DNA from: Eremomyces bilateralis CBS 781.70
Lineage: Eukaryota
NCBI GenBank assembly: GCA_010015585.1
Contig: ML975150.1
Strand: one strand, 5' to 3'
Length of the DNA: 64,000 bases
Position numbers and translations under genes: made by a program. Shown piece by piece: positions 1 through 64,000 of this stretch. Below the pieces are notes generated by a model. The model made no database searches. It was not told the origin of the DNA and saw nothing but the letters and a program-made list of their open reading frames with translations. Positions within the stretch are counted from its first letter, which is position 1; each line of letters opens with the position of its first letter.

Positions 1-1877
1 CTGAAGAGGAGCCTGCTCGATAGCTGGCCGATTATAGAGGACGAACCGCTTCGCATCATGGATAAAGCTTGAAATGCCAGGGCAATTACTTAACTAGCCG
101 AACTATTAGCGAAAGCACTTGACGTGCTAGAGGTATACTAACGGAAGTAAATAGCTCTATAGACGCGATAGCATGAGCTCCTTCCGACACCTTCCCCATC
201 CATCCAAGAGCCTCGAGCCAGTGAAGAAGATGCTCCTGCAAGAATTGATGTACTTGACCATTATCGCAAAGTCGAGCACCGCTTTTCTGGAGGTGCTGGA
301 TCCAGTAAAGACATGCGTACTGGACTTCAGGAGGAAGGCTTTTTTCAACTCGGCTTCTCTCGACATTGGCTACAAGCATGCCGGGGGCATCTACGCAACA
401 GATATCTTGCTTGAGTGATGACGACATAAGCTGGATACAGCTGTTGGTTAACACTTGGTGGGCTTCCTTCTCGTCTACCCAGAAATTTGGATCTCCGCAT
501 CTCTTTTTATCGAGAAGAAAGTCGCGAAACGAAGGGTGATGCAGGCGAAGTGGATATATGTCGACCTTAGGGACGTCTAGAATCGCATAAAGATCCCTGA
601 GCACCTGATCGATCTTTTGCTTGGTGATATTAAGCAGCCTGTGAAGCGAGCTGGCAGAGAGCGGAGAGAAGAGAACAACGATGCTTCCAAGAATGTGCCT
701 TTGCATGCCATACGATGCTTCCTTCTCCTTTGCTGAGTAACCTGACCGGATAGATTTCTTTAGGACGGTAGTATAGAGCTTATTAAGGTGTACTTCTGGA
801 TGCTCTTCTGGTGCAGGAATAGAGGTACTGCCTTCTAGCAAAATTTGCACTCTTTCGTCTGCGAGATAACCTTCTTGAATGAACCGACAAGCGGTTGCGG
901 CCCAAATGAACAATCCCCCTGCAATCTGGATCAGGCTTTTGATAATCTCTTCGCCTGGCCAGGAGTCATCCAGAGAGTGCTCCTGTCCAATAAGTTTAAG
1001 ATTATACTCGAAGAAAACAGAGATGTCATGATCTACGATTGAGGGTGATATGCTGTGAAGTACAAAATCCTGGAGATTCGCATTCGGTAGCTGACGGAAT
1101 CCATATCGGATTGGAATCTCAGGTCGGCTCGTTAGTAAGACTCGTAGTCGAACCGTCTTTAACAATCGAGCTTCAGCCAAGAGGTGTATGATAATCCGGA
1201 TGTTATTATCACCGTCGCACTCATCGAGCGCATCAACGATAAGTATGTACGAGGACTGGCTACCGCTTTCACCTAACTTCAATAGTGGACCTAGGATAAG
1301 CTGCTGCCACTGGTCACGGAGGGACTGACTCGTAATGTCGCGGCGCTCTATGATGGCATCGCAAATGTGCTGTTGAAGAGAGGGTATGTTGTTCGCCAGC
1401 TGCCACGCAATGCTCGTGATGAACTTGCCTGCATGGTTAACATCCCCACCGCCGCGCGAGAAGAAGAAGCTGGCTCCGAGATGCTTCTCATCGAAGTACC
1501 TGCGGGCGACAGTGCGCGCAATTGTCGACTTGCCCGTGCCGGCCAAGCCGTTCAACCAGAAAAGAGAGCGCCCATCTTGCCCGTCAGCCCAGTCGTATAT
1601 CTCTTGGAGGAGGTCGACGCGGGTATCGGGAAGGCAGGCCGGGTCGTGTTGTCGCTGGTATGCATTGAACGGCGCGTCCTTTGCGGTAGGGAGGGAGTTG
1701 AGCACATCGTTCAAGTCTAGATTGCTAGTCAGCTTCCTGCTGCTTTGAGGCCATAGCCAGCTAAGCACCCTCACTTTCGCTGCTCCTAAAGTTCACAGAT
1801 CCATGGATAGTGCCAGCGACAACCTGCGAATTCTGGTTGGCGGACACACCGCTAATGAGTTGAGTGCTGCCTGACAT
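1..1877 (-). CDS. Fungal NLR (NACHT STAND protein, HET-E/NWD-like, probably WD40 C-terminus beyond the window) with a short N-terminal amyloid-motif-like exon; 3' partial
   Basis: Exon 1 1877-1775 (MSGSTQLISGVSANQNSQVVAGTIHGSVNFRSSE); intron 1774-1717 (GTGAGG..GCTGAC..CTAG); exon 2 1716-143 with CLPDTRVDLL, P-loop GLAGTGKST, SFFF, Walker B LIVDALDEC, LLTSRPE, GLFIWA, HPSFRDFL, YACLYW; intron 142-94 (GTTAGT..GCTAAT..CTAG); exon 3 FIHDAKRFVLYNRPAIEQAPLQ runs off the edge, the segment that typically precedes WD40 repeats in HET-E-like proteins. Confidence 0.9.
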
Positions 1878-2184
1878 GAGCTTGGAGTAGCAACGCTAAG
1901 TTTTGCTAGGTGCCGGTTGTTGCTCTCGTCTGGCACATGTTGCCGTGTATATGGGCATGCGAACACCTGGGAGTGAGTTCATGTCTGTACGCAGATGAGG
2001 TTCATCCTGTTATGGGTTGAAACCCTTGGTTGGCTAAGGCTGAGAGCCCAAGCCTGATTAGGTTAAGGGTTGATTCAGAGTCCAACCCTCTTCGATGTAA
2101 ACAAAGAAGGCTTCCTGTCGCACGTGATGTGCTAAAATGGTTGGGAGTGAGGTGCTGTTGTTCCAGCAGCGAAGTTGTTGTATT

Positions 2185-2228
2185 GTTGTGTGTTAGTTGT
2201 GTGTAAGTTGTGTGTAAGTTGTGTGTTC
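2185..2228 (+). repeat. 11-bp tandem repeat, 4 copies (GTTGTGTGTAA variants)
   Basis: gttgtgtgtta gttgtgtgtaa gttgtgtgtaa gttgtgtgttc read directly. Confidence 0.85.
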
Positions 2229-3154
2229 TAGCTGAATGCCTGGTCCCCCGGCCCTAGAGCTACAGATATACGAGAGTCACGGCAAGATTATTAATGCAGT
2301 TTGTAGCCTTGGACTCCTAGAGCTCATGCCTTGGCCTGCGACACTTCCCCTTCTTGTTCTCTTCTTTAGCTTAATCTAGAATATCTTTGGCTATGTGTAT
2401 GTTGTGTGCATCCAGCTACCGTGCCGTAACACATCCTCAATCCTCAACTAGCAAATGCATTCGCAAGGCTCGCCAATCAACACTCCTGCCTTGCCGCTGT
2501 CCACTGCTGGAGAGCAGCTGTCGGCTGTAAAGTAGGGCGGAGCTAACGCCAAGATCATTTGTCGACACTGTCGAAAGCGAGCATCTTAACTGCCTTTCCA
2601 TTCCGGTAGCCAACGGGCGTTGTACGCCCTCTGAATTTGAAGCAATGTCTTATACCACTCTGGTTGACTATATTTATAATATCAAGCGCGAAAATAGAAA
2701 CGGAAATATTATCCACCATCTTTCGTCAAAGTAGGAACCCTTGATTGTGGAGTTTCTAGATTGGCCATGGCCGGTAACCCTGCTGGCTGCTGCCCTGTCA
2801 TCCGCTATAATTATCCCTATTACTCTCTAAGCCGGCTTGGTTTTGGCACGCGATGCTTATAGACACGTTCTTCCGGTCTTCGAATGCCTCGAGGTCGTCG
2901 CGGCCGCCCCTTCTGTCCCTTCTGCTGCGGCAGAGGCTAGTCGCAGCTGGGAACGGAGTCGTGTCAGTCATGCGCGAACGAGAAGGGGAGAACGATTGAG
3001 TGACAGGGGCCCGTTAGGAAAAGGCGCAAGGAAAGGCAAGGAGGGCGAAGGAGGTGAAGGGTGGGAACGGAACGCGGACGGAGAGAAGGTTTTGCAATTC
3101 TTTCGAAAAGTTGTAGATGGGGAGAGTTTAGAGAAAAGAAAGAAGATGAAGAAG

Positions 3155-4262
3155 TCAGAGTAAGGGAAGAGATACCCAAAACCAGAAACGGCAAGGGACC
3201 ACCATGTCGAATATTTTTAAAAAGTCATAGCTTGCATCGTCTATCATTCCTTCCAGCGCGCCATCGATGATTGCAATACCCAGGATATGGAACACGGGAC
3301 ATAACATTGGAACAGTGCTCTCTGTAAGAATGAAGATTTTCCTGGACAGCTCGCACATTAGCCTCAAGCTACGCAGAGGTCTAAACCCGCAAGACTACCC
3401 ACCGGTTACCGTGCCGCTTGACTCCTTTAGTCCATTGGAGATCGACGTCGATATAGAATAGATCCCTCATGGTAGGATCTACATACTTTACTAGCTTGAT
3501 CGTGATGTGCTTCTAGCATAGGCAGCGTAGCTCACTCAGGTCGGTAAGGTTGAATTCCGTATACCACGGCTCCGGTTCTTCACCTGGCACGTGAGATGGG
3601 CCGTACAGGATAGCACCTGGCCGAGTCGCCGTATAGGCGTGGATCAAGATCCCCAAAGGGAACTGCAGACGCATACGGTCGTTTTTGAAGAACAAGTCCG
3701 ACCGCTCCCAGTGCGTTTCCAAGATCGTATACAGATCCTTGAAATCAATCACTGACGCAGGCTCGCGAAGGTTGCTTAGCCTGTACTTTTTCGTGAATAT
3801 CTCAGAGATGTACTAAACCAGTTCAGCTCAGTTACAGTTACACCGAAGTCCGTCGCATATGTACCTACAGTAGTTTTCGTTGCGCCGCGGTCCACCGAAC
3901 TACGTCCGGGAACCTCTGATGTCGAATCGCGCCGAATGGAGTGAAATAGTTGTTCCATGTTACGGGCGTCCCGATCCGATCGATCTCCATAATGTACGCC
4001 AAGAAAACGATAATATCGAAGTTCGTTGCTATCGTCAGCCGGTCGTCTGAGGATCCGGAATAATTTCGATACTTGCAGAACCTTAGCGATTCCGTTAGTC
4101 GGCTGGTGCTCATTGCCATGCCCACAGAGCTTACATTTCCCATCTCTTTATCACTGATTTGTAGTTCACGCGAGTTGTTGTCTCCCCTCGTTTGTTCACA
4201 TCTCCTAGTCTTTGGACTTGTTCTTCAAATGCATTCAGTCCTAGCGGATCAACTTCCGTCAT
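3155..4262 (-). pseudogene. DUF3435-like tyrosine recombinase (Starship captain type), premature stops and C-terminal truncation
   Basis: Spliced model (introns 4134-4082, 3864-3813, 3402-3342) gives MTEVDPLG..KRWEMFCKYR..RKLL*YISEIFTKKYRLSNLREP..HWERSDLFFKNDRMRLQFPLGILIHAYTATRPGAIL..CLC*KHITIKLV..DLQWTKG..LCPVFHILGIAIIDGA. RxQ..YTATRPGA, TKG and CPV..L.IAI.D match DUF3435 motifs as I recall them. Stops at 3865-3867 and 3513-3515; similarity ends near 3195. Confidence 0.75.
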
Positions 4263-5742
4263 AATGTAATTGCGGGAAAATGAAGGTGTAGGGGTGCGGT
4301 CGGCTTCTTCCTAGAGAAGTATTGTAGTAGGAGCCTGGTTCCGAATCCGTAGTCCAGAACATCAACAGCAGAGGAAGTCGCCATTCTTGCAGTGCCTTGC
4401 TTTTAAGGTAAGCGATTGGATTGTCTCCTCAAAGATGTGAGCGGCAGCAAAGGATGCATCAATGACACACTAAAGTCCCAACAATGAAGCAGAGGTGCGC
4501 CTAAGATAGTCGGGCGCCACAGGGAAGGGATTGATTGCTCGACTACTAGTAGCGGAGATATCAATTCTACGAGGTGTCTTGGCACGATAATGAAAGCGCA
4601 AAGGAAAAATAACCTTCGAAACCCCGTCTAGAAACCTGAGAATTCTCAGGACACTTTAACCAGCATCTTGATGATAATCACCATTGCTCCATCGCGCTTT
4701 GACAGTATTTGACTCTTGATTCTTGCGGGAGAGGCTGGGTGTGTCTCGTCAAAGCGCATGGCTCGTGTTGGAACTTCTGTTGTGTTGGAACTTGGAACCT
4801 CATCGGGACCAAGCTTCCCGCAGTGAGAAAGTATCGCGTGGTCGCTTGTGTTGCTAATTGTCAATTTGCCATTCACCCGGATGCCGGATGCTGTCCACAC
4901 TCTATAAGCATTAAGACGCCACTTAATTTACTCCGCGATAGTCTCAGAATGTTCCCACGTGTCGGGCTAGTTCCCCAGGTCGGGCAGGTCCTCACCAGCA
5001 TAGCCCTGCTTAAGACTTAGATATCGGATATGACAGGGGGGCAGCACTGGTCAACAGTTATCATGATACTGGAGGTTGTTAGAGCCACTACAATGGGCGC
5101 TTAGCGCATGGCGTTAGTTGTAGTCTGTAGATAGTAGATATTGAGTAGCTGAGGAGAATAGTGAAAGCGGGCTCGGCAGGCAATGATGCGATAGTCGAAA
5201 GACCATCGCCCCTACGATAAGAAATGGAAAGAAGATCGGACGCGGCGCACCCAAAGGCGCCGCGGAAAGTATAATGACTTTTGATTGTATTGAGGTGATT
5301 CCACTGCTGCAGCAGAATCTATAGACTGATCCCGCCATCCGAGAGAGCTATCAATGCTAACGCTAGCAGCTCATGTATCGCTTCAACGCCCAAATGGGTA
5401 GTTGCTTTCGCTCCTGAGCGCACCAGTATTCCCCCCATCCCCAGAGCCGAGCGATCAATAAAACCATGCTTGCTTCCTTCCTATCGAGTGAGAGGTCCAT
5501 CCATCCGTGACCGAAAAATAGTCGGACGCCGGGCCTGTGGCCACCGTACACCACCGCCATATGCCGAATCCGAACGCGCCCGAAAGATGGTGACCTCGCG
5601 AGGGACCCTTTCTGGAAGTGTTGCTACTCGGGAAATAAAACCAAAGAAACGCCGTGGATGATGCAATACGCGTTGTCGGCGAACGTCAAGCGTTAAGAAG
5701 AAGGAAAGGATGGGTAGTGGGCACATGAGGATGGGCCGGGGA

Positions 5743-8446
5743 TCAGGTGATGTATTTGTACATCGAATCATCCTCCGGCATGCGGGCGAGATACTCCTTG
5801 TCGAGGAGCGACTCTATGCGCTTCTTGATCATGGTCACCTCGGGCTTGAAGTGGGAGGCGAGCTGCGAGATAGTCTCGCTGATCAGTTGGAGATGAGCGC
5901 AGGTCTTGCGTTGCCTGATTATACAGGTTAGTTCGGTTATTCACAACAGCCTAAATATTAGAAAAGGAGATAGGTACGTACTTCATAATGCGAACGATCG
6001 TCGCCTCGATGTAGTGAGCCCGCATCTGCCGCACCGAGTCATCCGTGTCCTGGCGCTCCTTGTCATTTTCGACTCTATTCCCCGCCGATACGACGCCGAC
6101 TTTGATGCGGATGAATTTGCCGGAAAAGCCCTCATTGAACTTGAAGCGATCGGTCGGCTTGATGTCTCGGGTCATCGGCTCCTTCAGGAGGATCCGCGTC
6201 TTCGTCGCCAAGGACAGGGACTGCAGGTTTCGCGTGAGTTCGTGGGGCGGAATGTTCGTCCGCGCCTCGATCTCCTCGTAGGTGAGCGCCTCGTTCTCGC
6301 TGAGGTCGTTGAATAGGAGGAGGATGATCATCGCATAGGTGGAGACATTGAGTTCGTGTTTGCGTTCCCGCAGACCATCCTTCGTGGGAACCTTAGGGAA
6401 GACGGCGCGAATGTCGGCGGTGCCCATGCCACCGAGCCAGGAGAGGACCCGACCGGAATGTCGGTTCAAGTAGAACTTTTCGAACCCCTTCTTCACCCGC
6501 TCAATCTCGGGAGGGAAGATCGGCCCTTGCGCCTTGTCCTGCTTATTCGGGTCGCGATCAAGTGCGCCGCTCATGTGATCCAGTGGCCAAACGGTGGCCG
6601 TGAGGACATGCATCGAGAGGTCGACTCGCGCAGGGTCATAGTCTCCAAGCTTGTCAACGTATGCCCTGTAGCCATTGCTCAGCTCTTCCGAAACGGTCAT
6701 GTCCTTAAACATCGACTCCAGCTTCGAGGTGAAATTGTTGCCGAGCTCGATCTTCATCCGGGAGATCATTTGCTTCTCCACGTCGTTGCTGACGGACTTG
6801 TTCATGAGGAGTCGACGGCTGAGATGCTTCTTGTAGTACTTCTCGAACATGTCTTTATCTTGAACGTAGCGAAGGAGAGTGATCGCCTTATCCAGCACCA
6901 GGTCCACTTCGTGCTCTGTCTTGCCTTTGATTCCCTTCTTCATGTTGTCGTCGATGAAGAGAGAAATGTATTCCGTGCCACGCGGGAAAGTGGCGGCATT
7001 GATGAACTCACTGAACACCTTGCTCAATGCCGCTTGTAGAGCCTGGTCCGAAGCGAACGAGAGGCGCCAGATCGTGTCGAATTTGTCCTTAAGCTGCAGC
7101 ACATCCTCTACCCATTTCATTGCAGCCGCGGTATGTTGATTGACAACCCGTTCGCCAGACTTCGTCGATCCATCCGAATATCCAGGAGCTGGCGCGGGAG
7201 GTGTATGGGAGGCTGCAAGAGCAGCCCTGTTGATCTCATCACCCATTTGTGCGACCCGTTTCTGGATTGCCGTAATCAATTCCGTCTTTTTGGAATCGAC
7301 TCGTGCATTAAGATTATAGACTAGGCTCAGTTCTTCGATGCGGTTGTTGTCACTCATGAACTTCACGCCATTCGGCATCGCAATGACCTCTGCTATCTTG
7401 TTTCGGATCAGCTCATCTTCGACCACTCTCCTGATCTTATCGGTTGTGGACTCCGACAGGGTTGATCGACACCGATCCTCCTCTTCCCGAATGCGGCGAC
7501 TCGCCCAGCGGCAGTAGGTCCCGGCATCATTTTCGCGAATCAGCCTCTCGGATTCCTCTCGATAGAACTCTGTGCTGGCTTTGAGAAACCTGGGCTGAAA
7601 GCGGGTAACGTAGAGGCGTGTCTCCTGTCCGTCGGTGTTCGACTCGTTCAAGCTTTCCATCATGTGAACACAAGACCGGATGAAGTGCTTGTTGATGGTG
7701 TCCCCATCGCGCTCCATGCGCACTTGGTCGAGAATGATCGTCGATAATACATCCAGTAGGTCCATTCCGTCTTCGCCTTTGGTGACGAGCCACTTGAGAA
7801 CGGTGTCACGGAAGAGCTCCATGCAGGCCTCAAAAATGGGGGTTCGGCGTTGCTCACGGCAGTAGACACGATCCTAGAAGTACCATTAGCACGAATAATT
7901 GTACCGTGGGGCACGGTACCATACCAAATACATCAGAACATCCGCCAACATGTTGATGCACGTCTGATGGTTATCCCATGCCTTGGTTGCTCCCTTCAGC
8001 AACAACTCTCCGCTGACTCTCCGCTCATTGACCGTCTTCGTGTCATACTCCTCAAAACTGAGAAGCGCCGACGATGCGAGGGTGTGCAGTCTCGGACGGA
8101 TATCTTCGCTCAGCCAGTCGTGTTCGAAATCGATGACCCGCTTGTAGAGCTGGTCTCCTTTGCGCTTGAGGACCAAGACGTAGGCATGGCGGTAGAGCTG
8201 CTCATATGACAACTGAGAGGCATTCTGAGTATGGATTTCGCGGAAAGAGTCCGACAATGTGACCCATGTCGGCTCGAGGTCGACATCGTCGCCTTGGATG
8301 TTCTGTATAGGCACGGATTCAAAGTGAGCCAACAGTCCCGCCATGGTGTAATATATAACTCTGTGGGAAGCAAATGGAAGCGGGAAAGAAGGATCGTATA
8401 CCTTTCGCGGAGGCTTTATCTTCCTAGCCCCACGGCTGGCGATCAT
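5743..8446 (-). CDS. CUL3: Cullin-3
   Basis: NASQLSYEQLYRHAYVLVL, EYISLFIDDNMKKGIKGK, DKDMFEKYYKKHLSRRLL, IVRIMK|QRK neddylation region, IKKRIESLLDKEYLAR; introns ~8401-8303, ~7925-7876, ~5981-5915. Confidence 0.95.
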
Positions 8447-8890
8447 CACGTCGACTCGTGGGACAAGTGAATCGCTACTTCTTTAACGTTTAGCGGCGAA
8501 TTTGGGGGTGGAAGCTGAGAGATATACGGTGGTGACGGGGAATGGAAAAGAGTCAGAGCGAATCCTCCAGGTTGAGAACACGGAGTGATGCACTAGACAT
8601 TCTACACGAAGTTGGAGCCGTTTAGGAAAGGTTCAGAGAAGTGAGGCAATGAAGAAGTGGTTGCGGAGGCAGGTAACCATGGAATGGCGGATTGGATTGA
8701 ACGAAGAATGAATGAACGCTGAGAGCGGGAGTGAACGTGGGGCCGCCCGCGAACAAGGATCATCGCGACTTACGCCCGCTTTGAGTTTAGTCCCAAGTTC
8801 TTTGTAAAGTGACGACGATGACAAAACTTCGTATTGGCCTTTGAGTCCTTTCTGATATACCCGTGTCACGTCGATAATACTCCTGGAAGA

Positions 8891-9479
8891 ATGCAGAGGC
8901 TACCGGCAGCTCGTGGCATCCGCACGCTTTTGCCATCATGGCATCAAGGATACGCATCCGCTCCTCTGCGGATACCATCGACGGTCCTTCGATCGTCTGC
9001 GAGGGCCTCGTTGTGGCGTACTTCTTCTGTCGCTGCGTGGAAGAGCAGTTTCTCGACCGCCAGGAGCCTTCGGGACCAGCGGGCACCTTTGACGGAACCG
9101 CCTAGCTCGGCACCAGCCGTGAGCGATGAGGAAGCTGAGCCCAAGAAGGACGTTCCGTCATACGATATGACCTTCACCTGCAAGAAATGCACCACTCGGT
9201 CCACGCATCGAGTGTCAAAGCAGGGCTACCACCATGGGACGGTGCTGGTGACATGTCCCGGGTGCAAGAATCGCCACCTCATCTGCGATCACCTGAAGGT
9301 AAGCAGCCATCGTCTGCGAAAAGGCTTCGTGATCCTGCGGAAGAACATTAGCTGATTTCGGGTCATGACAGATCTTCTCGGACTCCCGCATCACCATAGA
9401 GGATATCCTGAGCGACAAAGGCGAGCTCTTGAAACGCGGTGTTTTGAAACCGGATGGCGATATCGAGCTTTACAAATGA
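8891..9479 (+). CDS. ZIM17: Mitochondrial DNL-type zinc-finger chaperone (Zim17/Hep1/Tim15)
   Basis: Arg-rich presequence; [38 protein letters not shown]; intron 9299-9371. Confidence 0.92.
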
Positions 9480-10109
9480 GCATGTGGTGTCGGTCGCTGG
9501 CCAGGCGAGAAACATGTGCCGTCGGCAGGCCACGACGTATTCCTCGGGCGCTCAACAGAACTTCGCGGAACAAAACATCGCAAAGATTCTCGCATCGTAG
9601 TGGGGGGGCATGGAGGGGGAATGTTTATGTTCACTGCGGGAACTGCGTGTGAGCGCAGATGTGTCATAATATCTGGCGACGCCGCGAGGCCATGATTCAC
9701 AAGCGCGTTCGTGTTGACGACGACACGGAGGCGATGGTCTGCGGACTCTGATACGACTCTCCACTCAGTTATGGGCATGAAGAAGAAGAATTGTGTCTTC
9801 TGTATACTAATAGCTACCGAGACGCGCAGATGCGCGCAGGCGTTCAGCTCGGGAGACATGATGTCTAGCCTGGGTTTGGTTGTATAGACGCTATGTAAGA
9901 CGATACCTATATAAAAGCCCTGTAGAATATGTTTCTAGACGACTCCTTGCAAGATTTGCAATTCTATACTTCTACTATTGACTGTTATGTCCGAACTATA
10001 TCAACATCATTGGTCCAAATTGGCTTTGTTGGTTCCATATTGTTGTGGACTGATATCATATTACCGGTACGATTGAAAATTCATCTATTATACAAGATCC
10101 GCTCCGCCA

Positions 10110-10199
10110 CTACCAACCCCTTTTCCTACCCGATACTCCATGCTCAATTCCTTTTACCAACCCCTTCTCCTCCCCCTATACTCCATGCTCACTTCCTTC
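10110..10199 (-). repeat. ~44-bp imperfect tandem duplication of the last codons of UTP20
   Basis: accaaccccttttcctacccgatactccatgctcaattcctt followed by accaaccccttctcctccccctatactccatgctcacttcctt. Confidence 0.8.
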
Positions 10200-13100
10200 T
10201 GCCGAGCCTTCGACGTCTCCCGCTTCTTCCGTTTCATTCGCTCATGGGCCTCAGGATCATTCACCGCATCCAACTTCCGCTTGACTCTCCTCTCCTCTCG
10301 CCTCTGGGCCGCCGCCTCCTTCGCCTTCTGATAATGTCTCACATACTCCGTCGTCCCAAGCTTCTTCTGCAACCCGCTCATGATGCCCTGGCTGGTATTG
10401 ATGGTTTCCGTCAGGAGTTGGTTGTACGTGACGTTCAAAGATTTTGCTTTCGGTTGGCTGGGGTCCGTCATGTTGTAGAGCGATGGGAGGAAGACATGGA
10501 TGGATTCGGAAAGGACATCTTTGTCGAGCGTCTCACATAGAGATGCCATTAGGTCGATCGCGGCCTTCTTCACCCGGATGGTTGGGAGTAGTCCTCCTGG
10601 TCCTTCTCTGCGGACAACGTAGGCGAGGCGCGAGAATATCAGACTTGCGCCTGGGATACTCCTGCTAGCCTGCTCGACTTCCTCGGACTCCGACTCATCG
10701 TTTTCTAATTCTTGCTCTTCTTTTTGCGCCAATGACCGGCGGGAAACGAGAGGGACCTGGGTTTGAGCAACGAGACGGGCAAGAGCCAGCAGATTCCGGG
10801 AGCAGTACTTCAACAGCTCATCGGCTGGCTCAGGCGACTCAAATGCCCTTAGATGTGACTTGGTCAACCCGATGAGCTCGTCGTCACCAAGATCAAACGA
10901 AGGAGCACTCTTTTCCGTGCCCGCCTTTTCGTTCGATACCTTGGTCCGGAAATACTGATCCAGGTATAACCCAATTAGCTTCGCGGCCATCCCCTTGACC
11001 CATTGGTGAGGGAACCAAAGACACTGCTGCATCGCCTCCCACACGGGCTTAGTCTTGGAAGAAAACGCACGCTGAGGAGCAATGGTGCAAAACTTTTCGA
11101 ACGTCTGCAGGGAGAAATAGATGGTTTCCCAGTTGTCGCGATCGGACATCGTCGTAGGATCGCTGAGAAATTCCGCCATCCAACTGAGGAAAGGACCAAC
11201 ATCTCGGTTGTCATCGCCGATGACCTCGAACCACAGAGCCCAGATTTGGAGGGCAGCATGTCGCAAGGCATCGGACTCACTCTGGCTGAGCCAGTCTTGA
11301 AGTAGGCGTACAGTTGTGGACCTCTGCTCGGATTCCGCGCGCTGCATCGCTTCTTTGAGTAGAATTCCTGCCATCGCCCGGCAACTCTCGGACTCGTCGT
11401 TGATGATGACCATCACAAGGGGCACAAAAGCCGACTTGATGACCTGCTGGACTAGGTCCTCTCCAAGCTTCGTCAATACAAGATGCATCAACTCCATCGT
11501 GGATTCTCGACCTTCCTCGTATTGATATTGGAGGTTCTTGACGAGGAACTGAACTTGCTTGGAGAATCGGTCTTTGCTTTGCGGACAATTCGTCAAGAAC
11601 AGGAAGTAGGTCGACCTTGCCATGGCTCGGGTTGACTTTGTCTGGTTCGTGATCATGATTCTCGCCACGGTATCCATGGCTTCGTAGAGCTCAGGCATTA
11701 CCATCTTACGGCCAGTGACGGCTTTGAGCAAGCTGAACATGACACCTTGTCGCTCTGGTTCTTCAATGTCGGTCCGAATACGCTTCAAAATATGCGCAAT
11801 GTGCTTCTCTTTGACCATCACATCTTTTCGGTCCTTCAATACGGCAACAATGAGCTTGAGGGCGGCTTGAGAAAGTTCAGTGCCAGTATTTGGGGCACCC
11901 TCCACGATGCGGACGGCTTCTGCCACGAATACTGGCGCATCGGTGGCGAGTCGTGGAAGGGGGGCCGCGATTATCGATGCTGCAAGTCGCATTGCGGACA
12001 TTTGAACCTCTTCGTGTGATGCCAGAATCGAGTCGCAGATTGGCGGCAGTAATCCGGAAAGATTCTCGGGCGTCTTCAAGTTTGGGTGCTTTTGAAGGAC
12101 GGATCGAAGCAAGTCGAGCCCGAAGCGGACGAGCTTATACAGCAGGGAGGCTCGCCGTGCGCCGGCTGCCTGCTTGGTGGGTTGCTGTAGGATCTCGAAG
12201 CAGAAAATCAAGATGCCTCGGTCTGAGAGTGCGGGATTCTGCATGATACCAAGTCCAATGCGGCGGAGAAATTCGTCCACTTTCCGAATCATGGCCAGCG
12301 GAAGGTTTTCCGTCAGCAATACGCGGAGTGGCTGGATCAGACTTGCGATACTTGACTGCGTGCAAATCTTCGACACAATCTCCATCGCGTCAAAGCTCTT
12401 GTTGCTCTTCACCTCCTTCATTTGACTGATGTAGTCTTCTGATTCCTTCTCCTCTCCGACTGCGCCAAACGTACTGTCCATCATCACGTTGACTAGGTCT
12501 TCAAGACAGTAGTCGAGATCACCAGCGGATATAGTGGGTATCAGTATCACAAGGAGAGTGTGCACTGTGAATGAGAAGACATGGCGTTGATAGCCTCTCT
12601 GAAGAGTGGAGTTGAGACTCTTGATGACAAAGCCAACGGATTGAGGTCCCAATGCGGTGACGATATCCGCAATCGCTTTCCGTGCAGTATCTCGAGTGTC
12701 GGCCGATTTGCTCCGAAGCACCGCGGATACTTCAGAAAGTAGCGAAACCAGCTTCTGTTCGAATTCATCATCCGTTAACAGTTTGATGGTCTTGGCGTAA
12801 CATGGTGCAAGTATCATACGGGACTGAACCGTGTCTTCGTCTTGCTTGTGGAGGAATTGGTATAGTGGCGGTAGAACGCCATCTGTGAGGTCGCGACGGA
12901 ACTTTGTAGGGCTCGTGATTGATTTCGACAAGGCAGTCTCAACGGCGTCGCTCATGTCAACATCCCCGTCAGCAGCATCCTCAGATTTCTTCAACTTTGA
13001 AGCGGAGCGGCTTAGGGAGTCCAAATAAGACGAGATCAGCCGGGTGAGTGTCTTCGTTTTTGCCTCAGGTGCCTTCAAGCGACCGCAATGTTTCTGAAGT

Positions 13101-16100
13101 ATCGCCCGCATCTGAGACCAAGCCAACCATGCCGCAAGCGAGTTGATGGCTATAATAGCCTCAGTGACCAAGTTGTGGTGATTCTCAGCAGTAGTCTTAT
13201 CAAGCACAAAGCTCTCCATGAGTGGAATGAGGACTTGGCTGACAACGAAGGTGGTGAACTGCCCTGTCTGGGCTTGCTCGGCCATACGACGCATGGCTCG
13301 TAGACGCCTATGGTGTTGGATGTGGAGAATGTTGGCGAAAACGGACGCCTCCTCATCGCCATTCATCAGAAGTGGTCCGAGTGAGCTCACACTAGATCCT
13401 GAGGGATACTTGGCGACCATTACTCCAAGCAAGCCAACAAATTCTGCGCGGACTTGCTCATCATGGGCCCGAAGGCCTTTGATGAGGTCTGGAAGGATAA
13501 CGCTCTCGACCTGGCATTTATAGGCAGCACATTCTTCCTCTGATTTGGTGCCTGAGACTTCAATGAATCGTCGTACGGTGAGTGAAGCGCTGGCTCGGAT
13601 AGATAGCTCATCGGGAACTTTCAGAAAGTGGAGTGCATTGTAAAGGATTGGAAGCCATTGTAATGTGGTCAATGAGGAATACAGAGTCTCGTTGACTTGA
13701 TGGTACGCTCCGAGTCTTTTGGTGAAATCCGGTTCGCTCAAGTTCCGGTACTCCACACTGTTTAGCTCGCGGCATATAGTGCTGATTCCTGCCAGGGAAT
13801 CATTGATTTGAGATAGATCATCCACCACGTCGCACAGAAGCAGTCGTATTTCGGGCTTTCCTGGGTCACCGAAGATGGAGGAAATGATACGATATAGCCG
13901 TTCAAACTCATCGGAAGCTGCATCCATCTGAGTCCGGGGAATGAAATGGTGTAGAATCCTCAGCAGATCCGTCTTGACCTTCTGATTCAGTTGTCCTTTC
14001 GGCTGTTCCAGCAGACTTGACACCAGCATAACTAGCTTTTCGGCGCTCTTTTGGGTGCGGACCAAGCCCGAGAATGTGACGAGCGTGCTTAGACTTGCCT
14101 CCAAGACCGGCTGCTCGGATCCCTTCTCGATAATCGCAGCAATGGAATCGAGCGCGTAGTCAACATCGCGAAGCAGTGATTCCTGGATCGTTTGGCTTTG
14201 CAAGCCGCTTTCGGAGGCGAGTTCGGCTAGGCCGTCCAAAACTTGAGAAAGGACAAACACTTGCACTTCGGCCTTCGCGTTCGGGGTTGTCAAGCAGTCA
14301 ACAACACTTTTCAGCATGCTGGGATATTCCTGAGAGAGGAAGCACGCCGTTGCTGAGTTGCCGTAGAATAGTCCGACAAGTTGCAATAGACCCGAGACAG
14401 CCTGAGCTTGTTCGCCCGCGAAACTGACATCTCTATCAAACACAGCGGTGCTGAGAATGATAGGAACATATTTGGTCCAGTCGATTCCAGTTCCATGCTC
14501 GAACAACATCGCCAAGCATTTGTATGAAATACTGCGTACAACCTTTTGCCTCTCCGGGGATGCCGCGTTGTTTGATGATGAAGGGTAAGATCTGAGGAGG
14601 CAGTAAAGAATTGGCTCAACAACATCCGCTGCAACTGACTCCGCCGACGATCCAAGGAAAGCCAGCAGATCCCTCAGCATTGTGAGCACGCCTTGCTGCC
14701 GTCGTATGTCTAGAACGTCCTCGTTGAGCACATCTTGGTCCACATCGTCACCTTGGAACAACTTGACGTCTCTCAAGGGGCCAAAGCAAATCCGAATGTA
14801 CTCCAGCAAATCTTCGGCCGGAAATCTCGTCAATGCGCCAAATATGGCACGTCGTTTGTTTTCCGGACGGTTGGCAGCACTGCGCGTTCCTGATTTGGTG
14901 ATGGCTTTTCCGTAAAGTAGCCGGAGCACTATCGGCATAACCACAGGTCGATCTGTGGGCTGCAGAGCGGAGTCGTCGTCGACGTTTCCCAGGAAGATGG
15001 TGATGCGATCCTTAAACTTGGCATCGTCAATGAGGTCAAAGAGTGCCTCTTGATACTTCAGTAAGCTTGGTGATTTCCAGGTCATCAGAGCCTTCATTGC
15101 GCTTCGTTGGATGTCGGAATCTCCAACCGTGAGAAGTGTTGATAGAGCTCCGTGAACTTCGGACGATTGGTACAACGCTTTCGGATTTTTGAATTTACTG
15201 AAGAGTGAGAGGAGCGACTTCCGTTCCTTGACATCCAGAGTAATGTCCAAGGAATCCTGCTCCTGCTCAGCTTCGTCATCTTGAGTGATTTCGTCTGCGT
15301 TCACTTGGGACAGAGTCTCGGTCCATTTCATCAGGAAAGGGACCAATTCTCGCGACCTCTTCTCAGCCATATGCGGTACTGCATTGAAAACTCGCAAGGC
15401 TTGTTCTTGGCGCGAGATGGTTGAATCGGGGTTGATGTCATGCGCTTGTTTGAAAATGGTTCGAAGGTGTTCTTCGGCGTGCTTCTCCTGGTGAAAGGAC
15501 TTTTCGAACGATTTGACGGTCCTCTCGAGAAACGTATTCCCATGATGCGGGAGGATCCAATCGTCTTCTTGTTCTTCATCTTCATCTGGTTCGGCCTCAA
15601 TAGCGTTGCCCTGGTCCGGCCCTCGCAGCCACTCAAATGAGATCTGCGATACCACAAGCTCTCCCTCTTTCGATTCGACGATTGCTCTCAAAGTTTTGAG
15701 AATGTCTTCCCATATAGGGGCGAAATGGACAGTCAACAGTCCGAAGCAGTAGGCAGGAATACAGACTTTGAGAAGGGGATGTGAGGAGGCGGCGCTGTAC
15801 AAAGTAGCCAGCTTTCGTATTGGAATTCCGACAGCTCTACCTGTATCGATCGAGACAGGAGCGGATTCGATGGATTGTAGAGCATCAATGATTGGAACGA
15901 GAGGGGTTTCGCCCGCACAAAGCAGTCCCAGTGTATCGAGACAACAGTTGCGTAGCGAACGAGATGGTGCTGACAAGGCCATCTTCATAGAATCTGCCAA
16001 TCGATCGACCTGGGCTTCGGTGAGATCACTCAAGCGGCAACCGCTTCGGCAGCGCATGCTCATTGCTTCCCAGAATGCAGGTGCGAATGCAACGCTGGGC

Positions 16101-17860
16101 GCCATTTCACAAATGGAGGCCCAATCATCGTGAGGAGTGGAGGAATCCGCCGATAAAAGGCATTTGTGAGCGTTGCCAAGAGAGAACAAACGTAAATCCG
16201 AACGCATCGAATCTTTAGTGTGCTTGAGGGTTCGAAGCAACAGGTTTCGAAGGGTCTTCGTCAAATGCTTCTCGATATCCAGATTTAGTCGTTGCTGAGA
16301 GGGGAGCTCGAGGAATACATTGCAGAGCCAAAGTTGAGATTGAAATGATGGATCGTCAGTCTCAGCTGAGCAAAGGGTATTGAAGAAAGAGCACATCCTA
16401 TTCTTCCACGCTTGTGGAATGACAATAGGCCGCCCTTGACCGCTTAATCTCGGTAGGATATTAAGCAACGAGGAGCAAATCCCTGTCTCGTAGGCGTTCC
16501 ATTGCTCGGTGACGAATCGTTGAAATAGAGCAAGCAAGAAACCGTCGAATCGTTCAATGCCGAACTTTGCAAAGAACTCGCAGAATGCAACAAAGTATGC
16601 TGCCCATGGCTCGCGGATCAAACGGTCTAGCTGCTTCGATCGTATCAACATGACGTCCAATGGACAGCGTTGCAACGCGAGAACCGAAAGACCGAGGACA
16701 TCCGGTGCAATATCCGCGTGGTTTACACCATTGCCCTCGACAAACGACATCGAGAGATCGATGCATTGAAAGACACCTTTCCAGTCAACCTCCGAACGAT
16801 CGCGGCAGACGGAGATTGCGGAAAATAGCAAGTTGACAAGGAATTTCCATTGGGTCAAGGTGAATTCTTTTGCTTGCGCAATTTCCAGGATGACGCTGAT
16901 CAGTGAGGCATGTGCCTCCGCACAGAGTTCGGGTGATATCTCCACAAAGATTCCGGAAATGATGTCGGTCATCAAGTGCGTGCGGAAGGTGTCAGTTGAC
17001 AACTCGACGGCAACAGTCACCAACTCATGTAGAATAGTGGGACCGTTAAGATGGACTCTGTCCTGTATGCCCTTGATAGACTCGACATAGAGGACAATTA
17101 GACCGCCTTGGAAGGTTTTTGACGGTGGGTCAGCCTCGGCAGCTGACTCAAGAGAGTGTTGAACTATGGCATTCAGAGCTTTGTGCTCCTCTTTGCGACT
17201 AGAAGCAGCTTTTCGAATGAGAAAACTCAGAGCTTCTGCAGCAAATCGAGAGAGGAACGGTTTCTCATGAGACGCGCCAAGTAGGGGTTCCATGAGGTCA
17301 AAGACAGTCTTGATATCCTCGATAAGGACCCTAAAGAGGAATTTGAACAGCCAAGCAAGGCACATAAAGCTCCACTCAATGACTTCAACAGCATTGTGAC
17401 GGAGCACAAGTCCAGCAACCGCATTCACGGTCGTTGGGAAGTACTTTTCGAATCTGACTCCCAAATCCCGGGCAAAGCTAGAGACTAGGGAAAGCAATGG
17501 TTCAAGAGATAAGGTGTCTCCTAGACCAATATGCTCGAGGAGCAGCTCGTGTATCTCTTTTTCATGATGGAGAATCTGGGGTAGTGTCTGGGATAGAGGT
17601 CGAACTTTCTGAGAAAAGTTTGTGAAGTTTCCGGAAAGATTTATATCTTCCCATCGTTCGAGAGAAGTCCTGAAGTAAGAACTGGTGTCATCAGAGTCAA
17701 TTTCCAACCGCTCATTTCGGGTGGATCGGATGGGATCGATGCTGATGTTCGCAATGCGTCTTGTAAAACTCTGAAACCGGTGACGGTTGCCATTTCCATG
17801 CTCTTTCTTTTCGCGGATTTTACTCTTCGGGCGAGACAGCCGCTTGGTTTTTGGAGGCAT
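10154..17860 (-). CDS. UTP20: U3 snoRNP / SSU processome HEAT-repeat protein Utp20
   Basis: 2568-aa intronless ORF; N-terminal HRFQSF..ISIDP..F..SLERWEDINLS..LPQILHH; NILHIQHHRRLRA; LQRGYQRHV; MKEVKSNKSFD; QFLVKNLQYQYEEGRES; basic C-terminus. Confidence 0.93.
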   Translation of the reverse strand: MPPKTKRLSRPKSKIREKKEHGNGNRHRFQSFTRRIANISIDPIRSTRNERLEIDSDDTSSYFRTSLERWEDINLSGNFTNFSQKVRPLSQTLPQILHHEKEIHELLLEHIGLGDTLSLEPLLSLVSSFARDLGVRFEKYFPTTVNAVAGLVLRHNAVEVIEWSFMCLAWLFKFLFRVLIEDIKTVFDLMEPLLGASHEKPFLSRFAAEALSFLIRKAASSRKEEHKALNAIVQHSLESAAEADPPSKTFQGGLIVLYVESIKGIQDRVHLNGPTILHELVTVAVELSTDTFRTHLMTDIISGIFVEISPELCAEAHASLISVILEIAQAKEFTLTQWKFLVNLLFSAISVCRDRSEVDWKGVFQCIDLSMSFVEGNGVNHADIAPDVLGLSVLALQRCPLDVMLIRSKQLDRLIREPWAAYFVAFCEFFAKFGIERFDGFLLALFQRFVTEQWNAYETGICSSLLNILPRLSGQGRPIVIPQAWKNRMCSFFNTLCSAETDDPSFQSQLWLCNVFLELPSQQRLNLDIEKHLTKTLRNLLLRTLKHTKDSMRSDLRLFSLGNAHKCLLSADSSTPHDDWASICEMAPSVAFAPAFWEAMSMRCRSGCRLSDLTEAQVDRLADSMKMALSAPSRSLRNCCLDTLGLLCAGETPLVPIIDALQSIESAPVSIDTGRAVGIPIRKLATLYSAASSHPLLKVCIPAYCFGLLTVHFAPIWEDILKTLRAIVESKEGELVVSQISFEWLRGPDQGNAIEAEPDEDEEQEDDWILPHHGNTFLERTVKSFEKSFHQEKHAEEHLRTIFKQAHDINPDSTISRQEQALRVFNAVPHMAEKRSRELVPFLMKWTETLSQVNADEITQDDEAEQEQDSLDITLDVKERKSLLSLFSKFKNPKALYQSSEVHGALSTLLTVGDSDIQRSAMKALMTWKSPSLLKYQEALFDLIDDAKFKDRITIFLGNVDDDSALQPTDRPVVMPIVLRLLYGKAITKSGTRSAANRPENKRRAIFGALTRFPAEDLLEYIRICFGPLRDVKLFQGDDVDQDVLNEDVLDIRRQQGVLTMLRDLLAFLGSSAESVAADVVEPILYCLLRSYPSSSNNAASPERQKVVRSISYKCLAMLFEHGTGIDWTKYVPIILSTAVFDRDVSFAGEQAQAVSGLLQLVGLFYGNSATACFLSQEYPSMLKSVVDCLTTPNAKAEVQVFVLSQVLDGLAELASESGLQSQTIQESLLRDVDYALDSIAAIIEKGSEQPVLEASLSTLVTFSGLVRTQKSAEKLVMLVSSLLEQPKGQLNQKVKTDLLRILHHFIPRTQMDAASDEFERLYRIISSIFGDPGKPEIRLLLCDVVDDLSQINDSLAGISTICRELNSVEYRNLSEPDFTKRLGAYHQVNETLYSSLTTLQWLPILYNALHFLKVPDELSIRASASLTVRRFIEVSGTKSEEECAAYKCQVESVILPDLIKGLRAHDEQVRAEFVGLLGVMVAKYPSGSSVSSLGPLLMNGDEEASVFANILHIQHHRRLRAMRRMAEQAQTGQFTTFVVSQVLIPLMESFVLDKTTAENHHNLVTEAIIAINSLAAWLAWSQMRAILQKHCGRLKAPEAKTKTLTRLISSYLDSLSRSASKLKKSEDAADGDVDMSDAVETALSKSITSPTKFRRDLTDGVLPPLYQFLHKQDEDTVQSRMILAPCYAKTIKLLTDDEFEQKLVSLLSEVSAVLRSKSADTRDTARKAIADIVTALGPQSVGFVIKSLNSTLQRGYQRHVFSFTVHTLLVILIPTISAGDLDYCLEDLVNVMMDSTFGAVGEEKESEDYISQMKEVKSNKSFDAMEIVSKICTQSSIASLIQPLRVLLTENLPLAMIRKVDEFLRRIGLGIMQNPALSDRGILIFCFEILQQPTKQAAGARRASLLYKLVRFGLDLLRSVLQKHPNLKTPENLSGLLPPICDSILASHEEVQMSAMRLAASIIAAPLPRLATDAPVFVAEAVRIVEGAPNTGTELSQAALKLIVAVLKDRKDVMVKEKHIAHILKRIRTDIEEPERQGVMFSLLKAVTGRKMVMPELYEAMDTVARIMITNQTKSTRAMARSTYFLFLTNCPQSKDRFSKQVQFLVKNLQYQYEEGRESTMELMHLVLTKLGEDLVQQVIKSAFVPLVMVIINDESESCRAMAGILLKEAMQRAESEQRSTTVRLLQDWLSQSESDALRHAALQIWALWFEVIGDDNRDVGPFLSWMAEFLSDPTTMSDRDNWETIYFSLQTFEKFCTIAPQRAFSSKTKPVWEAMQQCLWFPHQWVKGMAAKLIGLYLDQYFRTKVSNEKAGTEKSAPSFDLGDDELIGLTKSHLRAFESPEPADELLKYCSRNLLALARLVAQTQVPLVSRRSLAQKEEQELENDESESEEVEQASRSIPGASLIFSRLAYVVRREGPGGLLPTIRVKKAAIDLMASLCETLDKDVLSESIHVFLPSLYNMTDPSQPKAKSLNVTYNQLLTETINTSQGIMSGLQKKLGTTEYVRHYQKAKEAAAQRREERRVKRKLDAVNDPEAHERMKRKKRETSKARQKEVSMEYRGRRRGW

Positions 17861-18028
17861 GGCTCCGGATATTGTGGTCGAATATTATGATTTTTGATCG
17901 TTGAACATCATCCATTGAAGAGGCGTGGAAAAAAAGTTGATACTCCAGCAATTTCACGTGATATGGCGGTGAACTTTCACCCGGCGGACTGTATAAGCCA
18001 GACCGTAGTTTGGGTGTTATCTTCTCGA

Positions 18029-18056
18029 CTTTTTTCTCATCCAACTTTTTCTCATC
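18029..18056 (-). promoter_or_regulatory. Two GATGAGAAAAA motifs (PAC-core-like plus A-tract) upstream of UTP20
   Basis: Two copies of tttttctcatc about 170-195 bp upstream of the UTP20 ATG; GATGAG is the core of the yeast PAC ribosome-biogenesis element. Confidence 0.4.
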
Positions 18057-19534
18057 AATTACTTATTCACCTAGAGTTTAGACGTCGAGGACGCATTTTG
18101 AATGTTCCTGTCTCGAGGTTATATTAGCTGGGGAGAGCATTGACTACGGTCTACCTATCGAAAGAAGCGCTGCCACTTTCTATGGGTAGTGTCTCCGTTG
18201 GATGGGCACATTCTTCCGACTTCTCGACTTCTCGACTTCTCGCCGAACTAGATCTATCGTAATGATTGACTGTAGTCCCACGGATGGAGCATGAGCGGAA
18301 CCTCCAACTATTGGCAGACGGCGAACTATCTCTCGTATGAGAAGACGGGCTTGCCCGTCAAGGGAACTCTGCAGTTTCTGGTGTGGATGCGTTTAATGTA
18401 CTGGTCGGTTTGGATGATATTATTGCCGCATGCCGGCACCGCGATTCGACCCACCAGGCGATCGGCTAGATTATGTGCTACAATTCGGTCGCCTAGTTTG
18501 TCTGGAGAGCATATGTTGGTACATCATCTCGATCGCTCGGATCTGTTTCCGATACGGTAAGATAAATGAAATTGGCTGACCACTCCCATTCTAATGTCCC
18601 CAGCTGCAGGAACGGGCAGATGAGGTATGGAAGTACAATATCGCTAAATATATTTTCATCATTCGATTAACAGGGATTGGAGATTCAGTTAGGTTGAGTA
18701 CCATGTACCCACCTAGGTTCGCCGAGCCACTCAGCTTTGCATTGCCTCATGCCTTGTTGTCTATTTGACCGCTTGCGAAGGGTTGCTTGGATTCAAATAC
18801 CTCTCAACTACTTTTATTTATTATTCAACCTAGTCCAAGTCTTCCAGAGCTTTATCGACGCTGAGTGAGTTATAATATCTCTATGACCCTGCCGAGGTAC
18901 CTCATTTTCTATTATACTTGCGCGCCGGCGTCAGATATATTGGCCTTAAGCCAGGCTTCAAATTGAATGCTAACATCCACGTTCATTGAGCAAATCGGAT
19001 CACGGCAGAAACACCAGCATCACTTCACCCTATACCAGGTGCAGCTTGTACTTCGTCTTAGCGTTCACGGTGAAGCGACGATGGCCACACTCGGGGGCTA
19101 CTCCTAGCATCGTGATGTTGGGTTTATAGGGTTTTGCGCCGGGTCACTCGGCGCCTTGAGGTCCTTTAAACTAACCAGACCTGTCGGCTCATCAGCCGAG
19201 AATAGCATCTAATACTGCCCAAGGCCTGGAAACCAATTAGGGATTCCTTCTTCAGAAAAGTACTTAATATAAACCCAATAATGGACCGCATTATCAGCTC
19301 GAGCACATGAAGGCCTATGGAAGAGCTGCGGCGAAGAGGTAGAAGATGTGATTACTCAAGGTAGAGTCAATCAATCTATGATTGCTAAGGCATCATATGA
19401 GAGCCAGGGGCGGAAGAGGAGCCATGCCATATATTCCTACTCATGTCACTCCATATGTGCAGTGCTATTCTAGCTTTCTCTATCGTCAAGTCTTTCGTTT
19501 CAGTCACTCTTTTACAGTCATTCATTTTGCCATC

Positions 19535-22142
19535 ATGAAGTACCATTCCCTTCTTTTGCTGGGTGTTTATCTCAGCAGAACATACGCCCATCACCATGGC
19601 CATCACCAGGATCATCACTATGATCCCCACTATGATCCTCACCATAATCCTCACCATGACCCTCACCGTAATCCTCACCATAATCCTCACCATGATCCTC
19701 ACCATGACGATCACCACGACCGCCACCGTGGCCACGATATAGGAGGCGTACCTGCTGTCAGCACCGTAATCCTCACTGTGACCCCAGTTCCATCTGTGGC
19801 CCTTCCGCCTCTAAAGCCTTCGCCAAGTGCTTCTGGAATCAGCTCTCTCGTCTCGAAGCCTTCGCCAAGTGCTTCGGGAATTAGCTCTATCGTCTCGAAG
19901 CCTTCGCCAAGTGCTTCAGGAATCAGTTCCGTCGTCTCGAAGCCTTCACCAAGTGCTCCGGGAATCAGTTCCGTCGTCTCGAAGNNNNNNNNNNNNNNNN
20001 NNNNNNNNNNNNNNNNNNNNNNNNNNNNNNNNNNNNNNNNNNNNNNNNNNNNNNNNNNNNNNNNNNNNNNNNNNNNNNNNNNNNNNNNNNNNNNNNNNNN
20101 NNNNNNNNNNNNNNNNNNNNNNNNNNNNNNNNNNNNNNNNNNNNNNNNNNNNNNNNNNNNNNNNNNNNNNNNNNNNNNNNNNNNNNNNNNNNNNNNNNNN
20201 NNNNNNNNNNNNNNNNCACCGAGTGCTTCAGGAATCAGCTCCACCGTCTCTAAGCCTTCACCAAGTGCTTCTGGAATCAGCTCCACCGTCTCGAAGCCTT
20301 CACCAAGTGCTTCTGGAGTCTGCTCCCTCGTCTCGAAGCCTTCTAGTTCAGCTTCCGCAGGGACAGGTGCCGGGACCGGATCTGGCGGTCACTATGGACA
20401 TGAGGTTGCGGATCCAAATGCTCCGCACGACCACCCCACCGGCAGCACTCCTCCCTCTGCAAGCACGTCTGTTGGGAACGCCACGACAGTTGGAAACGCC
20501 ACGTCAGGCGGCCATTTTGGACATGAGGCTGCGGACCCAAATGCTCCCCACGATCACCCCATTGGCAGCACCCCCAGCTCTGGAAGTACGCCTGCTGGAA
20601 ACGCCACGGCCAGCGGCCATTTTGGACATGAGGTTACAGATCCGAATGCTCCGCATGATCACGAGATCGGCATCCCCACCCCCTCTGCAAGCACTTCCGT
20701 TGGAAACGCTACGACCGGCACCCATTTTGGACATGAAGTTGCGGATCCGAATGCTCCACACGATCACAAGATCAGCAGCACCACACCAATCGTCCCAGCT
20801 TCAAACAGTTCGGCTGCCGCGTATACCGCCACCGCCAGTGCAGGCCACGGTCATGGTGCGGGAAATGCGAGTGACGATCATGGTCATGGTTCGGGGAATG
20901 CGAGTGACGGTCATGGTCATGGTTCGGATGTTATTGCGCCTCCTGCAGCCACATCCACGGCTGGGGCCGATCCCGACCAAATTCCAGCCAACATCTTCAT
21001 CGAGCCGGCGTTGAACGGAGAACACGGGGAAGGCAAAGCGCTTACCCCTGGCGGGCGACTTGTTACCTTGAAGTACGGTCCGTATAAGGTGGACGCGGAA
21101 GGGATGGTATCGAATCGGCCGCAGATGAACATGGAGAAGCCGTGCAGTGACTGCTATATTGTCGCGCTGCAGGCGGGATTGCGGTACGAGGATGGAACGG
21201 TGGCTAATGTCGACAGTGGAGCGTGGCTGCACCACATGGTGCTTTACCTCCGCGGGACTGGGAGGAAGGATCTTGTCTGCGGTGGAACGCTTGGGATCTA
21301 CCCTCAACGAGTGTAAGATATAGACATGCACCGTCTCTTGGAAGGAGTTGTTAACCAGTCATTCTAGTTATGCCTCGGGCAATGAACGCGTCACCAGCCG
21401 TCTCAACAACCATTACAAATACGGCCTCCACGTCGGACAGGAAGATTCCCTAGGTATGATCTACGATCTCATGAATCAGGACACTACCGGAAAGACCTAC
21501 TACCTCACCCTCACCTACGAGGTCGTGGACGGCGCCGCAGCTCAAGGCTACAAGGCTGCCGAGATGGCTTGGTAAGTCACTAACCCCTTTCCATCCCCTC
21601 CCTCCATCAAACCTGTTCATCTAACGACACTTACTCCCTTCAGGCTCGACATCACCGGCTGCGGTATCTCTGAGTACCCTGCCCGCGAAGGCCTCTACGA
21701 AGTGAAATCCGACGGCTGGAATTCCACCATCAACGGCCGCCTCCTCTCCGCCTCGGGCCACGTGCACAATGGCGGCACTGAGACCGTCATCTACCAGAAC
21801 GGCGCGCCGATCTGCGTCTCGAAGCAGTTCTACAATACGAAGCCGGGCTTCGCGGCGACCGGGGCAGGGCACTCGCATGGCCGGAAGACGAAGAGGGAGA
21901 GCGGGTTAAATATCAGTGAGGCACAGACATGTTTGAATTTTGCGGATATCAAGGTTGGGGATACGTTGGTGGTGGGGGCGAAGTATGATACGGTGAAGTA
22001 TCCATTGGATCAGGATCATCATGGAGGTGGTGGGCCGTCTGACATCGTACGTATTTGTTCCACTGTGCTCCTGTCTATATGTGCGAGAGTAATGGCTAAT
22101 TATGCGCAGATGGGTATTAGTAGGGTGTATATCGGGAACTGA
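19535..22142 (+). CDS. Secreted His-rich, Ser/Pro-repeat protein with a C-terminal Cys-containing domain bearing PHM-like copper-binding motifs
   Basis: Signal-peptide-like MKYHSLLLLGVYLSRTYA; HHDP repeats; KPSPSASGISSVVS repeats; GHFGHEVADPNAPHDH-type repeat x4; C-domain TLKYGPY..PCSDCYI..WLHH..GNER..DLMN..WLDITGC..GHVHNGG..DIMGIS; introns 21313-21367, 21572-21643, 22047-22109; spans an N gap. Confidence 0.85.
19814..20345 (+). repeat. 42-bp coding tandem repeat (KPSPSASGISS(T/V/I/L)VS), interrupted by an assembly gap at 19985-20216
   Basis: About 7 visible units of aagccttc(g/a)ccaagtgcttc(t/a/g)ggaatcagc..cgtctcg flanking the N run. Confidence 0.9.
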
Positions 22143-22619
22143 ACGGGGGGGTTAGATCATCTAAGGGAATCGGGTACCAATATCACAGCTAGAGATGTAC
22201 TTAAGTCTCGCCAGAATTATTCTCTATCAAGTCTGAAGAAAGTAAATTTATAAACCCTAACTGTCGGCGATATGTACCCCACATAATTTCGGTTTCCAAG
22301 TTCAAATACTGTGGCAGACAGTAAAATGATTACGGCCTACATTCCTAATCGACCCCATATGTCACTGGCGAGCGATGATTGCGATAATATGTATTGTTTG
22401 AAGGCTATCTTAATCAGTCTTAACTGAAAGGAAGGCAGATAACACCTGCTTCTATATCTGCTGTCGATCCGTACAACAGGAGAGGAGAATAGAAATGCTC
22501 GAGTTGGTTTTTATAACACCATACGCCAACCGAAACTGCTATCCATTGCTCCAGCGGACGGAAAATTCCATTCGGATCCCGCCTCGCTCCAAACCTCCAG
22601 CCGCCTACACTAAGCATCC

Positions 22620-23732
22620 CTACTTCCTGCGGTTCCCGCCCATCCCCAAAATCTGCACCATCCGGATAAAAATATTGATGAAATCCAGCTCCAGACTCAC
22701 GCTCTCGTTCACCGGATCCCTCCGCATCATACCCCGCTGTGCCATCCGTGCATGATGCAGCACCCGCTGCACATCGTAGAGCGTGAACCCGCCGAACACG
22801 ACCAGGCCGCCGTAGAGCCAGAGGTTCTCGGTGACCATAAGCGTGCGGGCAGCGGTGGCGGGGATGACGAGGGGGGCGAGGCCGGAGAGGGCGACGACGG
22901 TGACACCGGCGAGGAGGGGGGCGCCCAGGTAGAGGTATTTGTCCTGCTTAGCGGTGGCGCCGACGAAGGCGATGGAGCCCATCATGCCAGCGGTGTAGAG
23001 GCCGGCGCGGGCGAGGATGGCGGGAGACATGAAGAAGAGGGGGGAGAGGAGGAAGGCTTGGGCGAGGTTGAAGGTGCCCCAGAGAGCGTACTTTTGCAGA
23101 TAGCTGTGATTAACCCGTTAGCATATGGATGGAATGATAGTGGGGAGGAGGGAGAATTGGAAGACTTACTTATCGGGCGAGGTGTACAAAGTGCCGTACA
23201 TTGATCCAATGCTAGCAACGAGTCCAACACCGGCAACGAGCCACGGATTCATGGCCATCAACCGATGGCTCCATCCGTTTGTGTGGAGCGTGCGGGCAGC
23301 GATGCCGATGATCCCTAGCCCCAGGCCGGTGTGCAGAAATGTATCATTCAAGTATGACCGCTCAAACGCCGGCATGCCGCCATCCTCGCGCGTCTCCCGG
23401 TTGAAGAGCAGGTTGATCGCAAGCAGCGTTCCGCCGAAGATGCCGGCGCCATACAGCAGCCGCTGGCGGAGCTCCGCCGAATTCGATCCGGGGGAATAGG
23501 ATGTGTTGGGGCCGGCGTTGTAGTTGCGTCGGAAGACATGTCGGAGCGAGTCAAGGGTTTTGCTAGATGTGGTTCGGACGCTGGCCGTCTGGGAAAGGAT
23601 GGAGCTGCGATATGACGGTTTCGGTGGCGTGGAGTGGAATGTGCGGATGAGGAGGGATGCGGTGGTGGGTTTGGAGGTGGTTTGCCTCAACGTCGCGGTG
23701 ACCGCGAACGGGCGACGAAGGACGAAGGACAT
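22620..23732 (-). CDS. Mitochondrial Bax-inhibitor-1-family protein (GHITM/MICS1-like)
   Basis: Presequence MSFVLRRPF; FNRETREDGGMPAFERSYLNDTF; multiple TM segments; LYGGLVVFGGFTLYDVQR; LELDFINIFIR; intron 23169-23104. Confidence 0.9.
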
Positions 23733-24330
23733 CGTGGGGAGGATGGGGAGCAGACGGGGGATGTCGATGAGGTGAAGGGGAGAAGAATGGGAGGATTGGG
23801 GATACAATTGAGGTTGGGTGTCTCTTCATAACCAGAAGCTTTAGCGCCAATTTGCGTTGATGACTTCGATGATGTCGCCGCAAACTCCGGTCTTGGCACG
23901 TGAGAGGAACATTCGAGAACGTGACTTGACGGCACGTGATCAACCGTTTGCTTACACAATCCGGAGTTAAAGGAGAACCGCCATGCCATGTCCGATCGTC
24001 CAGCACAGATTGCACAGTAGAAGTCTCAATAGACATATTTAATACATCATATAGCAGTTTAGCGGTGTTTTTATTCCAAGAGTGCAATCGTACTAATGCA
24101 TCCCCCCCCCCAGAATGATAGTCCGGTCCGTATCTCATTGCCGTCATATCCAGCATCCATATATGCGCAACTCCAAAACTCCAACTAGCCCGGTCATCTA
24201 GGTATCACAGTAAAAGGTATCATTCCCAACGAAAAAGAACGGCATCACCACATCCCGAAGAACCAAGCTCCATCGCCGGAGTCATAAACGCGACTACCAT
24301 CCATCCCCTGCTTTGCATCCAAGATATGCC

Positions 24331-27300
24331 CTACACCCCCGTCCTCCACCGCCCATCCGCCACCACCTCAAACCGAATCCCCCTCCCCCCACCCCCCCTC
24401 CTCCTCGCCGGATTCCGATTCACTCTCTCCACCCCCCCGCCATCCAACCACCCCTGCAGGTTCTTACACTGACTCACATCGAAGCTCTCCAGCTCTGTGC
24501 ACCCTGCCACCACCGCCTCTACCCCGAGCCCCGTCACCCGCACGCACCCGCGCACTGACAGGTGCCGCAGGTCCAGGAGGTGCAACCCGATGGCGCGCAG
24601 GGACGCGTCCGAGACCGCGGAGCCGCAGAAGGCGAGGTTGAGCGAGGTGAGTGCGGGGCAGCCGAGGGCGAGGACTTCGGTAGCTACATCAGAGAGGGCA
24701 CAGCAGAAAGACTAGAATGGTCAGCGCTGGATTCCCCACGAAAATCGCAGAGGGTTAAAGGATGAAAGGAATCGAAAACGAAAGGGGGGAACTCACCAAG
24801 TCCAACTCCTTCAACGCCTTCGCCGCATGCGTCAGGTAAATAATCGCATTATCCGTCAAATACGTACAATCCGCCAACACAAGCCGTGTCAATCTCGGAA
24901 ACGGATACACACTCCACTGCTGAAACCCCGCGTCTGTGATCGTTGTGCACCGCGTCAAGTCCATCGACTCGATCCGCTGCGCCGCGTGCGCCGCGATGTG
25001 CGCCATGCTGCGGTCCGTGATGTGCTTGCAGTATGACAGCGTCAGCCGCTTCAGCGACGGGCACCCGATCACCGTGCCGGGTGGCATGGCGTTCGCGGAT
25101 GCCTGCAGCGGGTGCGGCGAGGCGCCCTGGTGCGCGGCGCTGGCACGTGGTTGCGGACCGCCGCCGCGGGGGGCGCCGTTGGCTTTCGCAGCGGCGGCGG
25201 CGGCTTGGTGGTGGGCCATGCTGGCAGAGAGGTCGGGGACGACCCAGCCGACAACGCGGGCGAGAAGGTTGTCGCCGACTTTGCGGCAGTTGGAGAGGTC
25301 GATTTCCTCGAGGGATTTGGCCTTGTTGACCATGTCGAGGACGGCTTGGCCGGTGATGTCCCAGACGCTCTTCATCTTCCAGGCGCGGAGGTTGGGGGCG
25401 CAGGCGTTGGCGAGGGTGGAGAAGCCTTCGTCGGTGATGTGGAAGCAGTTGCTGAGATCGATGAGTCGGGGGCGGTTGGCGGCGAAGGGGGCGATGATAT
25501 TGACGATGGCGGAGTCGGTAACGTCGCGGTTGTAGGGGGAGAGGTCTAGGTTGTGGAGGAGGGCGGGAGAGGTGGAGATAAGTTTGTGCCAGTGAAGACA
25601 GACGCGGCGGGAACGCATGAGCGGCAGAAGGGGAAGATTGTCGAAGATCCGGATGAGGATGCTGTCGGGGAGTGGGGATCGTTGTTTTTTGTGCGGGGTT
25701 CGAAGGAGCTTTGCGCGCTTGTAGGCGGTGGGATGTTCTGGAGGCGTGACATCGTGCTTCGTGTGAAGAATAGTGATCATTCCATGGCCATTGGTGTCAG
25801 GAGGTTCGGGGGTACCGGAAGGGCTCGAAGTCGGTGTCGATTGAGCGGAAGCCGAGGGCGATGGAGGCGCCAGGGATCCACGACGAGACTTCGAACGCAT
25901 CTGCATGCTATCCAACTCGGGGTTGAGGTACGGATCTGGATCGATCTGCTCGATGACGGTCTTGTCGTCGGATTTACTTTTCTTCGATGCGGTGTCGTGG
26001 AACGGATCGTTGAAAGTCACGCTGGGGATGGTAAGGGGTCGCGGGGAACGTGGGCCCATGTCCGCGATGGCCAGCTCGTCAATCGCGGGCGTTCCCTCAG
26101 AGGCGTCCGCCATGGTGACATCCTGGCTCCCAGACACGCCTAGCCGCTGTTTCGCAGTCATCTCGACCTGTGCGCGGATGTTCGGGGGGCACCGTTGCCA
26201 GAGCTCGTTCAACACGTCGCCGCCAATCATCAGGCACTCGACCGAGGAAACGGATCGCACAGTCGCGGTTCGGCGCGGCGCTAGAGAGAGGCTTGCGACC
26301 TCACCAAAGTACTGCCCGGCCTTCAACCGTGCCTTCACATGCGATTCGCACCGCGCTCCCGACGTCGTCGATTCTCGTCGTGCCTTCGGGTTGGGCACAG
26401 ACTCGCTCACTACCTCGACTTCGCCACGTATGATGAAGAACACATCCCGACCCTGCGATCCCTGTTTGACGATTTCGGTAAACGGGGGATACGTTTTCGG
26501 GATGGCCTTGAGGCCCAGGAAATGCAGGATTTCCTGAGGAAGGGACGTAAATAGCGGTAACTCCTTGAGCGTTTGTCGTACGCTGACCGACCCGCTTCCA
26601 AGCGCGCTTGAGGCCGCTGCCTCGGCCAAGCTTGGACTGGGGCTTTTCCGCTTCTTGCTCACGGCGAACATTTCCCCATCCATGCTGCCGGCTTCGCCCA
26701 TCTGCACGTCGCCATCCATTCGATCTCGTGGCCGCTTCCCGGCTCGTGGTCCAAACACTCGCAGACCCTCATCAACACCCGCCGTCGTATGCTGCGTGAA
26801 GCTTCCGGTTACCTTCCCGTTCCCCGTCGCGGTCTGATTTCCCACCTCTTTCTTCTTCCGCTCCAAAATCGTCAACCGCTCCTGCGCCTCCTCCCGAATG
26901 GCGCGCTCCACGTCCGGGTAGCTGGGGAGGACTTTCTGCAAATCCTCCTTGTTCAGGCGAACTACCATGCTTTTTAGATTCGCCACGATGCATGCGGTCC
27001 GCGGGATGTTCATTAATATGCCGATCTCTCCGAAGAACGCGCCCGGTTTTAGTTCCGCATACGTGCTCTCCCCATCCCTCGATGTGACCCGTACCGACCC
27101 TCGGACCAGCCAATACATCGCCTTCGCCTCGTCTCCTTCCGTCAAGATATAGTCATGGTGAGAGTACAGCTGCGGTCGGAGATGCGCGCCGATCTCCGCC
27201 AGAAACGAGTCGGGCGCTCGTTCGAACAGCGGGAACGATCGAATCCGGTCGAGGAGGTCGAGCGGCAGGCCCTGGATGGTCGACGCCGTCAATGGCGATG

Positions 27301-27436
27301 GTCGGACGGGTCGCGTGGGCATGCTCTCGGAGTCGTAGGATCGGATCAGACTGATGGTGTCGGGGATCGGGGGGACACCGTTCGGGCGGTGGGCGTGCAT
27401 TGTGCCGCCGCCGGGGCCCCGTCCATGGCGGCGCAT
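24331..27436 (-). CDS. Protein with two cyclic-nucleotide-binding domains, an F-box and Cys-containing LRRs
   Basis: FFGEIGILMNIPRTA and YFGEVASLSLAPRRTA cassettes; F-box LPDSILIRIFDNL..RRVCLHW; LRRs DLSNCFHITD, LSYCKHITD, DLTRCTTITD; intron ~24797-24712, then SFCCALSD.. Confidence 0.9.
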
Positions 27437-28524
27437 TATGGTGAAGGTGGTAGTGTAGATAGTAAAAGATTATTTGACTGCCGCATTCACTGGTAGGGAT
27501 AGCCGGATGCGTGAATGGTAGAGACGTAAACCAAGTCGAGGTCGGTTTGTCGACGTGAAGCGGATGATGTCGATGCGCTTGCGAGCCACGGTAGGTGCGT
27601 GGAACAGGGAATATGAGTAGCAATCAATCGTGCAGCCGTGTCTTTCGATAGGTCTCGAATGTCGCGCTTAGTCGCGGGGAACGTCGTCAGAGGTCCGGTT
27701 CGTGGTAAAGATCGGGCGATGGATGCGACACGTGATGTACATTAGAATACAGAAGGAATCCGATGTCAACGGCGGTTCAGCAGCGTTGGAGAAGTCCGAG
27801 GTATCGTCGCACACGCTCGTCAGATCCGAAGTAGCATCAGCGGCTCTGCTGTCACCCACGAGCTGATGTCGGCAGGACGCAGCGACGAGAGGCGGTCAAG
27901 ATCTGGATGGGCGGTAATACCGGATATTACCAGCGCCGCAATGCAGATGTCTACTTCTAATCGCCTAGAAGAGTTATTTCGGCCTTGAACGAGAGGTGAG
28001 TGAGGATCGAAACGCGTGTGTGGCGGCGTTGCGGTGAGGTCGGACGGGCCGTCGGACAGTGGAAGGAGTGGGAGGAGTGGGAGGTTCAGGTCCGTATAGC
28101 TCAACTGCTGAGTGATGTGATGGCGTCGAGAGGATCGGCGACGGCTAAAAAATAAGGGCGAAATATGACGCCAGTGGGAATGTTTGAAGATGAGGCCGAG
28201 ATGATTAAAGATTGAAACAATAGAAGAATTATTGTGAATGGGAAATATTTGGTGGGAGTGGGAGATTGACGAAGATGTGAATGAGGTGGGAGGTGGGAGG
28301 TCATGGGGGGAGAGGAGAGGCAGAGGCGCGGGTGATCGATGGGGGAGACGGGGAAGAGAGACGTGGAGGGGGACGGAGAAAGGCCCGGTAGGTGGTAGGC
28401 GGTAGAGGGTAGACGGTAGACGGTAGACGGTAGCTACAGGTAATCTTTCCAGTATTAAATTCTTCCGTGCTGGCGGTTCTGCAGGTTACCGTGCATGCAA
28501 ATTGGAATCATTCAAGGTGTTCGC

Positions 28525-28559
28525 GGCAATTGGCAATTGGCAATTGGCAATTGGCAATT
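28525..28559 (+). repeat. (GGCAATT)5 minisatellite containing palindromic CAATTG units
   Basis: ggcaattggcaattggcaattggcaattggcaatt read directly. Confidence 0.9.
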
Positions 28560-30712
28560 TATCTCGACACGCGACCCTTTGATGTGTTGATGTTGGCGGT
28601 GTCGGCCTTTTTCCCACTCGCTCCCAATTCGTTCTCGCGGGGTATTTACATGTATTATCTCGTCGATGATCCACAGTGATGATCCCCTTCTACTGTTCTT
28701 GCTCCCGGCCGTCTAGGGCGATGATGTTGAAAGATGGTGTCGACGGCAGCCGTCAGCCCAAGCTTCTAGAAAAAGATGAAACAGGACCGTTGTTCCGCCT
28801 GTAGTTTCTATCCCCAGTGTTCCCTCCATCATCAGTCCGCTGGAGAACTATCCCCGGGATATGACACAAGAATCCCCACATCGAGGAGGCTGAGGGAGAA
28901 CCCTGATCTTCCCATTATCATTATCATTCATCGTTTTAAGAACCAAGCAATCTACGTAGTCAAGTTAACTCGCACACTCCAACCGAAGTTTCCAACATCG
29001 CGAGTAGTCGAACACTGAAACAGGGCCTGGCTCTTGAGCATGTGCTGGGTGCGCTGGTCTGAAGCTGGTCTGATCGCCCGAATCCCCCGAACATCGGAAC
29101 ATGATGTACTCAGATGCAGGGAGAGAGCCGCCCTGATGCCCGTTCTCAACTGTTCCAAGTGTATCGGATGCTTCTGGTGCTTTTCCAGAACTTCCATCGA
29201 ATTCCCCCCTACTGTTGTCAATTGTGCCTGTTTCCTTTCCTCTAGTCCAGTCTCACACATATCTACACTTGCCTAGATCGTATCGTTACACCACCCCAGC
29301 CTCTCCATTCCCATTCCCATTTGTATCTTCTTCCAAGTTCCACCCGATTACGTAGTTAATGGATGGTACGATCCATCGCGCGCCCTCAGTTCTGGATCGT
29401 CAACGCAATCAACCGAAGATCAGGGCCCCCCTACCCTCTTCGCCCTCATCCCGCGACCCCTTCCCCCAGCTGTCCCTGCATCCACGGACGGACGAACCAA
29501 AGTCCAACCCCTGATAAATGCGTGCGGAGTGCAGCACCATTTCAAATCGTCCAGCTCGGTTAACTTACGACAAGCCGTGAGCCGACCCTAAGACCTAACT
29601 GTATCTCCTGCCCGGTGCTCTTTGGACGATACGCGCCACGGCGTCTACGTGAAACGTCCCCATTGCCGATTCTTCCTTGTCGGTCGCGAAACATTCTAGA
29701 TGACTTTCAACGTGTCCTGCAGATGAGATGAACAGCCGTTCAATTCCAGCCTTAATCTACCCACTCTCCTTCCCACGTTTAATCTCCACGGTATGCGTTC
29801 GTCCCAACCCTCTGGGCGTGGTTATCTCCCACACTGCAAACCTCGTCCTCCGACCTGCTCGTTCCATCCCACCACGCGATTGACACCGCTGCTACTACAC
29901 ACGGAGCGCTGGAGGAACTCGGGACGATGGCGAATAGGGTAATCGCCGAGATTGCGGTGCTATCCGGGCGCGGTTCCGGGGAGGGATCCATGCGTTCTGA
30001 TATCGCGCGGTCGGGTCGATCCGTCATGGGGGGGATTGTCGGTCTCCGAGCGCGAATCACTGGACGGGTTCTCGAGTGATGGTGGAATATATAGAAACGT
30101 GAGAGACATTTCTCGGGTGCATGCCGGTTTATGCCTAGCCCCGATCTTTCAAGTGCATGTAGCTAACAAGAGGTGGGTAGGAGAGGTCAGCCTAAGGAGT
30201 GATGCCATCAACTCAAGGAATGATTGGAAACTCCCAGCGATAGAGGGACGCATAATAATTGTAAATGTATTCGTAGTATTCTGCATGTATCATCCAGGAA
30301 GTTCGCTCCACTTACGCACTGTAGTATTAGGACATGCCTTGGAGAGACTGCACCAATGACCGACTGATCTGATGCTGGCTACCCGCAAGCCTCTATCTGG
30401 TTCGCTGGATGGTTCACGATCGCCACCGTGAGAAACAAGTACTAACGGAAAAGTGAGGTGTGTGGCTTTGAAGTTCACCAGTCGTTGGTTTCAACATCAA
30501 GCAACCTATAACAAGAATGCTAGCGAGAATATCACATCTACCGAATTCAGAAGTTGGTTTGGCTCAGGTTGTATATCGGAGGCAGCCCCATACATTATTG
30601 CTGTAAATGAGCTGCCTATATTTCCAATCCAAATCAAATCTACTGGGAACGGATGAAAACCACGAACCGTGACGCCCAGCCTCAGTGAGACAACGACGGC
30701 ATCGAACACCCG

Positions 30713-32738
30713 TTAGTATGACCGTTTCGTCGGCGGAACCTCCTACATCATTGTTAGCATTATCCCAACCACCGAACCGTCCACTCCACTTACCGGAAAC
30801 GTATCATCTAACGGCTTCATTATCACATCCCTCCACCCCACCTTCACCTCATCCCCCACCTCCCCCTGCCACGTCAAACTATGCCTCAAAAACTCCCCAT
30901 CCATCCTCTCCCCATAATCCTCCCGCGCATGACTCCCCCGACTCTCCTTCCGCTCCACCGCCGCCGCCACCGTCTGCGCCGCGCACGTCAACAGGTTCCG
31001 CGTCTCCAGCGCCTCCACTAGGTCGCTGTTCCAGATATACGATCGGTCTTTCAGCGATAGGTCCGTGTTGAACGCCTGCTCCACCTCGCGGACCGTCGAC
31101 TTGCCCGAGACCAGCGACTCTTCCGTGCGGAAGACTGCCACGTCACGCTGCATCGCCCGCTGCATGTCGTCACGGAGCGACGCCGTCAGCCGCTCGCCGT
31201 CCGCCGTCCGCGTCTGCTCGAGCTGCGCGAACGAGGCGTGTCCAATGTCCGCGGGTAGGTCGGGCATAGCGGGGGCGGAGGCAGAGGCGTGCTGCTCGGC
31301 GATGTCGACGGCGGCGGAGAGGCCGAAGACGACGAGAGCGAGGAGGGAAAGGGAGGTGGCGCCGGGGGCGGTGGTGGAAGGGTGGGGTGTGGCGGTAGAG
31401 GTGGTGAGAACTTGTCCTTTGTAGTTGGTGGGGACGCCGCCCATGCAGTAGTGGACGGTTGGGCTGGTTGGGTGTTAGATAGAAAGGGGTGGAGTAGAAG
31501 GGAGGGACTCACAGGACTGGAATCGGCTCTCTCGTCACGTCGATCCCGGCGAAGATGGACGCCGTCTCTGCGATGCCGGGTAATCTCTCCATGATGATCT
31601 CCTTGGGCAAATGGCTCAGCTGCAGGTGGATATGATCCTTATTTGGCCCCACGCCTCGTCCTTCGCGGATCTCCATGTTCATACTTCTCGCCACGACATC
31701 TCTTGATGCCAGATCCTTGGCTGTTGGCGCATATCGCTCCATGAATCTCTCTCCCTCGCTATTCAGCAAGTAACCTCCCTCGCCTCTTGCACCCTCGGTG
31801 ATCAACACTCCCGCGCCGTAGATACCGCTCGGGTGGAATTGCACGAACTCCATATCCTGCAGCGGCAATCCCGCCCTCGACGCCATCGCACACCCATCTC
31901 CCGTACTTGTATGCGCGCTCGTCGCCGAGAAATACGCCCTCCCATAACCCCCCGTTGCAAGGATCGTATTCTTCGCAAACATCCGATGCCTTACCCCATC
32001 CTCCAAACTCAGCGATGTAACCCCCACACACCGCCCATCCACCATCATCAGATCCAGCGCGAAATACTCCACGAAGAACTGGCACCCGCTCTTCAAACTG
32101 GCGCCGTACAGCGTGTGCAGCAGCGCATGGCCTGTCCGGTCGGCGGCGCACGCCGTGCGGTAGGCTTGCCCGCCTTTGCCGAAGTTGAGGGACTGCCCGC
32201 CGATGGCACGCTGGTAGATAGTGCCCTCGGCGGTACGCGAGAAGGGCATGCCCATGTGCTCGAGCTCGACGATGGCGGGGATGGCGTTGGAGGTCATATA
32301 TTGGATGGCGTCTTGGTCGCCGAGCCAATCGCTGCCTTTGACGGTGTCGTAGTGGTGGAAGCGGGGGTCGTCGTCGTGCATGTTGCCGAGGGCGGCGTTA
32401 ATGCCTCCTTGGGCTGCGACGGTGTGGGAGCGGGTTGGGAACTGGATCGATTAGCGGATTGTAAGAGGTGCGGTGATATTGTGGAAGTACCAGTTTCGTT
32501 ATACATGCTGTTTTCAATCCAGCTTCGGTCAATCCTACCGCAGCACGAAGACCTGCACCACCGGCACCGACGACAAGAGCGCTACACTCTATATTAGCAA
32601 CCAGCTCTCAAGTAATCAGTCTGTTCAATCCACTCACTCATAATGATGGTCCACAATCCCCTCAGTGGAGAACTTTCTTCTTGTCCGTGCAAAGGATCTT
32701 GTGCCCTCTCGAACCAATCGGCGCCGCAACGTCCACAT
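30713..32738 (-). CDS. SDH1: Succinate dehydrogenase flavoprotein (Sdh1-like, possibly a divergent paralog) with an aberrant internal segment
   Basis: Presequence [10 protein letters not shown]..; [103 protein letters not shown]; introns 32637-32582, 32490-32442, 31512-31464, 30793-30743. Confidence 0.9.
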
Positions 32739-34460
32739 CTTGCCTTCAAACGAATGACCGAGGAAAAATAAATGAAGAAACAGACGGCGGGATTCCCATC
32801 GGGGGAGGCCATTCTACCTATTTAAACCCGGCCGCACAGCCGAAGCCGCGCTCATTACCTGCAAGCGGCTCCAAGATTCTAGCTAGACCGGCCCGAAGGC
32901 CCTGGAACAGTGGAAATAACGAGATGATACCCCACGTTCCAGTGCGTATGATTTGATGATGGCGAATTCGTGGATCGTCGGCTTCGGGAATGGCTGGAAT
33001 GGGGTCTGGAAATAAGCCGGGAATGGCGCGGGGAAACGTAGTGGGTGGCCAATCAGTCGTGTGGGGAAGTCATCAAGGGGCCAGGTAACCGACGACGTCG
33101 GGCGTGTCTTGTATGATGTATCCTCAACTTCAGGAGAAGCATCTGAGGCGCTTCTCTCGTGAATTGCTCGGCTGGGCTAGATATTTCGTCTAAATTCTGT
33201 GAAAGGGGCCATATGGATAAGTTATATGGTTCTTATATTCTTCTCGCTGTCGCATTTCGCGTGGGTGATGATTAAGCACGATCGCTGCTTAAGCTCAGTT
33301 ACTGTCGAGTCATAACGCAAATTGGTATTAACGATTCCCATAGTCTAGAAAAGGAGATCTAGTTAGTAAGCCAGATGAAGATAACTTAAATATAGGAGAA
33401 AACTGAGGAATCATGATAGGCCTAGCCCAGGGGTAGAGCCTCTGGGCCGACAGCCCAAGACTATGACATGATGAGTGAATTTAAGAAGACTGAGAACCCA
33501 CATGTAGTATATCATTATTAATTCTAGATTTTTAATTGAGAATGAGGGCGCGACGGGTAAATTGACGTCACTGCACGGTTCAAGGGAGCCCGACAACCGG
33601 TCTGTGAGCATATGGTCCAGGTTTCAATTCCTGCTGGAACCCTTCTTCTTTTGGTTTTTTTGTTCTTGGTTTTATTTATTTGAAGAGTCGTTTGGGTCAT
33701 TGTTTGCTATATCCTGCCCTTATGATATTACTAGCAAGAGGTGGTTTGTAGGATTATGTAGTGACTGATGTTTTCTAACTTTCAATCCGGTTCACTGATG
33801 CCGCGAGGTTTGACGGGAGTGTGTCCTCCCATATCATATCCACTACCGACGTCCTTCTATCATGATAGAACCGGCCATTGGCCGTGGAGAAGTGTAGCTA
33901 CAGCATAGGTCCCCCTGCTTACCCCGTCCTCTCCGAACATGCTGGAGCCCTGTGGAAACCCATTTCAAGTTCCTCTAAAACTGCCGAGACATCAGTGCCT
34001 AGCAAGCCCAAGCAGGTAGCAAAGTTCCTCAGAAGATCCGCCTTGATCGAGTTGTGGATACAGCGCTCTGGAACCACGCGCACGCGTCAGGTCTGGCTCC
34101 ATCCGTGCGTCCAAACCGATTGTTTGTTCCATGTGAGTATACTAGACACATCCTCGCCAAATCAACTCAACACCAAATAGGACGAACCGCAGCACACAGG
34201 AGATATATGTCCAACTAAACTGTATTCAATCGCCAAATCAGCCATAACCGCGCTATCATGAATCATCGCATCGTCCGGGAACACACTAATGATACAGCCA
34301 TAACCAACTCCCTCCCATATCCCATCATGGACAAACATTTCCCATCCCAACCCACGACATATAATATCCCGTCGTTCGGCCGTCAAAGAACCGCTGATCA
34401 AATAGATGTATGCACAAAAACACAGACAAACAACGTCAACCATCTTCCTTCCTTCGCTCC

Positions 34461-37400
34461 CTACCCCTCCGCCACCCCCGGCCTCCCAATCCTGCCTCTC
34501 AACACCTCCCTCCGCCCCTCCGCCCTCTTCTCCTCCCTCTGCGTCCGCCACCGCCCCATCAACCCCCCAATCCCCACATACTGAATCCTCACCCCCCTCA
34601 ATCCCGGCACCCTCACCCCCTTCTCCACCCCCCGAGGCCTCCCCCCATACACCATCCCCGCCCTCTCCGCCGCATCCTCCGACTCCCCCGATTCCCGCGA
34701 CGACGTCCGGAACGTACTCGCGCTCACCGACCGCCGCATCCCACTCGCCGAAGTCCCCCGCCACGACCCCGCCGTCGACGCCGACATCGCCCGCACATGT
34801 CTCGTCCCGCCTACCTCCCCCGTCACCGCAATCTGCGGCTTACGCCGATTCGTCCCCGCGCGGTCGAGGCCAAGCGAGTTGCCTAGCAGGAACGCCCGTG
34901 CGTCGAGTCCGACGCCAACGGCACTGGTGCCGGGATGGGCGGGGATGCGGGGGCGGGTGGGGCTGTCTTGGTCGGCGCCGTTGGTAATGACGACTTCGCG
35001 GGGGCCGCCGTTCGTGTGGGCGGTCGGCGAGGCGGAGACGGGGAGGGAGGTAGCGCGTTGGCGTTTGCGTTGCTTGAGGCTGGAGAAGCGTTCGAGGACC
35101 TTGCCTCGAACCTTGCCGAGGCCACGGGCTTCGCCGATGTCGCTGGTGTCGCCACCGGGGGGGAGGCGGCTGCCGGGGTCCGGGCCGGAGTCCGGGCCGG
35201 AGTCGGAGTCGGAGTAGTATTCGGGGTCGTCGAGGTCGTCGAGGGAGTAGCGGTGTGGGGAGGGGGAGGGGGCGTCGGAGTCGCGGCGGGGACGAGGGCG
35301 CCAGTTGGGGTGGAGGGTGTTGGAGAGGTCGGTGGGCCGGAGGGATCGAGTGGAGTCGATGGTGGAGGAGCGGGGGCGGGTGCGCGTGGGGAGTGGGAGG
35401 AGAGATGGAAGGGGGTTGCGGGTGGTGATTGCTGGGGCGGTTTGAGGGGGGGAGTCGAGGACACGTTTAGGAGGGTCGGCGTTGGAGATTATGGTGATCA
35501 CGGGCTTGGGGGGAACGCAGATGGGGGATTCGTCGCGCTGATCGATTGGGTTGGTGACCCCGCGGCGGGTGAAGGGGAAGCTGGCACGGGCGAACGGCTG
35601 GATAAAATTGTCGGAGTAGCGACGCGCACGTTGTTTGATGCTTGTTCGGCGGGTCGGAACGGAGCCTCGCCTTACAGGTTTCTCGGCGGAGGCCTCACCA
35701 AGCTGTTGGTCTTCATCCGAATATGGTGTGGGAGGGATGACGCGGAATGCTGGAGGTATCACAGGTGCTGGAGGGGCCGGTGCAGGGCGTGGATTGGTCA
35801 GTGGACTATCGTCCTTGAGGCTTGGAGGATGCGCATCAGGAGGAGTCGAGGGCTCAATCACGACTGTCGGTTGATGAATATCCGATGTATTCAAATTCTT
35901 TGTCGCCTCTTTCACTGCTGCAGAGTCGTCATTTGGCTGAGCGGTAGCTTCATCGCGGGTTTGCGGACGAGATGACGTGCCAGGTCGGGCAGCTTGCTGC
36001 ACGAGCAATAGCGAATCGTTGTTGTGCGGATAGAGGTTGATTGCCGTCGCTTGGCTCACTTCCATGGCGCTGGGTGCGTCGGAATAAACAGAGAATGGCG
36101 TGCCAGGAGTGAGCTGATGCCTGATCGACCCACTCAGGCCATAGTGATCATCGGTCTTTACCGACATGCGGTCCAAACTCATGCGTTGGGCGTCGAAGGA
36201 GACGGAGCGCTCGGAGTTTGTATGAAATGCAGATGAACTCGATGCGTCAGCATGAGCACTAAGTCGAGGTGCTGTTAGACGATCGGGTCTTGCCACTGCA
36301 TTTGTAGCCGCTCTATCCTGTCTCTTTGAATGCTGCGAAGGATCTTCCGGCACCAGGGCTGTAATCGCTAGAATGTTGTCCGGCGGATGCTCAGTCGCAT
36401 CTACCTTCTCGGCCCTTCTTTTTACTACGATCGTCTCATCAGAATCCCGTGGTTGATCTCCCGAGGGAACATAGTCTGGGTTCGAAACGTGGCTGGGGGT
36501 AGGCAAAGCTCTCTTCTCCGGTCCGGCCCCGGCATTTCCAGTAAAATCCGGCCTTAGTATGGTATCAGAGGGGATATGGAACTTTACTGCAGGCCTCTCC
36601 GGCTCGAAGATTGGCTTCAATCTCGATGAGGTCATTGGCTTCTCCGCAGATAACGTACGATCTGTCTGCGATGTACGCAGAACTTTGGAAGGAGCCTTGG
36701 AAGGCACTTCGAGCATCTGCTGCGACCCCTGGTAAACGCTGTTGGCGTTGACTCCAAGGCCATTGTCTATGCCCTGTTTCACGGCTAACTCTCCTTTGCT
36801 CGGCTGCGCGCCTGGCACGGTATCCTGCCCACGAGACTGCGCCGCTCCCAACAACTCGACATCATCCCGATTCCGTAGACTGGGCGGCAACAGAGGTTCC
36901 GTAGCATACTTTCCCTCCACCGGCGCGTCGTCGAGATACGAACCTGGCGCCCCACTATTTACGCTCCTCCCCGACGACTTCGACGACTTCGACGGGGAGG
37001 AATCGATAGCGTTGCTGGATGTCTCGCCAACCGGCTGCACCGCGCCCCCCTGAAGCGCGCGCAGCGCATCGCCGTCGTCCGCGAGCGATCTGCTTCTCCC
37101 GTGGGGGCGGCTGCGCTGCGCGCCCGGATAGGACGGCGCGGGGCCATTCCGCAGCGCAGCATCGTCGATCGCGGAGCCGAACGCGACTTTTTTCGGCACC
37201 GTCCGCGATTTATGGCGGAGTGGGTGCGGCGGGCTGGATTCATTGGAGACGAGGGACGAGCGGTTGGACGTCGTGAGCGTGATTGGGGAGATGGAGGCGG
37301 ATTGATTGCCGCCGCGGAGGCGGAGGGACTCGCGCTTGGAGACGTGGCGGAGGATGGGTTTGCGGGGGTCGTAGCGGATGTGGGAGATAGAGTCGCCGAC

Positions 37401-38279
37401 GGAGAGGGGGGAGGCGTCGGAGATGCTTCGTCGGTTGGAGTGGCCGCCATCGAGGGGGGAGAGGTTGGTCTGGATTTTGGGACCAAGCGATTTGCGTCGC
37501 ATGGGGGTTACGGCGGTGCTATCGTCAGTGGGAATCGAGTTCCGGCCGGTCCGTACCGGACTGTATTGCACTTCTCGTTCGGGCTGTGGGTGAACGTGTC
37601 GTAATCTTTGGAAAGCTGATGCGCTGATAGCGCCGTTCATTCCGGGATCATAGCCAGAGTCGTGCGTACCAGGACGATCGGCACCGCTCGAGGTGTATTG
37701 CACGCCTTTTCCTTTGATAATCCCCGCTCTCGCGGTAGCCATGTCAATTGGGGTACTCTTAGTCCGAGAATGAAGACTGGTATTCGGCGAGGGTCCACCA
37801 GGAAGTCCTAGTTTCCCGTTCGTCATGTAATACAGATCGGTCGAGAGCTTGTCGGATGGAGTATGGGTCTGCGTTTCCTCCTCCGAATCGAGGTCTTCCT
37901 GGGCCGTCTTAAACGACTCTGCCGCTGATGAAGGATAATGGTTGGGGGAGGGTCTGACCGGGACGGAGGGAGTGGGTGGGGTGGTTTCTGGGGTTGGCGG
38001 GCCTTGAAGATTAGCGGGAGTGAGTCGGTCGGGGGTCCAAGGGTAAGTGGCCATGGTGACGTCTTTCGCGCTCCCCGATGGAGGCGTGGGAGGAAGAATG
38101 CCCTCGTTGGGGGACTTCACACGTTCGCTAGTCCTTGCGGAGCGCCCGTTTGTTCGTAGGGGTTTAGAGGAATTGGTGCCGTGCGGTTGGATCGCTGCTG
38201 AATCCACGGAGTGTCGACTGGGTGCCAGAATGAACTTCCCGGAAGGCTGGTGCGGATCAATTACATGCGTGACCTGCAT
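34461..38279 (-). CDS. Large low-complexity Ser/Pro/Arg-rich hypothetical protein
   Basis: 1272-aa ORF; protein-like islands EVSQATAINLYPHNNDSLLLVQQ, SPLTNPRPAP..FRVIPPTP, LHPNWRPR, RIQYVG; no domain recognised; start uncertain. Confidence 0.75.
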   Translation of the reverse strand: MQVTHVIDPHQPSGKFILAPSRHSVDSAAIQPHGTNSSKPLRTNGRSARTSERVKSPNEGILPPTPPSGSAKDVTMATYPWTPDRLTPANLQGPPTPETTPPTPSVPVRPSPNHYPSSAAESFKTAQEDLDSEEETQTHTPSDKLSTDLYYMTNGKLGLPGGPSPNTSLHSRTKSTPIDMATARAGIIKGKGVQYTSSGADRPGTHDSGYDPGMNGAISASAFQRLRHVHPQPEREVQYSPVRTGRNSIPTDDSTAVTPMRRKSLGPKIQTNLSPLDGGHSNRRSISDASPLSVGDSISHIRYDPRKPILRHVSKRESLRLRGGNQSASISPITLTTSNRSSLVSNESSPPHPLRHKSRTVPKKVAFGSAIDDAALRNGPAPSYPGAQRSRPHGRSRSLADDGDALRALQGGAVQPVGETSSNAIDSSPSKSSKSSGRSVNSGAPGSYLDDAPVEGKYATEPLLPPSLRNRDDVELLGAAQSRGQDTVPGAQPSKGELAVKQGIDNGLGVNANSVYQGSQQMLEVPSKAPSKVLRTSQTDRTLSAEKPMTSSRLKPIFEPERPAVKFHIPSDTILRPDFTGNAGAGPEKRALPTPSHVSNPDYVPSGDQPRDSDETIVVKRRAEKVDATEHPPDNILAITALVPEDPSQHSKRQDRAATNAVARPDRLTAPRLSAHADASSSSAFHTNSERSVSFDAQRMSLDRMSVKTDDHYGLSGSIRHQLTPGTPFSVYSDAPSAMEVSQATAINLYPHNNDSLLLVQQAARPGTSSRPQTRDEATAQPNDDSAAVKEATKNLNTSDIHQPTVVIEPSTPPDAHPPSLKDDSPLTNPRPAPAPPAPVIPPAFRVIPPTPYSDEDQQLGEASAEKPVRRGSVPTRRTSIKQRARRYSDNFIQPFARASFPFTRRGVTNPIDQRDESPICVPPKPVITIISNADPPKRVLDSPPQTAPAITTRNPLPSLLPLPTRTRPRSSTIDSTRSLRPTDLSNTLHPNWRPRPRRDSDAPSPSPHRYSLDDLDDPEYYSDSDSGPDSGPDPGSRLPPGGDTSDIGEARGLGKVRGKVLERFSSLKQRKRQRATSLPVSASPTAHTNGGPREVVITNGADQDSPTRPRIPAHPGTSAVGVGLDARAFLLGNSLGLDRAGTNRRKPQIAVTGEVGGTRHVRAMSASTAGSWRGTSASGMRRSVSASTFRTSSRESGESEDAAERAGMVYGGRPRGVEKGVRVPGLRGVRIQYVGIGGLMGRWRTQREEKRAEGRREVLRGRIGRPGVAEG

Positions 38280-40475
38280 CCTTAGTGTGGTATGAACGCA
38301 ATCCGAGACTCCATCGGAAATATCGAGAACAGAGCCGCAAGACGGTCGCGATGGAATACTTCTGGAAAGAATCGGTCCTCGTGCAGCGTTGCGCCGTGGG
38401 CGGCGGTGCGACTTAATTTCCCAGCCACCTTTTCAACGGGGGTCGTCACCACGACTGCATCCCCCGATCTCTCGCATCCAGGACCGTCGGATATCGAGAG
38501 ATTCGAGGCTTTCGAGGACCCCTAGAAAGTTTGCTCTCAGCGGATCCGGGTGGGGAGTATATCTGCAGGACGTTCTGCAGGATGTGAAGCGTCGTGGTTC
38601 CCCTCGTTCACGATGATAGGTTCGGCTTGTCGCGAGACGAAACAAGGCGATGCGCAACGGGATGCGCAACGAGGAGGGATAACGTGATGCGTCGAACAGT
38701 GCTCTGGGAACGATGTCGCGATGAGTTCGAGGCAGTTCGGATTATTATTGGAGTAAGAAATGAAATTGTTCTGAAGTGCTGAGAAAAGACATAGGGAGAA
38801 TGGGGATTGGGGAGGCGTTGAGGGCCGGGATGAAGCAGAGGCGTTTCGGCGTGGGGTGGGGGTTCACTGGGCGCCGTGTGACCGGTCTACGGCCACTGAA
38901 GATGAGGAGAGGGGATATGCACGGTTGGAATAGAACAGAGCGTACTCCGTACGAAAGAAATCGATAGGATGATTACAAGAGTGGTTTTCGACCAGAAGTA
39001 CAAGTGACGATGATGGGTTAAGATAGATAGATTGAAGGATTGGGGTGAGGAGCCAAATGGGGGCAATGAGAGAGAATGTCCGAGAAGATGCGACAAGGGA
39101 GAGCAGATGACGCCTCCAATGATGTCGATGATCTCTCTCATATAGTCTTATAACCGGTACGTATCTCATAAGCCTGTACGAATAATACTACCGGTATAGC
39201 TAATATTAGGAGTGATATGAGTCGTGATGAGGGCTTTGGATCCTTCATGGAGATTCGGCCCCTGCGTTTGAATAATGTTGGTCTGTAGTACTATTGTCCT
39301 AACTATTGTTTGAACTGGTAGGCAAACCGAAAAGTCTTCAGTTGACTACTTCGACTTTAGAGATCCAAGGTGCTGTTAATATATCACGGTCCGGACCATC
39401 CCTCGTTACTGAAACACATTCGGATCTTGATGTGGCACTTCGCGGGGTACGGAGAATTGGCGGGGAGAGACACCCAGTCGACCCAGATCGCCCTCCAGAT
39501 CGCCATCCCGATAATAGATCTCAATCATCAACATCTTCCTCGAGTCACTTGATCTCCGTGGCGCAATATCGAACATCATCTTATCTTCGGCCCCGTCTCT
39601 TCCGCTCAGTCTCGTCCTCTGAGTTAGTAGCCCAATCATCGGTGCATGCTAGCAGAGCGTTTGCTCCCCCCATCCTCTCTCTATCGTGGTACGGTACACA
39701 AAGGGTCTTCTTATTTATTCCCCGGATCCTGATATTGGTCACTTAATATCTCCGGGAGATGACCCTTTTGCTAGTGAGCCATGGTTGGGGTCACCACTGG
39801 AAATTAGAATTTCATCGCTTCCGTTCGGAACTATCGTACAGTTACCTATGTCTCTGCTCCAATTTGAAGGTTACTATGATGATGATAGACATCGGTGATT
39901 TTCGACTTTTAGTCCGTCTTCGCTACTGCTGGCTGCTCCGTAGTGCCTTTGATGGGATCCGAAGTACTTGGCGGGAATCTATTTTGAGGATATGTACTGA
40001 TTATTACCTTACAATTCAGGATTAAGGCTTCAGGGACTTTATCGTCGAAGTGCAAGCACAGACATGTGACGCTAATAGAACGGGTCTCTCCCACGGCGGA
40101 TTGCTTCTCTTGTTTCTCCAGTACAATAGCATTCATGTCAATACACTCATGTCAATACAATCAGGTGGAGTTTTATGACCCATCAGACACCAACGGTCAA
40201 TCGTCAATAGGCTGTGCCGACTGAACACCTCACCAATTCCCCATCATTCATCAATCATCACCATCCATCCGGCCAGCTCCACCAAAAGGGACTAAGCATC
40301 CCCGCCATCCACTGTGGCAGCTTTGCCAGGGTCTCCTAGCCAAACCTGAATATCCCGCACTCCACGCTTCCATTGTGCCCTCCCCCATGAGAACACCACC
40401 ACCCTCACCTCTTCCTCTTCTCGTCTCCTTCATTACTCCATCCCCTCCACCCCTCTCTCGGCATAGGATCTCTCT

Positions 40476-43400
40476 ATGTCCACTATGGGCGACGATGGAG
40501 ATGTCGACCACAAGCGATTTGCCCGCCCCAAGTGGCTAACCAAACCCACCCACAAGTCCGCCAGCAAGGAAAAGGGCCGCCCGGGAGACATCCCCCAACC
40601 CTTCTACACCAGTGCATCCAACCAACTTAGCGACGATGTTCAAGACTTCCTCAAACCTTCCACCACGAAAGCTCGCTCCTTCGCTCCGAAACTCGCTCCC
40701 AAAATCGATATCGCCGCCGCACAACGCTATCCCACTGCCAATGATGTTAACACCTCTCGGACGCCGTCGTCGATCAAAGGGAGGAGTGCAAGGAATCGGG
40801 CGAGGCTGAATGTCGCATGGGATGATGGCGCACTGGAGATCATGGGATATGGAGGGGACGACTGCGATGAGCCGACCATGGCGATCTCAAAATCAAAAGC
40901 GAGGGATGTGGGCGCCCGAAATGCGGCGAAGAAGCCCGAGCCACGATGGGAGCCGCCTCCGGTGCGCATGAGCTTGGAAGATCATACGCTACGGCCGACA
41001 CGAGGCAATGTTTCGGAGCCGGTAGGAAATTCGGGTGACCTGGAAAGGAGCAATACGTTGCCCCCTAATCAGCGGTCAAGTTGGGCCATTGTTCCTCCGT
41101 CGTTGACGGTATCCACCACCGTGGGTGCCGATGACGATGACGATGACTTCCAGCCGAAGCCACTCCAGCGAGCGCCCACGGGCTGGTCGGATTATTTAGA
41201 AGAGGAGGACGATCTACCAGCCAAGTCTCCCAAGTCACCGATTTCTCCAACCCAGGTCCTTCAGCAACGGATGCGACAGGAGGAAGGCCGGATCCTACAT
41301 CAAGTGCGGAGAAGCCAGTTGCTGGAGCTCCCAGATGACTTGTCGGATCTATCACTGGGCGATGCCTTGGGCCCATCTGGGACCTCGGCGACACAACCGA
41401 AACAACCACCTGCACCGGGTCCAAAACCAGATAAATATGCGGGTAAATCCACGCGAGAGGAAAAGCGGAGTTCCGCCTCTCCTCTCCGTGAGCCAACGCT
41501 TCCAAGAATTGAGTCCCATGATGCACCATCGAGCGGTTCAGATTTTTCCGCTTCGAAACACCCCGAACCTCGCAATATTCCACCCCCACCGACCAGATAT
41601 CTCAGCGCAGACGCCGTCCCCGTACAACCGCACCCACGAACTGGTCCCCCACCCGCTGGCTCATATACCACACCGTCTCCAAATTTCCATGCTAGGCTCT
41701 CCCCAGGATACCGCGAAGAGTATCAGACACCACCTGGCCCGTTTCCGCTATCGATCAACGAACCCCACCCTCCATCGGTTGACCCTCAAGCACGAACTGC
41801 CAGTCGCCCGTCCGCCGACCGGCCTCCCTCCCGCCCCCCGCGCTCCCCAGGGCTAATCCAAACCCAAAACCACCCCCCCAATTCCCTCCCGTACTTCTCC
41901 GCCGCCAAGATCGACCAGGAAGAAGCCCTCAGCCAGCTAACACCAGACTCCGTCAAAAACCCCACCTCCGCCACCGCCGACATGTCGCTCATCGATTTCG
42001 CCGACCGCATCGGCCACATGCGCCGAATCTTCCCGCTAACCGCGGAGCGCGAATCCCCCATTGCCCAGTTCACCGCCAAGCAGTGGCTCCGCGCCGCCGT
42101 GTGGTGGTTCCTGCGCGCCCGCCAACGCTTCGAAGAGCTGATTCGCGCGCGGGCGAAAGCCCAGCACTCGCTGGATTCCCCCGGAACGCAGCAGCTGGAC
42201 CAGGGGCACGTGGACTTGGGAAAGACGTTCTGGATCTTGGAGGACGTGCTGCCGTCGCATAAGCAGCTGCAGGATTACATGAGTGTCGACGATGATTCGC
42301 AGAAGGCGGCGGCGCAGGCGGCGGGGGATCAGTATGCGGCAGGGATCTTCTCGGAGGCATCGACGCTGCGGGGGCAGATGAAGCTGTTGGCGTCGTCGAT
42401 GACGAGGAATAAGCTGATGCCGCCGCATGAGGTGCTCATTCAAGGGCTCGATCAACTCATATGGATCCGGTATCCCAAGCTGCCGTTCCCCGAGATCCCG
42501 GCGGTCGCGATGTCGTGTATCGGGCACGACTTGCTTCCTTTTGACGACGCACGGGTGCTGTTCACCATGACGGTTGCGGACACCCATGAGTACTTCTGTT
42601 TGCACCGGTGTTTCGTGCTAGTAACGATCGATCCGGACTATATGCAGGACGTCGAGATTAAGAAAATGCCGGCGCTCCTGACCATTCTGCGTCGTCGAGG
42701 CACGCACGATATGAAATTGACGCTCGCGACGCAGAATGACACCATCAACTTCATCGTGAGTAATTTCAGTACGGTGATTTGATATTCGCTAACCTGGTTA
42801 GTATGAGGACAAGCTTCCGTGGGACGACATAGTCGCACTGAACCGTTCGAGACCGGAAATGCGAATCGCACTGCCTAGTCCGTGGCCTAACGATACCTAC
42901 CTCATGATCGCCCTCAACCCCTCCGATTTCACGACGATACGAAAGGCATACGACTCTACATACGCTGCAGCCACTGCTATCGAACAGCAACGAAACGAAA
43001 CCCTACTTTACCAGGGAATCCTGCGAGAATTCTACTTCAAATTCCTGCAAGGTCCTGCCCACCAAAATGGACCGCAATCCCACCCCCCCGAACGACCGTC
43101 GATCTACAATTTCCCCAGCGGAGCATTTCCCAGTACTTCGATCCATATCTTCGGGGTTTACACACGGCGACCCGTGCATAGTGGCGGGTATCGAAGCGAG
43201 TCGCTCTCGGGCTTTCGGGTCGTCATTACTACCACGGGATACAAGAGCATGAACACACTAACTCTGACATTTCCCGCTACACAGCCGGAGCATCTTGGAT
43301 CATACATGGATGCAAGTGGCTTTCCCGTCCTCGTCATGTTCCATTACGGCCCCGCACAGACTCGCGGAGATCTCGTCCTGAGTTTCCGATCCGTCCAAGA

Positions 43401-44798
43401 ACGCGAACAGTTGTTGGAGGTCATGCGAGGCTTCTACATCCAACCAGGCGAGCAGGTTCTCGCGGAACTTCCGCTCGATAGCTTCGACCTCGAAGAAGTC
43501 GAGTCTCGCAAACGATACCCGGCATCCGGCCAGCCGCCCTGGAGCAAGTTGAGCATCATTCAAACCATCAAGCCCGATCGTTCCACCTACCTCCGGATCG
43601 TCTTCAACTCGGCGGCGCAAGGATATAGGATTACCCTGACCGACCGCTTCACCAACCAGTCGTCGCAGTTAAAATTTCGCATCGCCACGGACCTTGAGCC
43701 GCGCATCGAGTTCCTTCGCTCCGATCCCCATGATCTCAGCTGCACCATCGAACGGACCGACCCCTCCACCAAAGTCGGCCCGGAATGGAGCCAGCTCCTC
43801 CACGCCACCGAATCCCCCACCATCCGTTCCTACACCTTCTCCACCATGTCCGACCTGCACACCTTGGAATCCATCCTCACTGGATTCACCGTGAAATACG
43901 ACTGGTAAGTCCCCCCACCCACCATCACCCAGGCCTCCAACTCACCCCATATAGCTCCCCTCAATCTTTCACTCTCTCCCGCTCCCGCCGCTCCGCCCTC
44001 TCCCTCACCCGCACCCCCAAATCCTCTTCCACAACCCGCCTCCAAATCCTCGAACAACTCCACTCCCCTACCCACCCACCCCTCACCCTCCTCCTCGCCT
44101 TCTTCGCCTCCTGGCCCCAAGCCCCCTATCTCGCCATCCCCCTCCGCCCCTCCGACGCCTTCGAGCGCCTCGACCCCTCCCGCCTCGCCCTCGCCTCCGC
44201 CACCACCACCTCTGCTTCCGCCCCCGGCAAATTCGCCATCAAGTTCCCCGACGCCAAATTCGGCTTCCCCACCACCCGCTCCAAGCCCCGCAGCCGCGAC
44301 CCCTCCCCCCGCAACAGCGTCGACCACCGCCCGGACACCGCCACTAGTGACGGCTCGCCCGCGCTAGCCGGATCGCTTCTCAGCGCGGGCGGCGGGCGCG
44401 GGAAGCGCGAGAGCGTGCTGCTGGACGGGCTGAGCTCCGCGTGGAAGGAGGGGGGATTCGCTGGGCGGTACGACACGGGGGGAACGGCGGGGCAGGGAGC
44501 CGGGGAGGCGGAGGTGGGGTACGTGAATTTGGCGGATCTGCCGTTCGCGGCCGAGCGGGAGGAGGTGGTGGTGGGGTTTGCAGGGAGTGAGGAGCGGGGA
44601 AGGCTGTGGGCGGCGTTGCCGAGGATGGGGGGGGAGGTGGGGGTTGGGGCAGAGGAAGAGTATGGGGGGAGATATGGAGGGAAGGAGAGGGATAAGGAAA
44701 GGCAGAAGAAGCAGAGTAAGGTGTTGAGGAAGAAAGAGGATGAGGAGGAGGAAGGGAAGGGGAGGCATGGGAGATTCTGGAGACGGGAGAAGGAGTGA
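40476..44798 (+). CDS. Hypothetical protein: disordered Pro-rich N-half, globular C-half
   Basis: ORFs 40476-42782, 42859-43908 and 43785-44798 join via GT-AG introns 42756-42800 and 43905-43953; WLRAAVWWFLRAR..HVDLGKTFWIL helical block. Confidence 0.8.
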
Positions 44799-45121
44799 TG
44801 CTGGCTGGGAAAAGACGCACAATCGCTGCATGAGGACGAATCTGTTGCATTTCAGCGCTGTCCGACGTTTCTTAGTATCCGAGCATCTTTGTCGAGCGCT
44901 TGTTGCGTGCGTGTATCTACGTCGAAATTAGCGGGTCAGCGGGAATCGAAATCCATTCACGTTAGGAATCATCTACCTTCCAGCCTTCATTCCGTCAGTT
45001 ATCCGGTACCTCCAGGCGGGAGAAGCCATCGTCCCGCGTCTTTCTTCCCATACGGTCCTTCTCCTAGCAACGGGTGCGGCGCATCGCTGGAATCGAAGTA
45101 GTGGATATCTACCATGCAGCA

Positions 45122-45319
45122 TTAGTCCTGCTGGACAGTCCTTCTGTATTCGGGGGTTTTACCATTTTCCTTTTGGAGATCCTCCTCGGTCTTGATGCAT
45201 AGTTCGAGTTTCCCTTTGGTACTCGCCGACTCCGTGTAACCGCTTGTGGAAGCTTTGAGCTTGGGTTGCTGGAGGGGGGCTTTGGGGCGGAGAGAGCGGG
45301 AGGCTTTTGGGGAGGCCAT
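45122..45319 (-). CDS. Possible small hypothetical protein or gene fragment
   Basis: 65-aa ORF with a plausible Kozak context (cacaATGG); no motif recognised. Confidence 0.2.
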   Translation of the reverse strand: MASPKASRSLRPKAPLQQPKLKASTSGYTESASTKGKLELCIKTEEDLQKENGKTPEYRRTVQQD

Positions 45320-45725
45320 TGTGGATTCTTGGCGGATTTTATGGGCGATCGAATCTAGACCGCCTTAATATGATCCTACCACTAATATTTCAGATCTTTA
45401 TTAGTAGTTTCATTTGAACTGATATTCCGACTTATTGGTTTGATTCCAGACGATGGTTGGCGCCTTACTGCTTCAAAGTTCAAACAGATACGAAGTATTC
45501 CAGCGGACTACAGCTACATGAAGTGCTAATGACGATCATGAGTTTGCGACTTGACCATAATCACAAATATATTTCTAAGAACAGTTTTGTTGATAACCAG
45601 TCTATCTGAGCGATTATAAAGACTTTGTTACATTTTCGACGTGTTAAATAAAAGTTCAGCATTCTATAATTCAATTGCACCGGTGTTGCTGAGTCTAGCC
45701 TCTACAATTTCCTTCGTTTCTCAGC

Positions 45726-46406
45726 ATGTCACAACCACCATTACGACTCGCTCGTTCCGCACTCCGACACATCTCCAAGTCTCCCCGCTCCATAAACCCC
45801 TCGAGCTCTATACCTATGATCCGATCGTTTTCCTATAGCCACCGATACCTCGAACCAACCTCGTCCACCCGCCCCGAACCCCCTTCACAACCACCCGCGC
45901 GGGACGGACCCCCTCCCACCGACCTCGATAACCTGGACATCCTTAGCAACCTCCCACCCCCCAACACCGCCGTGAGTATCTGCCTCCCCGACGGCTTCGT
46001 CCTCAACGGCGGCGTCCGCGTCGAGAACTCTGGCATCATCCTCGTCGCCGGTGAAGCCTTCCGCTGGTATCCTACGCTCCCCTCCTCCTCCTCCTCCTCC
46101 TCCTCCTCCTCCTCCACCACACCATCACCGACAGCGCTCCCGAAGGACGGAGTCGGGAGGGTGGTGATCCCGGCGGCGGCATTCACGCTGCTCGAGCACG
46201 TGGCGCCGAAGCCGGACCTGCTGTTGCTGGGGACGGGGGAGCGGGTGCAGATGCTGGATCCGGCGACGAAGAACAGCGTGGCGGAGTTGGGGATCCGGTT
46301 GGAGGTGCTGGATACGAGGAATGCGGCGGCGCAGTTTTCGATGTTGGCGACGGAGAGGGGGGGGGATATGGTGGCGGCGATGATGGTGCCGTTGGGGTGG
46401 AAATGA
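45726..46406 (+). CDS. NDUFAF3: NDUFAF3/Mth938-domain complex I assembly factor
   Basis: Presequence; DGFVLNGGV..; PKPDLLLLGTG..LGIRLEVLDTRNAAAQFSMLATERG; (TCC)n poly-Ser at ~46082-46115. Confidence 0.88.
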   Translation: MSQPPLRLARSALRHISKSPRSINPSSSIPMIRSFSYSHRYLEPTSSTRPEPPSQPPARDGPPPTDLDNLDILSNLPPPNTAVSICLPDGFVLNGGVRVENSGIILVAGEAFRWYPTLPSSSSSSSSSSSTTPSPTALPKDGVGRVVIPAAAFTLLEHVAPKPDLLLLGTGERVQMLDPATKNSVAELGIRLEVLDTRNAAAQFSMLATERGGDMVAAMMVPLGWK

Positions 46407-46728
46407 AGGGTGACGGGCCTTGAACATAGGAGGACGAAGCTGGCGGATGCGCTTCTGAATGAAAGTATTGGATGTCACACGCGAGTCGCATTGACGTCCC
46501 CAAGCTGTCCCAAGCTGTGATCCAAGGCCGCTCTACTTGATATGAATCCAGGATGAAGTAGACAGCATGAACATGAAAGAATCACCATTCTATGTATCAG
46601 TACTGGGTATATCCCATATGAACCGAGGATCTAAACTCTGAACCTTTGGCGCCAGGCTTCCTAGATCATGCATCGCGGTACGCATTCCTTCGTTGAAGTG
46701 TCTTTACCAGCCTATCAGACTAGTCGAG

Positions 46729-47504
46729 TTATGTGTTCGGGTCGACTGCCAGCGTTTTCACCCTCTCGATCTCTAGTGAATTGGAATCGATCATCTTGAC
46801 CCCTGCCTGCTCCATCTCCGCCTTCACCTGATCCCACAGATGCGGATCAACCGCCTTCGTTGCGTCGGCAATGACCACCGTTCCAAACCCTTCTTTCGCC
46901 GCGTGCAGGGCGGAGTACTTGACGCAGTAGTCCATCGCTAGACCCGCCACATAGACGTGCGTGATCTCTTTCTCTTTCAGCATCTTCGAGATCCCGCTGC
47001 GGTAAACGGTCGGGTTGACGAATAGATCGGCGAAGACGGAGTACATCTCGACACGTTCGTCTTGACCCTTCTCAATGATCTCGTCGAGTTTGGTTTGGTC
47101 AAGTTCTGGGGCTAGTTCGGCACCGGGGGTCCTTTGGACACAGTGGTCGGGCCATAACCTCGTCGCTGCCGACTCGGCGGGATTGAGGGGGTTTGTGATG
47201 GTAAAGAAGGATTCAAACGGCTTGTTGTTTGGATGGGGGTGATTTGATGCAAATGAGACGTGGTTTTTAGGATGCCAGTCCTTCGTAGCGATCTTCAATG
47301 TGAAGGGGAGATCCAATAATCTGTTAAGAACCGGGGCGATATCTCGCCCCCCTTTGACCGCGAGGGAGCCATTCTTGATGGAACATTTGGTTAGTACAAG
47401 TTATATTTAAGTTGACATGGCTCGGCGCTTACCGGCGGGCAGAAGTCCTCTTGAAAGTCGACTATCAGGAGAGCCGGATTGAACTTCGGTGGTTGACTCC
47501 CCAT
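46729..47504 (-). CDS. PNC1: Nicotinamidase/pyrazinamidase (isochorismatase family)
   Basis: ALLIVDFQEDFCPP|NGSLAV..TKDWHP..HVSFASNH..LWPDHCVQ..KG..YSVF..GLAMDYCVK; intron 47432-47374. Confidence 0.93.
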
Positions 47505-48300
47505 CGTGATCGCGGGCCTGAACATTGGCCTCCAAATGCTTAAGAAGAAATCGACCCCGATGATGTCTCAACTAACATTTGGGTAGCAAAGCAACTTATA
47601 GCGAAGGAGAAGTATTATAATTGCACAGCCCGAATATGCTCTTCACCGCAGGAAATGGGGAGTTGTGATTGGGCCACAGGACTTGAGACTTCCGTATCAG
47701 CTGTTCTGAGGCCCAAATTGGATAACGGTGTGTTGCTTAGCCTTGAGGTCACAATTGGCGGTGCTGAGAGTATGACACACCGCATTGATTGAACTAATTA
47801 CAAGGTGGTCAAGAGTATATAATATCTGAATCAGGCAAACACAGCTCCGGATTGTGTTGGCGTTTGGCAACTAGTGTGTCATCATTGGCTTCCTATGGGC
47901 TGTGGATGCGGCTGCCTGGAATGCCTGAGGCAGAGACGGCTGCCCCCTGCAAGGATGCGGGCAGTGTGGCGTTTGTGGCTCAAAGCACAAGACAGGAACG
48001 GCAGGAACGCAGCCAGTCAGGTTACAGGACAGGAGTTCGCACGTGCAGTCAATCAGGTGACTAACTGACTATCTCTTAGCACATGCACAGACCATTTCCC
48101 CCAGAATATCCCCAGATGTCGATTTTCCACCGACGACAACATGCGCAAACGGTTCATGATCATCAAATATTTCTGATCACGTCCCTCGAGGACCCTCTCA
48201 ACTAGCGGGCGGCATCATTTCACTGTGAAATAATTAAAAAATATATGTTTCAGGAGCAGTATACTGAACGAACGGCTTAATCCGCCCGGAGAACGCCATC

Positions 48301-51076
48301 ATGGAGAATCCCGCAAACGCGACTGCAGACGGCAATGCCCGTACTCCTCAGAATCCCGCGCAATCGCCTTCGTCAGCAGCAAACCGTCGCCGTCCTGCAC
48401 CTCAGGACTTTGGAGAACCCATTCGAAAAAAGTTGCACGCGTCTAGTCGCACTGGGCAAGCATGCGATCGTTGCAAGGTGAGTCGATTCGCATTGATTCA
48501 TTTTTTAACGGTTCGAAATCGCGGGCAAAAGGAGATCTGAGGATACCCCTGAACCCCTGCGTATGAGATCTTGTGCAACATTACATATGTGTTTCAAAAT
48601 AAAGTCGCTACGCGGTTCTATTCATTAACAAATTACTAGATCCGCAAGATGCGGTGCGACCCGAACACCTCGGGTTGCCAGAACTGCCTAGATGTAGGAA
48701 CCCAGTGTCTGACCACAGATCGGATTACTGGTCGCGCCTGGATCCGGGGCATCGGCGACAAACTGGAAGAGGAGAACCGTATCCTCAAGTCTCGCATTGT
48801 CCAATATGAAACCCGGCTACGGGATTTGGGGGAGGACGTTCCTCCACTCATGATTGACATTGGTCATCCTGTACTCGCTGCGCTTCCAAGTCAACCAACA
48901 ACCACCCTTGGTGCGCCAACCTCGGACTGGTCTTCTAACCCTCAAGGGGATCCGCTTGCAAGCGGGTCATACCCACATCCTAGTTTCGACACCAGCGTTC
49001 TCCCGGCGTTGAAGCAAGGCAAAGGGAACAACTACTTTGGTGTCACCTCCTCCTCAACTCTCAGCACCATCAAGGGGACTTCATTGTCCTTCTTTAGCAT
49101 TGAGGTAGACATTGCAGACTTTATCCAAGACGATCCGGTTGAGCAGTCGTATGATTTCTTCCTGAAGGGAGTATTTGGTCTGGAAAAGCACGAAAAGCCA
49201 CAGATGATATCCGTTGAGTCATCACGAATGTGTGCGGAAGGATTCTTTCGTGCAGTCAACCCATTCGCTCCTATCCTTCATAAACCGGACTTCATGAGAC
49301 TTGTAAGTTGAGCTCTGATCCTAAATCCGCGGTCACTGACATATCTTCCAGCTCGATCGTATCCACTCGGACGAGAATGTGGAGCTGAAACCATCGGAAA
49401 TCGTTTCGTATCATATGATGATCGCGAGCCTGAAGTTCCAGCAATCACTTCGAAATGGAGACAAAAACGACTTGAAGGAATCTCACGCCCACTATGCCTA
49501 TTCTTTAGGGTTTGTGAGCCAGCTCGTTGGGGCCACAGAGATCTCCGGCGTGGCAGCCTTATGTATGATCTGCTTCTACCTTCGCAATCTACCTAAACCC
49601 GGGCCTGCCTGGTTAATGGCGAATTGGACATACTCTATTGCTATTGAACTGGGTGTTCATCGATCTGCGAAAGCTTGGGGCGAGTGCGAGCGCAAACTTG
49701 ACTCGAATGAGATCGAGATGGGCAAGAGGGTATGGTGGTCACTCTACGCTCTGCTTGTCGCCCTCAGTGGAAGGTTGGGACGACCGATGCCGCTCCGTGA
49801 CGAGGACTTTGACTGCGAGATCCCTGAGCCGCTGCACGACAATCTCCCCAACGAAGATCTTCCAGAAGATCGAAAATGCTCATTCCGCGTTGGCATTGTC
49901 ACTTTCAAGATCGCTTCGCTCATGGCCAAGGTTTTCACCACCATTTATGCATTGCGTCCGCCAAACTATAACTACGAGCAGACCGTACTTGCCCTAGAAA
50001 TGGAACTAGACCGGATCAAGAACGAACTTCATCCAACCCTGCACCCAGACAAGGCTGTCGAGGAAGATCGTGTCTTCGCTACTTATTGTCAATTATGGGA
50101 TGCCGAGACCCGGCTCTTGATTCGCCATCCGGCCCGATGCGCGTCCATGGATTCCAAATACATTACGAACAACCTTCAAGTTTGCCTCACTACCGCTAAT
50201 ACTTTGCTGGATGTCATATGGACCATGCATGAGTTGAGGAGTTTAGACGTTGTCTGGATTGCCGTCACCTCCTATCTTTCGGGATTGTTCACGGCCTTGT
50301 TCGTGTACAGCCAACGGACCGAAGATATCCGTAATGACGAGTACGACCAACTTCGGAGCAACATGGAACGGTGGTTATACATGGTCGGCGAGATTGGAAA
50401 GATGCTCGAAAAGGTCCACCCCAACAAGACCGAAGGGACATATCCCCCCATGAGAATCCCCCCCGTCGAAACATCGGCCGAGAAGCTGCAGAAAACGATC
50501 AAGGGAATCATCCATGGTATCCTCAAGCAGATTCACGACCGCTTCAACAACAAGCACCAGCTCGAAGTCATCGCTCGGGACGCGCAAACACAGGCGCAGG
50601 CAGAGGCAGAAGCTGCACGGACAGATGCCCAACTCCCTACCGAAAACAACTCCGCAACGGGTACTAAATATGTCCCCTCAGCGGCACCATACACCCCTTA
50701 CCCCGACCCTAGCGTCAGTCTCGGCGTCTCCTCCGCCGGCTACCCCTCCACCACCACCAACTACCCCATCTCCCCTTACCAAAATCCCGCCCCACCAGTC
50801 GACACCGCTCCTCCCCCACCTCCCAACGGCCCCCCGCAAATGTCTCTCGCCGAAGCGCTCGGGTCCTATACCTCCGGGGCGAATGGCCCACCGAATAACA
50901 TGGGGTCCGCGATGTGGGACAACTTCACTAACACGGCGTTCGCTCCGAACATGGGGAACGAGTACCTATCCTCAGCGAACGCCCTGATGAACTTGGGGGC
51001 GAGGCAGATGCCGAACGGGACCACGGGGCCCACAGGCCCCACGTGGCCACAGAATGTGTACCGGCACGACGAGTGA
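48301..51076 (+). CDS. Zn(II)2Cys6 transcription factor with fungal-specific TF (middle homology) domain
   Basis: RTGQACDRCK|IRKMRCDPNTSGCQNCLDVGTQC; AIELGVHR..KRVWWSLY..LSGRLGRP; introns 48478-48639 and 49303-49350. Confidence 0.92.
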
Positions 51077-51750
51077 ATTGCAAGCGGCTGTCGCCGGTTG
51101 CAATAGGTCATAGAGCAGATCTCTGGCATGCAGGTGGATATGTGTGTAGATTTCCGGGCGTGGTTCGTTTTTCTTTCACCAGCATCGGCGCTGGAGGTTG
51201 TCTTTGAGCGATTTGTACTAGGAATGGCGTGGGGAAGGGTTTCTATTTATTGTGAGATGAAGATACCGTACTGGTGAGGCAGCTGAGCGCATTGCCGAAG
51301 GGTCCAATCCATTGGATACGCTTCTATTGAGGCTTACCTTACACTGTTGTAGAATTACAACCACGGCGGTAACTAAGCAACGGGCATCATGGTTCTTGCT
51401 ACGGGTGGACAGGTTCGGAGTTATAAAACGCATATTGTTCACTGCTCGCATGGGAGGATGCCGATGAATATCTAGATTCATTCAAAAAAGTGTACAATCG
51501 AAGTAAAAATAAGAAACAATCCCACTCGTACGTAACCTTTTGCGTTCGCCGCCAACCGGGCACAAATTACGATTATCTTCCGTCCGGTAAGTTCCAAATT
51601 CTGCCGTTTCCCAATGTTTCGCCGTCGCTACCATTTCCAATCGCTACCGTTTCCAATCATCAACGGATGTCCAGGGCGCTCGCTTCATGTGCCTTGCCAT
51701 CCGACCGTCTATGCGTCCAATACGCAAGACAGCGTCTGGTTCTCCAACGC

Positions 51751-54700
51751 TCACCTCCTGATCACCTCCGCCTGCTCGCCTTGGATGTTGCTCTGCGACG
51801 TCCGCATCCCCTCTCCCACTCGATGCGCCACCGTGCCGGTGCTCATCGGTCGCTCACCACTCCCTTCTGCCGGCACCTCGCCCTGCTTTCCAGATCCCGG
51901 TATCCCGCCCATCCCCTCTAGCCCACTCCGATCGGATACCGGGCTAATGCTCGTGCTCAGAATGCTGGTTTCCTCACTGTTGCCGGAAAACGGCATGCGC
52001 GTGGTCTGGCCCGGCCGGAGGTAGTGCTCGACGGGAGTTTTGTTAAAGGAGAATGCGGAGATGTCGTTCCGGTTCGGGACGTCCGTCTTCGCGCGCGGGT
52101 CGTCGTCGGATGGGGCGGTTTCGACGGAACGGCGGTAGTATTCACTCGGCGTCTTCGTTCCGCTGAAGTTACTGTAGGCTGACACATTGTACCGATCGCG
52201 ATCAGGGTCTTCGGTCTTGGCGCGTGGATCGAGGTTATCGGCATGGAAGGATTGTAAGGGAGCTTGAGCGTGGGCGGGGGGCATGGGTTGCGAATAAATC
52301 GAGCTGTCCTGGTACGGCGAGAGGGTCGGGTGTGTTCGACCGGAGTCAGCGGATCCCGGATGCCGGGATGAGCGGCGAGGCACGGTAGGTCCGGATTGCG
52401 CACCGATGACGCTGGATGAGAAGACGGGCATTGGAGGCGGCGGGGAGCTGGAGCGGACACCGTATGGCTGCGCAGCTGCGCTGGTCTTACTGGGTGCTCG
52501 ACTAGGCATATGTAATGAAGAGCCGGAACTGATTGGGGCGAGAATAGGAGGTTGCGAAGAGTTCGCGCCTTGGTAAGGACGCGGTGGCATGCTCGCATTA
52601 AACGCATCATCGTCCCTAGAGACACGCGGAGAGTCGTAATCGGAATAAGAGTGCATGCTTCTCGCTGCGCCGGCCGTGGCATCCAGCTCATCCCCGCCTC
52701 TCGGCGCTTCGTCCGTGCTATCAAGCGTCATTGTCCTCCTTCGTTGGGTTGGAGTCCCAGCTTCCAGATCCGGATCATCCCGATAGCGCACCTGCGCCTC
52801 ATCCTCCTCGTCCAGGTTCATCATCGCGATAGCAGCAGGTTTACTCCGTACAACCTCGAAGCCTTTGTGCTTAGGTTTGCTCCATGGCCATGTTTGTCCT
52901 CCGCTAGTACCACCCATCCCAACGAGTCCCCTGAACCAGCCGGCCGCACTGCTAGCCGGACTGGTCGGATCAGCCGGACCGGTCTTCAATCTTCGGGTTG
53001 GCGTAGATGACAAGGCCGGGCCACGCTGTACGCCATAGTAGAAGTCCGCCTCGCGGATCGCATAATCGGTAGTACGACGCTGATCGCCTGCGATACTCGG
53101 CTCCTGCATGTATCCTTGGGATACTATCGAATTTCGACGTCCTAGTGTATTTCCCCCTGGGCCACTTGGTGAGAAGGATATGGAGGTGGAAGAGTGTAGA
53201 TCACCCGTGGATGAGTCGTCGCGAGCCATTGCAAGTGAGAATTCATCTTGCTGACGGATGGAACCGTCCGCAGATGTTCCTGACTCGCGCTGAGTGGGCG
53301 TTTGAGGCGACTTCGATGAGCCCGCCACGGGGCTAATTTCAAGTGTAGGGCGACGGGCTCGCGGAGGGCGATAATACGGATCAACGTGTTCACCCGATGG
53401 CTTCCCACCGCTGCTTACAGTCGGTCGCCGGGCTCCAGCCACTGCCGCCACGGATGGTGCTGAGCTGCCCGCGATGAAGTTGAAGGGGCTCTGCGCCCCA
53501 CCGGGAGTAATATCGCCTTGACTGGATCGATCAACAGTGAGATGCTGCTGCAAGAGGACGCCAGAGCTAGCAGAGAGGCTACGAGAGCGAGCGTCCATCG
53601 CAGATTTCGGTTCGTGTTCTGAAGCTAACATCGCTGCATCGGACTGCTCGGAGCGACGCACTTGCTTACGATGGCGCTTAGAAAGCTGCCGCATACCGAA
53701 GACCTTGGAAAGGCCACCACGCTCGTCGCGTCCTGCTCCAAGGAGGCGGGCAAATACTTCGATAAGAGTCTGCAGAGCATTGAGGAAGAACCCGAAGGCA
53801 AGCACGATGGCATGTAGGAGGAGGATTACATAGCCAATCCATCCCTTCACCCCTTCCGAAACGTCGAGAGTTGGAACGAATGCGACGCTTAGGAGGATAG
53901 CAGAAAGTCGGAAGACGGAGAAGAAGGTATGGTAGGCCGTCATGGAAGTCGGAGATTGGAAGGGACGAAAAGCATGCAATGTCAAGAGGAATATGACCTC
54001 GCATATAGCAAGGACGACAATTTGGGCGATACCAGAGGGTTGGATCGCGCCAATTGCAATGCCCCGAATGCTGTTGAGAACGACCGGGATGAATGCAAAA
54101 GGAGCGGCTTCGTCGGAGTAGGTGTTGTACAATGGTCCATAAAGTAGCAGCGTAGGGAGATGGTCAAAAAGCTGAACGCGCGGCCGGGTCGCGAAGATGA
54201 GGCGGAAAATCCAGATCGCAGATATAACAACAAGGACCAGAAGGACCACGGCCATGGCGGTGACTGCAGCTTGAGAATGTGGTGCAACGACGAGCTGGAA
54301 AAGCGTAAGGGAGACAATCGGGAGGAAGAAGAAATTGAACACCACTCGGACCATGTTCCCCAGGGTGAACGGGAGGTTCTTGCTCTGCCGATCGACATCC
54401 TGCGAGCCCCTCCACCGGGCATGGAGCGACCGGATCAAGAATCCCAGTTGGCAAAGGAGGATCACCGCTCCAAGAATCACGGCAAACCAGATGGCCATGC
54501 TCGTCCAGATGTCCTCATCTTCGCTGACGCCGACGACCTGTCCCAAAGCAGAGAGGCCGAACGTTGCGTTCACCACATACACATCGTCTACTAAACTCTG
54601 CGCCCCCGGGCCATTGCTTGCGAAGCTCCGATTGAAAACCAACGCCGACCACGAAGCCTTGCTGATCACCGGCTGGAAGAACCCAGGATAGTTCAGGGTT

Positions 54701-55533
54701 AAGCTGCCTGCAAGCACGATGAACTGGATGTACTGTAGACAATCGCCAAAGCCCGGAGTAACCAGCCTCAGCACATCGCCGTCTCGTCCGTAGTTGCTGG
54801 TCCAATGAAACGGGTCGGGCGAGCTCCATGGACTAAAGCATGCTGCCGTCACCGTCGAAATGGCCATGAGTACTAGAATCGCTGCCGGTACATATGTGAG
54901 CGTATCAGAGATCGTTCGTCCCAGTGAAGGTGTAACATTGGCGGTGACACAAGCCAAAGACGGAGCGCCCAGATCACCCGACTGAACCCAAATTCGAGTG
55001 CTAAAGGTCGAAAATGCGTACGTCGAGAAGAATTTATGGGAGACCGAGAACGACGGGAGTTCGTGGGGATTTGATCCGTTCTGGAAGAACGCAGGAGCAA
55101 TAGGGCATGCCTCGTCCCGAACATAATCGCAAAACGGTGCCGGGTGGGACACCCAAGGCGTAAAGGTCAACACCTTCGCCTCGGAAAAGATGGTGGAATA
55201 GTAGTTGTTCGTTTCCGAGACGTTGAGGATCTTCCCCGCCGGGCTGCCCGGATCCTTCCACGCGGGGTCCGTCGGCGGAGGCAGCTCCCCAACGTATGCT
55301 TGGCCGGTGACGTTCCCATACACGGTCAGGTCGAGGGAGTTCTCGTCGTTGGTGGCGTTGAAAGTTGCGGAGAAGAAATGGGGAACGAATTGAAGTGGTT
55401 TGGGGTCTCCACTGCTGATCATCCCTGGCGGGAGGCAGTTCTCGAAGGCGAGGAAGGCAGCGTTGGTGCGCGGGATCGCTGTCGAGAGGATCGATAATGC
55501 TATCACCAGCATGAAGTGCCATCGTAGAGGCAT
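51751..55533 (-). CDS. TRP-like channel / Flc-Pkd2 family membrane protein (ML-like N-domain plus TM domain, long disordered tail)
   Basis: Signal peptide ..AAFLAFENCL; LACVTANVTP; LRLVTPGFGDCLQYIQFIVLAGSLTLNYPGFFQP; LLLYGPLYNTY; many TM helices; start could be upstream (ORF open to 55866). Confidence 0.88.
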   Translation of the reverse strand: MPLRWHFMLVIALSILSTAIPRTNAAFLAFENCLPPGMISSGDPKPLQFVPHFFSATFNATNDENSLDLTVYGNVTGQAYVGELPPPTDPAWKDPGSPAGKILNVSETNNYYSTIFSEAKVLTFTPWVSHPAPFCDYVRDEACPIAPAFFQNGSNPHELPSFSVSHKFFSTYAFSTFSTRIWVQSGDLGAPSLACVTANVTPSLGRTISDTLTYVPAAILVLMAISTVTAACFSPWSSPDPFHWTSNYGRDGDVLRLVTPGFGDCLQYIQFIVLAGSLTLNYPGFFQPVISKASWSALVFNRSFASNGPGAQSLVDDVYVVNATFGLSALGQVVGVSEDEDIWTSMAIWFAVILGAVILLCQLGFLIRSLHARWRGSQDVDRQSKNLPFTLGNMVRVVFNFFFLPIVSLTLFQLVVAPHSQAAVTAMAVVLLVLVVISAIWIFRLIFATRPRVQLFDHLPTLLLYGPLYNTYSDEAAPFAFIPVVLNSIRGIAIGAIQPSGIAQIVVLAICEVIFLLTLHAFRPFQSPTSMTAYHTFFSVFRLSAILLSVAFVPTLDVSEGVKGWIGYVILLLHAIVLAFGFFLNALQTLIEVFARLLGAGRDERGGLSKVFGMRQLSKRHRKQVRRSEQSDAAMLASEHEPKSAMDARSRSLSASSGVLLQQHLTVDRSSQGDITPGGAQSPFNFIAGSSAPSVAAVAGARRPTVSSGGKPSGEHVDPYYRPPRARRPTLEISPVAGSSKSPQTPTQRESGTSADGSIRQQDEFSLAMARDDSSTGDLHSSTSISFSPSGPGGNTLGRRNSIVSQGYMQEPSIAGDQRRTTDYAIREADFYYGVQRGPALSSTPTRRLKTGPADPTSPASSAAGWFRGLVGMGGTSGGQTWPWSKPKHKGFEVVRSKPAAIAMMNLDEEDEAQVRYRDDPDLEAGTPTQRRRTMTLDSTDEAPRGGDELDATAGAARSMHSYSDYDSPRVSRDDDAFNASMPPRPYQGANSSQPPILAPISSGSSLHMPSRAPSKTSAAAQPYGVRSSSPPPPMPVFSSSVIGAQSGPTVPRRSSRHPGSADSGRTHPTLSPYQDSSIYSQPMPPAHAQAPLQSFHADNLDPRAKTEDPDRDRYNVSAYSNFSGTKTPSEYYRRSVETAPSDDDPRAKTDVPNRNDISAFSFNKTPVEHYLRPGQTTRMPFSGNSEETSILSTSISPVSDRSGLEGMGGIPGSGKQGEVPAEGSGERPMSTGTVAHRVGEGMRTSQSNIQGEQAEVIRR

Positions 55534-57343
55534 CCTCCTCTTGAACGACAAGCCGCGTAGCGTCGAGTCGCATCTCTCCATACGACTCCGTCCATTCCCG
55601 CTCCACCGTCTCCTCTTCTTCACCAGTAAGTCATGGTATATCTCCATATTCCTCAGTGCCTCCGCATTCTTGCGCGCATTTTGTCCGGGCAAGTCGTACG
55701 CGTGGACTCGTGGAGTGGTTCGGGTTTCCAGGCTTCCAGGCTTCCAGCACTTTGTGACTCGCGAGATCGGTCTCTTCCGCCTCTGTCCAGCAGCTTCGAC
55801 AGCTCCCGACCGAATGGATATACGTGGAATAATAGCGAATGTCCGAAAAGATAGCGGTAGAATCAAAATCCAGAAGGCTGCAGAAGCAAAACCCTCAAAT
55901 TTCGTGGTGTCGTCGTGGTTGGGAAAAGCTATGGCGTTGAAGGTTTTCGTGGTAGTTTCCCGTCGCAGATGCGCCGTCTGAGCCGCAGCGGTTCAAAGCG
56001 CCGTTGGGCTGACGTCGGGACCTTACTCCTTGTCTTAATAAGCTCCTAATAATTGGGTGGCTTGGGATGGGCGTCGGAGCTGCATAGGCTACAGCAACCG
56101 CAACCGCACGACAAATCGATACGCGGGCGCAATAATAATTGGAGTGGTTAGACCGTGAGTGACACCGGTGTGCTGACAGCACGACGATGCTGGGCGTTTC
56201 AGGTCACGTTGAAAACCAGATATTGGGAACGGAGGGAATGAATTCGAGTATTCGATATTCAACGTCTCTGCTGTACCCAATCGCGAAAGCATCCACTCCC
56301 CGGTTGAAGCAGAAAACACAAATTGGACAGCAGAGAGGCGACGGATCCGGATCGGATATGGATCAGACAATCGTGGGATCTTGACGGCATCCGATGACCG
56401 CATCTGGGAGGTCGGGAACGGCGTTGTAGATCAGTGAGGCTGGCTTGGGCGAATTGGGTGCCTCTCGTGGATCAATTAAAAGACGATCTTTAATAATGCT
56501 CGATCTAATTTGCTTGCGATGGCCGAAGTCCTCTATCACCGTCAAGGATGCTTGGGTGAGGGGAGGGAGCAAATATCGACACCTCTCCGTCAAAGTCACC
56601 ATGTTCTAGCTGAAAGGTGAAGTCTCACATCGGGTCTTCGAAATATCGAGTTCTATGTGACACCGATTCCCCGGTTGTGCTACAGAACTTCGAGCGTACA
56701 TGTTGTGTATCCCAAGGCCTTTCGTGTCATCGCATCATGGCCCTCCAGCTCATCGGACGCGTGGAGCGTTGCCAGACTGGCAGGAGTCGATATCCTCCAT
56801 GAAAGCAAAAACATGTCGTGAACAGTTGAGCACTCCCTGGTTTCGTAATTTACTTGAAAAAGAACCCTTGGGGTGGCTGTGAAGATCGCCGGTGATGCTA
56901 TTTTTGACAATGCCTTGCTTTCGTCCATCGAAGGGCTATTGGCCCACTACTCCCTTGTGCATCCGATTGGGTTCCAGACAAATACGGTATAAGCTTATAG
57001 CATGCGGATCTCAGTGCCCAGTTATGAGGAACCTTTGCCATTAAGGTGATTTTGATCAATGAAACGCATTGGTACGTATCGTATCCAATGTCTCTGGAAC
57101 CTGAATGGACTCTAGGGCAGGAGGTGAATGATCAAGCTGGTTTCAATCTTGCAAAGGGTACGCGGTTCGCGAGGGAAACAACCACGCAGCTTTTAACAGA
57201 CAATAGTCTCTATTCATCCCACCACCACACTAGATTCGAGGTAATTCTACATGAGACACAGGGTGCATGCATCCATCTCCCGCAGGCAAAAGGAAACGGG
57301 TTCTATACAAATTTTCTAGGGACCCAAACATCCCTCGACGTTT

Positions 57344-58525
57344 CTATGTCCACCGGTAATCGGGCTTGACAAAGTCTGCAAAGGTCTTGGGATCCTCAGC
57401 AACGGCGTGGTGGTGGTCGTCATGGCCGTCTATTATCGACTGTCAGCGTTCTGGATGATGGACAAAGGGTTGGGCTCGTGACTTACGCTCATCATGGTGG
57501 GCATGCTCGTCTTCCGTGGGTCCGAGATAGTTCATCTTGTAGACGCTCCCGCATTCGGGGCAGCGCTCGATCGGGCGTTCGCGGGAGATCTATCCAAGTT
57601 AGTTCCCGTGACTTTATGTTGACTATGGAAGAAGGCATCACTTACGACGAGCCACTTCACACCGTGAGAGTCAACAGGGAACCCAGTGCACCCAGCATAC
57701 TGCTCGTCGCCGAACGAGTTGACGGTGATCGGGTCCTCCATCGTGCCTGTAAAGATTTGCGTTAGAAAGCTGCGTTTATATTATAGCATGGTCTGGCGAT
57801 TTTCAATCCACATTGATAATTGATAATGCTCAACCTTGGAAGCACACCAATGTCTTGAAAACGGATGCACTTACCCAGTCGGCTTGCGTCCAACGGCGTC
57901 ATATCGAAGATATCCACGCCCTCCATCTTTCCAAGAACCTCCAATCGCTCCAGACCGGTGGACTGTTCGATATCGGTGGGGAACTTGCCAGCCTCAACGC
58001 CAGGTCCGTAGAGATCATGCTCGCTTCGGATTTCTATACACGGAGTGAGTTAGAGCTTGTTCTGATAGGAATCGTTTGCGAGTCTCGTGGGAGGCATCGA
58101 AGACTGTGGAGCAATGCCTACCTTCGAACTTCTTGTAGGTTTTGGCTGGCTTGCCGGCCTCCGCGTCACCTATTGAACGATTGGTCGTCAGCAACAGTCA
58201 TGATAGTCTTCGCGCTTGTAGCCCTTCCACGCTTCCATCAAGCCCCCAACACCATCCTTTGCTCGTCCAAACCCTTCCGCAACTTCCTCGGCATCACATT
58301 TGACTCGTGAAGGCTTCAATGGCCATCCTCCCTCTTATCCCCCACCTCGTCTTGTTTCCATGGGCATCCTCAACCCGTATATGACCAATAAAACCATCGC
58401 TACTCACATCTGGCGGCCACCTGGCTGAACTGGCGTCCGGAAACGACAGCAACAGCCTTCGTGCTCCTCGCGGCCATTGCGGCCCGGGGTGCCGAGCATA
58501 CCGCGCGTCGGATGAGGGATTGCAT
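57344..58525 (-). CDS. COX4: Cytochrome c oxidase subunit IV (yeast Cox4 / mammalian Vb)
   Basis: Six exons assembled: MQSLIRRAV..; PTDIEQSTGLERLEVLGKMEGVDIFDM; AGCTGFPVDSH..WL; ERCPECGSVYKM; His-rich tail; KTFADFVKPDYRWT*. Confidence 0.93.
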
Positions 58526-60026
58526 CGTGGATATCGAACTGAAGTCGATGGAGGAGCGGAGATTCCGAATTGGTGGTGATGGGTTGCTGGCAGAAGGTGA
58601 GCCTGGAACAATGTGAGGTGAGCTGGACTAATTGATTGAGGTCGGGAGAGCCAGGCGCAGAGCTCGGTTGCTGCGCCAAGAGATCGGGTTCTGTTGGTGG
58701 TGTGACGCTGTGACAGACTTGATCTTGATGCCTTATTGATGCCTCAGCCTCACCCTCACGCCTTATCTGATCGCACGTCACGTTATTCAGATTCCACATT
58801 CTAATTCTAATTGTGTTGTATCACTGTCACTTTCGTCAACTCGGGTTCGAATTTTGATTCCTTCCATTCAACATGAAGCATCTAAACCCGGGTGTATTCG
58901 ACCCTGTGGTTGTGAAAAAGGACGAAATATGCTGCAAGGACACAATCTCTATATCATCTTGATACCACTCCGCAGTCCTCCTTTTGAGCTCCTCTTTGGA
59001 CTTCGGCGGATCGGCCTTCCACCACTCCATCCAGGCATTAACAAGCCGAAGAGCGTTCAAAAGGCGATTCGGCTGCTCTGAACGTCGGAGCATCGCGTTA
59101 TTAGTTATACGCTGCCATGTCACCGAGGCTATAATGGCACCGTGCAATGAATGCTTCAATGGCGGAGGCTAATTGCTCTCGCCCGCCGAAACCCAGAAAT
59201 TGAATTCGCGTAGACGCGGTGGGGTTTTGAAAAGTATTAGACTCTGCGACTTCCTGAAGGGAAGCAAAAGTAACAAGCGCAGTCCGATACCTTTTAAGGG
59301 TGGTCGGCTTCCACCCGATACAGAAATAAACGATATAGCACTCGATTGTCTCTTGTATCATTGATGGGATACTGCCCGTAGGGTCCGTTTGAAACCTGTC
59401 GGTTCGAAATATCGTCTCAATGTATCTCGCTGAATCATCGTACTCATTCGACGACAGCATACAAATGGCTGTGATAGGATCGGCCATGCTGAAGATACCT
59501 AGAGCGAGCTAGGTACGGAGTGCCAAAACACCAGCACTCCTAGACTCGTGTGAGCACCTTCTGTGCCGCGACATGAGAGAAAGAAATAGAGAAGAGGAGA
59601 AATAGTCGTCCTCGCTCGACAGAGGTATCCCACCAACAAGGCTGGGCTGAGATGCCGTTTCTAGTACAGCCTCATGAACCCGAGGAGGCTCTCCCATAGC
59701 CCAAAAGCGAGGTTGCTACGCCATGGGCTCAAATCAGTGCTCGCCAGTTGGTCCATTTGATAGTTAGCGGCAACAGCTTTTCACTAACATTGTTCGCTTA
59801 CCAGGTATTATCGAGGAGAAATAACAGAAGAAAAACGGAGCAAACTGGTAAGGGTACTTCAAGCAAGGGAAGCTTGGTTTGACTTGGGCATGAAGCAACA
59901 GGTAATTAGCTGTGGTCTTTGAAGCGTTGGCGCACCGAAATGATATGTACTGGTATCCAATATGATATTTAGTCAACAATAAAAGCATCGAACGTTGTTG
60001 CACGATATCGAGTACTTCGCCCTCCG

Positions 60027-61265
60027 CTACTTCGAACAAGCGTCCCGCTGCAACGCCGCATAGGTCCCCTTCGCCGATGCCTCCCGAAGCGAGCCATCCC
60101 CAGACAAGGCGCCCCCAAGATTCTGAATCATACCCACCACGACTACATCATCCGTCGGATCGATCCAGAACCACGTGCCGAACGCCCCGCCCCAGTAGAA
60201 GCTGCCCTCCGGCATGCTTTGCTTGGACGCCGGCCCATCCAAGATGATGGCAAAGTCCAGGCCGAATCCCGTGCCCGGGCTGCGCGCGGCGCCCACGCCG
60301 CCGTTTACGATCGCTACGCCCTCGGCCAAGACGTTGGTGTGCATCAGCTTGACGGTGCTCGTGTTGAGGTAGCGCGTGCCCTCGAACTCGCCGCCGTTGA
60401 GCACCATTTGGCTGAAGCGCCAGTAGTCTTCGGCCGTGGAGTAGAGGCCGCCGGAAGGGGAGAGACGCGTGGGTTTGGATGTCGCTATTCCGGAGCCGAA
60501 CGGGGAAGAGATGGTTGTGACGCGGCCGCCGATCGCGGAGTGGAGCGCGGAAACGCGGTTAATCTTGCATGGATCGACCCAGAAGCCGGTGTCCTTTAAG
60601 CCGAGGGGTCGGAATAGGCGTTCCTCCATGAAGTCGGACAGGTCCTTGCCCGCCCATTTCTCGATCAAGTAACCTTGGATTTCAACGCCCGGCCCATATC
60701 GCCAATCCGTTCCTGGCTGGAACGCTAGTTGGCCCGCTACTAGCGGAGGGATGATCGTTTGCAGCGTTGAACTGTTGACCGTAAGCTGGGCAGGAAACCC
60801 GGCTGAGTGGCTCATTAGCTGAGCCATAGTCATCGGGGTCTTCTGCGGCACCAGGGAACCATTCGCCTCCCGGACCTGAAGGTCTGCAAATTCGGGGATG
60901 TGCTTCGAGACTGGATCATCCAACTTCCATTTCCCTTCCTCATAGAACATCATCATTGACACACCGACGACGGGCTTAGTCATTGACATGATGGAGAAAA
61001 TCGAGTCCTTCTCTACCGGAGTTTTCGTGGCTGCGGAGGCATTCAACACCCCGTAGGCATCATGGCTCACAATCTCGCCGTGACGAGCAACCAGAGTGAC
61101 AACGCCGGCGCCTTTACCATCGTCCACCCACTGGTGCATCGCGGCATTCAGGGCTGCGATCCCCTCCTTAGTGAAGCCCTGAATAGTAGCATTTCCCGCC
61201 TGCAGTTGGGATGAAACTAAGGTGAGGGAGGAAAGGAGGGTTACGAGGTGTTTGAGATAACCCAT
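60027..61265 (-). CDS. Secreted serine hydrolase, beta-lactamase / family VIII esterase-like
   Basis: Signal peptide; SxxK motif SMTK; LDDPVSKHIPEF; LMSHSAG; FQPGTDWRYG; GGLYSTAEDY; WGGAFGTWFWIDP; intronless. Confidence 0.92.
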   Translation of the reverse strand: MGYLKHLVTLLSSLTLVSSQLQAGNATIQGFTKEGIAALNAAMHQWVDDGKGAGVVTLVARHGEIVSHDAYGVLNASAATKTPVEKDSIFSIMSMTKPVVGVSMMMFYEEGKWKLDDPVSKHIPEFADLQVREANGSLVPQKTPMTMAQLMSHSAGFPAQLTVNSSTLQTIIPPLVAGQLAFQPGTDWRYGPGVEIQGYLIEKWAGKDLSDFMEERLFRPLGLKDTGFWVDPCKINRVSALHSAIGGRVTTISSPFGSGIATSKPTRLSPSGGLYSTAEDYWRFSQMVLNGGEFEGTRYLNTSTVKLMHTNVLAEGVAIVNGGVGAARSPGTGFGLDFAIILDGPASKQSMPEGSFYWGGAFGTWFWIDPTDDVVVVGMIQNLGGALSGDGSLREASAKGTYAALQRDACSK

Positions 61266-63852
61266 GATGGTACCACCTCGTTCTATTAATTAATAAGTCT
61301 CTACTTGGAAACCTAGAAAGAGCGACTTGAGGGGCAAACGAATGACAAAGAAGAGAAAATGAGACGACCTGTTGAAGAAGGATCGGATAAAAACGAGACA
61401 TGGCGGCAGGAATGAAGTACTTAACGTGTGTAAAAGAACGGGTAACTATAGAGATACAACACTTTAGAGTAAATGGAGGCGAGATTTGACAACGAACGAG
61501 CGAATATAGAAATAGGTCGATCGATTGGATTTTCGGTCGACTTGTACTATACATGAAGCATAATTCATCTGGATTCGTAGTACTATATTCGACTCGGGTG
61601 GTTAGCGAATCGGACTGATGCCAAGGACGTGCCAACAAGCAAAGCCGTAATATCTTGGTCTGCTTCCATACATCGGATATTTCGGATATAGGGATCGGAC
61701 CATTCTACTTTACTTCCTGGCAATGTGCAAATAAATCAAGAGCACAATACCTTCTGCTAGATATCACGCCGATTAGCTCCTCCACCGCTATTCGACCATT
61801 TTGAAGCTAGACGCTCACACCGCGATGGATGCCAGACACGTGCTCGGTTCAACGAGGACTAGACACAGAAACGAAGGGACAAGGCCGGCAATCTCAGGAG
61901 TCTGTGAATGGAAGCTTACCGACTCGGTAGACACAAGTGCTTCTAAGCGCCGTGATGCAGACCTCATCTTGGTTGACATCTCCATCTCCCATTCGCTCTC
62001 CTTGGTCGGTTGAGGAGTGGGCTTTTGATTGTTAGTATGTATTTCCGCTGTAGGTAACAACCGGGCAGAAGGGAGAACGTCCCAATAACGATCTATACCT
62101 TGAATAACACATATCGTGATACTAGAAGGTTGAAACAATCCACCCTTCTGGTCGAAGCGACGTCTCGAATGTTTCGCAACAGGACGGGCGCTCCACCTCA
62201 GGCTCCTCAGCATCGGGTTAGCGGCATATCACCTGAAACGCCGCCAGCCGAGTTAGGGTCCAGCCATTCAGCGCCCGGTGCTCGGTTCCATCCAGAACAT
62301 TGACGATTTGAGGCGCTGATGGCTGATTTCTTGCTGGTTTGTTTCCGATTTCTTGCCGATTCCTGATTGCTGACATGGAGGCTGGGATAATGGGACATTA
62401 AAGTTTAGTTCTTACCTGGAGGTTGTGCTTGTTTACTGAGACGATGACGGGCGATCCATCCGGTTTGCATCATCATCTCGTGTTCGCTTGAACAGCCTGA
62501 TTTGATGCTGCGATACGTTATTCGGGTAGATTCGCCATCTACTATCTAGGCATCCATCTGGAAAACTGCAAATCTGGGGATCCACAGCAGCTAGAGTGGC
62601 ACGGAACGGGATTACGGCAAAACTGGCGGATCTGAAACAGACAGCACGTTTTGGCGACTCTGTTGGTGGGAATGGATGGAGATCCTGTGGTGACCGGCGA
62701 CGGTTGACTGGTCCATTGACTGGTCAGTGGTCACAATTGTATTTAGACCCGTTCTCCAGTTCTCCTCTCGTCTGTGTGCTAAGAATAGCCGGCGTCACCG
62801 ATTTCCTGCTCATCCAAACACTGAACCGGCGACAAATGATGCCATGAAACTTTCCATTCCTGAGATACGTCGGAGTGATCTGTAGCATTTTTTTCCGTGG
62901 CAAAGCATCATCTCTTCCCACCGACCAGCACTCCCGGTCTCCTTCTAGCCCTAGGAAGCTTCTGTTGACCATTGGGGCCGATTCCTTTTGGCCTGTTATT
63001 GTCTATTGACATTGCGCCGCTCCCTCCACACAAACAAATCCGGACGGTGTTCGGCTTGCTCACTTCCTCAATCACTCTTCTCCATAGCACATGCTGGCCC
63101 TCACATATATGGGATTAATTCTCGTTGACACTCTCTTCGTTTGCGAACACCTCCTTCTATCACCCTCACGACGCCACGACCGCATTGCCGCCATCAACCA
63201 TCCCTCACAACAATCGCTCCTAACCCAGCGTCATCACTGCGACACCACCGGTTGTAGCAGCAGAAACCTGCCAGCACAGCGCTACCTCTCTCTGCATCTT
63301 CTGAGGATACCCGTCACGAAAATCAACGAGCTTCGGTATATGCGGCGCAACCATTCCGCTGCCGTCCGCATTTCGTATTACCGCCTAGTCTTGAAGCCGA
63401 CGCATCTCGCTTCTAAGCACGGAGCCTCGCAGCCTGGACTGCATATTATTGTTTCAAACAAGCGACCGTGAGGCAAGAACGTAATCCAAACGTTGGATTT
63501 AGGCCCATTGTGGATTGGCGCTGCGCTTTATATACTTCGAGTGATACGGCCGCGATCGCTCACGACTCACGACTTGGCTGGGACAGGCCTGCCGACCTCT
63601 AAATATTGCCTTCTGGAGAGACGCAAATCGTGTACCTCAAACTTGGCCGACCATCGAAGCGGACATTTTACTCGGAACGTTGCGACAGCCTACATCTCAC
63701 CCGTGTTTCAGAAGGAGCTATCGCACAACCATCCACGTTGACCGTCTCCGCGCGTGTGTCTGTCACGGTCTCTCATGTTGGATAAGAGCTGGAGTGGGCG
63801 AGGGTATATTGGACTCGATTACGTGAACATTGATCTCTCCGTTCCTTGGATC

Positions 63853-64000
63853 ATGGCGGAAGTGTTGAAACCACGAACCTCCCATTCCGGGCCGGGAACG
63901 ACGACCGAAGATATCCCAATACCATCAAAGACCACCAGCTCAGAAAATGCGGCGGCCAAATCAAGCTTGAAGCCGTCAATGAGCACGACGAACCTCCCTC
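63853..64000 (+). CDS. 5' start of an unidentified protein running off the window
   Basis: atcATGGCG context; open frame MAEVLKPRTSHSGPGTTTEDIPIPSK.. to the edge. Confidence 0.45.
   Translation, partial: MAEVLKPRTSHSGPGTTTEDIPIPSKTTSSENAAAKSSLKPSMSTTNLP

Follow-up and report, generated by a model that had tools for sequence, protein, structure and literature searches.

A small first exon of a NACHT NLR gene in Eremomyces bilateralis probably encodes a HRAM2-subfamily amyloid signalling motif

We analyzed a 64,000-nucleotide stretch of contig ML975150.1 of Eremomyces bilateralis CBS 781.70 (the window), whose first 1,877 positions hold part of an NLR gene on the minus strand. With a probability of roughly three in four, the gene encodes a NACHT-WD40-type fungal NLR in which the effector position consists wholly of one NLR-side (r0) motif of the HRAM2 subfamily, carried on its own small exon. 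The features of the gene within the window are as follows.

1775..1877, minus strand: NLR exon 1, with the ATG at 1875-1877; 34 codons and the first base of codon 35, encoding the putative amyloid-motif module only
1806..1868, minus strand: 21-residue HRAM2-type r0 motif, residues 4-24, STQLISGVSANQNSQVVAGTI
1717..1774, minus strand: intron 1, 58 nt, phase 1, GTGAGG...GCTGAC...ATCTAG
143..1716, minus strand: exon 2, encoding a linker, the NACHT/NPHP3_N NTPase module and a winged-helix region
94..142, minus strand: intron 2, 49 nt, GTTAGT...GGCTAG; P0124 reads ELFTS/LSNCPG across the junction
1..93, minus strand: start of exon 3; the gene continues off the window

The mechanical list of open reading frames (ORFs) contains a frame at 86..1774 (minus strand) that starts with a GTG at 1774, which is the first triplet of intron 1. 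A preliminary description of this DNA had read the GTG as a splice donor and joined an upstream exon in frame to the NACHT module. Both proposals hold: a 58-nt GT..AG intron occupies 1717-1774, and joining 1775-1877, 143-1716, and 1-93 gives 1770 nt without a stop codon, encoding 590 residues. This spliced translation is identical to P0124, the database protein listed as the window's own, and the 103-nt exon 1 yields MSGSTQLISGVSANQNSQVVAGTIHGSVNFRSSE, which corresponds to P0124 residues 1-34. Since P0124 is the spliced translation, exon 1 is already part of the public gene model. Thus, the exon that had been called hidden is absent from the ORF track, but it was annotated before.

The junction between 1774 and 1717, which had been singled out for confirmation, is also found in assembled reads. 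Two contigs of run X1, which is RNA only by a guess on its record, join 1716 to 1775 and omit exactly 58 nt (CT..AC ends on the plus strand), with at least one of the two derived from a paralogue (15 differences in 218 aligned letters). One X1 contig joins 93 to 143, omitting intron 2. An in-frame TAG lies seven codons upstream of the ATG at 1877, and homologous gene models start at the same methionine or are longer by only ~15-20 residues. A metagenomic relative (L002) has an intron at the same place and in the same phase as intron 1.

Pfam searches of the predicted protein detected NPHP3_N (8.8e-32, ~1124-1603) and NACHT (6.4e-10, ~1064-1561), and the sequence contains the motifs Walker A (GLAGTGKS) and Walker B (ILIVDALDE). 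In agreement with the preliminary description, Pfam detected no HET, HeLo, PNP_UDP, or SesB domain. Homologues run on into WD40 repeats, and P0125 does so past the point where the window ends. The protein therefore has the NTPase with Walker A and B that precedes the repeats in NACHT NLRs of the NWD type, and its own repeats are, judging from the homologues, probably WD40.

To classify the peptide encoded by exon 1, we compared it with the published description of HRAM motifs, in which a glycine at position 19 is perfectly conserved, positions 5, 8, 10, 16, and 18 are hydrophobic, and position 3 distinguishes the subfamilies (N in HRAM1, Q in HRAM2, H in HRAM3) (Daskalov et al., 2015; PMC4518210). 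In this numbering, the window motif has I5, V8, A10, V16, and A18 at the hydrophobic positions, G19 as the β-arch glycine, and the Q3 of HRAM2. A 2017 review that counts from Q as position 1 gives hydrophobic positions 3, 6, 8, and 14 together with G17, which are positions 5, 8, 10, 16, and G19 of the 2015 numbering. The register chosen in the preliminary description (Q at position 1, G at 17) is thus that of the HRAM literature, and the window motif agrees with it at every position. On the NLR side, HRAM motifs occur as a single copy at the very N terminus, with few D, E, or K residues and abundant S and H (PMC4518210); the window motif is a single copy at residues 4-24, with no charged residues and four residues that are S or H.

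A profile built from six motif sequences matched exon 1 at 4.4e-19, while the next best among 1847 six-frame pieces of the window scored 0.43. Judged by sequence, the membership of exon 1 in the motif family is far beyond chance. The HRAM positions and the conserved NLR-side family bear out the earlier reading of a lone N-terminal HET-s-like motif with a putative role in amyloid signalling. That reading had left the class as "HRAM-like or new"; the first half stands, and the second does not, as the Q3 places the motif in the published HRAM2 subfamily. The Pfam models gave no such agreement: neither HET-s_218-289 (PF11558) nor any other family matched the 34-mer at E ≤ 1 or the first 81 residues at E ≤ 10. 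HET-s_218-289 matches only 38 of 155 HRAM proteins (PMC4518210). When the motif profile was compared with PDB sequences, no HET-s or HELLF chain appeared at E ≤ 10, and the best matches were at chance level (0.53 and 0.55).

The motif is conserved among NLRs. We found it at the same place in 5 of the best 120 NACHT homologues, and a motif-profile search gave 15 matches, 13 with NPHP3_N on record and two short fragments. We also searched 1.84 billion representatives exhaustively with HMMER and obtained 27 matches at E ≤ 1e-3. Sixteen of them are short ORFs that open with the motif or have it close to their beginning; two of these, P0136 and P0144, extend into the NLR linker. The 27 matches include ten long repeat proteins, and the seven of these that were scanned (all but P0143, P0151, and P0158) are DUF5122 β-propeller, coiled-coil, and similar proteins and were set aside as compositional. 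An apparent likeness of P0131 to an NB-ARC-type NLR fragment with the motif was unsupported by Pfam, and this reading was dropped.

The named carriers are Dothideomycetes, Leotiomycetes, and lichen-forming fungi, and span three fungal classes. In an alignment of 32 r0 motifs, position 5 is I or V in all 32, position 10 is A in 31, and G19 is present in 26. Because all rows were anchored on Q3, that position is informative only through the Q of the window motif and its distance from G19. G19 is missing from P0004, P0138, and P0131, which form a sub-variant; from P0127 and P0140, where the register is displaced by a one-residue indel; and from P0139, which has S. On average, a 21-mer of the family has 0.75 charged residues. 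Loss of the motif from NLR homologues, which the preliminary description had named as evidence against its reading, is thus not what we observed: the motif keeps its position in three fungal classes.

One member of the family is a published HRAM motif. Residues 16-36 of P0128, from Cadophora sp. DSE1049, are exactly the r0 that the supplement of PMC4518210 gives for jgi_Cadsp1_474010, and P0128 belongs to the motif-profile family at 3.9e-15. The jgi_Cadsp1_474010 effector is of the HeLo type, with a tail consisting of r1, an 8-residue loop, and r2 (Daskalov et al., 2015; PMC4518210). As the supplement has exactly two Cadsp1 rows and Table 1 of the same paper lists Cadophora with two HRAM2 motifs, P0128 ties the window motif to HRAM2, with the label taken from the table and the supplement rows rather than from re-clustering. 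The window motif also has a Q-x-I-S-G-V-S-A core in common with the r0 motifs Coclu2_33136 and Pengl1_430165.

More generally, the window motif resembles the HRAM2 r0 motifs of NLRs that adjoin HeLo-related effectors (Daskalov, Dyrka & Saupe, 2015; PMC4518210) in being a single N-terminal 21-residue motif on a NACHT NLR; in having Q3, hydrophobic residues at 5, 8, 10, 16, and 18, G19, and few charged residues; and in its Q-x-I-S-G-[VL]-S-A ... N-S ... A-G core. The 2015 data set does not include E. bilateralis. Both the motif family and the gene model have been described before, and the window gene is an ordinary further member.

We also found the motif on the effector side. In the exhaustive profile search, P0148, a 166-residue unnamed ORF, was the one effector-like protein ending in two motif copies (E = 1.4e-5 against the whole library, in two stretches). 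A match between the motif and an effector-type C terminus, which the preliminary description had made a test of its reading, therefore exists. The repeats of P0148 lie 29 residues apart and are followed by an aromatic tail holding F and W; the loop between them has eight residues, two of them glycines. Both repeats have K or R at position 15, and they contain six and four charged residues, respectively. In the PDB, P0148 matches 6eka_A best, in an alignment that covers both repeats and has an E value (0.57) that is not significant alone. The 6eka_A chain is presumably the HELLF(209-277) fibril structure from Podospora that a 2020 preprint describes; the window motif profile does not reach it.

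HRAM effectors are HeLo, HeLo-like, or SesA proteins with two C-terminal repeats, a loop of 6-18 residues, and an aromatic tail (PMC4518210). Tails of this type occur in the family, in the Cadophora pairs and in P0148, and none was found in the window for the window gene. The charged repeats of P0148, compared with the nearly uncharged r0 motifs, parallel the published contrast between r1/r2 and r0 (PMC4518210). A near-length search for relatives of P0148 returned P0148 alone, and a metagenome scan returned none. A single-sequence AlphaFold model (mean pLDDT 59.8) contains a confident helical hairpin (residues 22-64 and 75-104), with the tail (109-166) unmodelled, and a Foldseek search of the PDB with this model was uninformative, giving generic helical hairpins only (best E = 0.29). 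In ESM Atlas, full-length P0148 grouped with PF17111 (HeLo-like N) clusters at 0.86/0.85 and its residues 100-166 at 0.81/0.77, scores that fall under the tool's level for more than a lead. The HeLo-like assignment of P0148 is thus a weak lead.

Next to the window gene itself, we found no effector. The motif profile detected no second motif copy in the 64-kb window, and the window contains no P0148-like protein. The 62 kb on the 5′ side of the NLR gene hold no effector gene; the other large ORFs of the window are housekeeping genes. The separate effector with the same motif that the preliminary description had envisaged was therefore not found within these 64 kb. We also examined the three metagenome loci that carry the NLR motif, two of which are nearly identical. 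In L002, neither a second motif copy nor a HeLo-like neighbor was found within 10 kb of the NLR, and the same was true of the shorter loci L001 and L003. In this respect, the window gene differs from the published HRAM2 pairs. NLR and effector genes cluster for 98 of 155 published HRAM effectors and do not for the other 57 (PMC4518210), and missing linkage is therefore common.

These results bear on a second reading, which we regard as unlikely: that the motif is a genuine HRAM2-derived r0 but has no partner, the cognate effector having been lost or never having existed. The NLR would then be one of several partly decayed paralogues, and its motif a relic or a means of NLR-NLR self-association only. 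The lack of an effector in the window and beside L002 fits this account, as do the nearest named paralogues, which are damaged- or truncated-looking models (P0125 lacks Walker B; P0132 and P0127 have 451 and 503 residues). Moreover, NLR-side motifs exceed effector-side motifs at a mean ratio of 5.7:1 for one HRAM class in a 2022 survey (PMC9815663), and a Discussion heading of that survey suggests a possible scaffolding role in NLR oligomers for internal motif copies, although the window motif is N-terminal instead. However, the window gene shows no damage in the 590 residues that it encodes here, Walker A and B included. Conservation of the motif is also strong, between paralogues as well as between three fungal classes, and argues for selection. 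The 57 published effectors without an adjoining NLR also weaken the case from missing linkage.

Two further readings are each very improbable. In one, the 34 residues are a polar disordered leader before the NACHT module that has no amyloid function and matches HRAM by coincidence: the bare HRAM2 residue pattern is weak alone, with a chance rate near one in 100,000 residues and matches at two places in the 105,989 six-frame residues of the window, no Pfam amyloid-motif model matches the peptide, and the amyloid reading comes from sequence comparison; yet the motif forms a profile-level family across classes at the same position, P0128 carries a published r0 that adjoins a two-repeat effector, and P0148 has the same motif doubled at its C terminus.

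In the other, the motif belongs to a different amyloid signalling family (PP, sigma, PUASM, or HRAM5) or to an undescribed one. The second half of the motif, NSQVVAGTIHGSV, superficially resembles the N termini of the homologues P0063 and P0075, which are weak Pfam Ses_B matches, and the closest structural relative of P0148 is the chain taken to be HELLF, which is called HRAM5. P0128 is labelled "noasm" in the 2022 survey, meaning none of its 16 motifs (PMC9815663). However, Ses_B (PF17046) and NACHT_sigma failed to match the window N terminus at E ≤ 10, although Ses_B matched 4 of the 12 N termini scanned together with it (1.8e-6, 4.1e-6, 0.014, and 0.018). In this the window motif departs from PP and sigma (HELLP/PNT1, SesA/SesB/HET-eN), which are found at this position in sister NLRs of the clade and resemble it in their short length and high G, N, and Q content. 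HRAM5 (HELLF/FNT1), whose effector is HeLo-like, is marked by QxFG at positions 1-4 and QG(QI) at 16-18 in Q = 1 numbering (2020 preprint); the window motif begins, as HRAM5 does, with Q at the first core position, but has Q-L-I-S and A-G-T where these sub-motifs should be. The PUASM pattern FxGxGxQxxGxGxF (PMC9815663) is also absent, and the exact family is tabulated as the r0 of effectors counted under HRAM2 (PMC4518210).

The MMseqs cluster that contains P0128 (POR31696, 227 occurrences) has PP, HRAM, and sigma N termini in 26 of 30 rows examined from S1 Table of the 2022 survey (PMC9815663). The slot in this NLR clade is therefore typically occupied by an amyloid motif. The window motif has an exon to itself, bounded by an intron whose position is conserved, and this fits modular swapping of N termini in the clade.

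If the window NLR functions as a HRAM2 receptor, its presumed mechanism would resemble that of NWD2/HET-S of Podospora anserina, the HRAM1 paradigm, in which an NLR with one r0 templates the two-repeat prion-forming domain of a HeLo pore-former (PMC4518210). By analogy with this pair and with FNT1/HELLF of the same fungus, ligand-driven oligomerization of the NLR would gather several r0 segments, which would stack into a β-solenoid-like amyloid nucleus. This nucleus would template the prion-forming tail (r1/r2) of a separate pore-former of the HeLo or HeLo-like type, which would then cause cell death. Amyloid formation, templating, and a cognate effector in E. bilateralis are thus what we infer from these relatives. 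The architecture is that of NWD2, but HRAM1 has N at position 3 where the window motif has Q, and the Pfam HET-s_218-289 model does not match the window motif. In addition, nwd2 and het-S adjoin each other, and no such neighbor was found for the window NLR.

It is possible, although we consider it somewhat doubtful, that the motif exon is a mobile cassette; it is a phase-1 exon of its own with a conserved intron position and is nearly unchanged in several NLR paralogues of the nearest named genome. The executioner would then be unlinked, and many receptors would converge, through one putative HRAM2 amyloid specificity, on a single HeLo-like protein.

The window gene supplies one more NLR for the described class of amyloid-signalling immune receptors and implies no new mechanism, and its analysis indicates that a reading of raw sequence alone can recover both a splice and a motif register. 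As P0128 was labelled "noasm", the profiles of the 2022 survey cover the HRAM2 r0 motifs incompletely. The survey missed this sub-variant, and counts of HRAM2-type signalling for Dothideomycetes, Leotiomycetes, and lichen-forming fungi may therefore be too low. Judging by titles and the openings of abstracts, none of the four papers listed as containing the word HRAM2 appears to test a HRAM2 motif experimentally, and one of the four, on coffee drought genes, is probably an unrelated match. Any member of the subfamily, including the one described here, would therefore be a candidate for tests of fold conservation and of cross-seeding barriers.

The mechanical ORF list places a 562-codon frame on the minus strand, starting at the GTG at 1774. 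The preliminary description took this GTG for the splice donor of a 58-nt intron, with a 5′ exon joining the NACHT module in frame, and both proposals are borne out by the following structure.

Exons and introns of the window NLR gene
1775-1877, minus strand, exon 1: ATG at 1877, 34 codons plus one base
1717-1774, minus strand, intron 1: 58 nt, GTGAGG...GCTGAC...ATCTAG
143-1716, minus strand, exon 2: joined in the spliced frame
94-142, minus strand, intron 2: 49 nt, GTTAGT..GGCTAG
1-93, minus strand, start of exon 3: the gene continues beyond the window's left end

Splicing 1775-1877, 143-1716 and 1-93 together yields 1770 nt with zero stops and 590 residues, identical throughout to P0124, the window's own product, which the homology tool marks by an entry without source or name. 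As the spliced product is P0124, the exon and intron are already used by a public gene model, and the exon described as hidden is concealed only from the ORF track. An in-frame TAG lies seven codons 5′ of the ATG. The 1716/1775 junction is present in two contigs of X1, the sole public sequencing run found, whose RNA status is only a recorded guess; it has CT..AC ends on the plus strand, and intron 2 (94-142) is likewise skipped. One contig, if not both, derives from a close paralogue (15 differences over 218 aligned letters), so the junction holds for the gene family and is probably real for the window copy itself.

The 5′ flank of the NLR (2002-2440) contains low-complexity CACAACTTACACA-like sequence. 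X1 contigs reach a very high depth there (about 19,000 at most) and show numerous joints and loose ends; the sequence probably represents a dispersed repeat common to other loci. Between the NLR and a cullin gene, three overlapping fragments of broken ORFs, 99-123 residues long (3513-4224, minus strand), look like a decayed gene.

Pfam detects NPHP3_N (8.8e-32) and NACHT (6.4e-10) in the window NLR and, as first proposed, no HET, HeLo, PNP_UDP or SesB domain. In homologues, WD40 repeats follow past the point where the NLR leaves the window. Amyloid motifs related to HET-s (HRAMs), defined in 2015, share an invariant G19 and are hydrophobic at positions 5, 8, 10, 16 and 18, with R or K preferred at 15; the residue at position 3 distinguishes HRAM1 (N), HRAM2 (Q) and HRAM3 (H) (PMC4518210). 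According to the same paper, HRAM effectors carry two repeats (r1 and r2), a loop of 6-18 residues and an aromatic tail; in the single NLR-side motifs (r0), D, E and K are underrepresented and S and H overrepresented. In this numbering the window motif reads S1 T2 Q3 L4 I5 S6 G7 V8 S9 A10 N11 Q12 N13 S14 Q15 V16 V17 A18 G19 T20 I21, with zero charged residues. The register originally proposed agrees with the published positions, and the fit supports the claim that a single HRAM is the NLR's only N-terminal module. G19 is present in 26 of 32 r0 rows, which average 0.75 charged residues per 21-mer; the rows lacking it are a sub-variant (P0004, P0138 and P0131), two one-residue indels (P0127 and P0140) and P0139, which has S.

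The supplement of PMC4518210 tabulates r0 motifs of NLRs adjoining two-repeat HeLo-related proteins, and the window motif's Q-x-I-S-G-[VL]-S-A core occurs in rows from Cadophora (two), Cochliobolus (one) and Penicillium (one). Residues 16-36 of P0128, a Cadophora sp. DSE1049 NLR belonging to our profile family, are identical to the r0 of jgi_Cadsp1_474010; Cadsp1 rows in the supplement number exactly two, and Table 1 of the paper lists two HRAM2 for Cadophora (PMC4518210). From the shared core, the P0128 identity and the counting of Cadophora as HRAM2, we file the window motif as a putative HRAM2-type r0, assigned via the tabulated rows. Of the suggested "HRAM-like or new variant", the HRAM part therefore stands; the motif is not new but falls in a published subfamily. 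It differs from HRAM5, as described for HELLF, in having neither the QxFG nor the QG(QI) sub-motif.

Within the window, the motif profile scores exon 1 at 4.4e-19 against 0.43 for the runner-up (1847 six-frame pieces). NACHT homologues number 3114 at E<=0.001; among the best 120, inspected for their N-termini, five carry the motif right before the NACHT linker (P0002, P0004, P0009, P0040 and P0118), and most have HET, PNP_UDP-like or other long N-termini, or different short motifs. The motif profile search returned 15 proteins, 13 with NPHP3_N on record and two short fragments. HMMER, run exhaustively over 1.84 billion representatives, yielded 27 matches at E<=1e-3: 16 short ORFs that carry the motif at or close to their start, two of which (P0136 and P0144) extend into the NLR linker; one effector-like protein, P0148; and ten long repeat proteins, the seven scanned being unrelated beta-propeller or coiled-coil proteins. 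Named carriers are Eremomyces, a Phaeosphaeriaceae species and Alternaria; Mollisia, Cadophora, Phlyctema and Lachnellula; and Sarcosagium and Agyrium. The closest named paralogues belong to Eremomyces bilateralis; one of them, P0125, shares 83% identity with the window NLR and has an identical 21-residue motif. In the metagenomic locus L002, an intron directly follows the motif at the same position and phase as in the window gene, indicating that the motif is a discrete exon.

In the P0125 model, 34 residues surrounding Walker B, present in the window copy, are absent, and a 9-residue stretch is triplicated in tandem; P0125 is a paralogue in decay or else an erroneous model. The model of another Eremomyces paralogue, P0133, starts inside the intron and misses the motif exon, as does the window's ORF track. 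P0139, a 103-aa metagenome ORF, has a HET-domain-like start (MRLL...YAILSHTWG) running directly into an r0 motif and may be the remnant of an N-terminal module swap. Thirteen sister NLRs among the best 120 homologues (P0016-18, P0039, P0043, P0047, P0052, P0089, P0093, P0103-105 and P0110) have a different short N-terminal motif of the G-A-x-A-x-L-G-[DN]-T-Y-x-I type; Pfam gave zero family matches for the two such N-termini scanned (P0016 and P0039).

P0148 (166 residues, from a 5.3-kb assembly contig) ends in two motif copies at a 29-residue spacing. The loop is 8 residues long and contains two glycines; the repeats have K and R at position 15 and six and four charged residues, and F and W occur in the last stretch. 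By sequence, this tail corresponds to the published r1/r2 layout. Among 177,635 PDB sequences, P0148 best matches 6eka_A (E 0.57, both repeats aligned), deposited only as Podospora anserina genomic DNA, which we take to be the HELLF(209-277) structure of a 2020 preprint. At this E-value the relation is suggestive, not proof. HELLF has been placed in HRAM5; under a looser cut-off, groups sharing Q at position 3 become one (PMC4518210), which fits a weak P0148-HELLF link. The helical part of P0148 yielded no more than weak leads to PF17111 (HeLo-like N domain), and a structure model with fold search gave no useful match.

The effector search called for in the preliminary description yielded no partner in the window: neither a second motif copy (profile, six-frame) nor a P0148-like sequence occurs in these 64 kb. 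The other large ORFs encode a cullin, UTP20, a cNMP-binding F-box protein, a succinate dehydrogenase flavoprotein, a fungal transcription factor, a TRP-like channel and a beta-lactamase-like protein; the L002 neighbours are S-adenosylmethionine synthetase and a GPN-type ATP-binding protein. Missing linkage is common, as 98 of 155 effectors are reported to have an adjacent NLR (PMC4518210). Elsewhere in the window, a 1323-residue open frame (34464-38432, minus strand) matches zero Pfam families at E<=1e-5, and a run of 232 N (19985-20216) lies within a 644-codon open frame on the plus strand.

A 2022 survey of fungal NLR N-termini places P0128 in a cluster whose N-termini are mostly PP, HRAM and sigma but tags it 'noasm' (S1 Table, row PVH69237.1), indicating that the survey's profiles miss the P0128-type sub-variant (PMC9815663). 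The newer profiles have a gap here, the P0128 motif having been tabulated already in 2015 (PMC4518210). Judged by titles and abstract openings, none of the four listed papers that contain the word HRAM2 seems to report an experimental test of such a motif; one of them concerns coffee drought genes and is probably an unrelated match. By homology with NWD2/HET-S and FNT1/HELLF, we infer that in the HRAM2 subfamily, and in Eremomyces bilateralis, r0 motifs of oligomerised NLRs would nucleate amyloid, which in turn would template a two-repeat HeLo-type executioner.

Follow-up and report, generated by a model that had tools for sequence, protein, structure and literature searches.

At this locus of Eremomyces bilateralis CBS 781.70, an NLR gene with an amyloid signaling motif lies close to the core gene CUL3, which raises the question of how the NLR arrived there and which executioner it might act through. 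The window, that is, the whole 64,000-nt stretch analyzed (contig ML975150.1, assembly GCA_010015585.1), begins inside the NLR, and negative positions refer to DNA to its left. We consider it likely that the locus holds a gutted Starship-type element of ~7.4 kb, which inserted downstream of CUL3 and kept its NLR intact.

Gene order beside CUL3 and structure of the NLR

On the minus strand, the order is CUL3, a 1.5-kb spacer, a broken DUF3435 captain, and a NACHT-WD40 NLR. The first-pass annotation had read the same order, and profile matches to Cullin (E 5e-180), DUF3435 (26.2 bits), and NACHT (E 7e-10) bear it out. CUL3 (5743..8447, stop at ~5743) had Cullin-3 as its top PDB matches (E 7e-97, versus 3e-73 for Cullin-4). 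The spacer (4678..5742) was unmatched in the other regions compared, had single-copy depth in sequencing run X1 from position 4801, and lies outside the element. The element is present in runs X1 and X3, and CUL3 is not covered in X4 or X5 (in X4, no CUL3 at 80%); no empty site was seen in these runs. The DNA between captain and NLR, earlier described as degraded, consists of a solo LTR (2008..2431) with TG..CA ends and a 5-bp target duplication, and of NLR upstream DNA common to the paralogues (2432..3255, minus strand; 93% identical to C1:2228881 and 83% to C32). The LTR was missing from the paralogues on contigs C1, C32, C16, C3, and C20, and its summed depth in run X1 was far higher. The upstream DNA is truncated differently in each copy, with other ends at 2534, 2559, 2566, 2604, and 3168.

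The NLR is encoded on the minus strand from 1877. Its first exon (1775..1877) is joined through a 58-nt GT-AG intron (1717..1774), in frame, to a second exon (143..1716) that encodes the NACHT NTPase and winged-helix region with no stop or frameshift (NPHP3_N, E 9e-32). After a second intron (142-94), exon 3 (1..93) runs on to the left of the window, so that 590 codons are open up to the window edge. Beyond it are a 1535-nt N run in the WD40 array, the last WD40 repeat, and the stop at -1929 (C2:434176). NACHT and near-identical WD40 repeats make this an NWD-type receptor, most repeats of the window copy lying within the N run. N runs were found at the same position in paralogues C1:516934, C1:2226344, C32, C20, C3:1107893, and C5, and the paralogue on C32 displays the 126-bp repeats of the array. 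The dN/dS of exon 2 against seven paralogues was 0.19-0.36. The splice joint 1716->1775 was present in three contigs of run X3, which we guess to be RNA, and absent from those of DNA run X1; the joint is not copy-specific.

The spliced first exon encodes 32 aa with a single HET-s-related amyloid motif (r0) of the HRAM2 type as defined in PMC4518210. The motif has Q3, hydrophobic residues at 5, 8, 10, 16, and 18, and G19, and occurs once, at the N-terminus of the NLR; residue 15 is Q rather than R/K. It has 10 matches in the genome, every one at the start of an NLR; Pfam contains no model for it, with hits to none of these 10 members.

The captain relic and the ends of the element

The captain is a pseudogene comprising the 5' part only (3250..4262, minus strand), with an in-frame TAG at 3513-3515 as its one internal stop and a DUF3435 match of 26.2 bits at 3420-3740 (profile cut-off 25.8 bits). 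Its start codon at 4262 is 1.48 kb from CUL3 and 415 bp inside the 5' terminus (t5), making it the first gene and inward-pointing, as in Starships. The relic breaks off at 3250, before reaching YXXR or the catalytic half, and lacks the catalytic residues. Over 1434 bp it matches a longer, also broken captain on C12 at 86% identity; the C12 copy continues through a YXXR motif and a C-terminal Cys/His region. No strong RIP signal was observed, transitions being symmetric when the window captain is compared with that of C12. An intact captain of this lineage was not found in the 25 of 46 DUF3435 matches examined, the nearest being ~28% identical in amino acids; the Tardis-type captains encoded in this genome stand at the same ~28%. 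At 3250..3255 the captain meets the NLR upstream DNA in a deletion junction, where homology to C12 begins at 3250 and homology to the NLR copies on C1 and C32 stops at 3255; three bases (3250-3252) are compatible with both parents.

A search of 1900-5800 for repeats returned no terminal repeat pair, and the ends of the element were placed via its paralogues. t5 (4560..4677, minus strand) has its boundary at 4675 +/- 3, within the interval of ~4300 to ~5700 predicted earlier, and positions 4635-4650 within it form a perfect 16-bp palindrome. Homology to C12:224561, C1:521258, and C20:32824 ends at 4669, and a single-copy contig of run X1 begins just outside, at 4689. t5 with its palindrome is common to six loci, its profile matches at five places, and a 16-nt t5 pattern had five genome sites (control, 0). 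Run X4, from another organism, has a stretch resembling t5 at 4602-4642. Of the six t5 copies, three precede a captain or relic and three are followed, with the same orientation, by an NLR; the window belongs to both groups.

The 3' terminus (t3) is a sharp end common to five other loci, and its three best copies match the Tardis repeat at 7-9 of 9 positions. The window retains the inner 76 bp of t3 (-2678..-2603), the outer 35 bp having been lost and a LINE tail standing instead. We considered a MITE for the repeat at -2765..-2678 and rejected this, as its copies are cut at varied 5' points and share a 3' (CT)n tail, which is LINE-like. With the outer end of t3 missing, no direct repeat surrounds the window unit; no matching word stands at t5. 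The Tardis 9-11 bp direct repeat is likewise absent at the window t5, and terminus words were not found in the portion of the PMC11162782 supplement that was examined. When both were read inward, only 1-6 of 3000 random 100-mers scored as high against t3 as each of five t5 copies. The likeness is short, and reversed t5 also scores 20-31, so that the orientation of any terminal inverted repeats, which are optional in Starships, is poorly resolved. We infer that t5 and t3 bound a single element.

The unit thus spans -2678 to ~4675, or ~7.4 kb, with a single cargo gene. This size follows from the NLR ending 1.9 kb to the left, the partial 3' terminus coming next, and core genes lying beyond. Within 4-10 kb come an ORF without a name, a DENN-like gene, and VAC14; VAC14, the DENN-like gene, and an MSH2-like gene lie within 5-22 kb. 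The first-pass annotation had instead envisaged an element extending left out of the window, with the effector partner possibly further into it; the version in which a large Starship reaches tens of kb leftward and carries that partner was contradicted on reading 100 kb to the left. By eye, that DNA does hold NB-ARC-like and helicase-like relics near -13 to -15 kb and a LINE relic near -98 kb. Set against these are the core-type genes, the terminus directly after the NLR, and the lack of any DUF3435, HeLo, or HeLo-like match across the 100 kb, and we regard a large element as hardly tenable.

Paralogous copies and the origin of the NLR

Among the closest copies of the NLR (n = 8, 83-100% nucleotide identity), seven contact Starship-type termini; the other, C3:180222, had no terminus in the 18 kb examined. 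At the terminus on C24, reading extended 1.5 kb downstream. Two are captain-less units of 4-5 kb and three are inside Tardis-type ends. One of the former, C1:516057-521265, is the same unit without the captain: 120 bp of t5 are joined to NLR upstream DNA, a full t3 follows, and the two ends share only a 3-base match. Its t5/NLR junction was also present in run X3 (joint 2534->4573). The copies with Tardis-type flanks are those on C20, C32, and C3 (C3:1106911-1110970). The element C20:285912-298577 has the Tardis direct repeat, and a sister element on C3, with a captain 96% identical to that of C20, lacks the NLR.

These observations bear on whether one element or two brought the parts together. 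On C20, C32, and C3, the NLR lies antisense within another element family, and therefore t3 need not belong to t5. Two insertions may accordingly have collided at an insertion hot spot, where a small captain-only element with its t5 came to lie beside an NLR cassette moved otherwise, by a Tardis-type element or ectopic duplication, and a deletion fused both. Such a collision is suggested by the three paralogues that sit within Tardis-type ends and not behind t5, by t3 finishing in a Tardis-like repeat while t5 has none, by the failure to find t3 within 60 kb downstream of the C12 captain, and by the LTR and LINE tail that the locus also received. A single 8/9 match to the Tardis repeat at -3581 (~0.13 expected by chance, an estimate) points the same way. 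We nevertheless judge a collision unlikely, since the order and orientation of t5 then NLR recur at three loci, each with a different junction, and since t5 and t3, which score above background, share a subterminal motif that occurs at only two other places in 632 kb.

It is more improbable still that the NLR was an old neighbor of CUL3 from which the other copies derive, and that an element landing beside it captured it there. The window copy is intact and on a short branch of the tree, as such a donor could be. That branch, however, is nested among young copies (97% identity to C1:2227022), deeper relatives occur on C4 and C25 among other places, one adjoining an effector, and the 3' flank of the NLR ends in a shared terminus. 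In addition, neither NACHT nor captain matches were found at 17 distant metagenome CUL3 loci, seven of which have at least 8.6 kb downstream; these loci are 53-64% alike and lack the left-flank genes, and therefore do not provide a synteny test.

Overall, our data favor a single gutted element, with t5, captain relic, NLR, and partial t3 in order. The earlier proposal that the NLR is Starship cargo is most probably right, and the NLR presumably came by transposition. The ancestor would have had the layout 5' terminus, captain, (other cargo), NLR, 3' terminus, and an internal deletion would have taken the catalytic half of the captain and everything between captain and NLR. The solo LTR would then have entered the NLR upstream DNA and the LINE tail replaced the outer 3' end. 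As a result of these three changes, the window copy would now be fixed.

Lacking direct repeats at both boundaries, the region is Starship-like in the wording of PMC9156397. It resembles the Starships and "Derelict" elements of PMC9156397 and PMC11162782 in that a DUF3435 gene comes first, no more than 2 kb from the 5' boundary, NLRs are carried, cargo can outlive its captain, and one element can lie inside another; the short t5/t3 likeness may correspond to their imperfect terminal repeats. It differs in size (7.4 kb, paralogues 4-12.7 kb, against tens to hundreds of kb for Starships and a survey floor of 15 kb), in having one cargo gene where Starships have several and no direct repeat at the window copy, and in its amyloid-NACHT-WD40 architecture, the Voyager NLRs being SesA- or HET-NACHT. 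Against the 10-bp consensus of the Tardis family (PMC11230402), the C20, C32, and C3 paralogues lie between matching 9-bp repeats (C20 perfect at both ends) and the window family has a t3 whose last bases form a similar word, whereas the window captain is distant from Tardis-type captains and t5 has no repeat.

Candidate executioners and the receptor family

The first-pass annotation had suggested that an effector partner may lie further inside the element. Our search, which covered HeLo and HeLo-like classes, found no HeLo-related double-motif gene beside the NLR, either within the unit or in the flanking DNA; in PMC4518210, 98 of 155 cases had such a neighbor. With no effector inside the unit, the receptor alone would have moved, and not a receptor-effector module. 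Three candidates of this kind with double motifs are located elsewhere, on C25, C15, and C2 (600 kb away); four HeLo loci were rejected, being without a double motif. When the window r0 was compared with the effector tails, the C25 protein was its best motif match, scoring 42 (reached by 0/500 shuffles), followed by C15 with 24 (13/500) and C2 with 18 (64/500). The C25 repeats are also nearly identical to HRAM2-type tails listed in PMC4518210. Judging from these motifs, the executioner for the window NLR is most likely the double-HRAM protein on C25. Against this, the supplement of PMC4518210 pairs an r0 much like that of the window with an effector of the C15/C2 type.

By analogy with NWD2/HET-S of Podospora anserina, likewise a NACHT-WD40 receptor with a single N-terminal r0 (PMC4518210), the window NLR would serve as sensor only. 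Its WD40 repeats would bind a ligand, the NLR would oligomerize, and the HRAM2 motif would adopt a beta-solenoid fold, serving in trans as template for a pore-forming executioner of the HeLo-like class. Unlike NWD2/HET-S and the HRAM2 pairs described there, the window NLR has no adjacent effector, and at least eight close receptors face three effector genes, two of which have their own adjacent receptor. This is similar to the non-adjacent amyloid signaling described in PMC9815663 and PMC13449251, in which receptor-side motifs outnumber effector-side motifs and repeat-rich NLRs are tied to mobile DNA. Beyond those accounts, the vehicle can here be named and its ends placed, namely small derivatives of Starships from two or more families. 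In our literature search, which covered neither subscription journals nor bioRxiv supplements, none of the papers listed described amyloid-NLR mini-Starships.

All parts are of known kinds, and what differs is their arrangement, with receptors dispersed on mini-elements and the executioner in trans. The single locus is fairly ordinary, because NLRs are known Starship cargo and the HRAM2 motif was already described. The family picture names a vehicle for the known surplus of amyloid-tagged receptors over effectors, reveals elements under the current size floor of Starship surveys, and supplies short candidate end sequences. It also makes testable the movement of natural 4-5 kb elements with a captain in trans, so far shown for an engineered element (PMC10104507), and the convergence of many dispersed receptors upon one executioner. 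As a tentative and rather doubtful extension, captain-less mini-Starships might be delivery cassettes for immune sensors, moved in trans by at least two captain families to at least eight receptor sites and served by one stationary executioner. If this were true, the repeats of an amyloid-tagged NACHT-WD40 receptor could diversify at each site while all copies signaled via a shared amyloid code. Mobility would then widen recognition without duplicating a toxic effector, and a receptor acquired by horizontal transfer would be functional immediately wherever the host has an HRAM2 executioner.

The CUL3-proximal unit and its ends

The window lies at G000:C2:436106-500105 of a 26.9 Mb fungal genome assembly (G000), and the three features that the first-pass annotation had claimed there, CUL3, a relic of a captain (the DUF3435 recombinase of Starship transposons) and an NLR (a NACHT-WD40 receptor with an amyloid exon 1), were all present, each on the minus strand. 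The CUL3 gene model ends at about 5743, and the DUF3435 fragment starts at 4262 with a Pfam score barely above the cut-off. The NLR model has a first exon of 103 nt from 1877, introns at 1774-1717 and 142-94, and 590 open codons without a stop. Its first intron was skipped in three contigs of sequencing run X3, whose RNA origin is a guess, and in none of DNA run X1, and the joint possibly derives from a paralogue. Another contig of X3 (RNA again a guess), over window:4133-7872, lacked the last CUL3 intron and covered the spacer, the element's 5′ terminus (t5) and the first captain exon without difference; the element end may be covered by a long CUL3 3′ region or by overlapping transcripts.

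A dead captain on contig C12 is 86% identical to the window over 1434 bp, and this homology stops at 4669, within the ~4300 to ~5700 interval in which the 5′ boundary had been anticipated. Homology to C1:521258 likewise ends at 4669, and the same end is present at C20:32824. Within t5 is a perfect 16-bp palindrome (4635-4650). A 16-nt t5 pattern was found at five genomic sites, compared with none for the reversed control, and a profile search added a sixth. Three of the six copies (window, C12 and C24) stand before a captain or captain relic, three (window, C1:521265 and C20:32804, the last with a truncated, distant NLR) lead into an NLR of the same direction, and one, in tandem on C12, precedes an unrelated ORF. 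In that tandem pair (G000:C12:223127-227700), the first t5 precedes an ORF that by eye is HNH-like, with related copies at C32:5847 and C12:245153, and the second precedes the captain, followed by a terminus of another type. A t5-like stretch was also observed on a contig of another organism (run X4).

Behind the NLR stop, the DNA has one sharp end, the 3′ terminus (t3), common to five loci (C1 twice, C16, C20 and C11) and containing a spaced inverted repeat. In the window copy the inner 76 bp is retained (-2678..-2603), the outer part being replaced by a truncated LINE tail. The two termini have a short subterminal motif in common. They are likely the two ends of one pair, as only 1-6 of 3000 random segments align better when t5 and t3 are read inward, but t5 in reversed orientation likewise gives a fairly high score, and the ends show no readable direct repeat.

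Size and decay of the unit

A large element reaching left, as initially proposed, is absent at the CUL3 locus. An N run of 1535 nt lies left of the window with WD40 coding beyond its far side; because six NLR paralogues have N runs at the equivalent place, we take it for a repeat array left unresolved in the assembly. The stop codon of the NLR is at window -1929, beyond which are an ORF (-4427..-3795) with no Pfam match, a DENN-like gene and VAC14, and no DUF3435, HeLo or HeLo-like match was found across 100 kb left of the window. Overall, the first-pass annotation was right about the NLR as cargo of a Starship-like element and about the boundary, and wrong about the size and about an effector partner further inside the element. 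Helicase-like and NB-ARC-like relics with no Pfam match occur 13-15 kb left of the window (G000:C2:421200-425000), where 109 bp resembles the DNA behind the NLR stop. A separate N run of 232 is at window:19985-20216.

No NACHT or captain match was found at any of 17 distant CUL3 loci, which tentatively suggests that the NLR is not an ancestral CUL3 neighbor; the left-flank genes were also at 0 of 17, and at least 8.6 kb downstream was present in 7. A small gene upstream of CUL3 (window:8822-9355), which we take to be Zim17-like, adjoins CUL3 in 11 of the 17, and the downstream side is unconserved. Our labels MSH2, Zim17, HNH, PIF1, Tc1/mariner and NB-ARC are presumptive, some assigned by eye, and none stems from a family call.

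An in-frame stop interrupts the captain, whose truncation at 3250 falls short of the YXXR motif present in the C12 copy. At the junction, three bases are compatible with both captain and NLR upstream DNA, a pattern that would fit deletion by microhomology. At C1:516057-521265 a different deletion removed all of the captain, leaving t5, NLR and t3 in 5.2 kb, and the junction of that deletion was also found in run X3. A solo LTR (2008-2431) is in the window copy only. DNA resembling it lies directly upstream of the amyloid exon of a second NLR (G000:C24:287219).

The amyloid motif and candidate effectors

The exon-1 peptide, carrying the single N-terminal motif r0, satisfies the HRAM2 definition in the available text of PMC4518210. 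Three of 11 HeLo-like matches end in a double motif (C25:17465, C2:1042954 and C15:733). Two belong to canonical head-to-head NLR/HeLo-like pairs (G000:C25:12288-18409 and C2:1042642-1048000) with differing HRAM2-type variants; the third lies at a contig end, and the 8 kb covered there contain no NLR. The window motif scored best against the C25 tail (42; 0/500 shuffles as high), followed by C15 (24; 13/500) and C2 (18; 64/500), and two NLRs carrying another variant prefer the C15/C2-type tail. Counting against C25 as best partner, the PMC4518210 supplement, in the part available, pairs an r0 very like the window motif with a C15/C2-type tail. Terminus profiles had no match in 16 kb around the C25 pair. 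By analogy with NWD2/HET-S, we infer that the window NLR could signal to an effector through amyloid, and the available text of PMC9815663 suspects such signaling between non-adjacent genes. Two further observations were an NLR at G000:C15:440433 with a partial duplication of the amyloid motif in exon 1, to roughly 1.5 repeats, and a convergent pair of HeLo-like genes with no motif-profile match (G000:C23:64113-67125).

Probable vehicles of the NLR family

Across the genome, 28 matches to the NACHT region were found, eight at ≥83% including the window, and a Starship-type terminus adjoins seven of these eight; the copy at C3:180222 had none within the 18 kb read. A 12.7-kb element at C20:285912-298577 has a captain and a perfect 9-bp direct repeat fitting the Tardis consensus as excerpted from PMC11230402. 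Its sister on C3 has a captain 96% identical and no NLR cassette, with junctions that are not clean. A 4.06-kb unit with no captain (C3:1106911-1110970) is Tardis-type at both ends and has as its sole gene an NLR that shares 98% identity with the C20 one; it is the best candidate to have moved in trans. A third element with Tardis-type ends (C32:12511-24471) carries an NLR that is more similar to the one in the window. Across seven paralogues, dN/dS by simple codon counts was 0.19-0.36, and the C16 copy has one stop and one frameshift.

In the portions of the literature available to us, NLR cargo, degraded Starships and nesting were already described (PMC9156397), as were NLR-transposon links (PMC13449251) and a captain acting in trans on an engineered element (PMC10104507), and a Starship survey left out elements <15 kb (PMC11162782). 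No account of amyloid-NLR mini-Starships was found in the literature searched. Because no direct repeat is readable at its ends and no sequencing run gave an empty site, the window unit falls outside Starships in the strict sense. It is real, small, dead and Starship-like, and its amyloid-tagged receptor is intact. As both t5/t3 units and Tardis-type units carry the NLR, this receptor has ridden at least two element families.

What the first reader, a model, noticed from the sequence alone, without database searches (positions are those of the whole stretch)
3155..4262. Decayed Starship captain-type (DUF3435) tyrosine recombinase, split across small ORFs
Seen: four exons joined by three GT-AG introns give one reading frame with W..FC, RxQ..AYTATRPGAI, LC*KHI, TKG and CPV..ILGIAIIDG, broken by two TAG stops. 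Similarity stops near 3195, so the C-terminal catalytic half is absent. Known: DUF3435 tyrosine recombinases are the first gene of Starship giant transposons. Inference: this is an inactive captain relic.
Basis: partly seen in the sequence, partly recalled or inferred. Interest (0 to 1): 0.7.

Follow-up and report, generated by a model that had tools for sequence, protein, structure and literature searches.

The report
Broken Starship-captain recombinase gene remnant
This is the dead front half of a fungal "Starship captain" (DUF3435) tyrosine recombinase gene, still transcribed and spliced but unable to make an enzyme; such remnants are common in fungal genomes, so it is ordinary.

Summary
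On the minus strand, 4262-3155, four exons and three short GT-AG introns give a 313-codon reading. It aligns from its first Met with full-length DUF3435 proteins (phmmer E 3.5e-13 to 7e-7). It passes Pfam PF11917 at 28.4 bits (cut-off 25.8) once the TAG is read through.

The gene is dead. TAG 3515-3513 replaces the conserved Tyr of LCYKH. The exon2/exon3 junction carries either an in-frame TAG (3867-3865) or a frameshift. Homology ends at 3251-3212, so the YxxR and catalytic Tyr regions are missing, and they occur nowhere else in the 64 kb.

The locus is exactly the annotated 133-aa "hypothetical protein" P152DRAFT_112645 of Eremomyces bilateralis. That model avoids the stop with an intron that the RNA contig depths do not fit.

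The same genome holds one roughly 88%-identical paralogue. Its C-terminal model is listed as a Phoenix-family Starship recombinase by Gluck-Thaler et al. 2024; this locus is not listed there.

RNA-derived contigs indicate that the remnant is transcribed and its three introns removed. It lies between core genes (cullin, UTP20) and a multi-copy NACHT NLR. No element boundary could be tested.

Verdict: ordinary pseudogene remnant, low interest.

The parts
4135..4262 (-). Exon 1 of the remnant. ATG at 4262-4260; ends in phase 2 (..KRWE + AT).
   Evidence: Same start as paralogue P0005, 30 of 43 residues identical. An X3 RNA-type contig aligns down to 4133 and then runs on for 740 more letters.
4082..4134 (-). 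Intron 1, 53 nt, GTAAGC..CTAAG, with a CTAAC branch-like motif.
   Evidence: The X3 contig piece ends at the donor. Bin depth 170.5 against 166.8 predicted if the intron is removed.
3865..4081 (-). Exon 2 (FCKYRNY...AAQRKLL). Its last codon is TAG at 3867-3865. An alternative donor, GTAGGT at 3868, would end the exon at 3869 and shift the frame.
   Evidence: 42 of 72 residues identical to P0005.
3813..3864 (-). Intron 2, 52 nt (GTACAT..TTTAG), or 56 nt if the GTAGGT donor is used.
   Evidence: Bin depth 168.2 against 167.5 (52 nt) or 164.8 (56 nt).
3403..3812 (-). Exon 3, the start of the DUF3435 domain (YISEIF..HAYTATRPGAIL..LC*KHI..QWTKGVKRHGNR). TAG 3515-3513 sits at the conserved Tyr of LCYKH.
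   Evidence: Pfam 28.4 bits. phmmer hits. Alignment.
3342..3402 (-). Intron 3, 61 nt, GTGGGT..TCCAG, with a CTAAT branch-like motif.
   Evidence: also used by the annotated model P0004. Depth 161.9 against 161.4 predicted.
3155..3341 (-). Exon 4. KIFILTESTVPMLCPVFHILGIAIIDGALE is homologous. Homology is lost between 3251 and about 3212. An unrelated tail follows, then TGA at 3157-3155.
3212..3253 (.). Truncation junction, where DUF3435 homology ends and a multi-copy sequence begins.
   Evidence: The paralogue contig matches 4289-3250 and then runs on unlike the window for 1256 nt. The exact DNA contig ends at 3223. Summed depth rises from 2x to about 5x and higher to the left. A 154-nt contig from another run bridges 3199-3352 with no mismatch.
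86..1895 (-). Neighbouring NACHT/NPHP3_N NLR gene, a member of a multi-copy family. Intron 1774-1717 is spliced in X3.
   Evidence: Pfam NPHP3_N 9e-32 and NACHT 6.6e-10. Joints and depth.
5743..8482 (-). Neighbouring core gene for a cullin. Its last intron, 5981-5915, is spliced in X3. The same RNA-type contig runs on into the remnant.
   Evidence: Pfam Cullin 4.6e-180..

Best explanation
Window 4262-3155 (minus strand) is a non-functional 5' remnant of a DUF3435 gene, the Starship captain type of tyrosine recombinase. By its near-identical paralogue it most likely belongs to the Phoenix family.

It keeps the N-terminal region and the first quarter to third of the DUF3435 domain. That part includes the TATRPG arginine and the TKG lysine, which by their order are probably the first two residues of the R-K-[H/Y]-R-Y pentad. 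This residue assignment is inferred, not tested.

The remnant cannot make a recombinase, for three reasons:
(1) A Tyr codon has become TAG (LCYKH to LC*KH).
(2) The exon2/exon3 junction is broken by a TAG or by a frameshift.
(3) The gene is cut off at 3251-3212, where it abuts unrelated multi-copy sequence upstream of an NLR gene. The YxxR box and the catalytic tyrosine are therefore gone.

The locus is still transcribed on the minus strand and its three introns are still removed. This is inferred from the depth and length of RNA-type contigs.

It is a fossil of a past captain gene, possibly the 5' end of a degraded Starship that extended towards lower coordinates. That last step is inference only.
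For: Pfam PF11917 at 28.4 bits, E 1e-6, above the 25.8 cut-off, for 3812-3381 with TAG read as X.

A phmmer search of 1.84e9 proteins gave 52 hits at E<=1e-3. The best outside this genome are P0006 at 3.5e-13, P0008 at 5.7e-10 and P0016 at 6.9e-7. Of 18 hits scanned, 13 carry DUF3435, including full-length P0008 (289 bits) and P0016 (354 bits).

In the MAFFT alignment the remnant is collinear with full-length proteins from the first Met to ..DFLKI. X215 falls on the conserved Tyr of LCYKH and X115 falls just before the conserved Y-I.

tblastn of 12 relatives, 3 of them longer than 600 aa (P0008, P0016, P0023), against all 64 kb found no C-terminal piece.

DNA contigs show exactly two copies over 3301-4200: depth 329.2 = 160.6 + 168.6. 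The second copy is about 88% identical and continues past 3250, where the window diverges.

The paralogue corresponds to adjacent GenBank models KAF1811693 and KAF1811694. The second of these is erebil1_488705, assigned to fam01 = Phoenix.

X3 contigs skip canonical introns in the cullin and NLR genes that the DNA run X1 does not skip. The X3 depths over the remnant (161.9/168.2/170.5) fit removal of all three introns (161.4/167.5/166.8).

The literature states that captains need the RKHRY pentad (PMC10104507, passage) and that clades 1 and 3 use YxxR (PMC11162782, passage).
Against: Without read-through, the best single ORF scores only 17.8 bits (E 0.0017), below the Pfam cut-off. Exon-2 and exon-4 pieces alone give no DUF3435 hit.

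Only profile positions 2 to about 119 of 418 are covered.

Five of the 18 phmmer hits scanned have no DUF3435: the paralogue's N-terminal model and four long repetitive proteins.

Two word-based protein searches found no close full-length relative.

No terminal repeats, target-site repeats, 5S or tRNA target were seen. No element boundary is defined.

The RNA status of X3 is the tool's guess, backed only by two spliced flanking introns. The splicing of the remnant itself is inferred from bin depths and contig length, not from listed joints.

RIP indices are only borderline (0.82 and 0.99).

A GenBank gene model exists at this locus.
Confidence: 0.85

Rival explanations
1. The annotated 133-aa gene (P152DRAFT_112645, which is P0004) is a real, functional short protein, a domesticated fragment of the recombinase.
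For: The model can be rebuilt exactly from window exons 3674-3536, 3478-3403 and 3341-3158. The locus appears to be transcribed.
Against: The model's first intron (3535-3479) removes 19 codons that are conserved in relatives (..SELRCLC*KHITIKLVKYVD), including the stop. Its removal predicts an X3 depth of 122.9, against 161.9 observed. The model starts at a Met inside the conserved domain and ignores exons 1-2, which the paralogue shares. P0004 scores only 21 bits on PF11917, below the cut-off.
Confidence: 0.04
2. The truncation and stops are artefacts. The assembly mis-joined at a repeat near 3223-3253, and the real gene continues elsewhere and is intact.
For: The breakpoint coincides with a contig end at 3223 and with the start of multi-copy sequence. 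X1 may be the very data the assembly was made from, so it is not independent.
Against: A 154-nt contig from a different run (X4) bridges 3199-3352 with no mismatch. The length of the X3 contig fits an end at 3223-3227, with no continuation into DUF3435-like sequence. The paralogue's own models are also split and lack the H/Y-bearing segment. The two stops lie in single-copy-like sequence that the exact contig 3223-4289 covers.
Confidence: 0.04
3. The fragment never belonged to a Starship at this site. It is a piece of a DUF3435 gene carried here by segmental duplication or rearrangement within a repeat-rich NLR region.
For: Everything to the left of about 3250 is multi-copy, at 5 to 30 times the single-copy depth. 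Extra depth also reaches about 4800. One X3 contig joins 2534 to 4573 with 24 other letters between, which points to a related copy lacking the 2-kb stretch that holds the remnant. No boundaries or accessory genes other than the NLR were found in the window.
Against: A DUF3435 gene next to an NLR meets the published definition of a "Starship-like region" (PMC9156397, passage). The remnant keeps its own start codon and 5' flank and reads away from the core genes, as a captain at an element's 5' end would.
Confidence: 0.3

Closest known systems
Starship captain tyrosine recombinases (Pfam DUF3435/PF11917), Phoenix family (family 1, clade 1) of Gluck-Thaler et al. 2024
   Same: Passes PF11917 when read through. 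Collinear with full-length DUF3435 proteins from the N-terminus to the LCP..LA..D.AF region. Its near-identical paralogue in the same genome is classed as fam01 in that paper's Table S4. Lies next to an NLR, one of the genes that typically accompany captains.
   Different: Only about the first 290 of 600-750 residues remain. It has two stops (or one stop plus a frameshift), no YxxR box, no catalytic Tyr and no definable element. It is absent from the paper's list of 19 predicted recombinase genes for this genome.
Pseudogenised captains and degraded or derelict Starships (for example the Wallaby captain; 'Derelict' regions of Macrophomina)
   Same: A captain-type gene with premature stops, left in an accessory-type region. 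The literature expects many such cases (PMC11162782 and PMC9156397, passages).
   Different: Those cases are defined within recognisable elements or by several accessory genes. Here only the gene stump and one NLR can be seen, because the window ends 3 kb further on.
Crypton (CryptonF) tyrosine-recombinase transposons
   Same: Fungal tyrosine-recombinase mobile elements, used as the outgroup of captains.
   Different: The remnant and all its informative relatives match DUF3435. No Crypton reference was available to test against directly.

Membership tests
DUF3435 / Starship captain-type tyrosine recombinase | Significant match to Pfam PF11917 | tested here: met
   28.4 bits, E 1e-6 (cut-off 25.8), profile positions 2-80 of 418, with the TAG read as X. 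The single intact ORF scores only 17.8 bits. The annotated model P0004 scores 21 bits over profile 25-119.
DUF3435 / Starship captain-type tyrosine recombinase | Complete catalytic pentad R-K-[H/Y]-R-Y (PMC10104507; PMC11162782) | tested here: not met
   In the alignment with full-length relatives, everything from the P-Y-x-I-R-R-G box onward is absent. tblastn found no such piece anywhere in the 64 kb. Assigning R of TATRPG and K of TKG to the pentad is inference.
DUF3435 / Starship captain-type tyrosine recombinase | Uninterrupted reading frame | tested here: not met
   TAG at codons 115 and 215 of the spliced reading, or a frameshift at the exon 2/3 junction with a stop at codon 126.
DUF3435 / Starship captain-type tyrosine recombinase | Tyrosine-recombinase fold (core-binding plus catalytic domains) | tested here: inconclusive
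   A profile of 8 relatives against PDB sequences gave one irrelevant hit at E 0.27. The AlphaFold2 model of relative P0016 was too poor to search with (mean pLDDT 44.2).
Starship element (giant cargo transposon) | Captain is the first gene at the 5' end of an insertion bounded by direct or terminal inverted repeats, with an empty site elsewhere | not testable with these tools
   No genome is held for this window. No convincing repeats in 1-9000. The window ends 3 kb downstream of the remnant.
Starship-like region (Gluck-Thaler et al. 2022 definition) | DUF3435 sequence co-located with DUF3723, FRE, PLP and/or NLR genes, without target-site duplications | tested here: met
   A NACHT/NPHP3_N NLR lies at 86-1895 on the same strand, 1.3 kb downstream. 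No DUF3723, FRE or PLP was found among the 18 large ORFs scanned. Definition read as a passage.
Phoenix family (fam01) of Starship recombinases | Phylogenetic placement among reference captains | not tested
   Only indirect. Paralogue erebil1_488705, which is P0049, is listed as fam01. It is 19 of 23 and 28 of 51 residues identical to the remnant over the aligned parts.

The most novel reading that the evidence does not exclude
The remnant marks the old 5' edge of a degraded Phoenix-family Starship. Its cargo side, to the left of 3250, seeded or joined the multi-copy, expressed NLR family seen in this genome. The still-spliced transcript could yield a 114-residue N-terminal (DNA-binding type) peptide that interferes with the genome's other captains.
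Probability: 0.05. Interest if true: 0.45.

Novelty: new member of a known kind. Interest (0 to 1): 0.14.

Why it matters
The practical value is small.

- It corrects an annotated "hypothetical protein", whose model skips a stop codon with an intron the RNA contig depths do not fit.
- It adds one uncatalogued captain remnant to a genome for which 19 recombinase genes and no elements were reported.
- It shows that N-terminal stumps of captains escape current catalogues.
- It flags the boundary between a core-gene block and a repeat-rich NLR region as a possible former Starship site.

It opens no new question by itself.

Tried and rejected
- **Word-based protein searches:** looking for longer relatives of P0001 and P0049 found nothing (111 and 3664 candidates; none scored at or below the limit set, E 1e-3 and 1e-5).
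- **Solved structures:** a profile of 8 DUF3435 proteins gave only a ribosome-inactivating protein at E 0.27, which is irrelevant.
- **Structure prediction:** the AlphaFold2 model of relative P0016 from an 8-sequence alignment had mean pLDDT 44.2, so no fold search was run.
- **RNA genes:** Rfam over the whole window and a tRNA scan both gave 0 hits, so no 5S or tRNA target site is visible.
- **Repeats:** the repeat search of 1-9000 returned only short, low-identity pairs, and self-blastn of 1-5950 against the window found no second copy.
- **Flanking small ORFs:** a Pfam scan of 16 small ORFs flanking the remnant gave nothing below E 0.03.
- **24-letter contig string:** the 24 letters that one X3 contig carries between 2534 and 4573 do not occur in the window. 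That joint is therefore not a micro-exon. It probably comes from a related copy and remains unexplained.
- **RNA runs:** no run is on record as RNA ("no RNA holder listed").
- **RIP:** the composite index is 0.99 and TpA/ApT is 0.82, which is borderline, and the Tyr-to-TAG change is a transversion. RIP was therefore not invoked.
- **Literature:** a search for 'Eremomyces bilateralis' with 'Starship' found 0 papers.

Full report
**What is there**

The window is fungal nuclear DNA. To the right of the finding lie core genes, all on the minus strand or mixed:
- a cullin (5743-8482; Pfam Cullin 4.6e-180)
- UTP20 (10154-17884)
- an F-box/cNMP-binding protein
- a succinate-dehydrogenase-type flavoprotein
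- a TRP channel

To the left lies a NACHT/NPHP3_N NLR (86-1895, minus strand; NPHP3_N 9e-32). The finding sits between these two blocks, on the minus strand.

**Checking the observation**

I placed the following structure:

| Part | Coordinates | Notes |
|---|---|---|
| Exon 1 | 4262-4135 | |
| Intron 1 | 4134-4082 | 53 nt, GTAAGC..CTAAG |
| Exon 2 | 4081-3865 | |
| Intron 2 | 3864-3813 | 52 nt |
| Exon 3 | 3812-3403 | |
| Intron 3 | 3402-3342 | 61 nt, GTGGGT..TCCAG |
| Exon 4 | 3341-3158 | followed by TGA 3157-3155 |

This gives 313 codons, with TAG at codon 115 (3867-3865) and codon 215 (3515-3513).

**Is it DUF3435?**

- Of six separate ORFs scanned, one hit PF11917, weakly (17.8 bits, E 0.0017, below the 25.8 cut-off).
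- With the TAG read as X, frame 3812-3381 (P0001) reaches 28.4 bits, E 1e-6, over profile positions 2-80 of 418.
- An exhaustive phmmer search of 1.84 billion representatives gave 52 proteins at E<=1e-3, 3 at E<=1e-10 and 2 at E<=1e-30.
- I scanned 18 of those with Pfam, and 13 carry DUF3435. They include full-length P0008 (613 aa, 289 bits) and P0016 (650 aa, 354 bits).
- The five without DUF3435 are P0005 (the paralogue's N-terminal model) and four long repetitive proteins that are probably chance matches.

In a MAFFT alignment the spliced reading is collinear with full-length proteins from its first Met through KRWEMFCKY, HAYTATRPGAIL, LC-X-KHI, QWTKG, KIFILTE and LCPVFHILGIAIIDGALE to ..DFLKI. 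X215 stands where relatives have the Tyr of LCYKH. X115 stands just before the conserved Y-I.

**What is missing**

After about 3212 the reading no longer aligns. The relatives continue for another 350 residues or more, through P-Y-x-I-R-R-G and the MGH/Y-rich region. tblastn of 12 relatives, three of them longer than 600 aa, against all 64 kb found no further piece. The best stray hits had E 0.011 to 0.26.

Published work defines captains by an R-K-H-R-Y pentad (PMC10104507, passage), with YxxR replacing HxxR in clades 1 and 3 (PMC11162782, passage). The remnant lacks the last three positions. That its TATRPG arginine and TKG lysine are the first two is my inference from their order and conservation.

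I could not test the fold. The profile search of PDB sequences gave only an irrelevant hit at E 0.27, and the AlphaFold2 model of P0016 was poor (pLDDT 44.2).

**Identity of the locus and its paralogue**

The top two phmmer hits are GenBank proteins of Eremomyces bilateralis CBS 781.70.

P0004 (133 aa, P152DRAFT_112645, "hypothetical protein") can be rebuilt exactly from window exons 3674-3536, 3478-3403 and 3341-3158. It is therefore the existing annotation of this locus. Its first intron (3535-3479) removes 19 conserved codons together with the TAG.

P0005 (198 aa) and P0049 (298 aa) have consecutive accessions on another 701,702-bp contig, and together they form a paralogue. Identity to the window reading is as follows:
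- exon 1: 30 of 43 residues
- exon 2: 42 of 72
- exon 3: 69 of 82 (P0005) and 19 of 23 (P0049)
- exon 4: 28 of 51

P0049 carries on into DUF3435 profile positions 262-373 (101 bits). In the alignment, however, it lacks about 50 columns that hold MGH and the tyrosine-rich stretch. The paralogue therefore also looks decayed (inference).

**Sequencing-run evidence**

In the DNA run X1, which is possibly the source of the assembly, one contig matches 3223-4289 exactly. A second contig matches 3250-4289 with 125 mismatches and 17 gaps, then runs on for 1256 letters unlike the window. Summed depth over 3301-4200 is 329.2 = 160.6 + 168.6, so there are exactly two copies at 80% identity or better.

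To the left of about 3250 the depth rises to 5 to 30 times the single-copy value of about 166. The NLR side is therefore a multi-copy family, and the truncation point is a junction with different, repeated sequence. A 154-nt contig from another run (X4) bridges 3199-3352 without a mismatch.

The tool only guesses that run X3 is RNA. Its contigs, however, skip two canonical GT-AG introns that X1 does not skip: cullin 5981-5915 and NLR 1774-1717.

One 5002-letter X3 contig runs from the cullin exons through 5913-4133. Its aligned piece stops exactly at the donor of intron 1, and the contig has 740 more letters after that point.

The pieces over the remnant were not listed, so I tested splice models against the bin depths. 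Observed depths were 161.9/168.2/170.5.

| Model | Predicted depths |
|---|---|
| All three introns removed | 161.4/167.5/166.8 |
| Unspliced | 202.6 in each bin |
| 88-nt third intron | 143.2 in the first bin |
| Annotated stop-skipping intron also removed | 122.9 in the first bin |

The 740 remaining letters would end at 3227. They would end at 3223, which is the X1 contig end, if the stronger donor GTAGGT at 3868 is used. In that case the frame shifts and stops at codon 126. Either way the exon 2/3 junction is broken.

A contig that spans two genes does not prove a single transcript.

**Context and the Starship question**

Gluck-Thaler et al. 2022 call a region "Starship-like" when DUF3435 sequence lies with NLR, PLP, FRE or DUF3723 genes but target-site duplications are lacking. 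They also describe degraded elements (PMC9156397, passages). The window meets that loose definition through the NLR alone.

I found no other accessory gene among the 18 large ORFs scanned. There was no 5S or tRNA gene and no convincing terminal repeat. The remnant reads away from the core genes, so any element would extend out of the window to the left.

Extra DNA depth up to about 4800 suggests that the two-copy segment reaches a few hundred bases upstream of the ATG. This was not resolved.

In PMC11162782, the supplementary tables that I searched give the following:
- Table S3 lists 19 predicted recombinase genes for this genome.
- Table S8 gives 15 after size filtering and 0 elements.
- Table S4 assigns the paralogue erebil1_488705 to fam01, which Table 1 names Phoenix.

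None of the 19 rows carries the ID of the model at this locus (112645). The stored supplement file was cut, but the rows for this genome are contiguous. The same paper states that many predicted captains are likely pseudogenes (passages).

**Verdict**

This is an inactive 5' stump of a captain-type recombinase gene.

Shown here:
- family match
- two stops (or a stop plus a frameshift)
- truncation, and its junction with repeated sequence
- a single paralogue

Inferred:
- transcription and splicing of the remnant
- Phoenix-family membership
- origin from a Starship at this site

Interest is low.

Noticed in passing
window 1-3250: The NACHT NLR gene and its upstream region are multi-copy in the DNA contigs, with summed depth about 5 to 30 times the single-copy value at 80% identity or better. 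Many variant contigs also appear in the RNA-type run, so this is an expanded, expressed NLR family.
   Followed up: partly
window 2534 / 4573: One RNA-type contig (depth 23.7) joins 2534 to 4573 with 24 other letters in between. Those letters are not in the window, which suggests a related copy lacking the 2-kb stretch that holds the remnant.
   Followed up: partly
window 4133-5913: A single RNA-type contig runs from the cullin's last exon (stop codon near 5743) for about 1.6 kb into exon 1 of the remnant. This is either a very long 3' UTR or read-through, or overlapping transcripts merged during assembly.
   Followed up: no
window 2174-2226 (and 2003-2440): A GTTGTGTGT-type microsatellite lies here. 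DNA contigs of related copies skip about 430-480 bases (2002/2008 to 2432/2485), so this copy carries an insertion, or the others a deletion, upstream of the NLR.
   Followed up: no
window 3479-3535: The GenBank model P152DRAFT_112645 uses a 57-nt GT-AG 'intron' that exists only to skip the TAG at 3515-3513. RNA-type contig depth does not support it.
   Followed up: yes
window 3199-3352: A 154-nt contig of low depth (2.8), identical to the window, occurs in a run labelled as a different organism (X4). This may be carry-over between samples rather than a shared sequence.
   Followed up: no
window 40467-44798: Three adjacent plus-strand ORFs carry DUF7611, DUF7612/7613 and DUF7614. They are probably exons of one large conserved fungal gene of unknown function.
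   Followed up: no
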